This document shows, one piece after another, positions 1-61,273 of a stretch of DNA of 61,273 nt. The notes beneath the pieces were generated by a model. The model saw nothing but the letters and a program-made list of their open reading frames with translations. It was not told the DNA's origin and made no database searches. The first letter of the stretch is position 1, and every line of letters starts with the position of its first letter. The stretch is taken from IMG/VR virus record IMGVR_UViG_3300021400_000104; one strand, 5' to 3'. Source of the stretch: an uncultured virus (IMG/VR IMGVR_UViG_3300021400_000104) (taxonomy: Duplodnaviria > Heunggongvirae > Uroviricota > Caudoviricetes). A program made the translations under genes and the position numbers.

Positions 1-70
1 CCCTGACAGGAATCGAACCCGTATCTTGACGTCCGTAGCGTCACGTCCTAATCCGTTGAACGACAGGGGC
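1..70 (-). tRNA. tRNA-Arg(ACG), 3' end cut by window edge
   Basis: Reverse complement folds as a cloverleaf; anticodon arm TGACG-CT ACG GA-CGTCA; GGTTCGATTCC T-arm. Confidence 0.9.
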
Positions 71-105
71 ATTAGCTGCCGGAGCTATTGCCCCGGCTAA
101 CTTAA

Positions 106-525
106 TTACTTCTTATTTTCCCACGGACGAACGCCCTTACCTGCGATTACCACAGCGTACTTCATAAAAGAGTTACCTGTGTATTCTACCTTAGCTCCAT
201 TCGCCTTCGCGAACGCTCTTGCATACTTAATATCGTTAAAACGATGAACGCAAGGGTTAGAATTATCTTTGCTGATAGTAATCTTCTTCTCCATTTTATT
301 TCTCCTTTCATCATATGGAGCAATCTGACGATAACTTATTACGTCATCATCTCGCCAAACTCTCGCAATTCTTGAACCGAAAGTAAAACCATAAAGCATT
401 CCTGCTGCTTTGTCATAAGAAATTTTTGCTCTTTCTGCAACTTCTTCAACGCTATGAGGCTCTCCATCAGAAAAAATGTGATAGATAAAAAGTCTTAATT
501 CTTTAGCCTTTTCCTTACGGGTCAT
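106..525 (-). CDS. hypothetical protein (N-terminus wHTH-like)
   Basis: Start MTRKEK after GAGGG RBS and promoter at 560-588; an internal RBS+ATG (MEKKITISK) may give a second product. Confidence 0.55.
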   Translation of the reverse strand: MTRKEKAKELRLFIYHIFSDGEPHSVEEVAERAKISYDKAAGMLYGFTFGSRIARVWRDDDVISYRQIAPYDERRNKMEKKITISKDNSNPCVHRFNDIKYARAFAKANGAKVEYTGNSFMKYAVVIAGKGVRPWENKK

Positions 526-559
526 TTTATTTCCCTCTCTTTTCTCATTTTCTATATTT

Positions 560-588
560 ATTATAGCATATTTTTTGAAAAAAGTCAA
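560..588 (-). promoter_or_regulatory. sigmaA/sigma70-type promoter with extended -10 (example of about 25 copies)
   Basis: TTGACT-N17-TATAAT with TG before -10; similar copies near 928-956, 3441-3468, 5972-6000, 11683-11711, 14211-14239, 16112-16140, 20005-20032, 21073-21101, 21415-21444, 22591-22619, 23178-23207, 24651-24679, 26516-26544, 28425-28453, 32528-32556, 36036-36064, 38565-38593, 44851-44879, 47814-47842, 60405-60434. Confidence 0.85.
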
Positions 589-671
589 TTATTTTTCTGA
601 TTTGGGAGTTACTTAAAAGTCATTTAAATCTAAGAATTCTCTAATTTTTTCCTCTCTTTTTATTATCTGTA

Positions 672-902
672 TTAATAAAGTGGAACTGCTTTACACCAAA
701 GAACTTCATCTACACTAAAGCCAGAGTAGTTCTGATTCTCATAAGTGGACTTCAGCTCCTCAAAGAGGTTCTTTTCATCCTCATCCTCCGGATTATATCC
801 CCACTCGATAAGCTGATTATAAGCCGCATCATATGCCTTCTCAAGGCTCGAAAAAGCACGCTCTACGCCACAACCAATATCAAGAATCCATACTTTACTC
901 AT
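672..902 (-). CDS. hypothetical acidic protein
   Basis: Start MSKVWIL after GGAG RBS, downstream of a promoter. Confidence 0.6.
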   Translation of the reverse strand: MSKVWILDIGCGVERAFSSLEKAYDAAYNQLIEWGYNPEDEDEKNLFEELKSTYENQNYSGFSVDEVLWCKAVPLY

Positions 903-965
903 ATCTTCTCCCTCACTTTCTATAATAATTATAGCATATTTTTCGAGAAAAGTCAATCATTTATT

Positions 966-1312
966 TGGTGGAGGCGGAGGTGATCTGCCCACCTCGTCCA
1001 AGCATCCGCCACTTTATTTTCTACGAGTATAGTTAATCAGCTTTCTCTTTCTTCTCGTGCCGCCGACCAACAAATTACACGATATGTCATATTGCAAAAA
1101 CAAGCAAATCAACTGCAATAATCTTTTGATTGCCGGCACAACAAAATATTAAAGAGTCAAATCCGTGTGCAAGATGTGAACTCAAATCAAGTGCAGCTCA
1201 CGCTGCGAGTGCATAATTGTAATTAGCGTTTATTTTTAACTACGTTTTTAAGTTACGTTAAACTACCCGCTTATAAAGTTTAAGGACACCTGTCGAATCT
1301 AAATACGCCCCC
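966..1312 (-). ncRNA. ssrA: tmRNA, tag reading frame ANYNYALAA
   Basis: 5' GGGGGCG pairs with 3' CGCCTCC-ACCA including G3:U70; GATTCGAC near 5' end; resume context AAATAAAC-GCT; tag frame 1227-1198 ends ALAA-TGA. Confidence 0.93.
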
Positions 1313-1336
1313 ATAATTAAGGAGATTTTTATCCCC

Positions 1337-1654
1337 TTAATCTCTCTTTACGAGATGATAGTCATACCAGTCACACTCTTTGTCACTTTCAAGAACGTCC
1401 TCAATAAACTCTGCTTCACTTGCGATAAAATCTTCAGTCAAATCATCCCAAAGGTCAGAGCCACCGCACCTCCGAATGAATCTTCCTGCGGGAACGCTTA
1501 AAAGCCCTTCAATCTTAACTTCAGGATAAATTTCAGAAAGCCACTCTTTTACCATATCATCAGTTACTGCATCTCGGATAAAATCTTCGATGGACTCATA
1601 TTCAACCTGAGTATCGTGGAAATCACCAATAGAAACTTCTACTCTAATCATCAT
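1337..1654 (-). CDS. hypothetical acidic protein
   Basis: GGAGG RBS before MMIRVEV. Confidence 0.6.
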   Translation of the reverse strand: MMIRVEVSIGDFHDTQVEYESIEDFIRDAVTDDMVKEWLSEIYPEVKIEGLLSVPAGRFIRRCGGSDLWDDLTEDFIASEAEFIEDVLESDKECDWYDYHLVKRD

Positions 1655-1990
1655 TATCCTCCTTAAAACTTTACTACATAAATCTTTATGATAGCCTGTC
1701 GCATATCGTCCCAATCATACTGAACAGTAACCTTGGCATGGACCTCCTATGCAAAGCGCTCTGCCTGAGCTTCAATAACAAAAAACTTCATCATCATAAC
1801 AAAGCCTCCTTCAGAGATATGGGATTTTCATTTACTATAATAATTATAGCATATTTTTTAGAAAAAATCAATTAATCATCATCAAAATTCTTGTCACAAT
1901 CTCCTGCTGCCTTACACATACACCATGCAAAGAAAGAAAATATTCCGCCAATAGCGATAGCAAGAAAAATGATAATCTTAGTAATCATCT

Positions 1991-3409
1991 TTATACCTCC
2001 CGATTAACCTTAATATTAGGCATTTCTACTCCATCGTACTCCTTATCAAGAAGTCTCAATTGATAAAGTACAAGATAGCGACCATAAATTGCCGGCTTAA
2101 GGCAAAATTTCTCAAATTCATCAAGGTTAATCTGAGAAGCCTTAGTAATATGAGGAAAAAGTAACTTTAAATAAGCTGTGCAATTCTTTTTAATCGCTTC
2201 AAGATTTCTAGTATCTGCCTTCCCTTCTACAACAATAAGTTCATCTACTATTGCTCTATAATAGAATTCGTCTCGAAGGGTATGCAGCATTTCTGTAAGA
2301 TAATGTGCTGATAAACTCCATCCTTCCATTTTTCTGCTCTCATCAAAACGCCCAATTTTCTTGCCATCAATAATCATTGAAAAACGGTCAATAAGGGCAG
2401 ACTCTTTAAAAAACTTTGGCAACTTAGAAAAGATATTGCTTGTTTCAGGATTCATAGAATTAATGTCTACATTACCAACAAGAGTAAGACCAGCATCTGC
2501 CATTCCTGAATAGCCACCGATTCTAATTTCTCCTGATTCAAGATACGGCTTAAGAACGCCATTCATCTCTTCTGGATTAAGGCACTTTAATGTTTGAACC
2601 TCGTCCCATATTACATTATCATAGCTACCAAAATACCCCACCTTCTTGGTTGTATTATTATAAAAAGCAGTAGCTCTTGATACTGTGCCACTAGTCAACC
2701 AGTTATGCTGGCTAAGCTGAGAATAACAATAAGTTTTGCCGCTACCCTTAATTGCAAGCTCAATTACATTTAAACGCTTTTCAACAAAGGGCAAAAATCT
2801 TTGCAGTAAAGTGAGTTTTTGATCAAGACTATCAAAACCATTCGGATTAAAATTAAGTCCGCCAAGAAGCAAATCAACCCACTCTTCAATGGAGAAATTC
2901 TCTCTTGCTGTGCGATATTCGGCCATATTAAAAGTATATGGGCAAAGAGGATTAAATTCAATCATAGAAATAATCCCGCAATCATAAAGAAGCGTGACCT
3001 CTCCCCAAGCTGCATCAGGAGTAAGAAGATACTTCTTATTTTCAGATACTACGCTCCAATCAACCTGCGCCTCTTTTTGCTTTTTAGGAAAACCATATTC
3101 GGGAAGAGAAAAACAAATTAGATCATTGGCATAATCAAACTCAATTTTCACCTTCGTGAGAAGAGTAATAGTTCCCTTTTTAGAGTGTCGTGCCTCCAAA
3201 AGTCTAATATTCCATTCGTCGGAACGAAGTCTCATACTCTTTACATATTCAGAAATTCCGAAAGCATCAATCTTTCCATCTTCCTGACTAAACTTCATAA
3301 GAATCCAACTTCTTACCTCTGCGGGCAGGTCGAGCGCATTAAGTAGAGTGGCGGTATCTTTGTTCTTATTAATCGCAGCAAAGGGAAAATACTTCTTAAC
3401 CTTATTCAT
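1991..3409 (-). CDS. BrxL-like (BREX Lon-related) AAA+ ATPase lacking the C-terminal Lon protease domain
   Basis: LLQRFLPFVEKRLNVIELAIKGSGKT Walker A, WDEV Walker B, GNVD and SALIDRF motifs resemble the BrxL family. Confidence 0.75.
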   Translation of the reverse strand: MNKVKKYFPFAAINKNKDTATLLNALDLPAEVRSWILMKFSQEDGKIDAFGISEYVKSMRLRSDEWNIRLLEARHSKKGTITLLTKVKIEFDYANDLICFSLPEYGFPKKQKEAQVDWSVVSENKKYLLTPDAAWGEVTLLYDCGIISMIEFNPLCPYTFNMAEYRTARENFSIEEWVDLLLGGLNFNPNGFDSLDQKLTLLQRFLPFVEKRLNVIELAIKGSGKTYCYSQLSQHNWLTSGTVSRATAFYNNTTKKVGYFGSYDNVIWDEVQTLKCLNPEEMNGVLKPYLESGEIRIGGYSGMADAGLTLVGNVDINSMNPETSNIFSKLPKFFKESALIDRFSMIIDGKKIGRFDESRKMEGWSLSAHYLTEMLHTLRDEFYYRAIVDELIVVEGKADTRNLEAIKKNCTAYLKLLFPHITKASQINLDEFEKFCLKPAIYGRYLVLYQLRLLDKEYDGVEMPNIKVNREV

Positions 3410-3498
3410 TCATCTTTTTCCTTTCTCATTTTCTATATTTATTATACCATAAAAAAGGAAAAAAGTCAAACAACTTAGTGTTTGACTTCTTCTTAACC

Positions 3499-3924
3499 TT
3501 ACTTCCTAGTTGCGTGATAAATCTCCAGTGCATACTTGTCTGAATTATCTCGAGTTCCATCCTCAAGTGCGCAAAGAACATCAAGAGCTTTATGAATTGT
3601 GCTCTCTGCATCATGCAGATAATTAGCCATTACTGCATTAGCCTGACGGAGCGCCTTCGATCTTGCAATTGACTTCGCAAAATCTACATTTGAAACATCT
3701 CCATTCTTTAGCTTACACTTGCCGATAAACTTGGTCCCCTCATCAATAATGGGGAAAAGAGTATAACCGCCGCAAGATAGACAAGAAGCCTCTGAAGCAA
3801 AACTCCGAACCTCTCCAATTCTCCTATCAAGACGAACAATTGTTGCAACACATACTACCATATCAATTCCGTTTCTGTCCTGCCCAACATTATACTCAAA
3901 CTTATACTCATTCTTAGTTCTCAT
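3499..3924 (-). CDS. hypothetical protein
   Basis: 141 aa ORF with RBS. Confidence 0.6.
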   Translation of the reverse strand: MRTKNEYKFEYNVGQDRNGIDMVVCVATIVRLDRRIGEVRSFASEASCLSCGGYTLFPIIDEGTKFIGKCKLKNGDVSNVDFAKSIARSKALRQANAVMANYLHDAESTIHKALDVLCALEDGTRDNSDKYALEIYHATRK

Positions 3925-3941
3925 AAATATTATACTCCTTT

Positions 3942-4433
3942 TTAAAAAATCAATCTACGAATAACATCAAAAATCTCTCGCTCTTCTGGAGAAAGAGACT
4001 TCATTAGCTTGTCAATATCAGTAACTGAAGTCTTGTCTGTTACAGGCTTGTTGATAAATGAAGTCTCCTTTGGCTTATCATGAATTCCCAAGTTATTCTT
4101 AAGAAAATCTTCAAAGCTAAAAGTTGCCTTGTTTTCATCATTATCCTTTGCAGAGGTGAAATTTAGATTTTTCTTATTAGGATCCTTTTCATAAGTTAAA
4201 GAGGCCACAATCTTCTCTTGCCCACCAATATTAACATAATTAGTGATTGCAGTCTGCAAATCAGCATACAAATTGGCAATCTTATTCTTTGCCTCTTCAA
4301 TTGCCTTATTATCTGCTGCGCGCTTCAATCGCGCATTTTCAATCTCCCCACAACGCTGTGCGCACTCTCCCATCTTCAAGGGATTAGTATAAACAGTATT
4401 GCAAAAAGGACAACGATAAATCTTATTTTCCAT
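3942..4433 (-). CDS. hypothetical protein, N-terminal CxxC and coiled coil
   Basis: YRCPFC...C...C. Confidence 0.55.
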   Translation of the reverse strand: MENKIYRCPFCNTVYTNPLKMGECAQRCGEIENARLKRAADNKAIEEAKNKIANLYADLQTAITNYVNIGGQEKIVASLTYEKDPNKKNLNFTSAKDNDENKATFSFEDFLKNNLGIHDKPKETSFINKPVTDKTSVTDIDKLMKSLSPEEREIFDVIRRLIF

Positions 4434-4446
4434 TATATATCACTCC

Positions 4447-4770
4447 TTATTCATTAAACAAATAATTCATATATCCAAGGTATTCACGACTCACCATATT
4501 GATATTGCCGCACATCTGCTTCACAGTCTTCTTTTCTACTGTGCCGTCCTCCTTGGTAAATTCCTTTTCGACCTCAATCTGATTCTCACAAATGAGAACA
4601 TTACTTCCTGTAATATATCTCATCTGTCCGCCGCAATTCTTACAACGACTAAACTTCTCAATCTGAGGCTTCTTCTTAGCGGGGTTTGACGGCGTAGACT
4701 TAGGCATCTTAATACCCATGTCCTTCGCGAGCTTGTCAAGATTTCCCCACTGATAATACTTTCTACTCAT
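4447..4770 (-). CDS. zinc-ribbon hypothetical protein
   Basis: CKNC...C...C. Confidence 0.55.
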   Translation of the reverse strand: MSRKYYQWGNLDKLAKDMGIKMPKSTPSNPAKKKPQIEKFSRCKNCGGQMRYITGSNVLICENQIEVEKEFTKEDGTVEKKTVKQMCGNINMVSREYLGYMNYLFNE

Positions 4771-5143
4771 AATATCTTACTCCTTTTTTAATTAATAATC
4801 CCATTTGGAATCTTCTGCATCTTTTTGTTTTCTTCTCCGATAATCAGACTTATTACTATCTTTACCCTGCTCTCGCTTTTTCCTTCTTTTTTCACTGTCT
4901 CTTTCACGTTTAGTCTTTATATCTTCCTTGTTATAAGTCTAATTATCGTGTTTACTCTTTCCCATTAGAACTAACTCAATCCTCCATTTTAGAAAGCTCC
5001 TCATAAATAGCATCTAGCTCTTCAGGAGTTAGGTAGTCAATAGGCTCAAACTCTTCGATTTGCTGAAACAAGCTAAAAGTATCCATATTAGCCCTCCTTA
5101 TTATATATTTATTATACCTCTTTTTTAGAAGAAAGTCAAATAA

Positions 5144-5944
5144 TTAACTCCAATCACTTTCTTGTGCCCAAAAGGCTTCATCATCATATCCGCCATAGTC
5201 AATGACACATGGACATCCATCTCTATCAATCCCGTAATTACCGCCATTCATATCCGTAATTTGAGATTCATTAAAAGCCATAAGTGCCATTTCAGATACC
5301 TCTGGCCCATAAGTTTGCACTAACAAAGTAACGAAAAGAAGAGGAAAGATAGGATATTCACATTCGACAGGAATTGTAGATGCAGATATATCTCTTGCTG
5401 TTACAATAGTTTCTTTAGAGTATTGTTTTAATTTTCCTAAACCGTCATCCGCAACAGATACAATTTTTTCTTGGATATAAATTGGAATACCATTATAATT
5501 ACAGATAAATTGGGGCGGTTTAAGAAGAAGCTGTAGCTCTGCCGGCGCATCATTAAAAATTTCAATTTCTTCCTTTAAAGTATCTATACCGCTAGAATTT
5601 TTAACGATTTGAAAATCAACCGGCTCTTCGTCATCTTCAGGATAACATTCCTTACATGTTTCTCCATCTTCATAAACTTCCTCATATTGTCCAGTAATAT
5701 TCATTTTAATAACGTAATCAGTTTTTTCAGGAATAAGACAAACTTTTGTCGCTCCTTTTGCTACTTGAACTTCTCCACAAAAATCTCGATAAAAATCTTG
5801 TACCCAATGACGATTCTCGGTAGATGAAAGGACGCCCTCAGAGGTTCCCCACTCATATTCATTTTTACTGATATAAACTCCCGTGGGATTATCACCGAGG
5901 GCAATTTTAACAATTTTGAGAACTTCATCTTCACTATAATTCAT
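5144..5944 (-). CDS. protein-kinase-like fold protein
   Basis: GATKVC Gly-loop-like, YVIK, DMNGGNYG catalytic-loop-like and IDYG (DFG-like) motifs. Confidence 0.55.
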   Translation of the reverse strand: MNYSEDEVLKIVKIALGDNPTGVYISKNEYEWGTSEGVLSSTENRHWVQDFYRDFCGEVQVAKGATKVCLIPEKTDYVIKMNITGQYEEVYEDGETCKECYPEDDEEPVDFQIVKNSSGIDTLKEEIEIFNDAPAELQLLLKPPQFICNYNGIPIYIQEKIVSVADDGLGKLKQYSKETIVTARDISASTIPVECEYPIFPLLFVTLLVQTYGPEVSEMALMAFNESQITDMNGGNYGIDRDGCPCVIDYGGYDDEAFWAQESDWS

Positions 5945-6023
5945 TATAATATTTCCTCCAATTCTATTAATATTATAACATAATATATAGAAAAAGTCAA
6001 ATATTTGATGTTAAAATTTTATA

Positions 6024-7160
6024 TTAAATGCTTTCATCCTCTGGCAGAGTAATATGAAACAATGAAATATACTTAAGAGTAGTAATATTTTGAAGTAAAG
6101 TATCAAGTCTTCCATCATATTCTGCGAATAGTAATGGCGCGAAGTTCCCTTTTCCTACATACTGTGCAAAATACTTTCTCCGAGTGCGTTCGTCATCTGC
6201 AAATTGGTGTTCCATCTTCCATCTTTCTACTACGCTCTTGATTGCACTTACACGATAGTTTGCAGTAGTCATTTGTTCTTGAACGCTATCGAATATAGGT
6301 TTGTATTCTTGAAAATAACTAAGAAATTCATAGTGGTCATTTGCTCTGATTAAATCAACAATACGTTCTAAGGTGATTACTCCGTTATTCTTAGCCTTAT
6401 GCATCTGAAAATAGAGGAGAGTCTTAATCTTTACACGCTCATAGTTCTTATCACACACAACAATACCTTCATGACCTTCAGGCATTGAAGCTACAAGGTC
6501 ACGATACTCTTCTTCGTCTTCTAATACCCAGAGCTTAGGACGAGCTACATTAAGTTCCTTAGCAATGGTTTCTACCGCGGGAGTTTCATGCAGGTCTTCA
6601 GATAACATATTACGAGCAGAAAGTAAATATACCTTAGTCTCAGGATAGTCGATAACTACTTTATTATAAGGAGATACAAGTTCAAAAGTAAGGCAATAAG
6701 GCTCATAACGATTATTTACAAAGGTAGACAAAGGCAGCACAGACTCGAACAGTTCACCGAAAGTCTTGTAAGGACCTACACCGTTAAGCTCTGCCTTGAA
6801 TGCATCAATAGTAGCGTTTGTAGAAAGATGCCACTTGCCGCGTGCAAACCATACAGACATGATGGAGCCATCAATCTTCTCGGTTGCAATAGCAGTATCC
6901 CAGTCAAGGTGAGCAGCAAAGCCCTCGTCTACGTTGAAGAACTTCTTGAAAGCATAACGAACTACACGGAAGTTATCCTGAATATCAAGAATAAGACCAC
7001 GAGCCTCCTTACAGATTTCCTCATTAAAATCAGAAGCAATCTGGTTATACTTAAAGAGGACAAAACCATCATCTTCAGAAATCTTTAAGTTGTAAGGCGT
7101 ATCAGCTAAAAGCTCACGCCAGTTATCATGTGCAAAGATAAACTCCTGAATCTTTAACAT
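6024..7160 (-). CDS. T4 Rnl1-family RNA ligase
   Basis: KFFN, EKIDGS (motif I), FEL, EGIVV, RVKIK nucleotidyltransferase motifs. Confidence 0.85.
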   Translation of the reverse strand: MLKIQEFIFAHDNWRELLADTPYNLKISEDDGFVLFKYNQIASDFNEEICKEARGLILDIQDNFRVVRYAFKKFFNVDEGFAAHLDWDTAIATEKIDGSIMSVWFARGKWHLSTNATIDAFKAELNGVGPYKTFGELFESVLPLSTFVNNRYEPYCLTFELVSPYNKVVIDYPETKVYLLSARNMLSEDLHETPAVETIAKELNVARPKLWVLEDEEEYRDLVASMPEGHEGIVVCDKNYERVKIKTLLYFQMHKAKNNGVITLERIVDLIRANDHYEFLSYFQEYKPIFDSVQEQMTTANYRVSAIKSVVERWKMEHQFADDERTRRKYFAQYVGKGNFAPLLFAEYDGRLDTLLQNITTLKYISLFHITLPEDESI

Positions 7161-7161
7161 T

Positions 7162-10124
7162 TTAGCCCTCGCTTTCTTTATCCCAATAAATTTTCAAATC
7201 TACTTTGTCATGTACTCTCGCAGCGAAATAGTCATCTACATTTTTAAAATCTTCCTTTTTAGTAACCTTCTCTTCAAGAAGAACCCTGAATCCGAAGCTC
7301 TCAAATTCTGAAGCGATAGCTCTATAAATTTTTACAATATCTTTGCCAATATCACCCGAAAGAATATGGTCATAGAGGTATTCAAAATTTCTATAACTTA
7401 TTTTCCCGTCCATTGCGTTTTTTTTTACATTTTTCCAGAAATTTAACCTAGTCTTTTTGAAGGTATCATTATATTTACCTTCGACCATAGCTCTAGCATC
7501 TTCAACAGAAAAGGTGATGGTATTTATTTCTTTTTTCCCCTTTTTGAATAAGCTCATTTCAATCCCTCCTCTGAAGAGATAAATTCCCAATTAGCAATCA
7601 CTTTACCAATTCGGTATCCATCATCGTCAGAAACAATACGTATATAAGGAGTATGGTCTTGAAAATCTGGCATAAAAATAGGAATAGCAATAGAAATTGG
7701 AGATTTAAAACTAGTGCTCCAATAACCGCATTCAGAAGCAACACAAACTTCTCTATCTGCAAGTTCTGGATACTCTTTTAGAATTGCCGAGAGACCATCA
7801 ACTAATTCTTTAAGTGTTACCATTTAATCCTCCTTACTCAAGGTAATCATCATATATAATTATTGCTCTATAAAAAGAATTATCTCTCTTTATATCATTA
7901 CGAACAACTACTTCTCCTACCTCTTCTACAAAACCAATTAACTCTTCAAGAGAATTAAAAGTAATAACCCGCTCTCCAAACATACCATTCATTCTCTCCT
8001 CTTGAGTAAGTTCACGAGTTTGATAATGAGAAAGAAATTCTGAATAGTCATTTCCTGATGCTGAAAATTGATATACGAATTCCATTTAATCCTCCTCATC
8101 AATTGTATGCTCAGTAATATATAACTGACCACAAGCATAGTAAGAAGTTGATACTACCTGCTCTACGTTTTTAATCTTTTCTTCAACCACAGCGATATAG
8201 CCGCGGAGCTTCTCTGCATATTCATCATCGTCTTCGCATTCATCAAGCTCATCTCTATAAGACATGATTGATTCTTTTAATACGCTGATAAGTCCTTCCT
8301 TTGCTTTTTCAAAGGAGCTGTAAACTCCAATTACTCCATGGTCATAATCAGTGCGAAAATCCTCAAGCGTATAAACAGTAGTTTCCATTTTATCTTATCT
8401 CCTTATTCAGAATCGTCATCACAATCTTTCTCAAAGCAAGGAATATTACCACTCTGTGAACAACACCTACAATATTCATCATAAGGTTTCCATGCCTTGC
8501 ACTTATCTTTTACTTTTGGATTAGAGGGCTCCTTTATTAACCAATTATCTAGCTTATTTTTAACGTCCTCATATTTTTCATGAATATAAAAGGTTTTTTG
8601 AATACCAATACAATTAACACAAGTTACATTATCTAAATCTCGATCATCAGGAAAAATCATTGCAATTGAATTTACATTCAAAATAGTTTTCCCTTTCTCA
8701 AGGCAAATTAAATCCTTATTCATTTAAAGCTGCCTCTATCTTTAATTCCTCATAAGTCATTGCTTCTACCATCTTTCTACAATTCGGGCAATTCATATAA
8801 ACCATATAAGGTAAACAAGGAGGAGAAAATTTAACTTCTTTTCTCGCCGCCGTCCATCTACATCCACAATTGAAACAAGAAAATTGAAAATCATTTGCGT
8901 TCTTTTTTTGATCGCCACTATTTATAATAACCATTTTAGTCCTCCTCAGGCTTGCTCTCAGCAAAGGTATACTGTCCCTCCTGTGTCTGATATGTTACGC
9001 CATTCTTAAAGTGAATAGTGATTACATGCTTATCATGCATAATTACATCTGAAGTAATATAATCAATGTCCTCAGTCGCATAGTATTCACCGTCAACATA
9101 AATATACTTATGTGCATAAATATCGTTTTCAACTACAGAATTACTCCAACAGCTCTCGAAGCCAAGTAAAATAAAACATATTACAACGCATATGAAAATC
9201 ATATAAAAGTCTTTTTCATCATCGTACCTATACATTTTTATCTCCCGTTTCTTAACTTTCTATAATAATTATATCATAATTTCTTCAAATTATCAAATAA
9301 TTAATTAAAGAAAATAAAATTCTCTACATTATTTTATTACAAGTCTGCCGTATTTTGACCGTTTAATTTCAATATAAATAGGATAAGGCACATCCCCATT
9401 GTGGTATTCAATTTTCCACGTTCTATCAACATCCACTTCGATAACAGTCGCCGCACCAGCAAAACCAATTTTAAATAGACTCGATGGCGCACCTCGCATT
9501 GCATATTTTGCCTTATCCCATGCGTGCCAATTATTGTGATCTTTGACGTACTGAACAATACGAGGGTCAAAAGACATATCCTCATTTATCACAATATCAG
9601 AATCGCTATATCCTATTGACTCATAAAATTCCTTAAAATCTTTTGGAGGAATAAAAAAATGACCAAAAATTACGCACTCTTTAATATTCATTTTACCTCC
9701 CAAAAGAAGAATCTTTAAAAGCAATTCTTGTTACTTGAATCATATCAATCATTACTCCATACTTAATTGCAAATGCTCGCTTGGCATTATAAATATCCTC
9801 ATCTGAATTAGGATTTATTGCCACAATTTCCCTATATTTTGAAGCTCCTCCAATTCCCTGAGCTGTAACCGCACTAAATTCTACAAGAAGTTTCTGTTCC
9901 ATTATTCAACACTCCTTCTATTATTCTCCATGATAATCGTTGACTAAATAATTTATTGCTGCCATTTCAATAAACCAAAGGATACCATAACCTATAGCAC
10001 TAATAACATTTTTTGTTATTAAAGTCAAAAGGAATAAAGCAATTGTTCTAAGAATAATACACGTGCCGGCAGCTAAGCCGGCAATACCTATTAATACAAA
10101 CAAAATAACTCTAAATCTTTTCAT
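7162..10124 (-). other. array of about 10 small, tightly packed hypothetical ORFs
   Basis: 7162-7590, 7554-7823, 7834-8085, 8086-8388, 8403-8723, 8716-8964, 8936-9235, 9329-9724, 9693-9902, 9921-10124; mostly preceded by GGAG(G) RBSs with overlapping stop/start. Confidence 0.65.
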
Positions 10125-11062
10125 CGAGACTTAAGCATTTCCTTTACATATCCCATCGCAAGACTGGAGCAGGTCTTACCGAAAAGCTCACAAGCTGCTA
10201 CAATCTCCGGCTCCTCCTTTACGCAGTCTTCATAAGTTAGCTTACCAATGTTCTTGGCAATTACTCCCATGTTCTTCTCGTCCCAATCCTCCGGAATGAT
10301 ACCCTCGTCAATCATCTTCTCCATGATCTTCTGAACACGACGCTCGGTAACTACAGTTGCAACCATCTGGCGCTCTGCTTCACGAGCTGCAAGAACCGCA
10401 GGATCAATAGGCTTCTTAGGCTTAGAATCATGAACCTCAGAGAACTTCTCCGATACAATCTTGACATAAGTGGGTAGACGCCACTCTGGAATGTCAATAG
10501 TATTCTAGTTCTTGATTACAATTCCCTCACCGCAAGGCTCCGCATTAACATCGGTACGTCCAACCATCTGATAAAGGTGATCCCAAGAGATAAATGGACC
10601 GTCATAGAATACAGGAACGAAGTTAATAACCTCCTGTGTGAGCTGGGCTACACTTAAAAGCCCCGCGTGAATCGCACAAACATCGTCATAATGAAGCCAC
10701 TTCTCGTCCTGTGTATCCCATACATCGAACATCCAGAAATGATTGTACTCATGCTCAGGATAACGAACAGTATGCGGCACAAGCCACTCACCAAAAATTA
10801 CATAGCGACCGTTCTGAGTCATATGAGTAATACCCTTTTTATCAAGGCGCTAAGTCCAATCCCAAAAACCACGGAGATTATTTGCCTCATTTAATTCAGT
10901 CTTACGAGAGAAAGCCAGAACCTTATCCTGTGCGGAATTGTAGGTAAAAGATGCGTTAGCCCCGTCAATCTTCTCCTGTACCACAATTTCATCGCCAACA
11001 CGCATACACTCATCATACTTTACCTTAAAACGCTCTATGTCTATATAATGCTTTTGTACCAT
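10121..11062 (-). CDS. Rnl2-like RNA ligase (two in-frame TAG read as Gln)
   Basis: Three track ORFs join in one frame via TAG at 10850 and 10505: EKIDGANASF, FGEW, FDV, EGIVIKN(Q), YVKIVSEKF; ends TGA. Confidence 0.85.
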
Positions 11063-11097
11063 AATAAAATCCTCTCCTTTTAAATTTTTATAAATAA

Positions 11098-11649
11098 TTA
11101 CTTATATTGTATATCCCAAATCTTCTTTCCAAAACGATACTTTTTATAAGTGATTTTATCTTCTGGATTTAAATCCAACCAATCACTTTTTGAAATTTTA
11201 TACTCAATACGATTATCTCCAATAATTCCGACAACATAATAACTTTCATAATGAGCACCTCGTATTACGTCTCCAAGCTGAGGATTATCATATGAATAAG
11301 GAATATCACAGGGGTATTCATAAGGAGATTTATCATATCCCATGGACCCTATTGATGCTGAAGAGACCCACCTGTTTATTTTATAATAAAATTTCCAGTC
11401 ATAAATTGGATTATCATTTTCATCTCTTCTTCGTATTTCTCTTCTAGGACTAACGTCATATGCACCTTCTGGATAAGTGTCCCAGCTACTCTCTTCAAGC
11501 ATTGTATACTTATATGTTGGAATATCCCACTCCCATCTAGTTTTTTGAACTCTCATTTCTCCCTTAATTGGAATTGCAAGAAAAAGAGTAATTCCAACTG
11601 CTGCAATTCCACTAGCGATACCAATTCCGATTTTAGTATTTACATCCAT
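11098..11649 (-). CDS. membrane-anchored hypothetical protein
   Basis: N-terminal hydrophobic helix. Confidence 0.6.
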   Translation of the reverse strand: MDVNTKIGIGIASGIAAVGITLFLAIPIKGEMRVQKTRWEWDIPTYKYTMLEESSWDTYPEGAYDVSPRREIRRRDENDNPIYDWKFYYKINRWVSSASIGSMGYDKSPYEYPCDIPYSYDNPQLGDVIRGAHYESYYVVGIIGDNRIEYKISKSDWLDLNPEDKITYKKYRFGKKIWDIQYK

Positions 11650-11751
11650 ACTTATTCTCCTTATCTATTCTTTATATATATATTATATCATATTTTTTAA
11701 AATAAGTCAATAAAAATGCCGGTTCTTTCGAGCCGGCATTTTAAAAATTAT

Positions 11752-12045
11752 TTAATTTTTATGCCAAGTAATCATATCAATAAGAACATGAACTTCGTCA
11801 CCATTTTCCATATTGAAAACGATTACATCGTTCTGATAGCCGTTTGGTATATATTCATACTCTATTACATCCTCACTCTTATAATCAGCTCCATTAGCTG
11901 TAAAAGATAAATAGTGTTCCAAGTGGGAATCAATTACATCGTTTCCCTCTGAGCGCTGGCAAGAAGTAAGCGCAACTACTAATCCTAGAATGAATAATAC
12001 AAAAGCAATTATAGTAACTTCTGAAATTAAGCTCTCTTCTGTCAT
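11752..12045 (-). CDS. putative lipoprotein
   Basis: Hydrophobic N-terminus ending LTSC; C-terminus resembles the ORF at 8936-9235. Confidence 0.5.
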   Translation of the reverse strand: MTEESLISEVTIIAFVLFILGLVVALTSCQRSEGNDVIDSHLEHYLSFTANGADYKSEDVIEYEYIPNGYQNDVIVFNMENGDEVHVLIDMITWHKN

Positions 12046-12394
12046 TACTGATACTCCTTTAACTGCGGTGTAGCAAGTTCAATTGTGCCGCCCTCCACAA
12101 AATCCTTTACTTTTTCATTATCAACATATAAAATAGTTGAATTGCTACCCGCTTTTAGCGTAACTCTATACTGAGTATTATTATTATTTAGAGCTTGAAC
12201 TTCAACTATCTCATACTCGATAGGTATGGTATTTCGCTTTCCCTATCCAATTGCAGAACAAACTAAACCTGCAATAATAAGAAGCGCGCATATTACAATT
12301 CTTTTAATAGACCCATCAAAACGTATGATACCGAGACTGCCAATAATGGCAATCCCGATACCTCCATAGAAAAGAATATTAGCCAACATTCAAA

Positions 12395-13729
12395 TCACTC
12401 CTTCTTTTCAATGCCGTTATTCATCATAGACATAAGAGCCATCATCTTAAAGATGTCATCCTTCCCACTCTGATTGCCAAGCAGGAAAAGCGGAGCCATC
12501 TTGGTGAAGTCCATATTCATGCCCTTGCCGCTGCCCATCTGGCTCATAAGCATCATCATGCCAAATGCAGAAGAATCGCTATTTTCATCACTCATCATCA
12601 TCAACGGCAGAATATTGCCAAAAGGATTATCCGGAGTTGCCTCACCAAACAGGTTAGTCGGAGCTACTACCTTACTGTAGAAGGAAAAGCCGAACATATT
12701 TACCTGCGGAACAATTGTTACAATCTCACTCTTATCAGTATTAATTGCAGTAATGTAAGACTCTCCAACACTATCTACAAGCACAAAATCTTCGCCCTTG
12801 CAAATAATATCACCAACCTGGATGTCCTTCAACGATACCGGCATTACAAATAGCGGCATCTCAATGACAAATTCATTTACATTAACCGCTGGCTGATCCT
12901 TCTTGTATACAAGATAATCACCATCACTGGACTTAAAAGCCATACCCTGCATAGAATATGCAACCTTATCAGTATTAAGCTGGCCAAACTTCACGTTCTT
13001 CATAATGTTACCAAAAATATTCTTCATTGATTTTCTCTCCTTTTTCTTTGCAAAAGATATTGTTTCTTCTTCCTTTGGGTTCTTCGGAATATCTATTTCC
13101 TCAACTGTATTGTAAGTCGGAATTGCTCCTGCACTTACAAGACTATCCCATTCATTAATAGACTTGTTTCTCACTCCGTTTTCCTTTCCATATGGCTTAA
13201 GCTCAGCTCGAAGATCCCAGCAGCACAAATCATTCTTTGTATAAAAGTGAATACCCTCACAGTCAAACTTTACTTTCTCATTATTAATATCAGATAATGT
13301 AAAGCCATGAGGCGTATTAGCCACTATATTATTAAGGTCTTGCCAAAGTTTCTCATGACTATCTACCTGAATAGAGAGAGTACCTTTTTCCTCCTAAGGC
13401 ACTGTATCTGAAACTATTGAACTTATTACTTCATAATTATAAATTGTTTTCAATCCGTCACCATAAGATAAAATTTTATCAGCATACTCTTCTATACTAT
13501 CTGCTTCAATAATAAATGCACCAACTACAAGAACACTCTTATCATCATAATCAGGCTTTTTCGGCGCAGAATCTCCAAAATCTCTAATTGACTTAATCTA
13601 AATTTTATCAGAAAGGTTTGGAAGAGATAAATTCTCATGTAGAAAATAATTATATGCTTTCTCGGTATATTTTCCATTTGCATCTGGAAATTTTACGCTT
13701 ATAATTTTTGTAGAAAATAGTTTATTCAT
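12395..13729 (-). CDS. hypothetical protein with Met-rich C-terminus (TAG-recoded N-terminal extension)
   Basis: Frame extends upstream through TAG codons to ATG at 13729 with GGAGG RBS; C-terminal NPFG...LPLMMM repeats. Confidence 0.6.
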
Positions 13730-14251
13730 GTCAACAATTTCTCCTCCTTCTTAAAATAGCCGGCTCCACTAATAGACATATCAACGACATTATCCCAATT
13801 ATGTAAATTACACACTATAATTCCTAAACAATGTAAAAAAACAACCTATATTTTTTCACCGTTAATTAGAAATAAAATCTAAGAAACTTTAAATGTTTCG
13901 TTAACTTTAAAACAATTTCTCATCCAAGGAGCCATATAGGCGGAAAATCTGACATCTAAAGATATTGGACTACCAAATTCATTAAGATTTTTTTCTATTT
14001 CCACATTTCTCGTACTTAACCATATTTCCTATCCATTTAATAATGTTATTCTAGTAGCAACATTCACATATCTTCATCCTCCTCTTCTTTTATATCTTCA
14101 ATACGCTCAATAATAATCTCGATAAAAATTATTGCCGCCGGTGTAAGAATCATTAGCATAAGTAAAGAAAGCAACTCATTCATAAGCCTATCTCTCCTTT
14201 CTACATTTATATTATATCATACTTCTATAAAAAAGTCAAGTAAATAAAAAT

Positions 14252-14281
14252 TGCGGCACTATAGAAATCTATAGCGCCGCA
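14252..14281 (-). terminator. GC-armed hairpin, probable intrinsic terminator
   Basis: GCGGCGCTATAG/CTATAGTGCCGC followed by T-rich tract; similar GCCGC-armed hairpins at 25371-25407, 28462-28488 and 36071-36106. Confidence 0.6.
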
Positions 14282-14354
14282 CGATTCTGCTCTTCAATAA
14301 AGGCATAATATAAAATTTTCCTAAACATAGCATTAGTGTTGCTGGAAGAATCGT
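14281..14354 (-). ncRNA. CAGCAA-stem RNA element (family member)
   Basis: ACGATTCT-TCCAGCAA...AGAATCGT. Confidence 0.65.
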
Positions 14355-14360
14355 AAATAT

Positions 14361-14540
14361 CATGACGGTACCCTTTAGGATTTTTGCTCATGTCCTCGAT
14401 GAGTCACATCTAGCTTTCAGGTGACTAAAAAACCTTGCTCATGTCCTCGATGAGTCACATCAACTTAGGTAGCTGAAAACCTGTTAAAATAAAATTAACT
14501 CCAATTCATTTCTATTAAAAGTGGATTGCTGAACCGCCAT
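14361..14540 (-). ncRNA. CAGCAA-stem RNA element with an internal 27-bp direct repeat
   Basis: ATGGCGGT-TCAGCAA...ACCGTCAT; repeat ttgctcatgtcctcgatgagtcacatc at 14384-14410 and 14435-14461. Confidence 0.65.
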
Positions 14541-14572
14541 ATCTATACAAAGGCGGACTAGCCGCCTTTATA

Positions 14573-16045
14573 TTACTTCCACTGGAATGCAGGCTTAGAA
14601 AGGATTTCTACCATCGCCTCGTAAGCATTCTTCTCAATGAGAGAAGTCAAGTTTGCAAAAGGTCCAACTCCGTACCCCGAAACGAAACCTACGCGCTCAG
14701 ACTGCTGTGCAAGCACACGCCCGCCACGAGATTCTACGTTCCAAAGAATGAGCTTAGGAGCCTTCAAACCAATGGCTGCATACTTCTTCTCCCACTTACT
14801 TGCAATAGAGTCACAGAAGTTACCAGAGTACCAACCATCAATCTCCATATCAGAGATTACAACCAATGCCTTAGGAGCCTCATTTGCATGAGCGGCAACC
14901 TCATAGATTGTAGCAAAAGCTGCATCTAGATTAGTGCTATAGCCTACGCCATGACTCTTTACATAGTTAAGGCAATCTGCCAAGCTCCACTCATCCTTCA
15001 GATGAATGAAGGCAGGCTTGGAGGTAAAAGTAAGATACATATTGTGATATGCACCCTTATTCCTCTGCGCGAAGTAAGTAGCAAGACCGATAGAAGTTGC
15101 CATAGGACGATTCATATCACAGCTCATAGAGCCAGATACGTCCGCCATTACAACGACCTCATTCTCACCAGACACATAGTTAGGCAGAGCCTTCCACTGT
15201 GCTTCATCAACAGCATCAAGAGTCATCTTACCGTAGTATCCATCACCATTCAATGCCTTCATAACAATGTCATAAGGATACAAAGTTGCTGCATTAACCT
15301 TAGCCTCACCCTTTACGAGAGAAGCCTTGTATTCAGCAAAACGCTCCTGACAACGCTTGTTATAAGTATTGATATAACGAGACATAGCTACAGAAGGTAC
15401 AGACTCGAAATCAATCTTATCCCACTCACCGGCACTCATAAGACGCTCAACAATGTTGATATGCTTACGAAGTGCACTAAGGCTCTTACGATAAGTACGC
15501 TCAGTCAGTCCAAGACGAGTGCAGGCACGACGTGCGAGCTTACGAGTCTCATTAGAACTGGTATTAATAGAAGGCATCCACTTACCAAGCAAAGAAATTG
15601 GCTGATTAAGCCGAATTCCCTTTACGTCAGCACGAAACTGCTCCTCAATATAATCCCACATCTTGTTCTCAATCGCAGAATTGCCTACGAAAATAAACAA
15701 GTCATCCCAACGACCTGCCGCAACAATGGTATCAAAGTTACGAATTACCTTCTGGGGATCAAGTTCACCAAGTGCCTTCAAAAGCGCTCTACCAATCTTA
15801 CGCTCACCAAGACCAGTATTACGAATATCACGGGCATAAAGAATAAGACTATCTGCAAGCTCCTTATCCTCCTTACGCGCCGCCTTCCATGCAGATACAA
15901 CATCAGAAGTATTTCGATTTCTCATACCGCCGATATTAGCGAACAAATCAAGCAAAGTTGAGCCAGTAGTGCTGAATGCACGGCCACCATTCTCAGTTGC
16001 AGTCATATCTGCCATACGATTAAAAGTGTTTGCAAAATTACTCAT
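14573..16045 (-). CDS. DUF2828-type, Ro60/TROVE-like helical-ring plus vWA protein
   Basis: TENG...STTG...LDLF, YARDIR...GLGER, GRWDDL, KWMPS, vWA MIDAS DVSGSM, ISDME, LILWNV; no TAG codons. Confidence 0.8.
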   Translation of the reverse strand: MSNFANTFNRMADMTATENGGRAFSTTGSTLLDLFANIGGMRNRNTSDVVSAWKAARKEDKELADSLILYARDIRNTGLGERKIGRALLKALGELDPQKVIRNFDTIVAAGRWDDLFIFVGNSAIENKMWDYIEEQFRADVKGIRLNQPISLLGKWMPSINTSSNETRKLARRACTRLGLTERTYRKSLSALRKHINIVERLMSAGEWDKIDFESVPSVAMSRYINTYNKRCQERFAEYKASLVKGEAKVNAATLYPYDIVMKALNGDGYYGKMTLDAVDEAQWKALPNYVSGENEVVVMADVSGSMSCDMNRPMATSIGLATYFAQRNKGAYHNMYLTFTSKPAFIHLKDEWSLADCLNYVKSHGVGYSTNLDAAFATIYEVAAHANEAPKALVVISDMEIDGWYSGNFCDSIASKWEKKYAAIGLKAPKLILWNVESRGGRVLAQQSERVGFVSGYGVGPFANLTSLIEKNAYEAMVEILSKPAFQWK

Positions 16046-16064
16046 TACACATTTCTCCTTTTCA

Positions 16065-16097
16065 CAAGATAAAGTTTTTATTTTGATGTTTTATCTT
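16065..16097 (-). promoter_or_regulatory. minimal CAGCAA-like stem (CATCAA variant) in the 5' UTR of the Ro-like gene
   Basis: AAGATAAA-ACATCAA...TTTATCTT between the promoter at 16112-16140 and the RBS. Confidence 0.5.
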
Positions 16098-16152
16098 CTC
16101 ACTATAATAATATTATAGCATACTTTCTAAAAAAAGTCAAATAAATAATTGA

Positions 16153-16245
16153 CGCGGAGAGTGGGATTCGAACCCACGGGTCAGATACTAAGCTGACACA
16201 ATAGCTTTCAAGGCTATACGCTTATGACCACTTGCGCACCTCCGC
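16153..16245 (-). tRNA. tRNA-Ser(TGA)
   Basis: ATAGC-CT TGA AA-GCTAT, long variable arm, G73. Confidence 0.9.
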
Positions 16246-16248
16246 ATA

Positions 16249-16375
16249 TCAAGACGGGGAATACTTTTCAATGCTTCCGTTACACCACTAAGCCTTCCGA
16301 CTTAGAGAGGATTCGAACCTCTACCTTTTGTTAGACATACAAATATAAGTAAAAGTGTATTGCTGAACCGTCTTT
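16249..16375 (-). ncRNA. Y-RNA (YrlA)-like element with permuted tRNA-like domain
   Basis: AAGACGG-TTCAGCAA...T-arm AGAGG TTCGAAT CCTCT, closed acceptor hairpin CTAAGTC-GGAA-GGCTTAG, D-arm-like TGGTGTAACGGAAGCA...CCGTCTT. Confidence 0.75.
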
Positions 16376-16376
16376 A

Positions 16377-16448
16377 AACCGCAGAGCAGATTCGAACTGC
16401 CATATACTTCTTTAGGAGAGAAGTGCCTATCCTTTAGGCTACTGCGGC
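16377..16448 (-). tRNA. tRNA-Arg(CCT)
   Basis: CTTCT-CT CCT AA-AGAAG. Confidence 0.9.
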
Positions 16449-16568
16449 ATTTATAAAACCCTTACTTGTAAACAAAACAATCCTTTTATTATATCCACAT
16501 TCACATCGTGATTTATGCTCACACAAGAGAGACGCATGGAGAAGGGTACGCCGAAAGGGTACGGCGGC

Positions 16569-16642
16569 TGGAGCAGAATACGGGAATCGAACCCGCACCA
16601 AGTGCATGGGAAGCACCGATTCTACCATTAAACTAATTCTGC
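16569..16642 (-). tRNA. tRNA-Gly(CCC)
   Basis: GGTGC-TT CCC AT-GCACT, U73, encoded CCA. Confidence 0.9.
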
Positions 16643-16648
16643 ATTTAA

Positions 16649-16719
16649 AGGGTCTACCCCGAATCGAACGGGGATTTGATGTTTTGCAGACATCTGTCCT
16701 ACCTTTAAACGATAGACCC
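16649..16719 (-). tRNA. tRNA-Cys(GCA)
   Basis: GATGT-CT GCA AA-ACATC, U73. Confidence 0.9.
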
Positions 16720-16724
16720 AATAG

Positions 16725-16798
16725 TCGCCCATCCCAGATTCGAACTGGGACTAAATACTTTTTGAGAGTACCGCCTCTACCTGTTGGGCTAATGGGCG
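16725..16798 (-). tRNA. tRNA-Leu(CAA), short variable arm
   Basis: GTACT-CT CAA AA-AGTAT. Confidence 0.85.
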
Positions 16799-16985
16799 TT
16801 ATCTAAAGAGGAATATAAATATTCCTCTAAATTAGGTGATTACTCACCCTTAAGCCTGCGAAGTTGCCGCTTTAGCTTATTAATAATTCTAAAATTAATT
16901 CCCTCTCCACGCGAAGTTAGAAGTCTAATCCGATTTTCCATCATCTTAATTTGTAACTCTTTACTCATTTAATTTTCTCCTTCAC

Positions 16986-17225
16986 TTATTTCTTAATATA
17001 TTGTGCGGGATAGCAACGAAAAAAACCACCAAGATAAAAAGAATGATCTGTCTTAGTAGACATTATGCGAAAGATAATCTCTGCAGCATCTTCCGTTGAC
17101 ATCTCTGAGTCCCCATCTTTTAACCTATTACAAACTTTTTCTATCGCATAAAGAATAGCCTCATTAATAGTATCAAAAATATAGAAACCCTCATTACATA
17201 CCTCTAAAACAATAAACTGTTTCAT
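16986..17225 (-). CDS. hypothetical protein
   Basis: 79 aa ORF after promoter and RBS. Confidence 0.55.
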   Translation of the reverse strand: MKQFIVLEVCNEGFYIFDTINEAILYAIEKVCNRLKDGDSEMSTEDAAEIIFRIMSTKTDHSFYLGGFFRCYPAQYIKK

Positions 17226-17297
17226 ATTTTCCTCACTTTCTATTAATATTATACTATAATTTTCTTAAAAAGTAAAATCTTTTATTGCCAATTGAAG

Positions 17298-17370
17298 GGC
17301 GCAAGAAGAGAATTGAACTCTTAATTGCGGTGCCACAAACCGCCGTGATAACCATTTCACTACTCACACC
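17298..17370 (-). tRNA. tRNA-His(GTG)
   Basis: GCGGT-TT GTG GC-ACCGC; extra G-1. Confidence 0.88.
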
Positions 17371-17375
17371 ATAAT

Positions 17376-17490
17376 TCAAGACTCCTTTTTGTCCGGATAA
17401 TGGATTTGAACCATTGATTACGTTCATATTATGAGCGCGCCTTAACCCACTTGGCTAATCTGGAAGAAAAATAAATAGCTGAAGAGTCTT
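17376..17490 (-). ncRNA. CAGCAA-stem element enclosing an intact-order tRNA-like cloverleaf
   Basis: AAGACTC-TTCAGCTA...TCCAGAT TA GCCAAGTGGGTTAAGGC...ATGG TTCAAAT CCAT TATCCGGA...GAGTCTT. Confidence 0.7.
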
Positions 17491-17500
17491 AATTAAATTA

Positions 17501-17590
17501 TCAAGACAGCTCGTGCCATTTAGCAAGCGGCACTTTTGTTAAAATACATTTTATGTGTATGGAGCTATTTAAAATTTGCTGCGCTGTCTT
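17501..17590 (-). ncRNA. CAGCAA-stem RNA element
   Basis: AAGACAGC-GCAGCAA...GCTGTCTT. Confidence 0.7.
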
Positions 17591-17594
17591 TAAA

Positions 17595-17672
17595 TGGTGC
17601 CGCGGAAGGGATTCGAACCCATACTGTTTTGCTCCTAAGGCAAACGTCTCCTGCCAATTGGACTACCACGGC
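17595..17672 (-). tRNA. tRNA-Leu(TAG), short variable arm
   Basis: TTTGC-CT TAG GA-GCAAA, encoded CCA. Confidence 0.88.
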
Positions 17673-17691
17673 ATTCGAGGTGATTAACACC

Positions 17692-18210
17692 TCACTTAGA
17701 AATTTTATTTGCAATACCAGAAGCAGTATAACTATCTGGCTTAATTACACAATCATACCCAGATGCTTCAACCCATCCTGTAATTTCATTAATAAGCTCT
17801 TTTGTTTTTCCAGCATGACCAATATCACAATGAATTACAAAATGAATATTGAGTTTATCAATATCAATTCCGTCCTCAAGTAACTGAAGTTGAACTTCAT
17901 CAAGCAACCCTTCTGCATTAGAAAGACTACGAGATGTCTCTTCAACAATTTTAGTTTTTAGAGAACGAATTTTAGTTACATAATCAGTATGATAGAAAAA
18001 AATACCACCGCTACCAATTCTCGATAAAGCTATAACCTCAACCATCTTAGTGGTATCATGACTCTGGCTATCAGTTCCTACCGTGATTTCATATTTGCGT
18101 GTGGTATCTTCTTTAATATAATTTGCAATAATTCTTACCATTTCAGAGTAAGAAACTGATTGACCATTGCCACGGCGAAAAATTTTTTCGTGTGTACTAA
18201 TGGAATTCAT
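17692..18210 (-). CDS. RNase H-like YkuK (DUF458) family protein
   Basis: ITVGTDSQ, GSGGIFFY, IHCDIG..GKT, IKPDSY.AS.IANK motifs. Confidence 0.8.
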   Translation of the reverse strand: MNSISTHEKIFRRGNGQSVSYSEMVRIIANYIKEDTTRKYEITVGTDSQSHDTTKMVEVIALSRIGSGGIFFYHTDYVTKIRSLKTKIVEETSRSLSNAEGLLDEVQLQLLEDGIDIDKLNIHFVIHCDIGHAGKTKELINEITGWVEASGYDCVIKPDSYTASGIANKISK

Positions 18211-18298
18211 ATATATCTATCTCCTTTTATAAATTCCCGGTTGTGGTGTCGCATAACCGGAAACTGCGTAGGCTTTAGCCGGTAGCCTATAACCTTAA

Positions 18299-18372
18299 TA
18301 GGGAACAAGGGACTCGAACCCTCACTAATACGCACCTTAAACGTATGCCTCTGCCAATTGGGCTAATTCCCC
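18299..18372 (-). tRNA. tRNA-Leu(AAG), short variable arm
   Basis: TACGT-TT AAG GT-GCGTA. Confidence 0.8.
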
Positions 18373-18460
18373 ATTTGTGCCGCGCTCAGCAACACGGCAC
18401 TTTTCATAATAATTTTGGAGGTATCACTATGAAAAAATCAAAATTGCCCTTGCGGGCCAG

Positions 18461-18534
18461 TCGGGATGACAGGATTCGAACCTGCGGCATCTTGCACCCA
18501 AAGCAAGCGCTCTACCAAACTGAGCCACATCCCG
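18461..18534 (-). tRNA. tRNA-Pro(TGG)
   Basis: CTTGC-TT TGG GT-GCAAG, C1-G72. Confidence 0.92.
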
Positions 18535-18539
18535 ATATT

Positions 18540-18613
18540 TCAAGACGGATAATATAAATTAACAGCGTTACAAAATACACAGTTCTATTATATAAGAATT
18601 GCTGAACCGTCTT
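18540..18613 (-). ncRNA. CAGCAA-stem RNA element
   Basis: AAGACGG-TTCAGCAA...CCGTCTT. Confidence 0.7.
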
Positions 18614-18619
18614 ACTAAA

Positions 18620-19540
18620 TCAAGAATTTCTTTCCCAAAAAATTCCATTTTTATATCCCTAAATTGTTTTGTCTTCTTCTGCCATCTAAAGTCTTTGCTC
18701 TGCCCATAAAGCATATTGCGGCTCTGCTTCAATTCCTATATAATTACGTCCAAGTTTCTTTGCTGTTACACTTGTTGTACCTGAGCCAAGAAATGGATCT
18801 AAAATTATATCATTAGGATTTGAACTGGCAAGAATTAATTTCGCAACTAATTTTTCTGATTTCTATGTTGGATGAGCTGTATTTTCCTTCATAGACCAAA
18901 AAGGAATTGTAATATCACCCCAGAAATTTGATGGACAAGTATCTCGATAATTACCATCTTCTCCCTCAATCCAATCTTTAGGTTTACCATCTTGTCTATA
19001 AGTAGCAATTACTTCTTTTCTCATTTTTACAGCATCAAGATTAAAAGTATAATTGTTACTTTTTGTAGCAAACCATATATCTTCAAGCCCATTTTTCCAA
19101 TTAGATTTTGCTCCTCTACCTTTTTCTCTTTGCCAAGTAATTCGATTTCTAATTTTCAAATAATCTTGAAGAACACTACCAATAATAAGGCTACTTTCCC
19201 AATCGCAACAAACATACATAGTACCATTTTCTTTTAATAAAGGAGTAACAAGAGATAACCATTTTCTAGTATATTCCTCATACTCATTATTAGATTTTTT
19301 AGAAAACTTTGTACTGCTATATGTTTTTGTAAGATTATATGGTGGATCAACGATAATTAAATCAATACTTTCTTTTGGCAATAAAGGAAGAACATTAAAT
19401 GTATCTCCATTAATTGTCTTATTAAGAATAGTATCTAAGTTATCAACTTTTTCATTAAGTGAAATACACCTGGATAAATATTCCTATCCCTAAGAAATTG
19501 GAGTATCTATTGTTTTATTCCTTGGAGATTTCTAAGTCAT
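18620..19540 (-). CDS. beta-class N4C/N6A DNA methyltransferase (TAG-recoded)
   Basis: DPPY, HPT(TAG=Q)KS, DPFLGSGTT in one frame with six TAGs; ends TGA. Confidence 0.88.
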
Positions 19541-19617
19541 TATTCTTCCTCCTTCGCTTGGTTTCACATTGTGCCGCGACCATATAGGAATCGCCAAGCT
19601 ATATTACACAATGCAAA

Positions 19618-19694
19618 TGGTACCGGCGATGGGATTCGAACCCACAACGCATGGATTTTAAGTCCACTGTCTCTGCCAATTGGACTACGCCGGC
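19618..19694 (-). tRNA. tRNA-Leu(TAA), short variable arm
   Basis: GTGGA-CT TAA AA-TCCAT, encoded CCA. Confidence 0.88.
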
Positions 19695-19703
19695 ATTAAT
19701 AAA

Positions 19704-19830
19704 TCAAGATACGTTTTTAGTTTTTCTGCTCTACCAATTGAGCTACCCTCTCCAAAGATCGGGATTGGACTCGAACCAACAACACGAGAATTAAAAATTC
19801 TTAACTAAGTGTTTTGCTGTGCGTATCTTT
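19704..19830 (-). ncRNA. Y-RNA (YrlA)-like element with permuted tRNA-like domain
   Basis: AAGATACG-CACAGCAA...T-arm TTGG TTCGAGT CCAA, then closed acceptor-like hairpin, then D-arm TAGCTCAATTGGTAGAGC...CGTATCTT. Confidence 0.78.
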
Positions 19831-19833
19831 TAG

Positions 19834-19905
19834 TCACCCCAACGGGAGTCGAACCCGTGTCTCGAGGATGAAAACCTCGCGTCTTTGCCACTTGACTATA
19901 GGGCG
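19834..19905 (-). tRNA. tRNA-Glu(TTC)
   Basis: CGAGG-TT TTC AT-CCTCG. Confidence 0.88.
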
Positions 19906-19910
19906 ATTTA

Positions 19911-19981
19911 TTGCGGCCCTAGGACTCGAACCTAGATCTGCGGGTAATGAACCCACCGTGCTACCTTTACACCAAACCGCC
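19911..19981 (-). tRNA. tRNA-Met(CAT), initiator-like
   Basis: GTGGG-TT CAT TA-CCCGC with three G-C pairs; unpaired 1:72. Confidence 0.82.
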
Positions 19982-20049
19982 ATTTTTTTTCTTTTCTATA
20001 ATTATTATACTATAATTTTTAAGAAAAGTCAAATATTTAATTTTGTACA

Positions 20050-20496
20050 ATTAGTTGAAATCCAGCATCGCCAACGTGGAGGCTTGTACTTGATGCCATA
20101 GCTTCTGTACTACAGCTGCCAGCACATCTGGCAGAGAGGGAATCGCACCCTCTAAGCTAAAGAGTTTTATCCATCTACCCACTCTACGAAGGTACCACCT
20201 AGTCTCGCCGGTGGAATTGCGAGAATTTTCAAAGGATTTCTTACCTAACCGCTGCCACGGCACGCTCTCATATATGGCAGTATAAGGAACGATTCGGATT
20301 TAATACCACTTGTATCACACCCTGCTTGCTTTTACTTCGTCAGCTCCATCCTGAGTGTCTATGCGAAGGTTCTTGCTTGATTTAACTTAAGGGTAAGGCG
20401 CAAGCGAACGCCGACCAAAGAATCAAATAAAAGCGTTACATCTTTTCTTCGAAGAAGGAAACTTTGGGCAATTGAACCTACGGGTTTACCAACCCC
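20050..20496 (-). ncRNA. candidate large structured ncRNA (about 450 nt)
   Basis: GC-elevated, hairpin-dense, no convincing ORF, directly downstream of the tRNA-Gly CCA. Confidence 0.5.
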
Positions 20497-21024
20497 TGGA
20501 GCGGCTAACGGGACTCGAACCCGCCACGTCTGCTTACCCTCCAATGCTTTATACTCTTTTTAACACCTCACTTGCTTCATAATCTTCCATATAGCTCCAA
20601 TCCTTTCTCTTTTGAGAAGAATTGAAGTGGAGGCTCTTTTGAGTAGAACATTCAGAAATTGGTACGAGATAAGCTACACCATCCCAATAAGTAGCAAAAT
20701 AATCTACATCTTGTTCTGAGTATCTTCTCGATTTACAATTCCTTACATTGGTCGTTGTACTACGGCAATTAAATGTTATCGAATTCTCTGAGGCAATGCG
20801 TGATGTTTTAACTTGTAAACGCAAAAGTTTTCCATTTACATCTACAATTAAATCATACTTACTGTCTTGGCAGAGAGGTTGCGAAACATTATAGCCTAAT
20901 AAGAGAAGGTAAGTTGCGACCTACAACTCTGTTGCTATACCTTTGAATTGACTTGATAATTCCATTTTATTAAGATATAAAGTTCAGAGGGAAGGCAAAA
21001 ATGTTACCACTACACCATAGCCGC
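20497..21024 (-). tRNA. tRNA-Gly(TCC) interrupted by a 454-nt insertion (exons 21024-20990 and 20535-20497)
   Basis: GCGGCTATGGTGTAGTGGTAACATTTTTGCCTTCC | AAGCAGACGTGGCGGGTTCGAGTCCCGTTAGCCGCTCCA joins into a complete cloverleaf. Confidence 0.88.
20549..20965 (-). CDS. PD-(D/E)XK homing-type endonuclease (I-Ssp6803I-like) inside the tRNA insertion
   Basis: KGIATEL(Q)V...LGYNVSQP...YDLIVD...LRLQVKT...VDYFATY; one in-frame TAG. Confidence 0.82.
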
Positions 21025-21106
21025 ATTTTATAGTTTAAGGAGATTTCGCTCCGTACTCTTAAGTATATATTTATTATATCACACTCTAAGAAAAAAGTCA
21101 AATAAA

Positions 21107-21194
21107 CAAGACGGGAAATTTACGGATTTGAACCGTTTCAAAAAATTTTTGCAGAATTTTTCTTTGACCATTTTGTGTTTTGCTGGACCGTCTT
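21107..21194 (-). ncRNA. CAGCAA-stem RNA element with an isolated T-arm
   Basis: AAGACGG-TCCAGCAA...ACGG TTCAAAT CCGT...CCGTCTT. Confidence 0.7.
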
Positions 21195-21198
21195 ATAG

Positions 21199-21271
21199 TT
21201 ACTCCGCAAGGATTCGAACCTTGGGTGGCGGAGTTAGAGTCCGCTGCCTTAAGCCGCTTGGCGACGGAGTA
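21199..21271 (-). tRNA. amber suppressor tRNA (anticodon CTA), Gln-type body
   Basis: GCGGA-CT CTA AC-TCCGC; U1-A72; GCCAAGCGG D-arm typical of tRNA-Gln. Confidence 0.92.
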
Positions 21272-21346
21272 TGGTTTCGGTTGAGGGATTCGAACCCCCG
21301 AATGGCGGAGTTAGAGTCCGCGGCCTTACCGCTTGGCGAAACCGAA
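21272..21346 (-). tRNA. amber suppressor tRNA (anticodon CTA), Gln-type body, second copy
   Basis: Same anticodon arm, different acceptor and T stems, encoded CCA. Confidence 0.93.
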
Positions 21347-21353
21347 TTTTCAC

Positions 21354-21404
21354 CAAGACACTTATCGTTCTAAGGTTGGACGATATTTTCGCTGTTTGTG
21401 CCTT
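21354..21404 (-). ncRNA. minimal CAGCAA-stem RNA element
   Basis: AAGGCAC-AAACAGCGAA...GTGTCTT immediately after the promoter at 21415-21444. Confidence 0.6.
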
Positions 21405-21670
21405 TACTATAATAATTATATCACTTCTTTCTTAAAAAGTCAAATTATTAAGTTTTCTCATTCAACCAATAACAAACACACTCTTTACATCCTTCATAGT
21501 CAGAACATCTATCTGTGGCTGTTTTTCCAGTCAATGCCTAAATAGGACAAATACCAGTATTCATCATCATTGTAATAAGAATATCAGAGGGCGCTTTACT
21601 CATAAAATATTTCCAACAATTGGAATCTTTCAAGCCCAATGGTCTCACCTCTTTCTTAACAATTTGAAAG

Positions 21671-21759
21671 CGTCGAGAGAGGGATTCGAACCCTCGAACC
21701 CCTTTGTGGGGTTAACGCCTTAGCAGGGCGCCGCAATCGACCAACTCTGCCATCTCGAC
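21671..21759 (-). tRNA. tRNA-Ser(GCT)
   Basis: GCGCC-CT GCT AA-GGCGT, long variable arm. Confidence 0.92.
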
Positions 21760-21766
21760 ATAATAC

Positions 21767-21843
21767 ACGACAAACTATTAAAGATAGTGTACGACTCTAT
21801 CTCCCCTATTGACCGAAGAAGTAGTGTTTTGCTGATTTGCCGT
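21767..21843 (-). ncRNA. CAGCAA-stem RNA element
   Basis: ACGGCAAA-TCAGCAA...TTTGTCGT. Confidence 0.65.
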
Positions 21844-21850
21844 AACGTAC

Positions 21851-21926
21851 TGGTGCGCCCAGCGGGACTTGAACCCACGACCCCTCGCTTAAAAGGCGAG
21901 TGCTCTACCAACTAAGCTATGAGCGC
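21851..21926 (-). tRNA. tRNA-Lys(TTT)
   Basis: CTCGC-CT TTT AA-GCGAG, encoded CCA. Confidence 0.93.
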
Positions 21927-21930
21927 ATAA

Positions 21931-22290
21931 ATGTAGCCAGTTTTATCTCACCCTTAACGACTCTACACGCGCCGGCTACCATACTCGTAGCTTTACTGCT
22001 TCTAATCTCCCTCACTTATGAGCAGCGATAAGTGTCATATACTAATATAAGTGTGTTTTCCCTGCCACCTTTAACACACAAATCTTGGCAAGTCGTGAGT
22101 TTCCGCGCAACCCGATTTTCGTCTCAAACGCACATAAAGAATACAACTTTTTTTACTTCTCGTAGTTAGGAGTGCGAAGTCTTCATGCTGATTCATCTCT
22201 CCTGTACGCCGCTGTTTCTCTATAACAGCAATAAACGCTACTTTTTAACTTATACAAGTAGGAAACGCAGACCATTATAAGGCGGTCAAA
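21931..22290 (-). ncRNA. candidate structured ncRNA (about 360 nt) with possible pseudoknots
   Basis: No ORF; several hairpins lying between tRNA-Thr and tRNA-Lys. Confidence 0.45.
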
Positions 22291-22295
22291 CCTAA

Positions 22296-22368
<73 letters not shown>

Positions 22369-22376
22369 ATCATTAA

Positions 22377-22485
22377 TGGAGAAATTAGGATTTGAACCTA
22401 AATCCTCGCTGAAGGTTTGCTTGATTATACCTAACTTCAGTATCTTCCAGATATGCTGGCCGCTTTACCGTTAAGCTATCTCCCC
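22377..22485 (-). ncRNA. tRNA-like RNA with Ala acceptor identity and a non-canonical anticodon/variable region
   Basis: GGGGAGA/TTTCTCC-A with G3:U70, normal D and T arms, middle replaced by two irregular hairpins. Confidence 0.7.
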
Positions 22486-22525
22486 ATCTGACGCCGCTTT
22501 TGAATGGAGTGACGCCGAACCATAC

Positions 22526-22585
22526 TAGACAGTGTAATATAAACTCTATAAAATATATCTTAAATAAAGTTTGCTGTACTGTCTA
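22526..22585 (-). ncRNA. CAGCAA-stem RNA element at a transcript 5' end
   Basis: TAGACAGT-ACAGCAA...ACTGTCTA starting about 5 nt below the -10 box of the promoter at 22591-22619. Confidence 0.7.
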
Positions 22586-22981
22586 TAATAATTATATCAC
22601 TTTTTTCTTAGAAAGTCAAATAATTAATTATCTTATTGGATATTAAATCTCTTGATTCTCTGAATAAACCCAATAAAGATAGTTATAATCATCTGAAATT
22701 AGATTAGCATGAAAGATAAAATCTTCATTTGACTCATTTTCTGAAAGTGAAACGTTCGTCTGTTGTCTGTTTAAGTCCTACTACGTCATTCTTTTTATCC
22801 TCCTTCTTCTTATATTTTGCATTAATGAAAGTCTTTGCTATATCTGCAAAATATTTCATCGCGAAAACAAGAACTGTCATTTTTACAAGGAAATAAAAGA
22901 AGTTCATTACTACATCCATCTCTTTCTCCGTTTCTCTATTAATAGTATATCATATTTCCTCATAAAAGTCAAATAATTTGT

Positions 22982-23063
22982 TGGTACCCGCCGGGGGATT
23001 CGAACCCAAAACCAATCTCTCGCTTATAAGGCGAGTGCTTGTAACCACTTAAGCTCTGCGGGC
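22982..23063 (-). tRNA. tRNA-Ile(TAT)
   Basis: CTCGC-CT TAT AA-GCGAG, encoded CCA. Confidence 0.82.
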
Positions 23064-23069
23064 ATATAA

Positions 23070-23142
23070 TTGGGGCAGAGGGATTCGAACCCACAATAAA
23101 CGGTACCAAAAGCCGTTGCCTTAACCTTTTGGCGATGCCCCA
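23070..23142 (-). tRNA. tRNA-Gln(TTG)
   Basis: ACGGC-TT TTG GT-ACCGT, U1-A72. Confidence 0.88.
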
Positions 23143-23357
23143 GTCTTGTGAGGGATTTCTCCCTCACTTTCTATAATTATTATATCATAATTTTCTTAAA
23201 AAGTCAATTAATCTGCTGCTCCTTCGCCCTCATTATCACCGATAAGCTGCTCCCAGCACTCAGGACAAAGAGTTGCCTCCTCATCATCTGACTCAAAAGG
23301 CTTACTACAATTATCACAGATACACTCAAATTCCTTCTCGTCCATTATTATTCCTCC

Positions 23358-24639
23358 TTAACATTGAGTAGTATTTTTATAAATAGAGAAAGTATCTACA
23401 CTAAAAGAAACTCTATAGATGAGAATATTATCGCACTTTTTCTCATCTTCAATGTCACAAACAAATTCATCATAACTACGACCGTCATCACGAATAAAGT
23501 CAAGAACTTCCTCTTTTTCATTTTCTGGGGCTTTAATATAATCTCGCATCATATCGAGATAAATTTCTCCAATAAGACGTTTTACTTCTCGCTCTGCCGC
23601 AGCCTTAGAAGGAAAAGTTTTAATTTCTGGCATATCAAATTCATTTTCATAGAGAATATTATATACTGTCATTTTAGTCCTCCTTTAAAATATAGGTATA
23701 TGCCTGTTTACCATCTGCCCGAATATAGATAACATTAATCTAAAAATTCTCCGGCGCGGCGGGGACTATCTCAGTCTTATGATTAATACCTTCAGCTCTA
23801 TCAAAATAAAGAGACTCCTCAAAATCTCTAGCTCTCATTTTAACCCATTTAGAATCTCTTACTTTTAAGTTCTCGTTTCCATTTTCATCTCTAACTTTTT
23901 CAAGCTAAGTAATCTTCATAAGAAAATTACTCTTCAAAATTCTCTTTTCTCCCATTATATGCCTCCTTTAATCCCAAAGATTTTCAAAATATCTACATAG
24001 CCAGCACTTAGCCCGAAACCAATTTTTCTTATCCTCGTCTGACCAATTCATGGGATCTTTAGTTATATAAATATAAAATCCATAAATCATTTCATTTAAG
24101 ATTTTTTCCCATTTTTCCATTCCATCTGCTTCACCAGCAAATTCACTTGGATACCCATGGGTAGTATCTCTTAAATGAACAAGCCGCGGCAAGATAAAAA
24201 GTGCGATAGAAGTCTCCAAATTCCAACAGTCCTCATAACGAAAACCATGTTTTTCCTCAAACTTATCTGCCTTTTCCTGATCTTTTTTTGAATAGAATTT
24301 ACTCTTTTTAATACGAAAACTATATTTTTTAACTGCTTTTTCTGCCTGTTTAAGAGTAATTACTGGTACATCCATGTCTTACCTCCTATTACACGTTCCA
24401 ATTACTTCAGCATAGTCATCAATTTCATAAACGCCATTCCATAAAATTGCTTCTTCGCCAAAAATTTCTTGAACGTAGAAAAATTTTATGGGAGTATGCG
24501 GCTCTATATTCTCATAATATAAATAATCAGAACATAATCGTTCAAAGTCTTTCTCACTTTCAACAAAAATCACATCACTATCTGCTCTAAAATAATGATT
24601 TAAATTAATTTCTCTCATTTCTATCTCACTTCTTTTCAA
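23358..24639 (-). other. small hypothetical ORFs (23358-23672, 23968-24375, 24379-24639)
   Basis: ORF track plus RBS motifs. Confidence 0.6.
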
Positions 24640-24706
24640 TTTCTATAAATATTATAGCATGAAATAAGAAAAAAGTCAAAGCATTAACTGCTTTGACTTT
24701 AATCTA

Positions 24707-25267
24707 TTAATCACCTGCTTTTGGCACTCCAGTTGAATCCTCTACTTCATCATCAAGCTAGTCAGAAAGTTCCTTAATCTTTGCCATAATTGCTGCACGC
24801 TCAAACTTAAGCATCTAAAGAACTGTATCTGCATACGAAGAGTCTTCTCCTGTTCCAGTCCATCCCTCTGGTTCATAATCAACATTGTTAAAGTTATAAC
24901 TTAAACCACCTGCTTTAACAATTACATCCTTCTTCTTTGTCTCAATAGCTTCAATCATCTTGTTGATAACATTAGCCTTCTTAGAGAGCTTACAAATTTG
25001 TCCTTCGGTAGAAGTCTTTTTAGGCTCTGGAATTGGGTCAGGACAAGGGCAAGGTGGAAATGGTGGGAATGGATGTGGTGGTGGGTATGGTGGTACAGGC
25101 GGATATGGAGGCGGGAAATCAGGTGGAGGTGGTGGTGGCATCCAATAGACGCCATTCTGACATCCACAACCAGGTTTCTACCCAGCATCAGGCACTGGAG
25201 AACTTGATGCGCCGCAACATCCACAAGAGGCAAGATCTGCATTATAAATAAGATCAGCGTTTGGCAT
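24707..25267 (-). CDS. Cys/Pro-rich protein (TAG-recoded)
   Basis: ATG at 25267 with GGAGG RBS, three TAGs, TAA at 24707; SCGCCG...PPPPPPDFPPPYPP...CPCP. Confidence 0.75.
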
Positions 25268-25582
25268 TACAAAACCTCCTTAAAATAAGATTAGGTATCG
25301 AAGATACCCTGAGAATTTCTCTCTTTTTTAAGTAGAAAAGATTTTAAGGAGCTTTAATTTTTTAAGTTAAAAATGCCGCGACCCTATAATTTATAGGATT
25401 GCGGCACAATATAGTTATTAGTCCTCCAAATACTCTTCTTCAATCTTAGTCCAAGTTCCACCTTTTTCTATCTTTTCTCTTTCCTGTCGCGCGCTCTCAA
25501 TTGACCGATAAATTCCCCATATATGCCAGTCTGTATCATAACTTCCGGTATAATACAAAATATAAATCTTCATTGCTCCTCC

Positions 25583-26482
25583 TTAATGCGCATTTACATC
25601 CCCGTCATGCAATACATCCAAATCTCTCATAAAATATTCCCCAAAACGATCCGAAATCTTCTGGAGATACTTCTCGCCCTTAAAATAGTCCATATGATGC
25701 TGGATAAGATTTGCGATATAAACTGCTTTAGGTGCGGACTTGTCCGAATGAGAAATATAGAAATATGCGCCCACATTCTCATGATTGTAATAATGAGCAA
25801 CATCAGACTCTTCGCCACGTGCGTTTTTGAAAACCTTGCAAAAAGGCTTGCCACAATCATGGAAAAGTGCGGCCTCAATTACTCTATTATCTGCATAAGA
25901 ATTATCAACCACATATTTTTGTGCTAAAAGCATATGGTCACCAACACTTGCAGAATGATGGGGGTTATCATGAGAGAGTTCCTTAGCATTTAAAACAATA
26001 TCATTAAGAGCATTCATATCCATATCGTTCCCGTAAAGGAGAATTCTATCCCACCCCTCAGATTCATGCGGGACCTCAAAACGCTTCAGCATCGAATTAA
26101 TTACCTCTTCGGGCACAACTCGATCTCTACCAGCATTACGATCCTTTACAATCTCAAACGGAGGAACATTCAATACACACACCTTAATAAGTCCCTTAAT
26201 ATGCTCAATGTTCTTCAAGAAACCAATGCGACGCTTTGCCGAGAGATTCGTAGCATCATAATACACAGAAAACCCAGCAAGCAAAGCATCAATCGTGCGG
26301 CGCTTCATAATCTCAAATACTTCCATATTATGAGACTGGTCATTTACATCGCCAAAGATCTCCTCACGGATAGCGTCAGAAGAGACATGAACGCAATTAG
26401 GCTCAATCTTCTTAATTTCAGATTCATAAAGATAAGACTTTCCAGAGCCAGCAAGGCCAACTGCCATAAAGAAAAACGGCAT
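25583..26482 (-). CDS. P-loop polynucleotide-kinase-like domain fused to an HD phosphohydrolase
   Basis: GLAGSGKS, SSDAIREE, DATN, RxR; HH...H...HDCGK...HENVGA...HHM...D. Confidence 0.82.
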   Translation of the reverse strand: MPFFFMAVGLAGSGKSYLYESEIKKIEPNCVHVSSDAIREEIFGDVNDQSHNMEVFEIMKRRTIDALLAGFSVYYDATNLSAKRRIGFLKNIEHIKGLIKVCVLNVPPFEIVKDRNAGRDRVVPEEVINSMLKRFEVPHESEGWDRILLYGNDMDMNALNDIVLNAKELSHDNPHHSASVGDHMLLAQKYVVDNSYADNRVIEAALFHDCGKPFCKVFKNARGEESDVAHYYNHENVGAYFYISHSDKSAPKAVYIANLIQHHMDYFKGEKYLQKISDRFGEYFMRDLDVLHDGDVNAH

Positions 26483-26588
26483 TTCTTTTTCCTCCTATTT
26501 CTTAATTACTATAATAATTATAGCATAAATTTTAAGAAAAGTCAAATAGAGTATTATTAATATAGATTTTTCCGCCACAAAAATCTAC

Positions 26589-26915
26589 TCATAGTCTCAT
26601 TACTTCTTGCGACTTTTTGTACTCTTCACGACATTTCAACTCGTCCAAGATGACTGCCTTTAGATTAGCCGGTGTCTGACGCTCTTCGTCCAGATAATCT
26701 TTAAGTAGTTCGGACGGTAGGTCTCTTAACAGGTCGATAGCTCTTTGCGTTCTGCCGGAGTTATAGTTGTATTTGATGTCAAAGTCTGCACCGCAGGTAT
26801 AGCCGTAGTAAAAATACCGGTCATTCTTATCTTGGCATGGCAGTCTGCACTTGTCACACACGCCTTCCATCTTAGTAATATAGTCCGTCATGTATGCTCC
26901 CCACACTGGGTTCAT
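26589..26915 (-). CDS. hypothetical protein flanked by a short direct repeat
   Basis: 108 aa ORF, GC higher than neighbours. Confidence 0.55.
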   Translation of the reverse strand: MNPVWGAYMTDYITKMEGVCDKCRLPCQDKNDRYFYYGYTCGADFDIKYNYNSGRTQRAIDLLRDLPSELLKDYLDEERQTPANLKAVILDELKCREEYKKSQEVMRL

Positions 26916-27005
26916 AGTCTCATCACCTCTCCATTAAGTCATTCTTATATACACTACCACAGTCTTTCTTATTTAGCATCTTTCATAATAAGGTAATACG
27001 ATTAT

Positions 27006-27818
27006 TTAAGCTAGTAAAATTTCTTCTTTCAAAGACTTTTTAATAACTCCAGCTTTAATTTCATTCATTCTATCAAAAACATCTTGATGAAGTTCAAAAG
27101 AATCTTGACATTCTTCTACTATTTTTTCCATCATTTCAATATGCTCATTAGCACTTGCAATTGCTTTTTCTGCTGGGAAGCAAACTTCACCTGTCTTAAT
27201 TTTTCTTAAATGTTCAACTTGACTATCCTGCATCATATTAAGTTTTAAAAGATCCCCATAGGGGATTCCCATAACATATCGACTCATCATATAATGAAGT
27301 CTAATAATGTGACATAGCTGCTTTGGATCATAGCCAAACCTATTTAATACTTCTAATTTAGATTCAAATGGATGACAAAGAGCGCGCTGTTTTTGTTTTG
27401 CCATTCCAATAAAAGCATGAAGCGCCCGCTTACCATCTGCATAAGCAATATCTTCTGCCATGTCTCGCAAACTTTTCCACTCTTCCTCATATTTCGTCTT
27501 AACAACATAATAATCAGTAAAAAGTGTTTCAAGAAAATTGGTATTCATTTTTTCATAATTTTTAAACATACAACGTATATCTTTAATGTCAATTTGACCA
27601 TCCATAAAGTCAATAGTTGTAGATACAGGATTATTCCCATTTATAATATCTTCAAGAGTAGGAAACACTATTGCCTTGAAATCAAAATCAGATTGAGGAG
27701 TTTCCATTCTATAATTTTGCGCACCATAGAGAGCGATAACCCAAACTTTATATCCTCGTTTTACAAGTTCATTATATGCAAGAACTAATCTCCCGGCTAT
27801 TTCAATTTTATCCACCAT
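27006..27818 (-). CDS. Pol-beta superfamily nucleotidyltransferase (RlaP/Nuc-transf-like)
   Basis: YGAQNY...SDFDFKAI, N.NFLE.LF, GYDPKQL.H..RL. Confidence 0.75.
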   Translation of the reverse strand: MVDKIEIAGRLVLAYNELVKRGYKVWVIALYGAQNYRMETPQSDFDFKAIVFPTLEDIINGNNPVSTTIDFMDGQIDIKDIRCMFKNYEKMNTNFLETLFTDYYVVKTKYEEEWKSLRDMAEDIAYADGKRALHAFIGMAKQKQRALCHPFESKLEVLNRFGYDPKQLCHIIRLHYMMSRYVMGIPYGDLLKLNMMQDSQVEHLRKIKTGEVCFPAEKAIASANEHIEMMEKIVEECQDSFELHQDVFDRMNEIKAGVIKKSLKEEILLA

Positions 27819-28394
27819 TTAATTCCTCCTTTAACGCAATGCGGAAAGACTCAACCATTTCTCTATATTCAAAGGTATTCTTCTTTTCATCAATCCTATC
27901 AAAATTTCTCTCAATCCACTCTACACAAGCCTTCCGGGTAACTTCTGTAACAATAAGAGTTCCACTCATGAGATCCGTTGCCTTCCAAACTTTCCCATAT
28001 CTATAAAATCCATAAACACTATCTTCGTCAATCCATCCAATTACAACGACAATTTTCTTCTTAGGATCAACAGTCTCAATTGGAAAAGAACCCTTATGGA
28101 ATCTCATTTTTAGTCCTCCATTTCAAAAGCGGTAATTGCAGTTAAGTTATTAAAAATTACATTTGGAATATAATAAAACTTTTGAAGAGACCCATCAAGA
28201 AGTTCTTGATTTATAACCCTCACCAATTTTCCTGCAAACAATCTTTGTAGACAGTCGATTGCAGTTTCACTCTTCTTAAAGCCACACTCTTCCCTGATTT
28301 TCTCAGTAGACATATAATCTTTTCCAAACTTTTTATTATAATAAAGGACTGAAAGAACTTTACACTGATTTTCTGTAAGTTGAACTTTACTCAT
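27808..28394 (-). other. two hypothetical ORFs (27808-28107; 28110-28394 wHTH-like)
   Basis: ORF track plus RBS motifs. Confidence 0.55.
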
Positions 28395-28494
28395 TTTTAA
28401 TCCTCCTTTTCATTTCTTATAATAATTATACTATAACTTTTAAAAAAAGTCAAATAAAATAGTGCCGCGGCACTATATACCACGGCACTATAAT

Positions 28495-29523
28495 TTAATC
28501 AATAGTTACACAAGTTACGGTAAGAGTCCTCTTCTTATCGTTATACTGAAAAACAAACTTTACATCATGCTCAGTAGTATTTCTAAATCTCATATCCCAG
28601 GCGTACTTATTTCCTGTCAAATTAACAGATGCATCCTCTCCAGAAACAGCATACGTTACAGGCTTAGAGTGAGAGTGTCTCTCCAACTCCTTCATACCAC
28701 ATTGCAATACTGCACACTGATACAAAGAAGTAGAAACAAAACAAATTCCTCCACCAGGAGCCTTCCCCTCTGGGTATACCGGAGCTTCAATAAATCCTTC
28801 ATTAAGACCGCAACGATAATTAAAAGGAGGATATGCTGCCCAAGAGAACATCTTGCCAGAATTTACGGTCAGACCTCCCTCATCACCATTCAAAAGGTCA
28901 CATGCGTGCTTGATATTTGTCCAAGACTCATTACATGCTGATGACTTAAGAGTCACTTCTCCAAGAATTGCACCTTCAACGGGCGTAGCTCCACTTTTTG
29001 AGCTAGGAATCTTAATAGGAACTCCTACATAAATCATTGTATTGATATTCGCATTATTTACTGCAAGCAAAGAATTTACGTCAATATTAAACTTTCTTGC
29101 AATTCGATACCAGCCATCACCTGATTGAGGCGAATAATAAGTAAAATTAGTTACTGCCTGAGTAGACGACTCTACTGGAACAGATTGGGACGTTTGTGCC
29201 GCAATAAGCTCCAAAATTGGCGGAGGAGTAAGTCCAGTTACCTCCGGTGCTAGGCTTTCTGTTGGAATTACCGGCTCAGGCGGCGGAACAGGAATTCTTA
29301 CTACAGTCATACCTCCCTCAATATTCTTATTCTCATTATATTCGCGCAAACCATCTCCAGTTAGACCGCTCTGATCCTGATACAATCTGGCAATATCTTC
29401 CCATGTCTGTCCCGGCCATACCCAATGAGTAATATAATCATCTCCAAATGCCGTAGCTGTCATTGGAAAAATCATAAAAATTCCAGTAATAACAGAAACG
29501 ACAATACTAATAAATCTCTTCAT
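28495..29523 (-). CDS. secreted LysM + VanW domain protein
   Basis: Signal peptide; two LysM-like units (GQTWEDIA, GDGWYRIARKF); VanW motif GGGICFVSTSLY...ERHSHS. Confidence 0.8.
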   Translation of the reverse strand: MKRFISIVVSVITGIFMIFPMTATAFGDDYITHWVWPGQTWEDIARLYQDQSGLTGDGLREYNENKNIEGGMTVVRIPVPPPEPVIPTESLAPEVTGLTPPPILELIAAQTSQSVPVESSTQAVTNFTYYSPQSGDGWYRIARKFNIDVNSLLAVNNANINTMIYVGVPIKIPSSKSGATPVEGAILGEVTLKSSACNESWTNIKHACDLLNGDEGGLTVNSGKMFSWAAYPPFNYRCGLNEGFIEAPVYPEGKAPGGGICFVSTSLYQCAVLQCGMKELERHSHSKPVTYAVSGEDASVNLTGNKYAWDMRFRNTTEHDVKFVFQYNDKKRTLTVTCVTID

Positions 29524-29575
29524 GATTATTTAACCTCCATTAATCCTACGATTACATTGCAAATTGTATTGAACA

Positions 29576-30411
29576 TTATCCATCTTCCTCCTCAGTCTTG
29601 ATTTCTTTAATTAAAGATAAAATTTCTTTTGCTCTGTAATGCATAATAAAAGCCTTATAATACTCACATTCACCACAATTTTCATGTGGGCAAGAGTGCA
29701 TAATAATAGGACACATCATGTCATCATTCTCTTCAACAGTCCTATCATCCCACCAATTATACTCTGCCATACTCTCTCCTCCAATCGCGCATATAACCAG
29801 TTTTACTATTAAAAACCTCCTCATAATTGATTACAATTTCATAGTCATCAGGATCATCTGCGCCGTACCCCTCATAAATTTTTGCTACTATTGACCAGGG
29901 CCAAACATTAGCAAGTTTAAGGTCATTATAAGAATAAATCCCCATAAAATATTCTTCCGTTAATTTACGAGGATATTTTGAAACAAATTCATAGAATTCT
30001 TCTTTTGAGACTAATCTTGTTCTTTTTTCAATAGTATAAAATTTTTCTTTTTTATCCATTATTGACCTCTACCCATTTCTTAACTACTATTTCTCTTTCT
30101 TCAACTTCAATGCATGTTTGATTTCCCAAGTTACCAAACCCCCGATCATCATGATGAATAGCGCGGAACATATAATGCTTTCCATTTGGTGCGGTGATTA
30201 CATAATTATAAAGATTCCAACCATATCCCCGCTCTTCTACAAACTCTGCCTCATCGTACTTCCATCGTTCAAGAATAAAATCAAAATCAGCTGCACTAAG
30301 ATTCCACCCCTGTTCAAGTTTAGTTACAATAAAAGCACTAACCCCATCAAGCTCCTCCTCTGTCAATTCTTCTTCGTCACACCACTTATCATAAATTTCT
30401 TCGATATTCAT
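29576..30411 (-). other. three small hypothetical ORFs
   Basis: 29576-~29770, 29757-30059, 30052-30411. Confidence 0.55.
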
Positions 30412-30413
30412 TA

Positions 30414-30890
30414 TTAATCCTCCAACTTATATGCAAAAAACAATACATTATAATTCTTTTCAATTCCTTCAAGAATTTCAGTAACCTTATTCCAGTCTCC
30501 GCCGGCAAGTCCACAACCAATACCATAAGGAATAGCAATACAAAGTTGTAGTCCATCCTCTTTCATTGTATCATTTTGAATAGCCTTTACTGCGTCTATA
30601 ATAGCAGACTTTAATGCATTATAATTAGTATAGATTCCACTTCTTCCATAATAGAACTGCCCAAAAAGATTGATGATAGTCTTACCGTCCTGGGCTTTAA
30701 ACCAGGTAGAAGTTCCTAGTAAATCTTCTTTCCCATTTAATCTAATATCTTCTTGATATTGACTATAAAGTCCAGGATACTTATTTCTAAGTGCTTTTGC
30801 TACGCCGGCACCCATTACTCCCTGACAATTAACTTGATGGGCAATAAATTGAAGTTGAGTATTTAATAAATTATCTTTAATTATAATCAT
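30414..30890 (-). CDS. macrodomain ADP-ribose-processing protein
   Basis: IAHQVNCQGVMGAGVA, NLFGQ, PYGIGCGLAGGDW. Confidence 0.88.
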   Translation of the reverse strand: MIIIKDNLLNTQLQFIAHQVNCQGVMGAGVAKALRNKYPGLYSQYQEDIRLNGKEDLLGTSTWFKAQDGKTIINLFGQFYYGRSGIYTNYNALKSAIIDAVKAIQNDTMKEDGLQLCIAIPYGIGCGLAGGDWNKVTEILEGIEKNYNVLFFAYKLED

Positions 30891-31080
30891 TTAGCTTCCT
30901 CCAATTAGTGAATAATAAAGGCAGATTCCCGCAGCACTATAAAATATACCACAAAGCCATTCAGCTCTCATAACTTTATTTTCATCTTTTTCATCGTGAA
31001 TTACACACACAAAATATCCTCCAATAAAATAAAGTATTACTGCAATACTAAAATGAATAAGAAAAAACATAGCTCCTCCT

Positions 31081-31635
31081 TTAATTCAATAAACATAAAT
31101 ATTTCCAAATATCTATCCAATTATAAACTCTTTTAAAATCAGGTGTTTCATCTTGATTCCTATTCCACGGATAATCATAACACAAACTAATATAAGTTCT
31201 TTCCCCAAGGAGATTATCAAGACAATCATCTATAAGAAAATCCACATTAAGCAATTGTTTTCGTTTAAGACTAACTGCATTATGCTGGACATAACCTTCT
31301 GGAAAGAAATCTAAATTCCGTTCCAAAAAAGATATTTTCTTTCTAAAATTATTTGCAGTTGTTGCCGTTACAAAATAAATTTCATGGCCTTCATTATATA
31401 ATTTTCTAATGACTTGCCGCGCGCCATTAATCATTTTAACATTCTTCCACATATCACTCTGTTCAAAGGCAAGCGGTACAATCCAGCGATACTCTTCGGG
31501 AAGAGCTTTTTCCATCCAATATTCTTTTATATCTTCCATTTTTAAATTAACTGTCGGGATTCTTTCATTAATATAATTAATTACACATTCTGCTGTGTTA
31601 CATATCACATTATCAACATCGAAAGCTATTCTCAC
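31081..31635 (-). CDS. HAD-family 5'(3')-deoxyribonucleotidase
   Basis: DVDNV, FVTA, LIDD, PWN. Confidence 0.85.
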   Translation of the reverse strand: MRIAFDVDNVICNTAECVINYINERIPTVNLKMEDIKEYWMEKALPEEYRWIVPLAFEQSDMWKNVKMINGARQVIRKLYNEGHEIYFVTATTANNFRKKISFLERNLDFFPEGYVQHNAVSLKRKQLLNVDFLIDDCLDNLLGERTYISLCYDYPWNRNQDETPDFKRVYNWIDIWKYLCLLN

Positions 31636-31687
31636 TAATTAATGCCCTCCTTTATCGAGGAATAGAATTAATCCTACTAAGAGGGTT

Positions 31688-32101
31688 TCACTCGTCGTCC
31701 TCATCCTCATCATCATAGTCCTCCGCTGGTCTTTCATTAAGAACAAAGGTTGCCTGCCCCTTATCAGTCTCATAAAACTTACGGAGATTGAACCATTTAT
31801 CCTCAATAATATTACCAATTTCGTCAATGGTACTGCCCCATCCCTCAAGTTTAACACGAATAAGTTTACCGGGTAAGTCTTCCCACCTTTCAACGCCCAC
31901 AGTGTCCATAATCTTCATCATGGCAACGATGGCTGAGCCATTGCCTTTCCACTCATGGGCACCAAGGTGCCCTATTCCATTTACCCACTGACCAACATTA
32001 CAGTGCCAGTTCTTTCCCTATACACCGAAAGAGATACACAATACTCCATGATCAGTCATTGAAATTGAAGTTGAAATAATTTTTGCATTTTCAATCGTCA
32101 T
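31688..32101 (-). CDS. hypothetical protein (one TAG)
   Basis: MTIENAKI...(Q)...VGVERWEDL.GK.IRV in one frame. Confidence 0.65.
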
Positions 32102-32689
32102 TCCTCTGTTCCTCCTTTTCTCTTTCATCATGTGGACAATAAATTTCTTCAAATCCTAAGTAAAAAGCATTATATTTGCTATAAAAAATGCTCTCTTTTG
32201 ATATGGGAAAACCATAAAGATAGTCTGTACATTATCAATATCAAATGCTATCTTCATAAGAATTTATAACTTCCAAAGTGTCAAAAGTGTCAAAAGTTTT
32301 TTGAGCTGAATTTTCATAACCTTGCGCAATAGAAATAATCCCACATAAAATAGCTATAATAATAGAGATATAATTCATTACTCGGCGTCTTTTTGATTCG
32401 TGCATATACATTTCTGGTAGGAATATTCTAGCAATTATTTCAATACCTGCTATAAAAAGCAAGAGAATTCCAGCAAAAATCTACCTATTCATTTATTTAT
32501 TATATCCTCCTTTTATTTTCTATAATAATTATACTATAAATAATAATAAAAGTCAATATAAAAATAAATTGGGGACAACCTTAGTCATCCCCATTTATAA
32601 TTACTTCTCCTCAAAAGGTTCGAAATCTTCTTCTTCCTTCTTTTTGAACTTCTTTAAGTAAGGAACAAAAGCCCTCACTTTGTTTTAAG

Positions 32690-33031
32690 TTATGCGGCTG
32701 AACGAGAATAATATTTATTCTATTCAAAAACAGGTGCGCCGGTTCCAGCAGGAATTAATTCATACTCATTTTCTGAACCAGCTTTCTTTTGATAATAAGT
32801 TACATATGAAGTCGACCAATCCTATGGGGCTTCTGTAAGAACAGTATAAATATACTTTGGTTCTGGCTCTGGTTTACTGCGTTCAACTTCTTCAAGCATT
32901 GTCGCATAAGCCTTAACGTCTGCCGCTCCGTACATTTCCTACTTATTTACCCTCACATTAGTAGATGTAGAACGCATTTGAAGTCTATCCCAAGGACGAC
33001 TAAGGTCTGGTTCAAACTTAGCCTAATACAT
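32690..33031 (-). CDS. small TAG-rich protein, not in the ORF track
   Basis: ATG at 33031 with GGAGG RBS, four TAGs, TAA at 32690; preceded by a class-2 promoter motif. Confidence 0.65.
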
Positions 33032-33284
33032 TAACTATCCCTCCCTATTCTTTAGATTAAAACAGGAATAACCCGTTCAAAAATTAAGTAGAATAGAGGA
33101 ATAAAATCTTTTAATTTTTAGACATTCCTTGGAATAGAAGTCTTTTCAATAGTGAGAATTGCAAAAGGCGTATTATACCGCTGTGCCGCTTCATGAGCTG
33201 AAGCAGCATCAGTATAGGTTGCAATAAGTTCCTTCTTATCATATAAAGTTCTATATACATTATAATAAACTTTCTTTTCCATTG

Positions 33285-33796
33285 TTACTCTCCAAATATA
33301 AGGGTTGAAGCCTTTGTAGTCATAGCTTCGAAAATTTTCTCTAAATACTTATTAGCTTCTTCCGTCGTAGGAACATATTCTACAAGAGGAATTTCTTGAC
33401 CATTAGCATAAAGATAAATAGTCTGTTTTCCAAATACATATCCATAGAAAACTTCAACAAATTGACTTGTATCAATGATAACACCTGTATATTTAGAATA
33501 AATAATCATTCAACATACCTCCTAATTCTATCCCACTCATTATTAAGTTGAGCACAAAATCTCTCACAAATATTTTTATCCTTAAAGGTCACAAATATAT
33601 ACCCCTCTCGCCCGCACAACTCGCCCCCATTTGCACGAAGATACTTCAAATAATCTGGATATGTCATATGAAGAAGTCGCGCTGGTAGAACATTAAAAGA
33701 GCAACCGCACGAGTTTTTTCCTGCAGCCCAATCAAGTTCATCCACGCTAATACGCCAATTGGTTTCATCACAGTTAGATACCGAAATAAATTTCAT
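33285..33796 (-). other. two hypothetical ORFs
   Basis: 33285-33509, 33506-33796. Confidence 0.55.
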
Positions 33797-33914
33797 ATTT
33801 CTCTCCTTTAATCATAACAATGCCCAAAACCATGCCTTGTCCCATTATCATCATCACAATGTCCAGCCATTCTAACTCTTGCCTTTACAAGCATTCTAAT
33901 AAATTTCGTAAACA

Positions 33915-34769
33915 TTAAATCCACCCCTTTTCCAAAGAGCCATCTTCATAGATAACTCCAAATTTATTATCAGGTTTTCTAAAAAGTGTAAGCAAAGCCT
34001 TACAACCATCCGCCGCCGAAGCCTTTAATGTTTCTTCACAAAGAAAACAAGACCTCTTTAAAAGTAATGGCGTATGAAAATTAGGTATAATTTTACTCAT
34101 ATCTACATATGTTTGACATCCATGAGAAAATGGAGAGTCTAATTTAATTCCAAAAATTTTCTCAAAAGAAACAAAGTATTTTGCGCCATGTTGGATTTCA
34201 GAGAGTTTAATTGAATTAAATCCCATAGCATCATAGTAAGACAAACAAGCAATTAAATCTTCTTTTATATAAAGATACGGCTTAACAATATTAAGATTAA
34301 TTCTAATCTTTTCTTTATAAGGCAAACAAGCATAAAAAGCCTGCCTATCATATTGAGACTTTGTTTTTCTAATCTCATCTGCAATGTCTTCTTTATAATG
34401 CTGTGCGCTAATATTAAAACCATCAAGAATAGATAAAAGCTCAATAAATTTTTCACGATTATCATAACAAATTTTAGGGACAGAAGAAGTTACATAAACC
34501 TTCAAATTAGACTGCGCCTTAATTTTCTTTACACACTCTAAAAGCTCATCAAGAAAAAGGCAAGGTTCGCCACCAAGAAAAAGAATATCATCAAGTCCAT
34601 CTTTATTGAATAAAATTGTCTTTACAATTGCATCAACATTTGGCTTAATAATCTTCTTTCCTTCGTAGCAAGCATCAACGCAATGGGCACACTTATTATC
34701 ACATGCGCTTGTAAAATGAACGTCAAAAGAATTATAAATTCCATCGCAACAATTACACTTTAATTTCAT
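33915..34769 (-). CDS. radical SAM protein
   Basis: CDNKCAHC (CxxxCxxC), GGEP. Confidence 0.85.
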   Translation of the reverse strand: MKLKCNCCDGIYNSFDVHFTSACDNKCAHCVDACYEGKKIIKPNVDAIVKTILFNKDGLDDILFLGGEPCLFLDELLECVKKIKAQSNLKVYVTSSVPKICYDNREKFIELLSILDGFNISAQHYKEDIADEIRKTKSQYDRQAFYACLPYKEKIRINLNIVKPYLYIKEDLIACLSYYDAMGFNSIKLSEIQHGAKYFVSFEKIFGIKLDSPFSHGCQTYVDMSKIIPNFHTPLLLKRSCFLCEETLKASAADGCKALLTLFRKPDNKFGVIYEDGSLEKGWI

Positions 34770-35071
34770 ATATAAATCTCCTTTTGCAGCTCCCGCATTT
34801 CTTCCCACTCGTTCTTTCCGAGCATACACAGTTCGCACAGACGGGCGCCGGGGTCATCAAATGTTTTGAAAATATCAATTAACCATGCAGAATCACCGAC
34901 ATACCCCTCAAAGGTATATATCTTGCGTTCCTTTTTAGAAACATAATTAGGAATTATATATTTAGAAACGGTTGAAGGAGAACATCCGATAATCTCTGCA
35001 ACTCTCTTTTTTACACCAATTTCGAGATAAAGATCATTAATCTGCTCTGCAATTTCAGGTGTTATTTTCAT
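34766..35071 (-). CDS. helix-turn-helix protein
   Basis: VAEIIGCSPSTVSKY. Confidence 0.65.
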   Translation of the reverse strand: MKITPEIAEQINDLYLEIGVKKRVAEIIGCSPSTVSKYIIPNYVSKKERKIYTFEGYVGDSAWLIDIFKTFDDPGARLCELCMLGKNEWEEMRELQKEIYI

Positions 35072-36154
35072 TATACTGCCACAAACCTTTCTGGTAATTC
35101 ACCACTATTCATCATTTCAAAAAGAACGTCATACATCTTCTTACGGAGACCCGTGGGCATATCCATCCGAATTTCATTAACAAAATCAATATAAAAAGTA
35201 CAATAACGAGATAAGTATCCATCTTTAAAAGCCAAATAAATATGATGAGAAGGAAAACCAGTATTATTTGACACAACTTCTGCTAAATCTTCTAAATAGC
35301 ACACAGGTAAATATTCAAATTCAATTTTCATAATACATCTCCTTTATCCTTCATCAAGAACCTTTTTCTTACAGAAAGGACAAATAGCATATTTTCCAAT
35401 CCATTTATTAAATTGAACTTCTCCCTTATCTATATCAGCTTCCCATTTACATCCACACCAGTAACATTCAAAAATCATAATGCGAGGTTTTTTAATTGAA
35501 GTTTTCTTTAATTTCTCTTCTGAGCCTTGTCTTAAAATTTTCATTCTACTCCACCTTTAAATAATATCTACGTTCCTCTTACAGAAAGGACATTTCACCC
35601 ACATACTTCCTTCGCGCTAATCAGATTGAATTTCTCTATCGCCTTGCGCTACTTCAAACTAACAATCACATACATCACAAGTTAAAATATAAATTTCCTT
35701 ATGTTTTACTCTATACTCACGAATTTTTTCTTTAGAACCTTCTCGTAAAATCTCCATTTTTATTCCTCCTTATTCCATATACCAATCATAGATAATAATT
35801 ACTTTGTCCTTGAAAGATACAATTAAGTTTTCTCCATATTTATCAGCAATAATTTTTCCGAATTCAAAGAATGCTTTTTCATCAGGGAAGACAATGTTTT
35901 TCCATGAAGTATGATATATAGGATCGCTATCTTCTTCTATTTCAAACTGATTCAGTACTTCTTTATACAACTCCCAGTCTTCAGACGCTACACGAAGTTC
36001 AAACTTCATTCTATCCCTCCTTTAATTCTATTATAATTATATCATGATTTCTTAAAAAAGTCAAATAAATAATGCCGCAATCCATAAGTTTATAAATTGC
36101 GGCATTGTTTTATTTTAAAATAACTTTTTCAATTCAAGAAAAGTATGTGTCAGT

Positions 36155-36724
36155 TTAATAAAAATATTTCGTTCCACAATAATCACATTGATATGGATTT
36201 TCCATAATAGCACCGCAACATTCACACTTCATCGGCTTGGGAATTCTTTCGGAATAAGAGTAAGGCGCTGAAGCGGTAATCTCAATTTTTGGAATATCAT
36301 CTATTTTATACTGATACCAGCAATCCCCATTCCACATATAAACACCATGACCTTTATAAGTAATGATGTCTCCAGGCTCCGGTTTTATTTCTTTCCCATT
36401 TACTATTACACTTCCTTTTTTTGGATTTAATATAGAAACGCCCAAATAAGAACATGAAGTAATAAGAGGTGTTACCTTATCGTCCAAGAAATCATCCGCC
36501 CTTTCGTTTATTACTTCCGCAATTTTTGTAATCTTCTTAGGAAGTCCTTCATAATCAAGAGAATCAACGGTAAACTTAAACCATATCTTACCTGTACCCT
36601 TTTTCAAAATTAAAATTTTATACCTAAAATATAACATGTCATAGCCAACCGCAGTCTCTAAAAATGGATAAATATCTTCGGAAATTTGAAACCGAAGTCT
36701 TTCTTCTAAGTTTAACTCCTGCAT
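36155..36724 (-). CDS. hypothetical protein with C-terminal zinc ribbon
   Basis: CECCGA...CDYCG. Confidence 0.6.
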   Translation of the reverse strand: MQELNLEERLRFQISEDIYPFLETAVGYDMLYFRYKILILKKGTGKIWFKFTVDSLDYEGLPKKITKIAEVINERADDFLDDKVTPLITSCSYLGVSILNPKKGSVIVNGKEIKPEPGDIITYKGHGVYMWNGDCWYQYKIDDIPKIEITASAPYSYSERIPKPMKCECCGAIMENPYQCDYCGTKYFY

Positions 36725-37422
36725 AGTCTTTCCTTTCCATCTATAATCTCATAGATATTATTATAAAGACAATGGCAATCTTCTCTTAGCCATCTGTCTT
36801 GATGATAATGACCAAAATAAAAACGTCTAAATTCTGCAACTCTTAAAATTTCATCAAGCTCTCTATCTGAAGGAGAAGGCTTAAAGTTTGGGCTTATCAT
36901 TATAGTATTATAAGAGCCACCAGTATGAGCAAAAAGAAAATCTATCTTATTATCATATTCATAGAGTTTAAATTTTGCTTTTACAATAGCCTCATGAGAT
37001 ATTCTTTCATCGGCCCACCAATTAACACCAGCTTTCCTAATTTCCATGTCATGAGAATCTGCCCCATTTATTGCCAAACATCTATATCCTGCAATATTAT
37101 AAACTTCTCCTGTTATAGTATAAAATACATGTGGAGTTACTTGATAAACCATTCCACCCCATTTCTCTACAATCGGAAGACTAAAAAGAATATCATAGTT
37201 TTCATGATTCCCAGCGACAGAAAGCGTCGTATAATTTTTATTTTCATGCCACTCTTGAATATATTTATCTTGTTTACCACCATCCCAACATACGCCAAAA
37301 TCACCCATAATAACAACAACGTCATCACGAGTTAATTCTTTTTGGTCAGGAAAATTTTTAGTATTTAATTTATAAAGATCATAGTCTCCATGACAATCCC
37401 CTGTCACAAAAAGCCTAGGCAC
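36712..37422 (-). CDS. calcineurin-like metallophosphoesterase
   Basis: GDCHG, GDFG, GNHE, GHYH. Confidence 0.88.
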   Translation of the reverse strand: MPRLFVTGDCHGDYDLYKLNTKNFPDQKELTRDDVVVIMGDFGVCWDGGKQDKYIQEWHENKNYTTLSVAGNHENYDILFSLPIVEKWGGMVYQVTPHVFYTITGEVYNIAGYRCLAINGADSHDMEIRKAGVNWWADERISHEAIVKAKFKLYEYDNKIDFLFAHTGGSYNTIMISPNFKPSPSDRELDEILRVAEFRRFYFGHYHQDRWLREDCHCLYNNIYEIIDGKERLCRS

Positions 37423-37426
37423 AAAA

Positions 37427-38179
37427 TCACCTCAAATCTAAAAGATATAAAGTTTCAGTAACTGCTACCCCTTCTCCTTGTCCTATAGTTCTTTTTACAT
37501 CTTTCTACCAAACTACCTGTGCCGGCACAGTGTCTGGAATAAATTGTTCACTAATAAAAATCGGAGTAGTCTTTGCTGTCTTTACTAGCCATTCATAATA
37601 TTCGTCAAAAGAAAAATTCTTATTAACTCCATACATTTTAGTTCCATAATATGGAGCATCGCAATAAATCAAACTATTCGGTAAGATTTCTACTTCATTA
37701 TATTTACCGGAGGTAAAATGCGTTTTTTGATATGTAGGAGTTAAACTCTATCTTTTAAGATTATTATATCTTTCCTAAAATAAATCCCGCCCCGTGCATT
37801 TAACTCCGTATCCACCGGGAAAACCTCTTCCATTATAACCGGCAAACCATTCAATAGCTCCAATTTCTGCTAATGGAATCTAAGGATTCTAAAAATTATT
37901 ATCTTTAATTCTCTTGTATTCAGAATAACATCTATCCCATTGTTCTCTAGATCTATCAGTGCAAATCATTGAATAATCCTTTTGCGCTGTCTAATGAAGA
38001 GCAATTAATGTTGGAGATAAATCATTTGCATAAATATTCTCACACTCTACATTTACGCCAATATTAAAACCGCCGCACATTAAGTCATAAAAATTTTCTA
38101 TATTATGTTCCTTAATATAATAATTAATATAAGGAACAATACTCTTAGCTAATCGCTACTTTCCACCCATATATGTCAT
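37427..38179 (-). CDS. Dam-like adenine methyltransferase (TAG-recoded, absent from ORF track)
   Basis: MTYMGGK(Q)RLAK, DLMCGG, IYCDAPY, FISE; ends TGA. Confidence 0.82.
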
Positions 38180-38185
38180 TATTAA

Positions 38186-38443
38186 TCACTCATGAATGTT
38201 TGCTGCATCATCAGCTTCATTGACGATCCACTTATCAAGAAGGAAATAATAGTCCTCGTCAGACTCAATCCATACCTCATCTCCCCATTCAGCAGATGCC
38301 ATGAGACAACCGAGAATAGACTTTGCATTTACACGATACTTACCGTCATGATTGACAAGCGAAATATTCCCATCAAGATTTCCTACTACATTGCAAAACT
38401 CAATACAAGAACGTTCAGTTCCAAGATAAATTCTATTTCTCAT
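38186..38443 (-). CDS. HPr-like protein
   Basis: VNAKSILG (Ser46 motif); no His15 motif. Confidence 0.75.
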   Translation of the reverse strand: MRNRIYLGTERSCIEFCNVVGNLDGNISLVNHDGKYRVNAKSILGCLMASAEWGDEVWIESDEDYYFLLDKWIVNEADDAANIHE

Positions 38444-38589
38444 TAAATATACACTCTCCTTACTTTAAAAACCAATCTGCAAAAATTTTTGAACCTAAAA
38501 AAATAACTACAAATAAAAGTACAATGCCAAGCATCATAGTTTTCCTTTCTTTTATTATATTATAATTATAATATAAAAAATTAAAAAAG

Positions 38590-39252
38590 TCAATATTTCA
38601 ATAATATTTTCTTTTCATACTCTTCACAAATATCGACAATATGCTCACATAACTCAGCTGGAATACGACTCCTTTCAACCGAATTCTTTAGCCCCTATGT
38701 TCCAGTTTTACTTCCTCGTGGTGCTGACTAATGACAAGGCGCTCCATTTTTACACATTGGTTTAAATTGTGGATTTGGATGATTTGTCCAAATATCAGTA
38801 GGTTTCATTCTACTATCTCCATACTAACAATATGTAACAGTATATCGAGGAAGTCCTTGCATCCAGCTCATTTTCCTTAAACCTCCCCGAGGATTTTCAA
38901 TAAAATAAAATTTAGGATGAAGCTCTTTAATTAATTCAAGGCAATGCTAATTAACTTTATCACAAAACTTTGCATAATCGCTAACTGGGTCAAGACTTCC
39001 ATTTTCCTAATTCTTTTTTCTATGATGACTAATCGCAGCAATAGAATAACTTGTACAATCTGGACTCATCCATATTACATCTGGATAACCAAAATTCTCA
39101 ATTATCTATTGTGCTGTAACCTAACCAATATCAGCATATAAATCTATATTTTCAAATTTCTTATCCCACTCAACAGAATAAACCTCATGCCCTTTCGCCT
39201 CAAAAGCCTTCCCAATTGAGCGCGTGCCGGCAAATAATTCAAGAATTTTCAT
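38590..39252 (-). CDS. C5 cytosine DNA methyltransferase-like (TAG-recoded)
   Basis: [19 protein letters not shown]; ends TGA. Confidence 0.78.
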
Positions 39253-39293
39253 TTTATCACCTATTTTATTAGGGTAAGCCAATCTAAATTGAC

Positions 39294-40355
39294 TTACCCA
39301 TTTTTCATATTGTATCCCCAAGTTTCTGATTGATAAAAAGAAGTCCAATATTTTTCTCTTTCCGTTTGCTTCCCTCTATCACATATCTCTACTATTTCCC
39401 AAGTAAAATTTTCAAGCCCTTCTTTAAATAGAGCATCGTATAATTGCCCTTTAATTCGTTCAATTCCGCATCCTCTTTTTGCATGTGTACGCCAACGATC
39501 AATAAATTTAGTTGTTTTACCAATATAAACTTTTTGATTATTTATATTAGTAATTTTATAAATTCCGCCCTTCTCTTTATTTTCTCCAAGAACTCTTTTA
39601 AAAAGCTCTTCCATTAATGTCTTATAATATACCTCATAAAGTATTTTATACAGCACTTCTGGGCGAGAAAAATTTAAAGCTAAAACTTTTAATTGACTAA
39701 TATCCTTTTGAGCCGCGCCGTCAATATTTATATGATAAAAATCAGCTTTCTGTCGTGTCTCTTCATCATGCTTGAATCTCTCGATAATAGCCTTTTGTTT
39801 CTACTCAAAATTTGCTATTTCCTTAGTCAAGGCCTCCTTTTTCATATTTATTTCGGCGCTATATGCTAAAAAATCATTATCTATTTCAGCTCGCTCTTTT
39901 TCATATTCAGCCTTTTTCTTAGAAATTTCATTATTATGTTCTTTTTCAAGAGTTTTAATTTCCGAGCTATATCGAGCTATAAAGTCCTTTTTATTTTGTT
40001 CTTCAACTTCATTTAGCTATTTTTGTCTATTCTCATAAGATTTTTCTAATTCCATATAATTTTTTTCATATATGTTTTTCTTCTCAATAAAAGACTAATC
40101 AAGCTATTGCTCTTGAGCTGCAACTTGAAGCTGTTTTCTTTTAAGCATTTCATAAAGACGCTCTTTTTCTGCTTCAACCTAATCATTTATTTCTTTTGTC
40201 TAAGCATCTTTCTTCTCTTTTAATCCTTGAAGTGCCGCGGCTTGCTTATTTTTAAAATCTAATTTCGGTAATTTAGAATAAGAAAAATTATTAATTAGAA
40301 TAAAAGTAATTATCGCAACTAAAATTCCAATGAGAACTGATACTAAAATAATCAT
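39294..40355 (-). CDS. TM + coiled-coil + GIY-YIG domain protein (TAG-recoded)
   Basis: N-terminal TM helix, long coiled coil with TAGs, GIYKITN..KVYIGK..RW..H. Confidence 0.72.
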
Positions 40356-40372
40356 ATTGCCTCCTCCATTCT

Positions 40373-41305
40373 TTACTTATTAAACATTTCTCTAAATATA
40401 GCTTCAAGAACAGGTACGCAAATACTATTCCCTATTAGTTTCCCATCAACAGTCCTTTTACCAGTTTTACAAGCATCATATTGTTTATCAGTAAAACCCA
40501 TTAATCTAAACTCCTCACGAGTATCTAATCTTCTTAATTTTGTTTTATCCCATACCATTAACCGAGAAGACGTGCAAACAGTTATTGTCGGACAAAAATT
40601 ATAATACTTCGGAAGCCTAGAATTCTTATAAACATTATCTATAATCCAAGTTTTATTTTTATCAGGGATATTTTCAATTACATTTTCAGACATATCCTTA
40701 GTTGGACTAAAAGTCCATTCTGCTAATTCATTATCTTGGCATAAAAATTCTTCTATTTCTGGACATTTTACTTTCTCGGGAAAAACAAAATCTCCTTCAA
40801 ATTGACTAATGACAAAAACTCTTTCTCTATGCTACGGCACTCCATAATTTTTAGCATCCAAAACTTTCCAATAATTTTTATATCCTAATGATTCTAAAAA
40901 TTCCAATTGTTTTTCAAAATCTTTTATAAATTTTTTTGAAACAAGAGCTTTAACATTTTCAAGAAGTAAAAATTTTGGAAGTCTATTTTGTTCTTTAGCT
41001 TTCAATAATAGTCTATTTACCTCATATAAAAGACTACTCTTCTATCCTTCAAATCCTTTTTGAGAACCAGCGCTACTAATATCAGAACAAGGAAAACTAT
41101 AAGTCAATAAATCACACTATGGGAGTTCTTTAATTTTTTTTATATCACCTAAATTAGGAGCATTATTATTATGAATTTTATAATAAGCATTAATTGCGTC
41201 TTTATCAATTTCGCTTATACCAATAACCTAGTGCGGAATATTGAGATTTTCTAATGCCGCGGCCTATGCACCAATTCCAGCAAATAGTTCTATTACTTTA
41301 AGCAT
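40373..41305 (-). CDS. C5 cytosine DNA methyltransferase (TAG-recoded)
   Basis: ELFAGIGA(Q), YSFPCSDIS, LLENV, GVP(Q)HRERVF, GNSI. Confidence 0.9.
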
Positions 41306-41829
41306 TTCTTCTTATCCTCCCGTTCCATCTTATTTACGATATAATTGTCAGATAACAATTCAAATAATACACTATCATGTAAAAACCCATCTAATAACCG
41401 CCCTTTTCGGAGCAAAGTTCCAACCTCTCTACCCCCGTATCTTTTACAAAGTTTCCGATAGGCCTTTATCGTAGGATTATCTGCCCAACACCACCAATCC
41501 ATTCTATTTAAGTGATATTTACAAAAGATGTCATCAACAACTTGAAGAATATCTCTAGCAAAAATAATTGACCCGCCATCGTTATAACTAAGAGCAAAAA
41601 ATCCAGATGCAGATTTAGCAACCCAATCAACTTCATATCCAATTGTGCCAACGAGCTCTTCAGTTTTCGGATCAATACTTGCAAAAGTATGACATTCCCA
41701 TATTGAATCAGGGGCTTGGAAATCTGTACATCCAACCCCTCCATTCACATACTAATATCTTAAATCATACCAAGTATTTCTCATTGCCTATCTAATTTCA
41801 TTCTCGTACATCTTCGCACTTCTTAACAT
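41293..41829 (-). CDS. GNAT/RimJ-like acetyltransferase (TAG-recoded)
   Basis: ATG at 41829; F.KYHLNRM...NP...Y.K...GGREVG...DG..HD. Confidence 0.6.
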
Positions 41830-42075
41830 CTTTATCCTCCTCAGAAAAAATTTTTCCCATTTTTTCTTTTATACCTTCTTCAGCATCATTCTCAAAAATC
41901 TCTGAAGTCTAATTCAATCCATCTAAATATCCATTCCAATAGCATAGCTCGTGGAGAGAAGACGCAATTGCTCCAAAATAATTATTTTCTTTATAAAATT
42001 GAATTGCTGCTGAAATTTCCTATTTTCTATGTCTTGCATGATTTCTTAGATAACTAATTTTATTGAATTCTTCCA

Positions 42076-42828
42076 TTAGTCCTCCTTCTTATCCGATATG
42101 GGATTAATACCAGCTTCAAAATTTTGTCCAATTTGAATCCATCTTTCCAAAGTTTCTAAATTAGGTCTGCGGCCACAACTATACTTTTCTGGACAATAAT
42201 GTAAGAACTCACATTTAGGAATAAAAATATTTTCTTCTTTTACTAAAGTTTTCCATTCATCTGAATAAAAAGCTAAACTTTCAGCTATGTCATTCATTAA
42301 CTTCTAAAATTCCCAATATGCTCGCGCACAAAGACGCTGATGAGCCATGTCAATTAAATTACGCAAATTGGTTCTTACAATAACCTTAGTTTCCATTCCT
42401 AGAGGAAGAAGCATTGCGCTATCTTCTTTCTTAATTCCAAGTTCTTCTAGTTTTGTAATTGATTCAGAAATTGTTTTCATCATATTTTGATAAATTTCAT
42501 CACAATCTTTATTCTTTTTGATATAAAAAGGTTCAATATACTTAAAAGAAGTTGAATCTACATATCGAGTAGATTCTTGAAGTCTTGTTGGAGATCCGCC
42601 TGTATGTGTATAGTATTCTCTTATAACTCTTGCAGAATATCCCTCAAGTAACATATAAATTTGAGGGAATTCTTCTGTGCGGCCGTGCATATTTCTGATA
42701 CATTCCAATCCACGCTTATAATTGCGTTCATGGTCACTACAGTCAGAACCCCAGCATAGTCCAGAAAGCTCTCCAATTTGTGTAATTGGAATATCAGTTG
42801 TATCTGTTAAAATAATTACTTTACTCAT
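42076..42828 (-). CDS. thyX: FAD-dependent thymidylate synthase
   Basis: SARVIRE.YTH, QESTRY, LLPLG, NLRNL...RLC.RAYWE(F)(Q); joined through TAG at 42304. Confidence 0.88.
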
Positions 42829-42841
42829 TATTTCCTCCTTC

Positions 42842-43129
42842 TTATTCATTAGAATAAACAAGTTTTTTCCCACAATATATCTATTTTACTTGATTCTTGC
42901 CATAATAAAAATCATTTGGCTAAATTTTTCCAAAATAAATATTATTAATTCCAAGCTCCTTATACGGTATTGGCTCAATAGTATAAGGCAATCCATTAAG
43001 AACATTATCTGACCAATTCCAGACGGTCTTGATGCCGTTGATGCTATATGGCGCGGGCGGCTCCACGGTGTAGGGGAGGCCGTCCAGGACGCTGTCGTCC
43101 CGCGTCCAGGGATCATGCTGCCACGTCAT
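42842..43129 (-). CDS. small putative tail-associated protein with internal repeat (TAG-recoded)
   Basis: W..D.VL.GLPYT.EP twice; continues through TAG to TAA at 42842. Confidence 0.6.
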
Positions 43130-43962
43130 GGCAAGAACCCCACGGACGCGAGCCAGGCCTCGTCACGCATTTGGGCGAGGGTGGCGCGGGTCCATCCCGA
43201 CAGGCTACCACTGATAGCTGCGGAAGGATCCAGCGCGATGATGCAGCTAGATGCGCTACGGGAAATGCGCACTGTGCCAGAGTTTTCGCGGATGGCGGCG
43301 TAGCTGTAGCTTATCTCTCCGGCGGCGTCCCCAATCAGTGTGATCTGTCCGGTGCTATCCGTTAGTGCGTCAAAGACAACGGCCGACCGGACAAAAGAGC
43401 AGGCCGTTCCGAGGATAGCGCCCGCCCCGCCGCCGCGCAGCACTTCTGTCGGGAAATAGATCGTCGTACGCAAAAAATCGCATGTCCAGAAAAAATCGCT
43501 CCTGCCTGCGGCTCCCGCTGTAGAGGAGATCGAGAGCGCGCAATCCTGGAAGAATAGTTCATCTGCAAAACTGCCGACAGAAGTGCTTACGTCGAGCTTT
43601 ACGCAGAAACGGCACCCTGTAAAAAGCGGCTTTGCGCCACTTCCATACGCGGTGAGTATATCGAATCTTGCCGCCCACTTAAATCCCACTTCCAGCGTCA
43701 GTCCGTCGATGGTAATGCCTTTTGCGAAGCTGATCGGCGTCACGGCAGTGCGAAGCGTCAGACCGCGAAGCGAGAAACCGCCGCCTTCGACAGAGGCCGC
43801 CCACGTGACCGGCTCCGTCAGCTCTCCGCCGTAGTTCGGGTCCTCCGCCGCATTGATGTTCCGGTCCAGCGCCACATACGCTCCGCTCGTCCCGACAGCC
43901 TAAATAAACTCTGTTAAAGTTTCCGGAATAAATGGATTGTTTTCTGTTCCATCTCCTCTCAT
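43126..43962 (-). CDS. putative beta-helical/tail-associated protein, mostly high-GC
   Basis: MRGDGTENNPFI start, one TAG, then a GC-rich coding segment. Confidence 0.65.
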
Positions 43963-44272
43963 TTAATCTCCTCCCATTTGTAATAATAGAGCATAAGCTC
44001 TCAATTATAAGTAATAAAGTCCTCTATTTGATTTAAAATCTTACAAATCCTCTTTATTCTTCACCTGAAATTTTACATCTGTCATTTCTTTCCTATATAA
44101 AAACATGTCAATTAAAAAATCCAATCCAACCATCTACCAAAAACTTAACTAAGGAAGTCCAAAAATAGCTACTGCAATTACCTTCCATAACCAAACCTAA
44201 AAAACAATACTAACGAACAGAAGTCCTAGCGTGGCAATAATAAAACCTGCAAATTCATATCCATTAGTTATT

Positions 44273-44824
44273 TTAATTTTCATTCAAATTCACTTCCTCA
44301 TTTTCCATTTTAGAAAATAATATCATATTATCAACAAGTTCACTAATTTTAACATATTCAATTGGCGTATAGTCCCAATCTTCAATACTTAAACTTAAAA
44401 TATTATTTTCAAAAACCTCTTTCTATCCAGAAATAGACTTTGCGCTTACGCAAGGAACATCGCTATTCTTTAACTCTTTAATTGATGGTAAATAATCTTT
44501 TGAAGTATAAATTACAATAACACAACTCTTTCCGTCAATCTTTCCCGGCACAGCGCCATTCATCTTAAAACATTTCTTCCCGGTCAAAGCTCTCCAATTT
44601 TCTGCCTCCGAATCATTCTTGTCTACTCCGATAATCTTTTTAGTTCCATGAAGTTTATTAAAAGTTAATACTAGATGTTCCCAAGAAGTCTCCTTATATC
44701 CTATATCTCCAAATAAAACAACTAAGTCATCTTCTTTAACAATCTTATTCCATCTTTCGATAATCGTTTTATCTCGATTTTCAGAAAAACCAAAATTAGC
44801 ATCAGCAACGACATAAACAGACAT
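44273..44824 (-). CDS. metallophosphoesterase-fold protein, degenerate (TAG-recoded)
   Basis: VVADANFG, ERWN..V..DDLVVLFGDI, WDYTPI. Confidence 0.65.
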
Positions 44825-45032
44825 TATATCCCTCCTTTATTATCAATTTAATTATATCATAACCAATTAAAAAAGTCAAACTTTTAAGTACATAATAAAA
44901 AGGTCAGTATAAGATATACTGACCTTTATAAAGACGTAGTTTTCCCATGTTGATATTTTCGCTTTTTACATTGGATTTCTTTTGCTTGCGCATTGAAGTT
45001 GCCTATTCAATCGCTATCTTCTCATTATGGGG

Positions 45033-46060
45033 TTAATTTACAATCCAACATTCTACCTGAACAACGCCCTAATTTCTAAATGGACAATTGCTCGCATATA
45101 TATAATAAAAATCAATTACATTAGGATTTCCAGCATCGCTATCATCCAAATAATAATATCCGTTCATAGAAGGGTATCCACTAATTTCAAGACGGACTTT
45201 TGTTCTTCCGCCGCTATGCTTATATCCATAAGTCTTATATAAATAACTTGAAGCAATAGAACCCTTAATATCATTTGAAGTATTACATTCAATTAATGAA
45301 CGCCCTGATCCGCCCTTTTTAGCACATCCATAGCAGTAATAAGTTCCACGCGTAAATCTCTTTACATACGTTTCATTACTATTTACCTAAATAGGTTCAC
45401 TAACAGGGATAAAATATTCACTTCTCAATTCTACAACCTTAGACTATACTTCATTATAGTCATATCCGGCCTATTCAAGTCTCTATTTTCTTTCAGGGCC
45501 ATTACCCCATTTCCCCTCCCACACTTCTCTAGCAATATCTTCTATAGACTTAGAAACAACTTCAACTGCTTCAGTATTTTTTTCAGTCTATGTTTCTGTG
45601 GTAGTTTCTATGGAGATAGTTGTAGTTTCAATAGTAGCCGCCTCAGTTGTTACACTTGTAGCCACAGTAGTATTAATTTCACAAGCATATGCAGTCTGTG
45701 CAATATTATTAATTACTGGGCGGCTTACTGAAAATTTTCAGTAGTCTCCACGATGGACTCTATTAAAGAACTTTTAATAGTCTCATCATTAGTTTCAATC
45801 TCTACCGTTTCAGTTAAAAGAGTAGTCTCAACTGACTCAGTAGCATCTTCAGTTTCAATAGTTGTATTTGTAGTAGCAACAGTAGTTCCTTCGAGAGTCT
45901 CTTCAGCACTCTCGATGGTAGTCTAAATAGTATCTTCAGTAGTAGTTACAATTGTAGTCTCCGTAACTGGAGCCTCGACTGGAGTAATTTCATCATTAGT
46001 GCAACCTGCACCAACACATGCTACTAAACCTAATACAATACCTACAATAATTCTCTTCAT
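45033..46060 (-). CDS. lipoprotein with Thr/Glu linker, Cpl-7 (CW_7) repeat and 3D-like domain, split by a -1 frameshift near 45735
   Basis: Lipobox-like GAGC; IAREVWEGKWGNGPERK; YYLDDSDAGNPNVIDFY; frame 1 stops at TAA 45725. Confidence 0.7.
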
Positions 46061-46177
46061 TAAAAATTCCTCCTTTTATGGCTTAATGCCAATGAAAGGA
46101 AAACTACGTTTTCGCCGCCGAAGCGACATATATAATGTAGATTTTCATATCCCATATTATAAGAAAATCATACATAA

Positions 46178-46687
46178 TCAAATAAATAACTCTTTTGGTG
46201 GAGCCTTATGTCCGAAAAAAAGAATATCAATTTCTTTCTCGTTTACAAAAGCAAGCCAACCACAAATTTCTTTATAAGGTTTTTCAAAAATATTATAATG
46301 AATCTCCCCATCAATTAAATCGGATTGATTAATTTCCTAAATTGCCTATTCAATTTCATCTTTCTATTTATATAGATCATAAGTATTTTCCATTAATTCA
46401 GCAACACAATTTAATTTATCAAATGGCGGCAGAAAAGCTATCGGCGCACCAAAACAAAAAATAGTAGCTTTAGAACAATAAGACTTTTCTGGCTTTTTAA
46501 TGTCAACTCCACTTGCCGATAGTTGCGCATAAATTAATGGGATCATTCTTTCTAAAAAAACTTTTGATAATGGAATTTGCTCAATACGAATATAATTAAG
46601 CCAGTAATTAAACCATCCTGCTATTTCAACTCGAACGTCTCCATCATCATATATAACTTCATTTTTCAAAAAATCAAAAAAATCCAT
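46178..46687 (-). CDS. hypothetical protein (TAG-recoded)
   Basis: Continues through three TAGs to TGA at 46178. Confidence 0.6.
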
Positions 46688-46693
46688 TACGCA

Positions 46694-47779
46694 TCAGAAC
46701 TCTATAATATTAGTGTGCTGCACTCCAATAAGAGTAGATTTATTTCTATATCCGCCCCGTCTAGTAAATGAAGGACACCAATACAATGTATTTTCAGCTC
46801 TAGTTGCTCCCACATAAGCAATTCTTCGTTCATCTTCGCTATAAGTTTTTGCCCCGACAACAATAACATTTTTATTTTCAAGGCCTTTAGAAGAATGAAT
46901 TGTTAGAACTTTAACTCTATCTGTTCGCATAAGAGCATCAAGTTCATCATTATCATCAAGGTCACCTTTCTTAAAAGTAATATTAGGAATCTCTTTCTTA
47001 TCAAGAATCTCTTGAATATTTGCAAGTTCATTATTCGTTCTTGTTAAAATAAACCAACTTCCCCAATTTCCAGAATATTCTAATTCTTCAACTGCCTCGA
47101 AGAAACTTTCCTTAATCACTTCGCCTTCTTTTGTTTTCACAGGAGTTGACCTTGGACTTAATTGGATAAGAGAACTAATAAGGCTATCAGCAAATTTTAA
47201 AATACTGGGCGCATTACGATAATTTTCTGTTAGATAATATTTTGTAAATTCTGGATTTTTATACATTTGTATTAAATATTCATCTGTAGTGCCTTTGAAC
47301 CCGTAAATCATCTAACGATTATCTCCAACAAAAAAAATATTTTCTGTAGGAATTTTTTTAATAAAATCATATTCAAGAGGACACAAATCTTGGCACTCAT
47401 CCACTAGCACATGCTTTACTTTTGGATAACGATCTCTTGAAATAGTAAGAGCCTTCTTTAAAATCATATCAAATTGTTTGTTATCAATATAATTTTGTGT
47501 CTTAATATTGTTATTTAAACAAATTTTATTCGCATAGGAATGAATAGTTCCAATAAAGGCCCCATCTGCCACTCCATTAAGTCTCTTTTTCATTTCATCT
47601 GCTGCCATGTTTGTAAAAGTAATGGCTACAATATCCGCAGGATTAATATTTTTTTCTGTAATCAATAGACGGATGCGCTCAGTTAAAACTCGAGTCTTTC
47701 CTGCCGCGGCCGCAGCCAAACAAAGAATTTTATTTTCAGTGGCATTAAGAGCCTTTGTCTATCGAATATTAAACTTCAT
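46694..47779 (-). CDS. compact UvrD/Rep-family SF1 helicase (TAG-recoded)
   Basis: Q-motif Gln and GDNR(Q)MIYGFKG Gln both encoded by TAG; AAGKT, TFTN.AA, DECQD, NYR, TIHSSKGLE, YVGATRA. Confidence 0.9.
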
Positions 47780-47861
47780 CTTTTATACCTCCTATTTTCA
47801 AAATCTATAAAAATTATAACATAAAAAAGTAGAGAAGTCAAATAAATGACTTCTCTTTTTA

Positions 47862-50444
47862 TTAAAAGGTTAAATTATTTATATCTCCAGCTCCACTCAT
47901 TGTAATACCATTATCATTTGTTTTAAATGTAACATTGATAAATCCATTCTTATAAATCCTATTTTGATTTTCAGAAGTAAGTTTCCCTAAATTATAATTA
48001 ATGCCAGTATTTATAAAGCTCTATGTTCTATCTTCTATTTTAATCTAAGGAGATAAATTTATATTGCCATTGCTATCTTTAATTAAATTAGCATAAGTTT
48101 CTGGCGCCCATCCCGTTCCAAAGACTATTTTATTAGTAAAATCTATTGAACAATGAGGTCTATTGCTAGGTTTCTAGTTATTCCCATCAGAATATCTTTC
48201 AGGATAAACTTCTCTATTATGATCATACCAAACAAGCTATCCACCAGACATATCTATATTAATTCCAGAATCTGTCTTTTCAATGCTCGCCGCTTCGCAC
48301 CCAATATATAATCTTCTCCATCTTCCGCCTTGAGTGATACTGAAAACCTAATTATTTCTTGTCCAATACCCATCAAAAAGAAATGGACTATCTATTACAA
48401 TAGGGAAAGAAGTATCTGTTTCTTCAGATGCATAAACTATATCAGTAATAATTCCAGAATTCCATTGCGGGCCAGCAGTACCAGTCCAATAAGCGCAACC
48501 AATTTTTGTACAATAAATTGCAGCTTTTCCCTTGTCTGCTCCGAGAATTTTCTTCCCTGAAATACTTGGCTCATTAATAGGATTTTCATAAGTTGGCTCA
48601 TTATCATTTCTTAAATGTTTAATATATCTAATACTTAACTAAGATAAAAGTTCAGGAGTCAATTCCTCGGCATAAAAAATAGGTTTATAATATTTAGAGT
48701 CATCACCCTCTTTCATTTTATCAGAATAAAAATAGTTATAATTAAAATAAACTACTTTTCCAGTCTATGCCTACATCTAAGTTTTATTTACTTTCAAGTG
48801 ATAGGCACCAATTCCATAGGTATCCATATCATAAACTTTCTCTGTCCCATAGCTATCAGTATCCTCATTTAATGCGCCAATTAAAGTGAAATTACTCCTA
48901 TTAACTTTAGCCTATTTATTTTCGCCTTCGACAAGATTAGCAGGATAGAAGTCACCAATTTTAATCAGTTTGAACTCAGCATTTTGTATATCAGGAACTT
49001 TAGTCTTTTTCCTATAACTAATTAATTCACCAAAATAAAAAGCTCTATTAGTCTATCCTTCTTTATTCTCTTTAAACTCTAAAATCTTCTATGATTTACT
49101 TAAAACATCATGACTGGGTAATTCCTATAAAATATATTTATTATCAATAAAACTAATTTTTCTTAATCGAGAATCTTTATCTAAAAAAGGTTCTCCAGAT
49201 CCAGTCATGGATATAAGACTTCCTTCTGCCGCGTCAATTAACTCTAAAGAACTATTTTTACTATCATCCAATAAAATATCTGTTGGAGTTAATTTTAAAT
49301 ATAAATGAGGAATAACTCTTATTGCTCCATAATAATATCCCTATTCTTTATCAGTTCGACTACTTACACTCGAGAACGGAGTAAAATAATTATAGGAAAT
49401 TAATAATGGATTTTCTTTAATTGCATATATATAATCAGAATAATCTTTATTTTCATAGCCTTTGTCAATAGTTATCGCGGCGGGACCTGAACCTAGACTA
49501 TTATACAGCCAAATTTTCCTCCAATTTTTAGCTCCCTAATGATAAGTGAAAATCGCCGGAATAACAATTGCGCTATAATAATTGGCATAATAGTTATCTA
49601 TTCTATAATAGGGAATTATACATAAATTTTGATTTTTATATTTCTAAGTAAGATAATTAATTTTATTAATAATATCAGCAGATATTTCTTCTTTTTTATT
49701 CTCATAATCAAGAAAAATACTATTATTTGGATTTTCTCTTTTCTTTATTAATTCTGTATAAAAATAATCTTCTATTCTCTCAAAATTCCCATTAAACTAT
49801 CCGCCATAAAAATCATACTTATTAAAATTCTAGGTGGCGGAAGAGGGTAAAGGAAGCATCTCTATATGTATATTATCATTATATTTTTGAGTCTAAATTA
49901 TAAATGAAGCCCATAAATAAATTACATTTTCCCATAACTATAAAATTTCATTAATTAATCCCTTAATCACATTTGGCAATAAACTCTCATCATCTAAAAG
50001 CCAAAAACATGCTGCCGCGGCAACCTAAGAAATAACCCAAAAATTTCTATTTAAATCTTCTATCTCGACTCTTCTAGTATATTTTGGCATTAATAAACGA
50101 ATCCAGTTATTATCATTTAACATTTGCTTCTAAGTATGAGTAAATTGTAAATTCATAACATCATTCAAAACAGAAATAGTTTTATCCTCATCTCTTACCT
50201 TTTTATACTATTTATTATTAATATTGAGGGAAGGGATGACCCAATCGTCTTCTCCCTCCTCATTATTAGAAAAACTTTTTCCTGCATCTGCTTTTTTTAT
50301 CTCATTTATAGTAACAACAGTTTCTCCATCTTTTGTTTTTAAAAACGGAGTGTTTTCATCATTAATCTGGCGCTTTAACTCTAAAAAATTATTAACTAAT
50401 CTTTCGACACTTTCATTCCAATAATTTCCTATTTGATCTGCCAT
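47862..50444 (-). CDS. large putative virion protein, paralog 3 (about 860 aa, TAG-dense)
   Basis: Start and stop in frame; shared domain YWNESV...DAG...LQFT...RLLMPKY.RRVEIEDLNRNFWVI; not every internal codon checked. Confidence 0.65.
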
Positions 50445-50457
50445 TATTTCACCCCCA

Positions 50458-50655
50458 TCAGTCAATTATATGAAAGTCTTTATCAATGCTCTTATCAAGA
50501 AAATCAATGAAAGTTCCATCTGTAATTTCACTCTAATAAATAAAATTAATTTCGTTATTTAAAATTTTTAATAATTCAATACCAAAATCGTCCTAAAAAC
50601 CCTAAGTAATAAAACCATTAAAATCACTTCTATTAAGTAATTCTTCTCTTGTCAT
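50458..50655 (-). CDS. small hypothetical protein (three TAGs)
   Basis: MTREELLN... to TGA. Confidence 0.5.
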
Positions 50656-50666
50656 TACATCACCTA

Positions 50667-53165
50667 TTAAAAATCAATTATTCCATTATTAGATTTTAAC
50701 CAAGCACGTTCAATCATTTCATTCGTGCAAGTATCTAAATAAGAAAAATCTTCATCTACATGCAGAGGGAATTGCTCGCCACATTTCCAATCTAGACGTT
50801 CTTCTGGTAAAGTGATTATTGATTGCGATAGTCTACCAGCTCTCTTAATTTCATCATACCAATATATATAGCCTTTTTCTAAATCTACTATGCAAGTTTT
50901 TCTCCATATTACTGCCGCCCTTAAAAATTTTTTATGATTATCATTTTTATTATTATAATCTTCTTTCATTTCTAGCAATAAGGTATATCTATCCATATTA
51001 TACAAATAAAACTTGTCAATAATATAAGGATTTTCGATATCTGTTGTACTATGAATATTTAGTATAGGATTCTTAATATTTGTAGTAGTTGTCGCAGCTC
51101 CAGGATGCTATCCATTAAATACCTAAAAAGCTGAATAATATAAAGCAATGCTATTAATACTTCCGTTTTCTTTCCCCAAAATATTGTCCTCGTATGTTGG
51201 TCCAAGAAGACATCTTTTTCCTACTGAGCCATTCATTTCTAAAGGATTTGCGCAAGTATATGGTATATCTTCTGCTGTGGCATCATTTATTGTTTTTCCC
51301 TATTTAACTAAATATAACTTATGTTGCTCACAAATCCCATTTTGTTTAGTCGTTAATATAGCTAATGGAATCATTTCTCTTGAAATACCTGTTCCATCCC
51401 CCACGCTATATCTAATTAAATCGAATCTTGCACTATAATTTTCTAAAGTCTCTTTTGGGTTTGTTATTCCAAGCTACTAGTATATCTAATCAGACGAATT
51501 TGTAGTTACATGATTTTTTATATCAGAAAAACTCATTCCAGGAGTAATATAATTATAAATTGCTGTTTCAGTTCTCCAATTTATCTATTTTGTATAACTT
51601 GTTTTACTTATTAATTCGCCTTGATAATAGCCCATTTTAATTGAAGCAGTTACTGTTTCTGCTTCAGGAATATCACTTGCAACAGAACTGCTAGGCCAAT
51701 TTATATCATTCTAATTAGTATAAAATAGCGCGCAATAATCTGTTAAACTATTTTTATTTACTAATTCTCTTCCTACATCATAAAATTTTATCGTTAAATT
51801 TGGCTATTTTTCTCCATTTATAAAATCATATGAAAAAGTATATACAGGTCTAATTAAAGTTACAAATTTTCTTTTTTGGATTTCTGATTTTTCTTGTGCT
51901 TCTAACATAGATAAAGAATAATAGTTATCATCATCTTGATTTATTGAATATAAATACTAAGCTCCAATATCAGTATTCGTATACCCTCTCAAATGGAAAC
52001 CATCTTCATCTAAATAAGTCTTAAAAATTTTATTTAAATCATAATTCCATGTTTTAGTATTTCTATCATAAGTTAATAATAAATACTAAATTTCAGAAAA
52101 ATAACTATGTTCATAATTATTTACTCTATTCTCTAATAATATAAATAAGTTGCTATCCGTATAGGTATCTACTAAATAAGACAAATGTCTAAGAGTTTCA
52201 TTATTCTCTACTCTTGTATCTATTTGATGATTAAAGCTATCGTATTTTAAATAGTTTAATAAGAAATTAGAATTAATAGGCACAACTTCACAATGAACAT
52301 CTGTGTACTATTTCTTCTTACTTTGCGCCACGGTAGCAATCCATAGATACATTATATTTTCCCAAAGCTAACAAATTTCATTTAATATAGTATTATAAGT
52401 TTTAGGAATAATTGCATCATCACCAAAAAGATAACTTCCAAGGAGAGATGTTACCTATCCCATTACCCAAAAATTTCTATTTAAATCTTCTACTTCAACT
52501 TTTCGTAAATTCTTTGGCATCAATAGCCTGATCCACTATTGATATTTTTTTTCTTTGTCTTCTTCTCTAGTAAACTATAATTCTTCTTTATTAGAAAGAA
52601 CATCAACATTTTTATCTTTCCCGCGCACAGTTCGATAACTTTTTCTATTTAAGTTAAGCCAAGGAATTACCCAGGGAAATTTAACTTTAAATATATTTTC
52701 ATATTTTTCAACAATGTCTTCTTCTTTTACAAAATTTGCTCCTGCATCTGCATTTTTTAATGCGCCGGCATGAAAGATTTTTGAATCTTTATTTATGTCC
52801 TATCCATTCTAATCTTCATATTCTTCAATAGCATTATCATAGAAATAATAATTAAAATCTTTAATTAAATCATCAACAGATTCATTCCAATAATGATTAT
52901 CTCCTATATCTTTTAATACTCTTAAAAGATATAATTTATCCTCGTCTTTTAATTTAGCTTCATCATCTAAATCTGATTGAGAATTAATCTTCTACCCGTA
53001 TTTCGTTGGATCAATTCCTTCATCATTTTGAGTATATTTAGGATTTCTTTCTTTAAAATATTCTATTATATCGTCAAAAAAAGCAGACCGATCGTCTTCA
53101 TTCGGATAATTTTCTCTTATATATGATATATCAATATCATATATATTATTAAAATTCCCTCTCAT
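50667..53165 (-). CDS. large putative virion protein, paralog 2 (about 832 aa, TAG-dense)
   Basis: Start and stop in frame; same shared domain; C-terminal IWRK.C..DLE.G..YW. Confidence 0.65.
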
Positions 53166-53176
53166 TATCTCACCTC

Positions 53177-56100
53177 TTATGCTAAATCGCCGTTCCCAAT
53201 ATTAAACTAAATAAGATTTTCAATCATATGCTATGAATCACTCTAATACAATCTATTATAACTAGTCTATATTGTTTCAGAATTAATTGTATCTAAATAA
53301 TCAAGTTCTCTTTCTTTATTGAAATTAGGAAGACTTACTGCAATATAGTTTCCATATTCCCAGTTTGAAGTTGGCAGCATCTAAGCCTATTCTTCTTCTT
53401 GATTATTTAAATATAAAGCATAACAATTACTATTGGGAACTCTTGAAATTTCATCAATTGGTGTTCCATTTTCACTCCAATATACTCTTCCATTTTCTAA
53501 ATCAATACGGCATTTTCTTCTCCATATAATAGAACTTTGAGTTATATCTTTCCATTTACTATCTAACTGAAAATCAGTCCAGTTAAAATCAGTATTCTCT
53601 CCGTCATATCGCGCCGCGATTCCGTCATAAAATAAAAATGTATATCTATCTAAATTATAAGAGTAAAAATCATTAATTAACCCATTCAATTCTATCTATC
53701 CATACTCATCAAATCGAGGCTTATTAGTTGTAATTCGAGATACTTGTAAATTAGTTCTAGTCGTTGTTATTCCGCCGGAATACTCTGATTTTACAGATAA
53801 ACTATCCTCATTTTCAGGATTTGATAATGCTTTATAAGCAGGATAAATTAAGTTCCAGTTTTTAGTAGGTTCTCCATCTATTCCAATTTCAGATGGATTT
53901 ACTAAAGCCGGATCAGTTGAGCTTTTATTGCTAGTTCCATAGAAACATCTACGTCCACTTATTCCACCTTCTTTGGCCGGCGAAGCATCTGTTACTAAAA
54001 ATTTATTCCAAAAATTAAATCTTCTTTTCTGTTTTTCTTCTCCAGAACTTAGACTTTCAATTTCTTCCAATTCTTCAATTAGGCTTTCTGTGCTATCATC
54101 TTTATTACGAGTAATAAACACATATCTTGAAATATTATATCCTTCCATTCTAATGTACCCATAGTAATATGCCGATGCCGCTGTTCCACTACCAGTTGGA
54201 CTTAACATAGGGACTCCGATTAAATAGAAATAATTCTCTTCATCTGCATGTGTAGGTAAATAAATTTTTTCAAACCAATCTTTAATTCTACTATTCTCTG
54301 AATTTAAATCAGAAAAAGCCGAAATAATACCACCACTTTTATAATATAAAGAATTATAATTACTGGATAAATTAGGATATTCTGTTGTATCTCCTCGAAT
54401 ACCCCAAGCCACTATACCATTTTCTTCATCGTTGTCTCTTAAATTTGCATTTATATAATGGGAAACTCCATTTATCTCTCTTTGGACACTACTGTCACTT
54501 GGAGTAGTCTAATAGAAATATGGGTATTCTTCTCTTCTATCAAATATATCTGCCAATCCATCACGATAACTAACGACCTTAACCTAAAGCTCTGGAGTGA
54601 TAAAATCTGGTAACTCTGCCGGAGTTAAGTTATAATAACTTAACACTTCTCCCTAATAAAAACCTTTATTTTTATTTCTTGTTACTGTAGAAATCGCAAT
54701 TCCAGTTTCAATAATCTTTTCTGTTTCAATTTCCCCATTCTCTATTTTAATAGAGAAAATATTTACAAGTCTGTTATCAACATTCTCAATATCCGCAGCA
54801 ACATCTTCTCCAAAAATATTAATCTTACAAGAGGAAATTTGTAAATCTTCATCCATTTCTAGCTCTTCTAACTAAGAATGCAGGCGTAACATACGAAAAT
54901 AAACAGTAGAATCCTCTAATTTATCATAATCTTCTTTATTTAAAATAATATATTTATCATCTGTTTCACAAACATTCCCCAAATTTTTAAATTCATTTTT
55001 TAAATCTATTGCCCATTCTATAGGGTTCCCATTATCATCATTTTCTCTATAGACTATCCACTATTTGCTTTTTCTATTATAATAATAAAGCCCAAGATAT
55101 TTAACACCACTATAATAATTTTTAAAATAATTATTAATTCTAATTTCAGGCAAAATTAATAAGTTTTTATCGTCATACTAATCAATTAAATAAGAAATTC
55201 TATCTTCTATTTCTTCATCAAAATATGAAGATGCTTTATAAAAATTGTCAAATTTTCTATATTGCATTTCAGGAGTATTTGGTAAAGGAATATAGATAAA
55301 TTTTGTTTCATATGTGTTTTTAAAAGTAAGCTAAGAAAGAATTACCCATAAATAAAAAACATTCTCCCATAATCCTAATATTTCATCAATCATAGAATCT
55401 AAAAGATTATAAATTGGACTATCAGGATTGAACAAAAAAGAACTAATGCCGCTTAATGTCTATCCTATTACCCAAAAGTTTCTATCTAAGTCTTCGACTT
55501 CAACTCTTCTTAAATATTTAGGCATTAATAGTCTAACCTTTCCACTATTTAATTCATAATCTTTTTCCATCGTATATTGCAATTCACGATTATTTGTTAA
55601 TGTAGAAATAATCTTATCAATATTTCTTACAATAGAATAGTTTTCTTCATCAATATTTGACCAAGGTTTTACCCATTCTTCATCTTGATGGAAAGAGTTA
55701 CCCGCGTCTGAATTAATTAAATCAGTAATTTTAAATTTTACTTTCCCCTCTCCCATCGGAATCGTACCAATGGTATCTTCTAAATCAGTTTCAATATTTT
55801 TTAAAGTCTAATAATCAAAATTATTTATATATTTCTTAACTAACTCCTAAACACTTTCATTCCAAAAATTTGCTCCTGATTCTTTATCCCTAATTGCCTT
55901 CTTTATTTTTTCAAATTTATTATCATCAATATCAGCTTTTTTATTAATATATTCAAAAAATCCAACAAAATTATCTTTTCCATGAAAAAAATCCTCTGAC
56001 ATGATACCAGAATGAGATAAATATTTCTTTTCACTATTTAGGTATTCTAATAAATAATACCAAAAGGTATTTTTATTTTTAATAAATCCATCAAGCGCCG

Positions 56101-56239
56101 CGCCACTAATTTTTTCTCCCTCAATTCTATTCTCTTCTTGTAAATTATCATTAGTATGCACACCATCTGCATAATTATCTATTAAATCAGTGATAACATC
56201 CCATATATTATCATAATTATAAACATAAGAACTTGACAT
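53177..56239 (-). CDS. large putative virion protein, paralog 1 (about 1020 aa, TAG-dense)
   Basis: Track ORFs 55847, 55460, 54653, 53696 and 53387 share one frame joined by TAG; same shared domains. Confidence 0.68.
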
Positions 56240-56556
56240 TAATTATCTTCTCCTTCTTCCTCTTTTATCTAAAATCTTTTCCAAATTTTCATAAATGTAT
56301 CAAAACCATTCATACTTGTATATCCAACAATAAAACTCATAAAGAAACCTAATATTACCCCTTTAATAGATAAATCAATGAAAAATAATACAAAAACAAT
56401 ACATACAACTAAAGAAGTTAATAATGTTACTAATGAAGTTGGAATTTTTTTAGGAATAAACTTTTTAATTACCTCAACAATAATATTAACAATAGCTGAC
56501 AGAACTCCCAATCCACCTAGCGCGGTCGAAGTAGATAAACCAAAAATTTCTAACAT
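56239..56556 (-). CDS. putative holin
   Basis: About 105 aa, three hydrophobic helices, adjacent to the endolysin. Confidence 0.65.
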
Positions 56557-56650
56557 TACAATCCCTCCTTTATCAATTGGCTTTTCGCCATATAATTTCA
56601 TAATAAAAGTAAAAAATAAGGGGAAGACATCTAATATCTTCCCCTTATGA

Positions 56651-57874
56651 TTACTTCTTAACAATTTCAATTTGCAACCTATCAAAAGTTTTTCCAAAAA
56701 TTCCCGCGTAATCAGAAGTTCCAATTACCCAAGGTAAATAATCTCTACCTGGATTTGCAACTCTATATCTTACATCATATCCTTCTAAGTCCTTAAGCTC
56801 AATTTGAATGGCATCAATTTTAATATTTGGTATTCCCGCGCATCCTTTTATTAAGTCACTTATATCGTATTTAGTAATCCAATTCATCCATTTAGAACCT
56901 TGCTAATGGACACGATAACGAAGAGTTCCCTTACTGCTCTTTGCCGCAACGCAAGAAATTGGATAGCCCTTAACACCAGCATAATCTTCTAAATTATTAA
57001 CTTCTGGAAGCCATCTCTTTCTTGCAAAAACACGATATGTTACATTAACATCCTGTGCCGGCACAATAACGTTTGAATTTTCAGGATAAACCTATTTCCC
57101 ATTTGAATCATAAATGAAGTATCCCTCTTTCCATGCCTTTTTCGCATTTTCAAGTGAACTATAAGCTCCAATCTAAGATTTTTCATCACTCCAAGACTTT
57201 CTAATTCTAAATAAAATTGGAGTTACATTATTTGTTGGAGTTTGATTTGTTACAGGAGTTGTGACTACTGTAGTAGTATCTCCCCCAAGTCTTGCAAGCT
57301 CATTTTTAACATTTGTTTTAAATGTTTGCCAGTGCGGCAAAATATAAATTGGACACATCTTATAAGAATTCTTTGCAGTATTTAAATAATCAATAGTTCC
57401 TCTTTTTCCATCTCTTACATTAAGCCAATGAGTATGAGTAAAAAGTCCATTGTCTACAGTCTTTCCATATTTCTTTAAGAAATAAGCTGCAAGTTTTACT
57501 GCATTTGCTTCTGCCTTAACAGAATTTCCAATTACTTCAAAAGAGATAGTTCTTCTATTTCCATTACCAGATCCATCTGCCGCGTGCCATCCAGAAAGAG
57601 TTAATGGTAAATTTTGCCAAGCACAAGTATCATCTACATAAAAGTGAACACGAACCGTATTCATATTACCATTCATTGTAGCTCTGGTATATTGTTCTGC
57701 CGGGGTAGTATTCGATGCAACATTAATTGCACCAGTATTATGAATTGTTACTCCAAGTGGAGAAGTCATACCCACAGTCGGCATTGCAATTCTCTTTGGA
57801 TTATGTTGTGTTAATAGATAGGTTTTTACAGTAACACCATTTATTTGCTCTACTTTATCTGGAGTTAATGGCAT
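56651..57874 (-). CDS. endolysin: Amidase_2 domain plus cell-wall-binding repeats (TAG-recoded)
   Basis: TIHNT, VHFYVD, WHAADG, SFEV, HTHW, KMCP; RIRKSW...S(Q)IGAY; C-terminal YRV..WLP..YAG repeats. Confidence 0.88.
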
Positions 57875-57897
57875 TAAAATCACCTCGTTATATAAAA

Positions 57898-60147
57898 TTA
57901 ATTGCTATCGCTTTCATAGAAAGCGTAAAATACGCCTTCTTTTGCATTATTTTCAATCCATTCTTCTTTTGTTATATCAAGTTCACTTTCATTTATAGGA
58001 ACGAATGGAGCTAATTTTTCTCCTGTTTTATCAGTATATTGACCTGCAATAGTAGTATTACCGCGAGCATCCACTGCAAGTGCATTTGACCTATTTGATG
58101 TGCTAGTTCCATTACCAATTTGAAATAAATCAGTAGTATTTGGAGAATTATACTTTCCGAATACGGCAGAATCTCTGCCTTGTGCAGTTACATATTCTCC
58201 ATGTACGATTGAATAATCTCCGGCAGACACGCTATTATAACCACCAGCATGAGAGGCCATTCCGGAGGCGGTTGTAGTATCACATTCGGCATGTGATTGC
58301 GCTCCAGAAGCAGTTGTACCATATCCTTCTGCATGTGAAACATTTCCTATGGCTTTAGTTCTATAACCCTCAGCATGAGTTTCAGTAAATAATGCTTGCG
58401 ATTGATAACCTTCTGAGTGAGAATATATGCCTACTGCAATTGTCTGGTATCCCTCGCTATGGGCACAATCTTGTGCTGCCATAGTTTGGTATCCTTCTGC
58501 ATGAGTATAACTTCCATGTGCTCCACTTGTATATGTCGATTTATCTAACGTAAATGAACCTCCATCCCCCTCTGCATGAGAACAGCTACCAGAAGCAATA
58601 GTATAATCTCCCTCAGCATGAGAATAATCACCAGAAGCAGTAGTCTAATTTCCTTCTGCATGAGAAGAAAATTTTGAAGCAGTTGTATGCTGTCCCTCAG
58701 CATGAGAATAAGCTCCTGACGCAGTTGTATTTAATCCTTCTGCATGGGACGCGGAGCCAGAAGCCGTAGTCTAGCCTCCTTCTGTATGAGACAAATTTCC
58801 TAATGCAGTTGTCCATTGTCCTTCTGCATGAGACGCATGTCCTGTAGCAATTGTATTTTGTCCTTCTGCATGAGCAGCAAATCCTCTTTTATCACTGTCA
58901 TAATCTGGAGATTTTGGATCCATGCCTGTAGTTGTTGCATCTCCTTCTGCATGAGAAGCTACTCCATATGCCTTATTAGACTATCCTTCTACATGAGAGC
59001 CTTGCTCATAAGCAAGAGTCTGATATCCTTCTGAATGAGAGTATTGTCCCTATGACACTGTACTTGATCCTTCTGAATGAGAATAATCACCTTTTGCTTT
59101 TGTAGAGGCTCCTTCTGCATGAGAATCGGTGCCGGAAGCCTCAGTATGATAACCTTCTGCATGTGTACAATTACCAGAAGCTGTGGTTTCTGTTCCTTCA
59201 GCATGAGATGAACTATTAGATGCAATCGTCATAAGTCCTTCTGCATGAGCATTATCTCCTGATGCTGTAGTTGTATTACCCTCAGCGTGAGAAGTCTAAC
59301 CACTTGCAATAGTATATCTCTGTTCTTGAGGAAAACCATATTTATTTCCTTGCCCCTCCGCATGAGAGTATTTTCCTGTTGCTTTTGTCATATACCCTTC
59401 TGCATGAGAATTTTCACCAATTGATACTGTAGTATTGCCTTCTGCATGAGAATTAGAGCCTTGTGCAATAGCCTTAAAACCCTCAGCATGTGAAGACATT
59501 CCATTTGCTACTGTTTGATCTCCTTCAGAATGAGAACAAACCCCATGCGCTCCACTAATACGTTCTATGTTATCTTTATCTGTCCATTGTCCGCCTCTTC
59601 CTTCCGCATGAGAGTAATAAGCAGATGCATTTGTATAAGCACCCTCTGCATGAGATTGTCCACCAGATGCTATACATGCATTTCCTTCAGAATGAGCTTC
59701 ATCACCGCTCGCCTCTGTATTTAGCCCCTCAGCGTGTGCTTGATAACCGCTAGCTGTTGTCGTGTTCCCCTCTGCATGGCTATCTTGACCTTCAGCATTA
59801 GTCATATATCCCTCAGCATGAGAACTTCTTCCAGACGCGACTGCCTGAAAACCCTCAGCATGAGAATATGCTCCACTAGCTACATTATTTTCATAATCAT
59901 TAAAAATTTCTCCTTCAGAAAAATCATCTTTATTCTATTTACCAGCATTATATTCTTCTTTAAAACTGCCGCCATACTACTTCCCATTTCTATATATATA
60001 ATAAAGCCTATTTTCATTATCTCTAACAAAGAATATAATTCCACTATTTCTATAATCTTCCTCTAAAGCCTAGTATTCTTCAATACTTATATCCATATGC
60101 ATAATACCACTCTAATGGCATTTACATTTGCACTCTTCCCAAGTCAT
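57898..60147 (-). CDS. fibre/adhesin with YadA-head-like 14-aa SHAEG repeats (TAG-recoded, about 749 aa)
   Basis: Dozens of A.G..SHAEG..T repeats; C-terminal GKYN...FQIGNG...RSNA. Confidence 0.82.
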
Positions 60148-60353
60148 ATATTCCACCTCCCCCTATGACTATCTATTTAAATGTAAAAATTGCCATGAGA
60201 AGCTCTAAAACTATCCCACGGCAATCTTTACTCGAATGTTTCTTATAAGAAGTAAATGGAATAATGGTACGAAGGTTTAGAAAAAATACCATCATTCCAA
60301 AAAGTAGTAAATAACGATATGAAGGTTTAGAAAAAGTATCATTATTTACTATG

Positions 60354-60398
60354 GTAAATGAGGGGAACGGAGGTAAGTTTTTTGTTTCCCCCATTTAC
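60354..60398. terminator. inverted repeat / hairpin
   Basis: gtaaatg-aggggaa...ttcccc-catttac. Confidence 0.4.
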
Positions 60399-60443
60399 TA
60401 TATTTATTATATCAAAAATTTTAAGAAAAGTCAAATAATTAGG

Positions 60444-61273
60444 TTAATTTGCTACGATATAAGTCAAAGTAAAATAATACTAAATATTCGCAGTTATAGC
60501 AGATGCGGAATTTCCCTAAAATTTAACTGTACCATCTGTAAGGACTTGTGCTGAAAAAGTTGTTTCAGCAATTCCTGATGCCTGTGAAACATGATCTGTC
60601 TATAATGAAATTGGTCGGTATTTTTCTGCTAGTGTACCTATAGTAACAGATGCGGCAGTTGAAGATGGCTTAACATATCCAGTAACACACATTATTTTTC
60701 CATTTAATCGGTATTTTACATCAGAATCACTAATGCCTGTGCCGGAACCAGACTTAAGTGAAATCCAAGTATCATTTGCTACATCTGTTCCATCAAATTT
60801 ATACCATACTCCCCAACCACCACTATATAAGCATCGGATATATACTGCTGGGCTACCGGTACTTGTATTCATTGCGTAGAGTCTCTGAATAATTCGTGAA
60901 GTTGCCGCGATATAATCAACATACATGATAAATGCCTCTGTAGTCGTTGGGCAGTTTAACAGACTCGCAGCGATGGTTGCTCCGCTACATGCATAGGCGC
61001 CTGGCGTCTGCATCGTGTTCAGGTCTGTACCGTTTGAAATTGTTGGCTTTATGCCATAAATATCTGTAATGCTAACCTTGGTGTTGACTTCCTCATACAA
61101 CCCTCTATTACTTGGAGCATAAGGTACATATTCAGAACTAATAGCATAGTCCTCGGCGGTGCAGATCATTGGCCTGAAAATGACATTGTCCACCGTTTGC
61201 CCCGCTTTTACCACGATGGCGATTCCGCCGCTCCCTGTCGCTGTGCCGTTTTTTTCTACGACCGCGCCGTTCC
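60444..61273 (-). CDS. tail fibre C-terminal part (5' truncated; TAG-recoded)
   Basis: FRPMI...YVPYA, DLN..TPGAY...NCP knob-like motif; continues via TAGs to TAA at 60444. Confidence 0.7.

Follow-up and report, generated by a model that had tools for sequence, protein, structure and literature searches.

How could a tRNA gene be expressed when its anticodon loop is interrupted by an insert that consists almost entirely of a homing-endonuclease gene? This question was raised by a locus in a 61,273-nucleotide stretch of an uncultured Caudoviricetes virus (IMG/VR record IMGVR_UViG_3300021400_000104), the whole of which is called the window here. On the minus strand, positions 21024-20990 and 20535-20497 joined to form a clean tRNA-Gly(UCC), which ARAGORN called as such with a score of 117.45. 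The 5' exon (20990..21024, minus strand) covers tRNA positions 1-36 and carries the anticodon U34 C35 C36 at its very end (20992-20990), and the 3' exon (20497..20535, minus strand), placed from the sequence and from ARAGORN on the joined exons, runs from A37 to the encoded CCA. The unjoined split gene was missed by both ARAGORN and Rfam. Between C36 and A37 lies an ORF-only, intron-like insert of 454 nt (20536..20989, minus strand), whose boundaries were matched by the uninterrupted alleles of relatives. Its non-coding flanks comprise 24 nt (20989-20966) and 13 nt (20548-20536), about 37 nt in all. The insert coordinates, the flank lengths and the 417-nt ORF reported in the earlier note held at all positions. 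Its description of both exons as intact was confirmed by the score of the joined halves and by the high joined-exon scores found across the family. A megablast search of positions 19000-24000 against GenBank phages returned no match.

By sequence alone, the junctions could also be placed at 34/35 or 33/34, in which case the anticodon would be that of a Thr tRNA, the last base of the 5' exon would be U, and that of the intron would be G. Both placements were rejected and the 36/37 junction was preferred, because the uninterrupted alleles in relatives read CTTCC/AAGCAGA and because the tRNA body carries G1-C72, C2-G71, G3-C70, and U73, which we take to be the bacterial Gly identity set. With this junction, the last base of the 5' exon is C36 and the last base of the insert is U, in agreement with the earlier claim that the junctions lack the 5'-exon U and the terminal G.

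The ORF inside the insert (20549..20965, minus strand; 417 nt including the stop) encodes a 138-aa homing endonuclease of the PD-(D/E)XK type. The protein matched PF11645 (PDDEXK_5) with an E value of 1.3e-23 and 84 bits, against a cut-off of 26.1, and matched PDB 2OST (I-Ssp6803I) with an E value of 2.9e-9, with the YDL..D and LQVK segments aligned, thereby upholding its assignment to the I-Ssp6803I family. We found 251 homologues at E ≤ 1e-3, and residues E13, D38, D42, Q51, and K53 were invariant across 34 homologues. The ORF stays open only when codon 15, a TAG (20923-20921), is decoded as an amino acid. When TAG was treated as sense, the minus-strand ORFs of at least 100 aa grew in summed length from 11269 to 17281 aa, with the longest one going from 505 to 1021 aa. 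In addition, two tandem CTA (amber-reading) tRNA genes, which are needed for the TAG inside the endonuclease ORF, are located 170 nt upstream (21198..21346, minus strand). The gain in ORF length and the two CTA tRNAs justify reading this TAG as sense, and the phage recodes TAG.

Next, we examined how the ends of the insert fold. The ends pair as had been claimed, with CCCTCTGA/TTGGAGGG forming 8 bp, two of which are G-U. A 3x3 internal loop (C32 U33 U34 / U A37 A38) lies between this end pairing and the anticodon stem, so that the pairing is not a direct extension of that stem, as had been proposed. The 5' strand of this closing helix, H1 (20984..20992, minus strand), consists of the anticodon bases U34, C35, and C36, the first of them unpaired here, followed by the first six bases of the intron (CUCUGA), and it pairs with 20544-20536. 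The 3' strand of H1, UUGGAGGGU (20536..20544, minus strand), was placed from the sequence and the family alignment, and its last three bases lie opposite the anticodon. H1 is followed by a 1x2 internal loop, with a bulged A (20983, minus strand) on the 5' side and CA (20545..20546, minus strand) on the 3' side, the latter within a conserved GCAUUG motif (20547-20542); among 71 unique loci, the 5' side is A in 69 and the 3' side is CA in 61. Past the internal loop, positions 20982-20975 pair with 20554-20547 in a second helix, H2, which had been overlooked in the earlier note. Its 5' strand is CUUUAUAU (20975..20982, minus strand), and its 3' strand, GUAUAAAG (20547..20554, minus strand), which was placed in the same way as that of H1, includes the TAA stop of the ORF (20551-20549). 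Taken together with the anticodon stem, H1 and H2 amount to an irregular 22-25 bp duplex that closes a long loop.

The same organization was found in a large family. Among the 114 loci examined, 87 resolved as a cloverleaf tRNA with an ORF-only insert at 36/37, and the split tRNAs were those for Gly (UCC and GCC), Thr (UGU), Ser (GCU), and Asn (GUU). The ORF made up 90-97% of the insert in 71/71 unique loci, and all 71 ORFs were intact. The RNA design was also common to the family: the anticodon is paired by the last three intron bases, H1 has 9-10 bp, and the A/CA loop is followed by a covarying H2 that closes the ORF. The last three intron bases were complementary to the anticodon in every class (TCC/GGN, TGT/AYA, GCT/AGC, GCC/GGC, GTT/AGC, and AGT/ATT). 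In the 71 unique loci, the paired fractions were 0.93 for the anticodon, 0.92 for H1 (inflated, as H1 pairing served as a criterion in choosing the junctions), and 0.95 for H2, compared with 0.63-0.67 in 500 shuffles (0.65 for H2; maximum, 0.73) and 0.28-0.48 when the partner strand was slid. Several pair types occurred at each helix position across the family. These results show a conserved RNA fold that varies in step with the anticodon of the tRNA in which the element sits. The exons were likewise well preserved: the median ARAGORN score of the joined exons was 119.7 (n = 70) versus 117.1 for 183 uninterrupted neighbour tRNAs, and no decayed pair was found among the 70 scored. An intact second copy of the split isoacceptor was missing from three records, of which two are complete and one is 83% complete.

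Comparison of relatives revealed precise presence and absence alleles. Loci L123 and L124 carry an identical, uninterrupted tRNA-Gly of which L122 is the split counterpart, and the insert occupies different members of a set of three tRNAs in genomes G004 and G002. A related insert was found in the tRNA-Asn of the cultured Enterococcus phage EFP01, and in 29 Enterococcus phages the match to EFP01 begins only at the first base of the 3' exon. These alleles indicate that the element is mobile, and in relatives it inserts precisely at position 36/37 of the anticodon loop in DNA. The insertion-free alleles that the earlier note had proposed to look for were thus present in relatives (L123 and L124), whereas for the window's own gene exact-match exon scans of viral contigs gave 0 matches. 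A joint from 20523 to 21001 in DNA run X1, with 23 other letters in between, belonged to a tRNA-Gly(GCC) of another genome and was rejected as an uninterrupted allele. A scan for Gly-type inserts without an ORF, with up to about 61 inner bases, gave 0.

To judge from its sequence, the element has no ribozyme. In Rfam searches, neither 10 kb of sequence screened at E ≤ 1 nor 1 kb screened at E ≤ 10 matched a family of introns or self-cleaving RNAs; in particular, the searches gave no group I core, for which the earlier note had argued that the insert is too small. The P3-P8 core of a group I intron takes roughly 200 nt, and the insert offers 37 non-coding nt. The identical-codon fraction along the ORF was 0.48-0.71 in every inner interval, and this flat synonymous-site variation argues that no RNA core is buried in the ORF. 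The 5'-exon U and intron-terminal G of group I introns are also absent, and the identity of the last intron base depends on the anticodon throughout the family. It is hardly credible, then, that a cryptic self-splicing or self-cleaving RNA overlaps the ORF or is made of the short flanks plus the tRNA body. Such an RNA could draw on the conserved unpaired A/CA and the motif in the flanks, and Rfam is limited to described families, but it would have to work with only about 37 non-coding nt, to have escaped both the Rfam search and the comparison of synonymous sites, and to dispense with a U-G pair and a terminal G, given a 5' exon with C or U at its end and a last intron base that varies with the anticodon. 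A strongly covered RNA at 20150-20488 was considered as a trans-acting ribozyme and was rejected, because it had no Rfam match and a fold z-score of 0.23 and was not conserved beside other split tRNAs.

The geometry of the junctions was then compared with that of known protein-cleaved substrates. The two junction sites are 3 nt apart across H1 and are constant relative to the tRNA body, whereas the spacing between them and the A/CA loop differs by 1 bp from class to class. No bulge-helix-bulge (3-nt bulges 4 bp apart) is formed, because the 5' site lies within a helix, between H1 base pairs 3 and 4, and the 3' site lies at the base of H1. An alternative register, in our reading, comes nearer to a relaxed bulge-helix-bulge in the Gly and some Thr introns and is not general. 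EndA-family genes (PF01974) were detected in 0/5 related phage records, two of them complete, in a search whose control matched 4 archaeal genomes. The term archaeal-like, which had been applied to the insert, therefore fails in its strict sense, as there is no bulge-helix-bulge, the junction is at 36/37, not 37/38, and EndA was detected in none of the five related records. The PF04308 RNase H-like gene in the window's tRNA array was considered as a shared nuclease and was rejected, having been found in 0/5 related records. We know of no bacterial or phage enzyme that cuts such a substrate. RNase III leaves a 2-nt stagger, which here would leave an 8-nt anticodon loop, and its geometry was rejected on that ground. 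The same geometry bears on the idea that the insert is cut out and the ends are left unjoined, as happens with intervening sequences in bacterial 23S rRNA, with a double-strand RNase cutting the stem and freeing the endonuclease mRNA, and the tRNA halves staying as a nicked, probably inactive tRNA or being degraded. The irregular 22-25 bp duplex closing a long loop resembles RNase III processing stalks, in which an irregular duplex likewise closes a long loop; however, the boundaries that restore the tRNA are 3 nt apart, not 2, and constant relative to the tRNA body, and a nick at 36/37 would be expected to inactivate the tRNA, so that we consider this outcome highly improbable.

Enzymes that could seal a cut anticodon loop are encoded in the window. 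An Rnl1-type RNA ligase (6024..7160, minus strand; PF09511, E value of 1.6e-15) and an Rnl2-type RNA ligase (10121..11062, minus strand; PF09414, E value of 3.5e-26) are candidate sealing enzymes, and they bear out the earlier mention of phage RNA ligases. They are joined by a P-loop kinase (AAA_33; 25583..26578, minus strand; PF13671, E value of 3.6e-17) that could heal RNA ends; its C-terminal half is His/Asp-rich and may be a phosphoesterase. Matches to PF09414 at E ≤ 0.01 occurred in 5/5 related phage records, with two exceeding the family cut-off. Phage EFP01 encodes RtcB (198 bits), which was found in 0/5 IMG/VR records. The PF09511 (Rnl1) search matched 0/5 records and 0/1, and as its control also matched nothing, these counts are uninformative. 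The ligase family thus varies among the phages (Rnl1/Rnl2, PHA02142-type, or RtcB). RNA ligases are common tRNA-repair genes of large phages (PMC7824862), and their presence is therefore not specific to the element.

Altogether, we favor the reading that the insert is a protein-spliced mobile intron, with a probability of about 45%. The I-Ssp6803I-family gene, framed by 24 and 13 nt that fold with the anticodon into the closing stem H1, the A/CA loop, and H2, would be transcribed as part of the tRNA array. The stem would present both junctions as sites staggered by 3 nt, measured from the tRNA body, and a protein nuclease, either the PD-(D/E)XK protein encoded in the intron or an RNase of the host or phage, would cut them. 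An RNA ligase (Rnl1 or Rnl2 here, with the kinase-type healing enzyme) would then reseal the anticodon loop to yield tRNA-Gly(UCC). The endonuclease itself would be translated only after the phage CTA tRNAs read the in-frame TAG. Intact ORFs (71/71) are expected if the protein is needed; intact exons and ORFs are also expected from recent homing into live genes. A more specific version, in which the intron's protein does both jobs, cutting the uninterrupted DNA target for homing and the pre-tRNA junctions for splicing before a ligase seals, is unlikely. The 3-nt stagger of the anticodon-intron helix would in that case mimic the DNA site of the endonuclease, and sealing would be done by Rnl1/Rnl2 here and by RtcB in EFP01.

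Protein splicing is closely followed by a serious contender, namely, that the insert is an unspliced selfish element and the tRNA is dead. The element would home into dispensable tRNA genes, and the cloverleaf and the helices would serve the endonuclease mRNA: the tRNA scaffold, which RNase P and RNase Z would release from the transcript of the array, would stably hold both ends of the mRNA. Engineered tRNA scaffolds with inserts in the anticodon loop are indeed stable in bacteria. The element is clearly a mobile homing-endonuclease gene, and 71/71 intact ORFs with no ORF-less remnant in the scan are the pattern of active turnover. Phages with and without each insert coexist, so that each split tRNA seems dispensable, and a splicing nuclease was not found (EndA and PF04308, 0/5 related records each). 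The RNA libraries can be read in the same direction, as the contigs covering the ORF extend 8 bases into the 3' exon, which indicates that some RNA or DNA in these libraries is uncut at the 3' junction; this overlap is too short to count as bridging the junction, and RNA libraries may include DNA. The contigs from two studies (X3 and X6) both end at 20528, without a loose end there, and this shared end is a weak hint of either an RNA end or falling cover near the 3' end of the tRNA, from which we make no conclusion. No exon-joining contig was found among the assembled contigs of the RNA libraries, where mature tRNAs are not expected, and RNA cover of 20935-21326 is absent from X3, X18, and X6, which is a gap in the data. 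Several features of the family weigh against this reading. A simple clamp needs neither a strict A/CA loop and GCAUUG motif across endonucleases that are about 40% identical nor intron bases that track the anticodon in six classes, and 0/70 scored exon pairs had decayed. In the established view of homing, endonuclease genes in functionally critical sites do not usually destroy their target, and a large, successful family that does so each time would be unusual among them.

To our knowledge, tRNA introns of bacteria and bacterial viruses are held to be self-splicing group I introns, and protein splicing is held to be an archaeal and eukaryal hallmark. If the inserts are spliced, the group-I-only rule for bacterial tRNA introns no longer holds, and phage RNA ligases do more than repair. 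A two-job endonuclease, if true, would mean that tRNA splicing by proteins alone had been found for the first time in the bacterial world, with a bacterial virus supplying the equivalent of archaeal EndA. If splicing does not occur, the family represents a tRNA scaffold of natural origin exploited by a selfish gene, and the tRNA counts of many gut phages are wrong both ways, with split genes missed by finders and yet perhaps dead. The cultured phage EFP01 and its 29 sister phages without the insert make the splicing question answerable by ordinary RNA work. No published description of ORF-only, ribozyme-less phage tRNA inserts was found in the literature, as far as its texts were available; new here are the family size, the occurrence of a cultured example and of uninterrupted alleles, and the covariation of conserved helices with the anticodon.

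Known systems resemble the element in part. Mobile archaeal introns carry a homing-endonuclease ORF between short flanks that form the splice-site structure, which EndA cuts and RtcB seals. The phage element is like them in that the ORF nearly fills the intron, the short flanks pair, the anticodon pairs with the intron, and the element moves by homing. In contrast, it resides in a bacterial virus, has no bulge-helix-bulge, interrupts 36/37 instead of 37/38, and encodes a PD-(D/E)XK instead of a LAGLIDADG protein; the archaeal introns also use EndA, a family detected in 0/5 related phage records. General background is given in PMC4090602, and EndA itself is classed in the PD-(D/E)XK superfamily in PMC3424549. 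The group I intron in the tRNA-fMet gene of Synechocystis PCC 6803, the source of I-Ssp6803I (2OST), shares its endonuclease family with the phage element. Its target, according to Bonocora and Shub (2001), is likewise of the kind seen for the phage element, the anticodon loop of a tRNA gene. The I-Ssp6803I ORF lies within a self-splicing ribozyme, whereas the phage element lacks a ribozyme, the 5'-exon U, and the intron-terminal G. I-Ssp6803I is described as a tetramer reading a pseudo-palindromic 23-bp site in PMC3384342.

Among phages, the Lak megaphages, which are gut phages, resemble the window's phage in recoding TAG and in having an intron in tRNA-Gly(TCC). The available portion of their description (bioRxiv 10.1101/356790) reports 'enigmatic' introns in tRNA-Gly(TCC) and tRNA-Thr(TGT), which vary in presence between genomes and fall into no Rfam class; that portion mentions no endonuclease ORF, whereas the phage element has one. 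In a tblastn search of the endonuclease against GenBank phages, identities did not exceed 37%, and the best 40 of 54 matches included no Lak record. The free-standing homing endonuclease SegB of the T4 tRNA cluster is also similar, being, according to PMC8421152, a selfish endonuclease gene that is tied to a phage tRNA array and cuts tRNA genes. SegB lies between genes, whereas the phage element has precise boundaries within the anticodon loop itself, and its RNA fold is conserved. Most members of the family are inside the anticodon loop, and a minority (L024, L067, and L069) seem to be located between tRNA genes.

On re-reading the sequence, all coordinates of the split tRNA-Gly(UCC) and of its insert were borne out. 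The 454-nt insert (20989-20536, minus strand) lies between C36 and A37 and consists of 24 nt, a 417-nt ORF (20965-20549) with a single in-frame TAG at codon 15, and 13 nt. The exons (21024-20990 and 20535-20497), which the earlier note had called intact, joined into a cloverleaf tRNA-Gly(UCC) with encoded CCA (ARAGORN score, 117.45). The ORF proved to belong to the PD-(D/E)XK family, as had been proposed (PDDEXK_5, 84 bits, E 1.3e-23); it matched phrog_5018, and its closest solved structure was I-Ssp6803I (2OST, E 2.9e-9). The insert ends do pair, forming 8 bp that include two G-U pairs, but rather than extending the anticodon stem directly, this helix (H1) is parted from it by a 3x3 internal loop. 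A second helix (H2), missed previously, comprises 8 bp (20982-20975 with 20554-20547) distal to a 1x2 internal loop (A versus CA), and it closes the ORF and includes its stop codon.

Endonuclease homologues numbered 251 at E<=1e-3 among 265 candidates. All were metagenomic, many shared 60-99% identity, and the top match among GenBank phages was 37% identical. We collected 114 loci: 28 on viral contigs, 80 on metagenome contigs (the best 80 of 117), 5 on genome contigs, and the window. A locus passed the script if it had an anticodon stem of 5 bp, U33, a purine at residue 37, and 7 or more of the 9 H1 pairs. ARAGORN named a tRNA from the joined exons in 87 of the 114 loci, and the 74 unique loci carried the anticodons TGT (38), TCC (24), GCT (5), GCC (4), and GTT, AGT, and AAA (1 each), where Asp(GTC) calls had been moved by one base to the probable Thr(UGU) by homology to C32 loci. 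After removal of L091 (AAA, doubtful) and of L065 and L068 (Gly GCC, poor fit to the helix register), 71 loci remained for the codon, pairing, ORF-intactness, and exon-score counts. Inserts were 439 to 492 nt long across the family, and all 71 ORFs were intact (134 to 156 aa, 90-97% of the insert), 16 with an in-frame TAG. In 21 unresolved or unnamed loci, ARAGORN intron mode found a split tRNA around the ORF in 12, including Arg(TCT), Cys(GCA), and one tandem pair, and none in the other 9, where either the contig is cut or the ORF appears to sit between two tRNA genes. Two such split tRNA genes can occur on one phage contig, in tandem at L063:290-1472 and at 116946-117326 and 142125-142535 of the related phage record G002. 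In two further loci (L025 and L027, about 920-1650), the insert is longer (~657 nt) in a Thr-like tRNA, the endonuclease frame runs on into extra sequence, and the 5' flank is unlike that of the main family. Two related phage contigs (L008:657-805 and L082:658-806) carry, in a tRNA anticodon loop, a 72-nt insert with paired ends and no ORF, below group I intron size; their anticodons differ, one being UUU and one UCU.

A relative also occurs in a cultured phage, Enterococcus phage EFP01 (KY549443), whose tRNA-Asn(GUU) is split at 36/37 by a 463-nt insert. The last three bases of this insert, AGC, lie opposite GUU, and its ORF, annotated as hypothetical, is 37% identical to the window endonuclease. 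The joined exons scored 115.2. EFP01 DNA starting 13 bases upstream of the 3' exon matched 31 Enterococcus phage records, EFP01's two entries counted; among the matches listed, all 10 non-EFP01 records aligned only from base 1 of the 3' exon, and 8 of these had an annotated tRNA-Asn there. In addition, two viral contigs (L123 and L124) carry an uninterrupted tRNA-Gly(UCC) that reads CTTCC|AAGCAGA. In its exons and flanks it is identical to the split L122 and L004 gene, which places the element exactly at 36/37 without duplication. We scanned the whole records of three related phages (G002, G004, and G005), the latter two rated complete by the collection. In G004, Ser(GCT) and Gly(TCC) are intact and Thr(TGT) is split; in the syntenic G002, Ser(GCT) and Gly(TCC) are split and Thr(TGT) is intact. 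None of the three records held a second intact copy of the split isoacceptor. The median ARAGORN score was 119.7 for joined exons (n=70) versus 117.1 for uninterrupted neighbours (n=183). At the DNA level, there is good support for a homing endonuclease gene that specialises in anticodon loops.

The RNA fold is conserved across the family. In every class, the final three intron bases are complementary to the anticodon (TCC/GGN, TGT/AYA, GCT/AGC, GCC/GGC, GTT/AGC, and AGT/ATT), and H1 gains 6 to 7 further pairs from the two ends of the intron. A bulged A (69/71 loci) opposite CA (61/71) follows, and then H2, with at least 5 unbroken pairs in 65 of 71 loci (range, 3 to 8). The paired fractions were 0.93 for the anticodon with the intron 3' end, 0.92 for distal H1, and 0.95 for H2, against means of 0.63, 0.67, and 0.65 over 500 partner shuffles, where anticodon-stem pairing is 1.0 by construction, junction choice used H1 pairing, and H1 length was set to maximise pairing. 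No shuffle exceeded 0.73, and sliding the 3' strand by 1 to 3 bases gave 0.28 to 0.48. Most helix positions showed at least three pair types, such as T-A (44 loci), C-G (23), and A-T (4) at H2 position 3. The uninterrupted alleles give independent support, as do 21 loci in which only the ARAGORN score was used to set the junctions. The 5' junction follows base pair 3 of H1 and the 3' junction lies at its base, a 3-nt stagger with 3' overhangs whose place on the tRNA body is fixed; between classes, the spacing to the A/CA loop varies by one pair (H1 of 9 in Gly and Ser loci and 10 in most Thr loci).

Protein-dependent splicing of the insert is our leading reading, at a probability of about 0.45. 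It is favoured because the fold with the exon's anticodon is kept and is retuned at each move to a new tRNA, and because the loop and motif are conserved across proteins only ~40% identical, features that a mere insertion has no evident reason to keep. Mobile archaeal introns have the same architecture. On the other side, the junction sites do not match a bulge-helix-bulge motif or the cut expected of RNase III, and we know of no enzyme that suits this substrate. EndA (PF01974), RtcB (PF01139), and the RNase H-like family (PF04308) were each found in none of the five related phage records searched. EFP01 encodes RtcB (198 bits). The RNA ligase PF09414 was present in 5/5 at E<=0.01, 2/5 above the cut-off; three such proteins that were scanned were 396 to 458 aa long, two of them also matching the PHA02142 OB-fold domain. 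This leaves the intron's own protein as the one constant component. An RNA ligase of one family or another was present in all seven phages examined, but such ligases are described in one source (PMC7824862) as common repair genes of large phages. A selfish insertion that is never spliced is a serious competitor, itself short of even odds, since a scaffold model of this kind accounts for intact exons and closing helices alike; its difficulty is the anticodon-tuned fold with its conserved loop and motif. Excision without ligation appears improbable.

A cryptic ribozyme is very unlikely. No intron or self-cleaving family matched in Rfam at E<=1 within 15000-25000 or at E<=10 within 20050-21060. 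The earlier note had named a group I core overlapping the ORF as a refuting result, and we tested for one with a codon alignment of the 71 unique ORFs. Same-residue pairs used the identical codon in 0.60 overall and in 0.48 to 0.71 across all inner 8-codon windows, and the fraction rose solely at both ORF ends, where H2 overlaps. A buried core of ~200 nt would be expected to suppress synonymous change, and no such damping was seen among the 71 ORFs. The claim that the insert leaves no room for a group I ribozyme stood.

RNA evidence consisted of assembled contigs of RNA libraries from two studies. Contigs covered 20528-20934 in X3, 20528-20753 in X6, and 20633-20934 in X18. They take in the ORF and the intron 3' end and reach 8 bases into the 3' exon, not enough to bridge the junction; no assembled contig contained the exon-exon join, which bears on splicing neither way. 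Directly downstream of the split tRNA, an unannotated non-coding stretch (20150-20488, minus strand) was covered by contigs of three runs from the two studies (X3 depth, 21). It matched no Rfam family, had unremarkable fold energy, and was not kept beside other split tRNAs. A hairpin resembling a T arm lies at 20114-20187.

We found no published description of this endonuclease-only tRNA insert family. A preprint on Lak megaphages (bioRxiv 10.1101/356790) reports tRNA introns of no known class in TAG-recoding phages, where the interrupted genes are Gly(TCC) and Thr(TGT).

Almost every gene of the window, a stretch of phage-like DNA, lies on the minus strand, and no close DNA relative was found among GenBank phages. 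With TAG read as a residue, minus-strand ORFs of at least 100 aa sum to 17281 aa instead of 11269, and the longest reaches 1021 aa instead of 505; the structural genes (37.4-61 kb) have a high density of in-frame TAGs. ARAGORN found 19 genes in the tRNA array (16151-23142), two with a CTA anticodon, and Rfam added two tRNA-like matches. In one (22377-22485, minus strand; 43.6 bits), the acceptor, D, and T arms are normal, but 54 nt that fold into two hairpins replace the anticodon arm; the other (22985-23063, minus strand; 36.5 bits) has the loop CTTATAA, the Ile-like anticodon TAT, and an extended variable region. Within the array region, a gene at 17692-18210 encodes an RNase H-like protein (PF04308), and near the array are an Rnl1-type ligase (6024-7160), an Rnl2-type ligase (10121-11062), a kinase-type protein (25583-26578), and a DUF2828/DUF7788 protein (14573-16045). 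Inside the array, a weak match to the Y RNA-like YrlA (19700-19805; 43 bits against a cut-off of 69) lies close to the last of these, and together with the two ligases and the kinase-type protein they look like an RNA repair or quality-control set. Finally, a BrxL-like Lon-type ATPase is encoded on this phage DNA at 1991-3409 (PF13337, E 4e-88), a family that otherwise takes its name from the bacterial BREX defence system.
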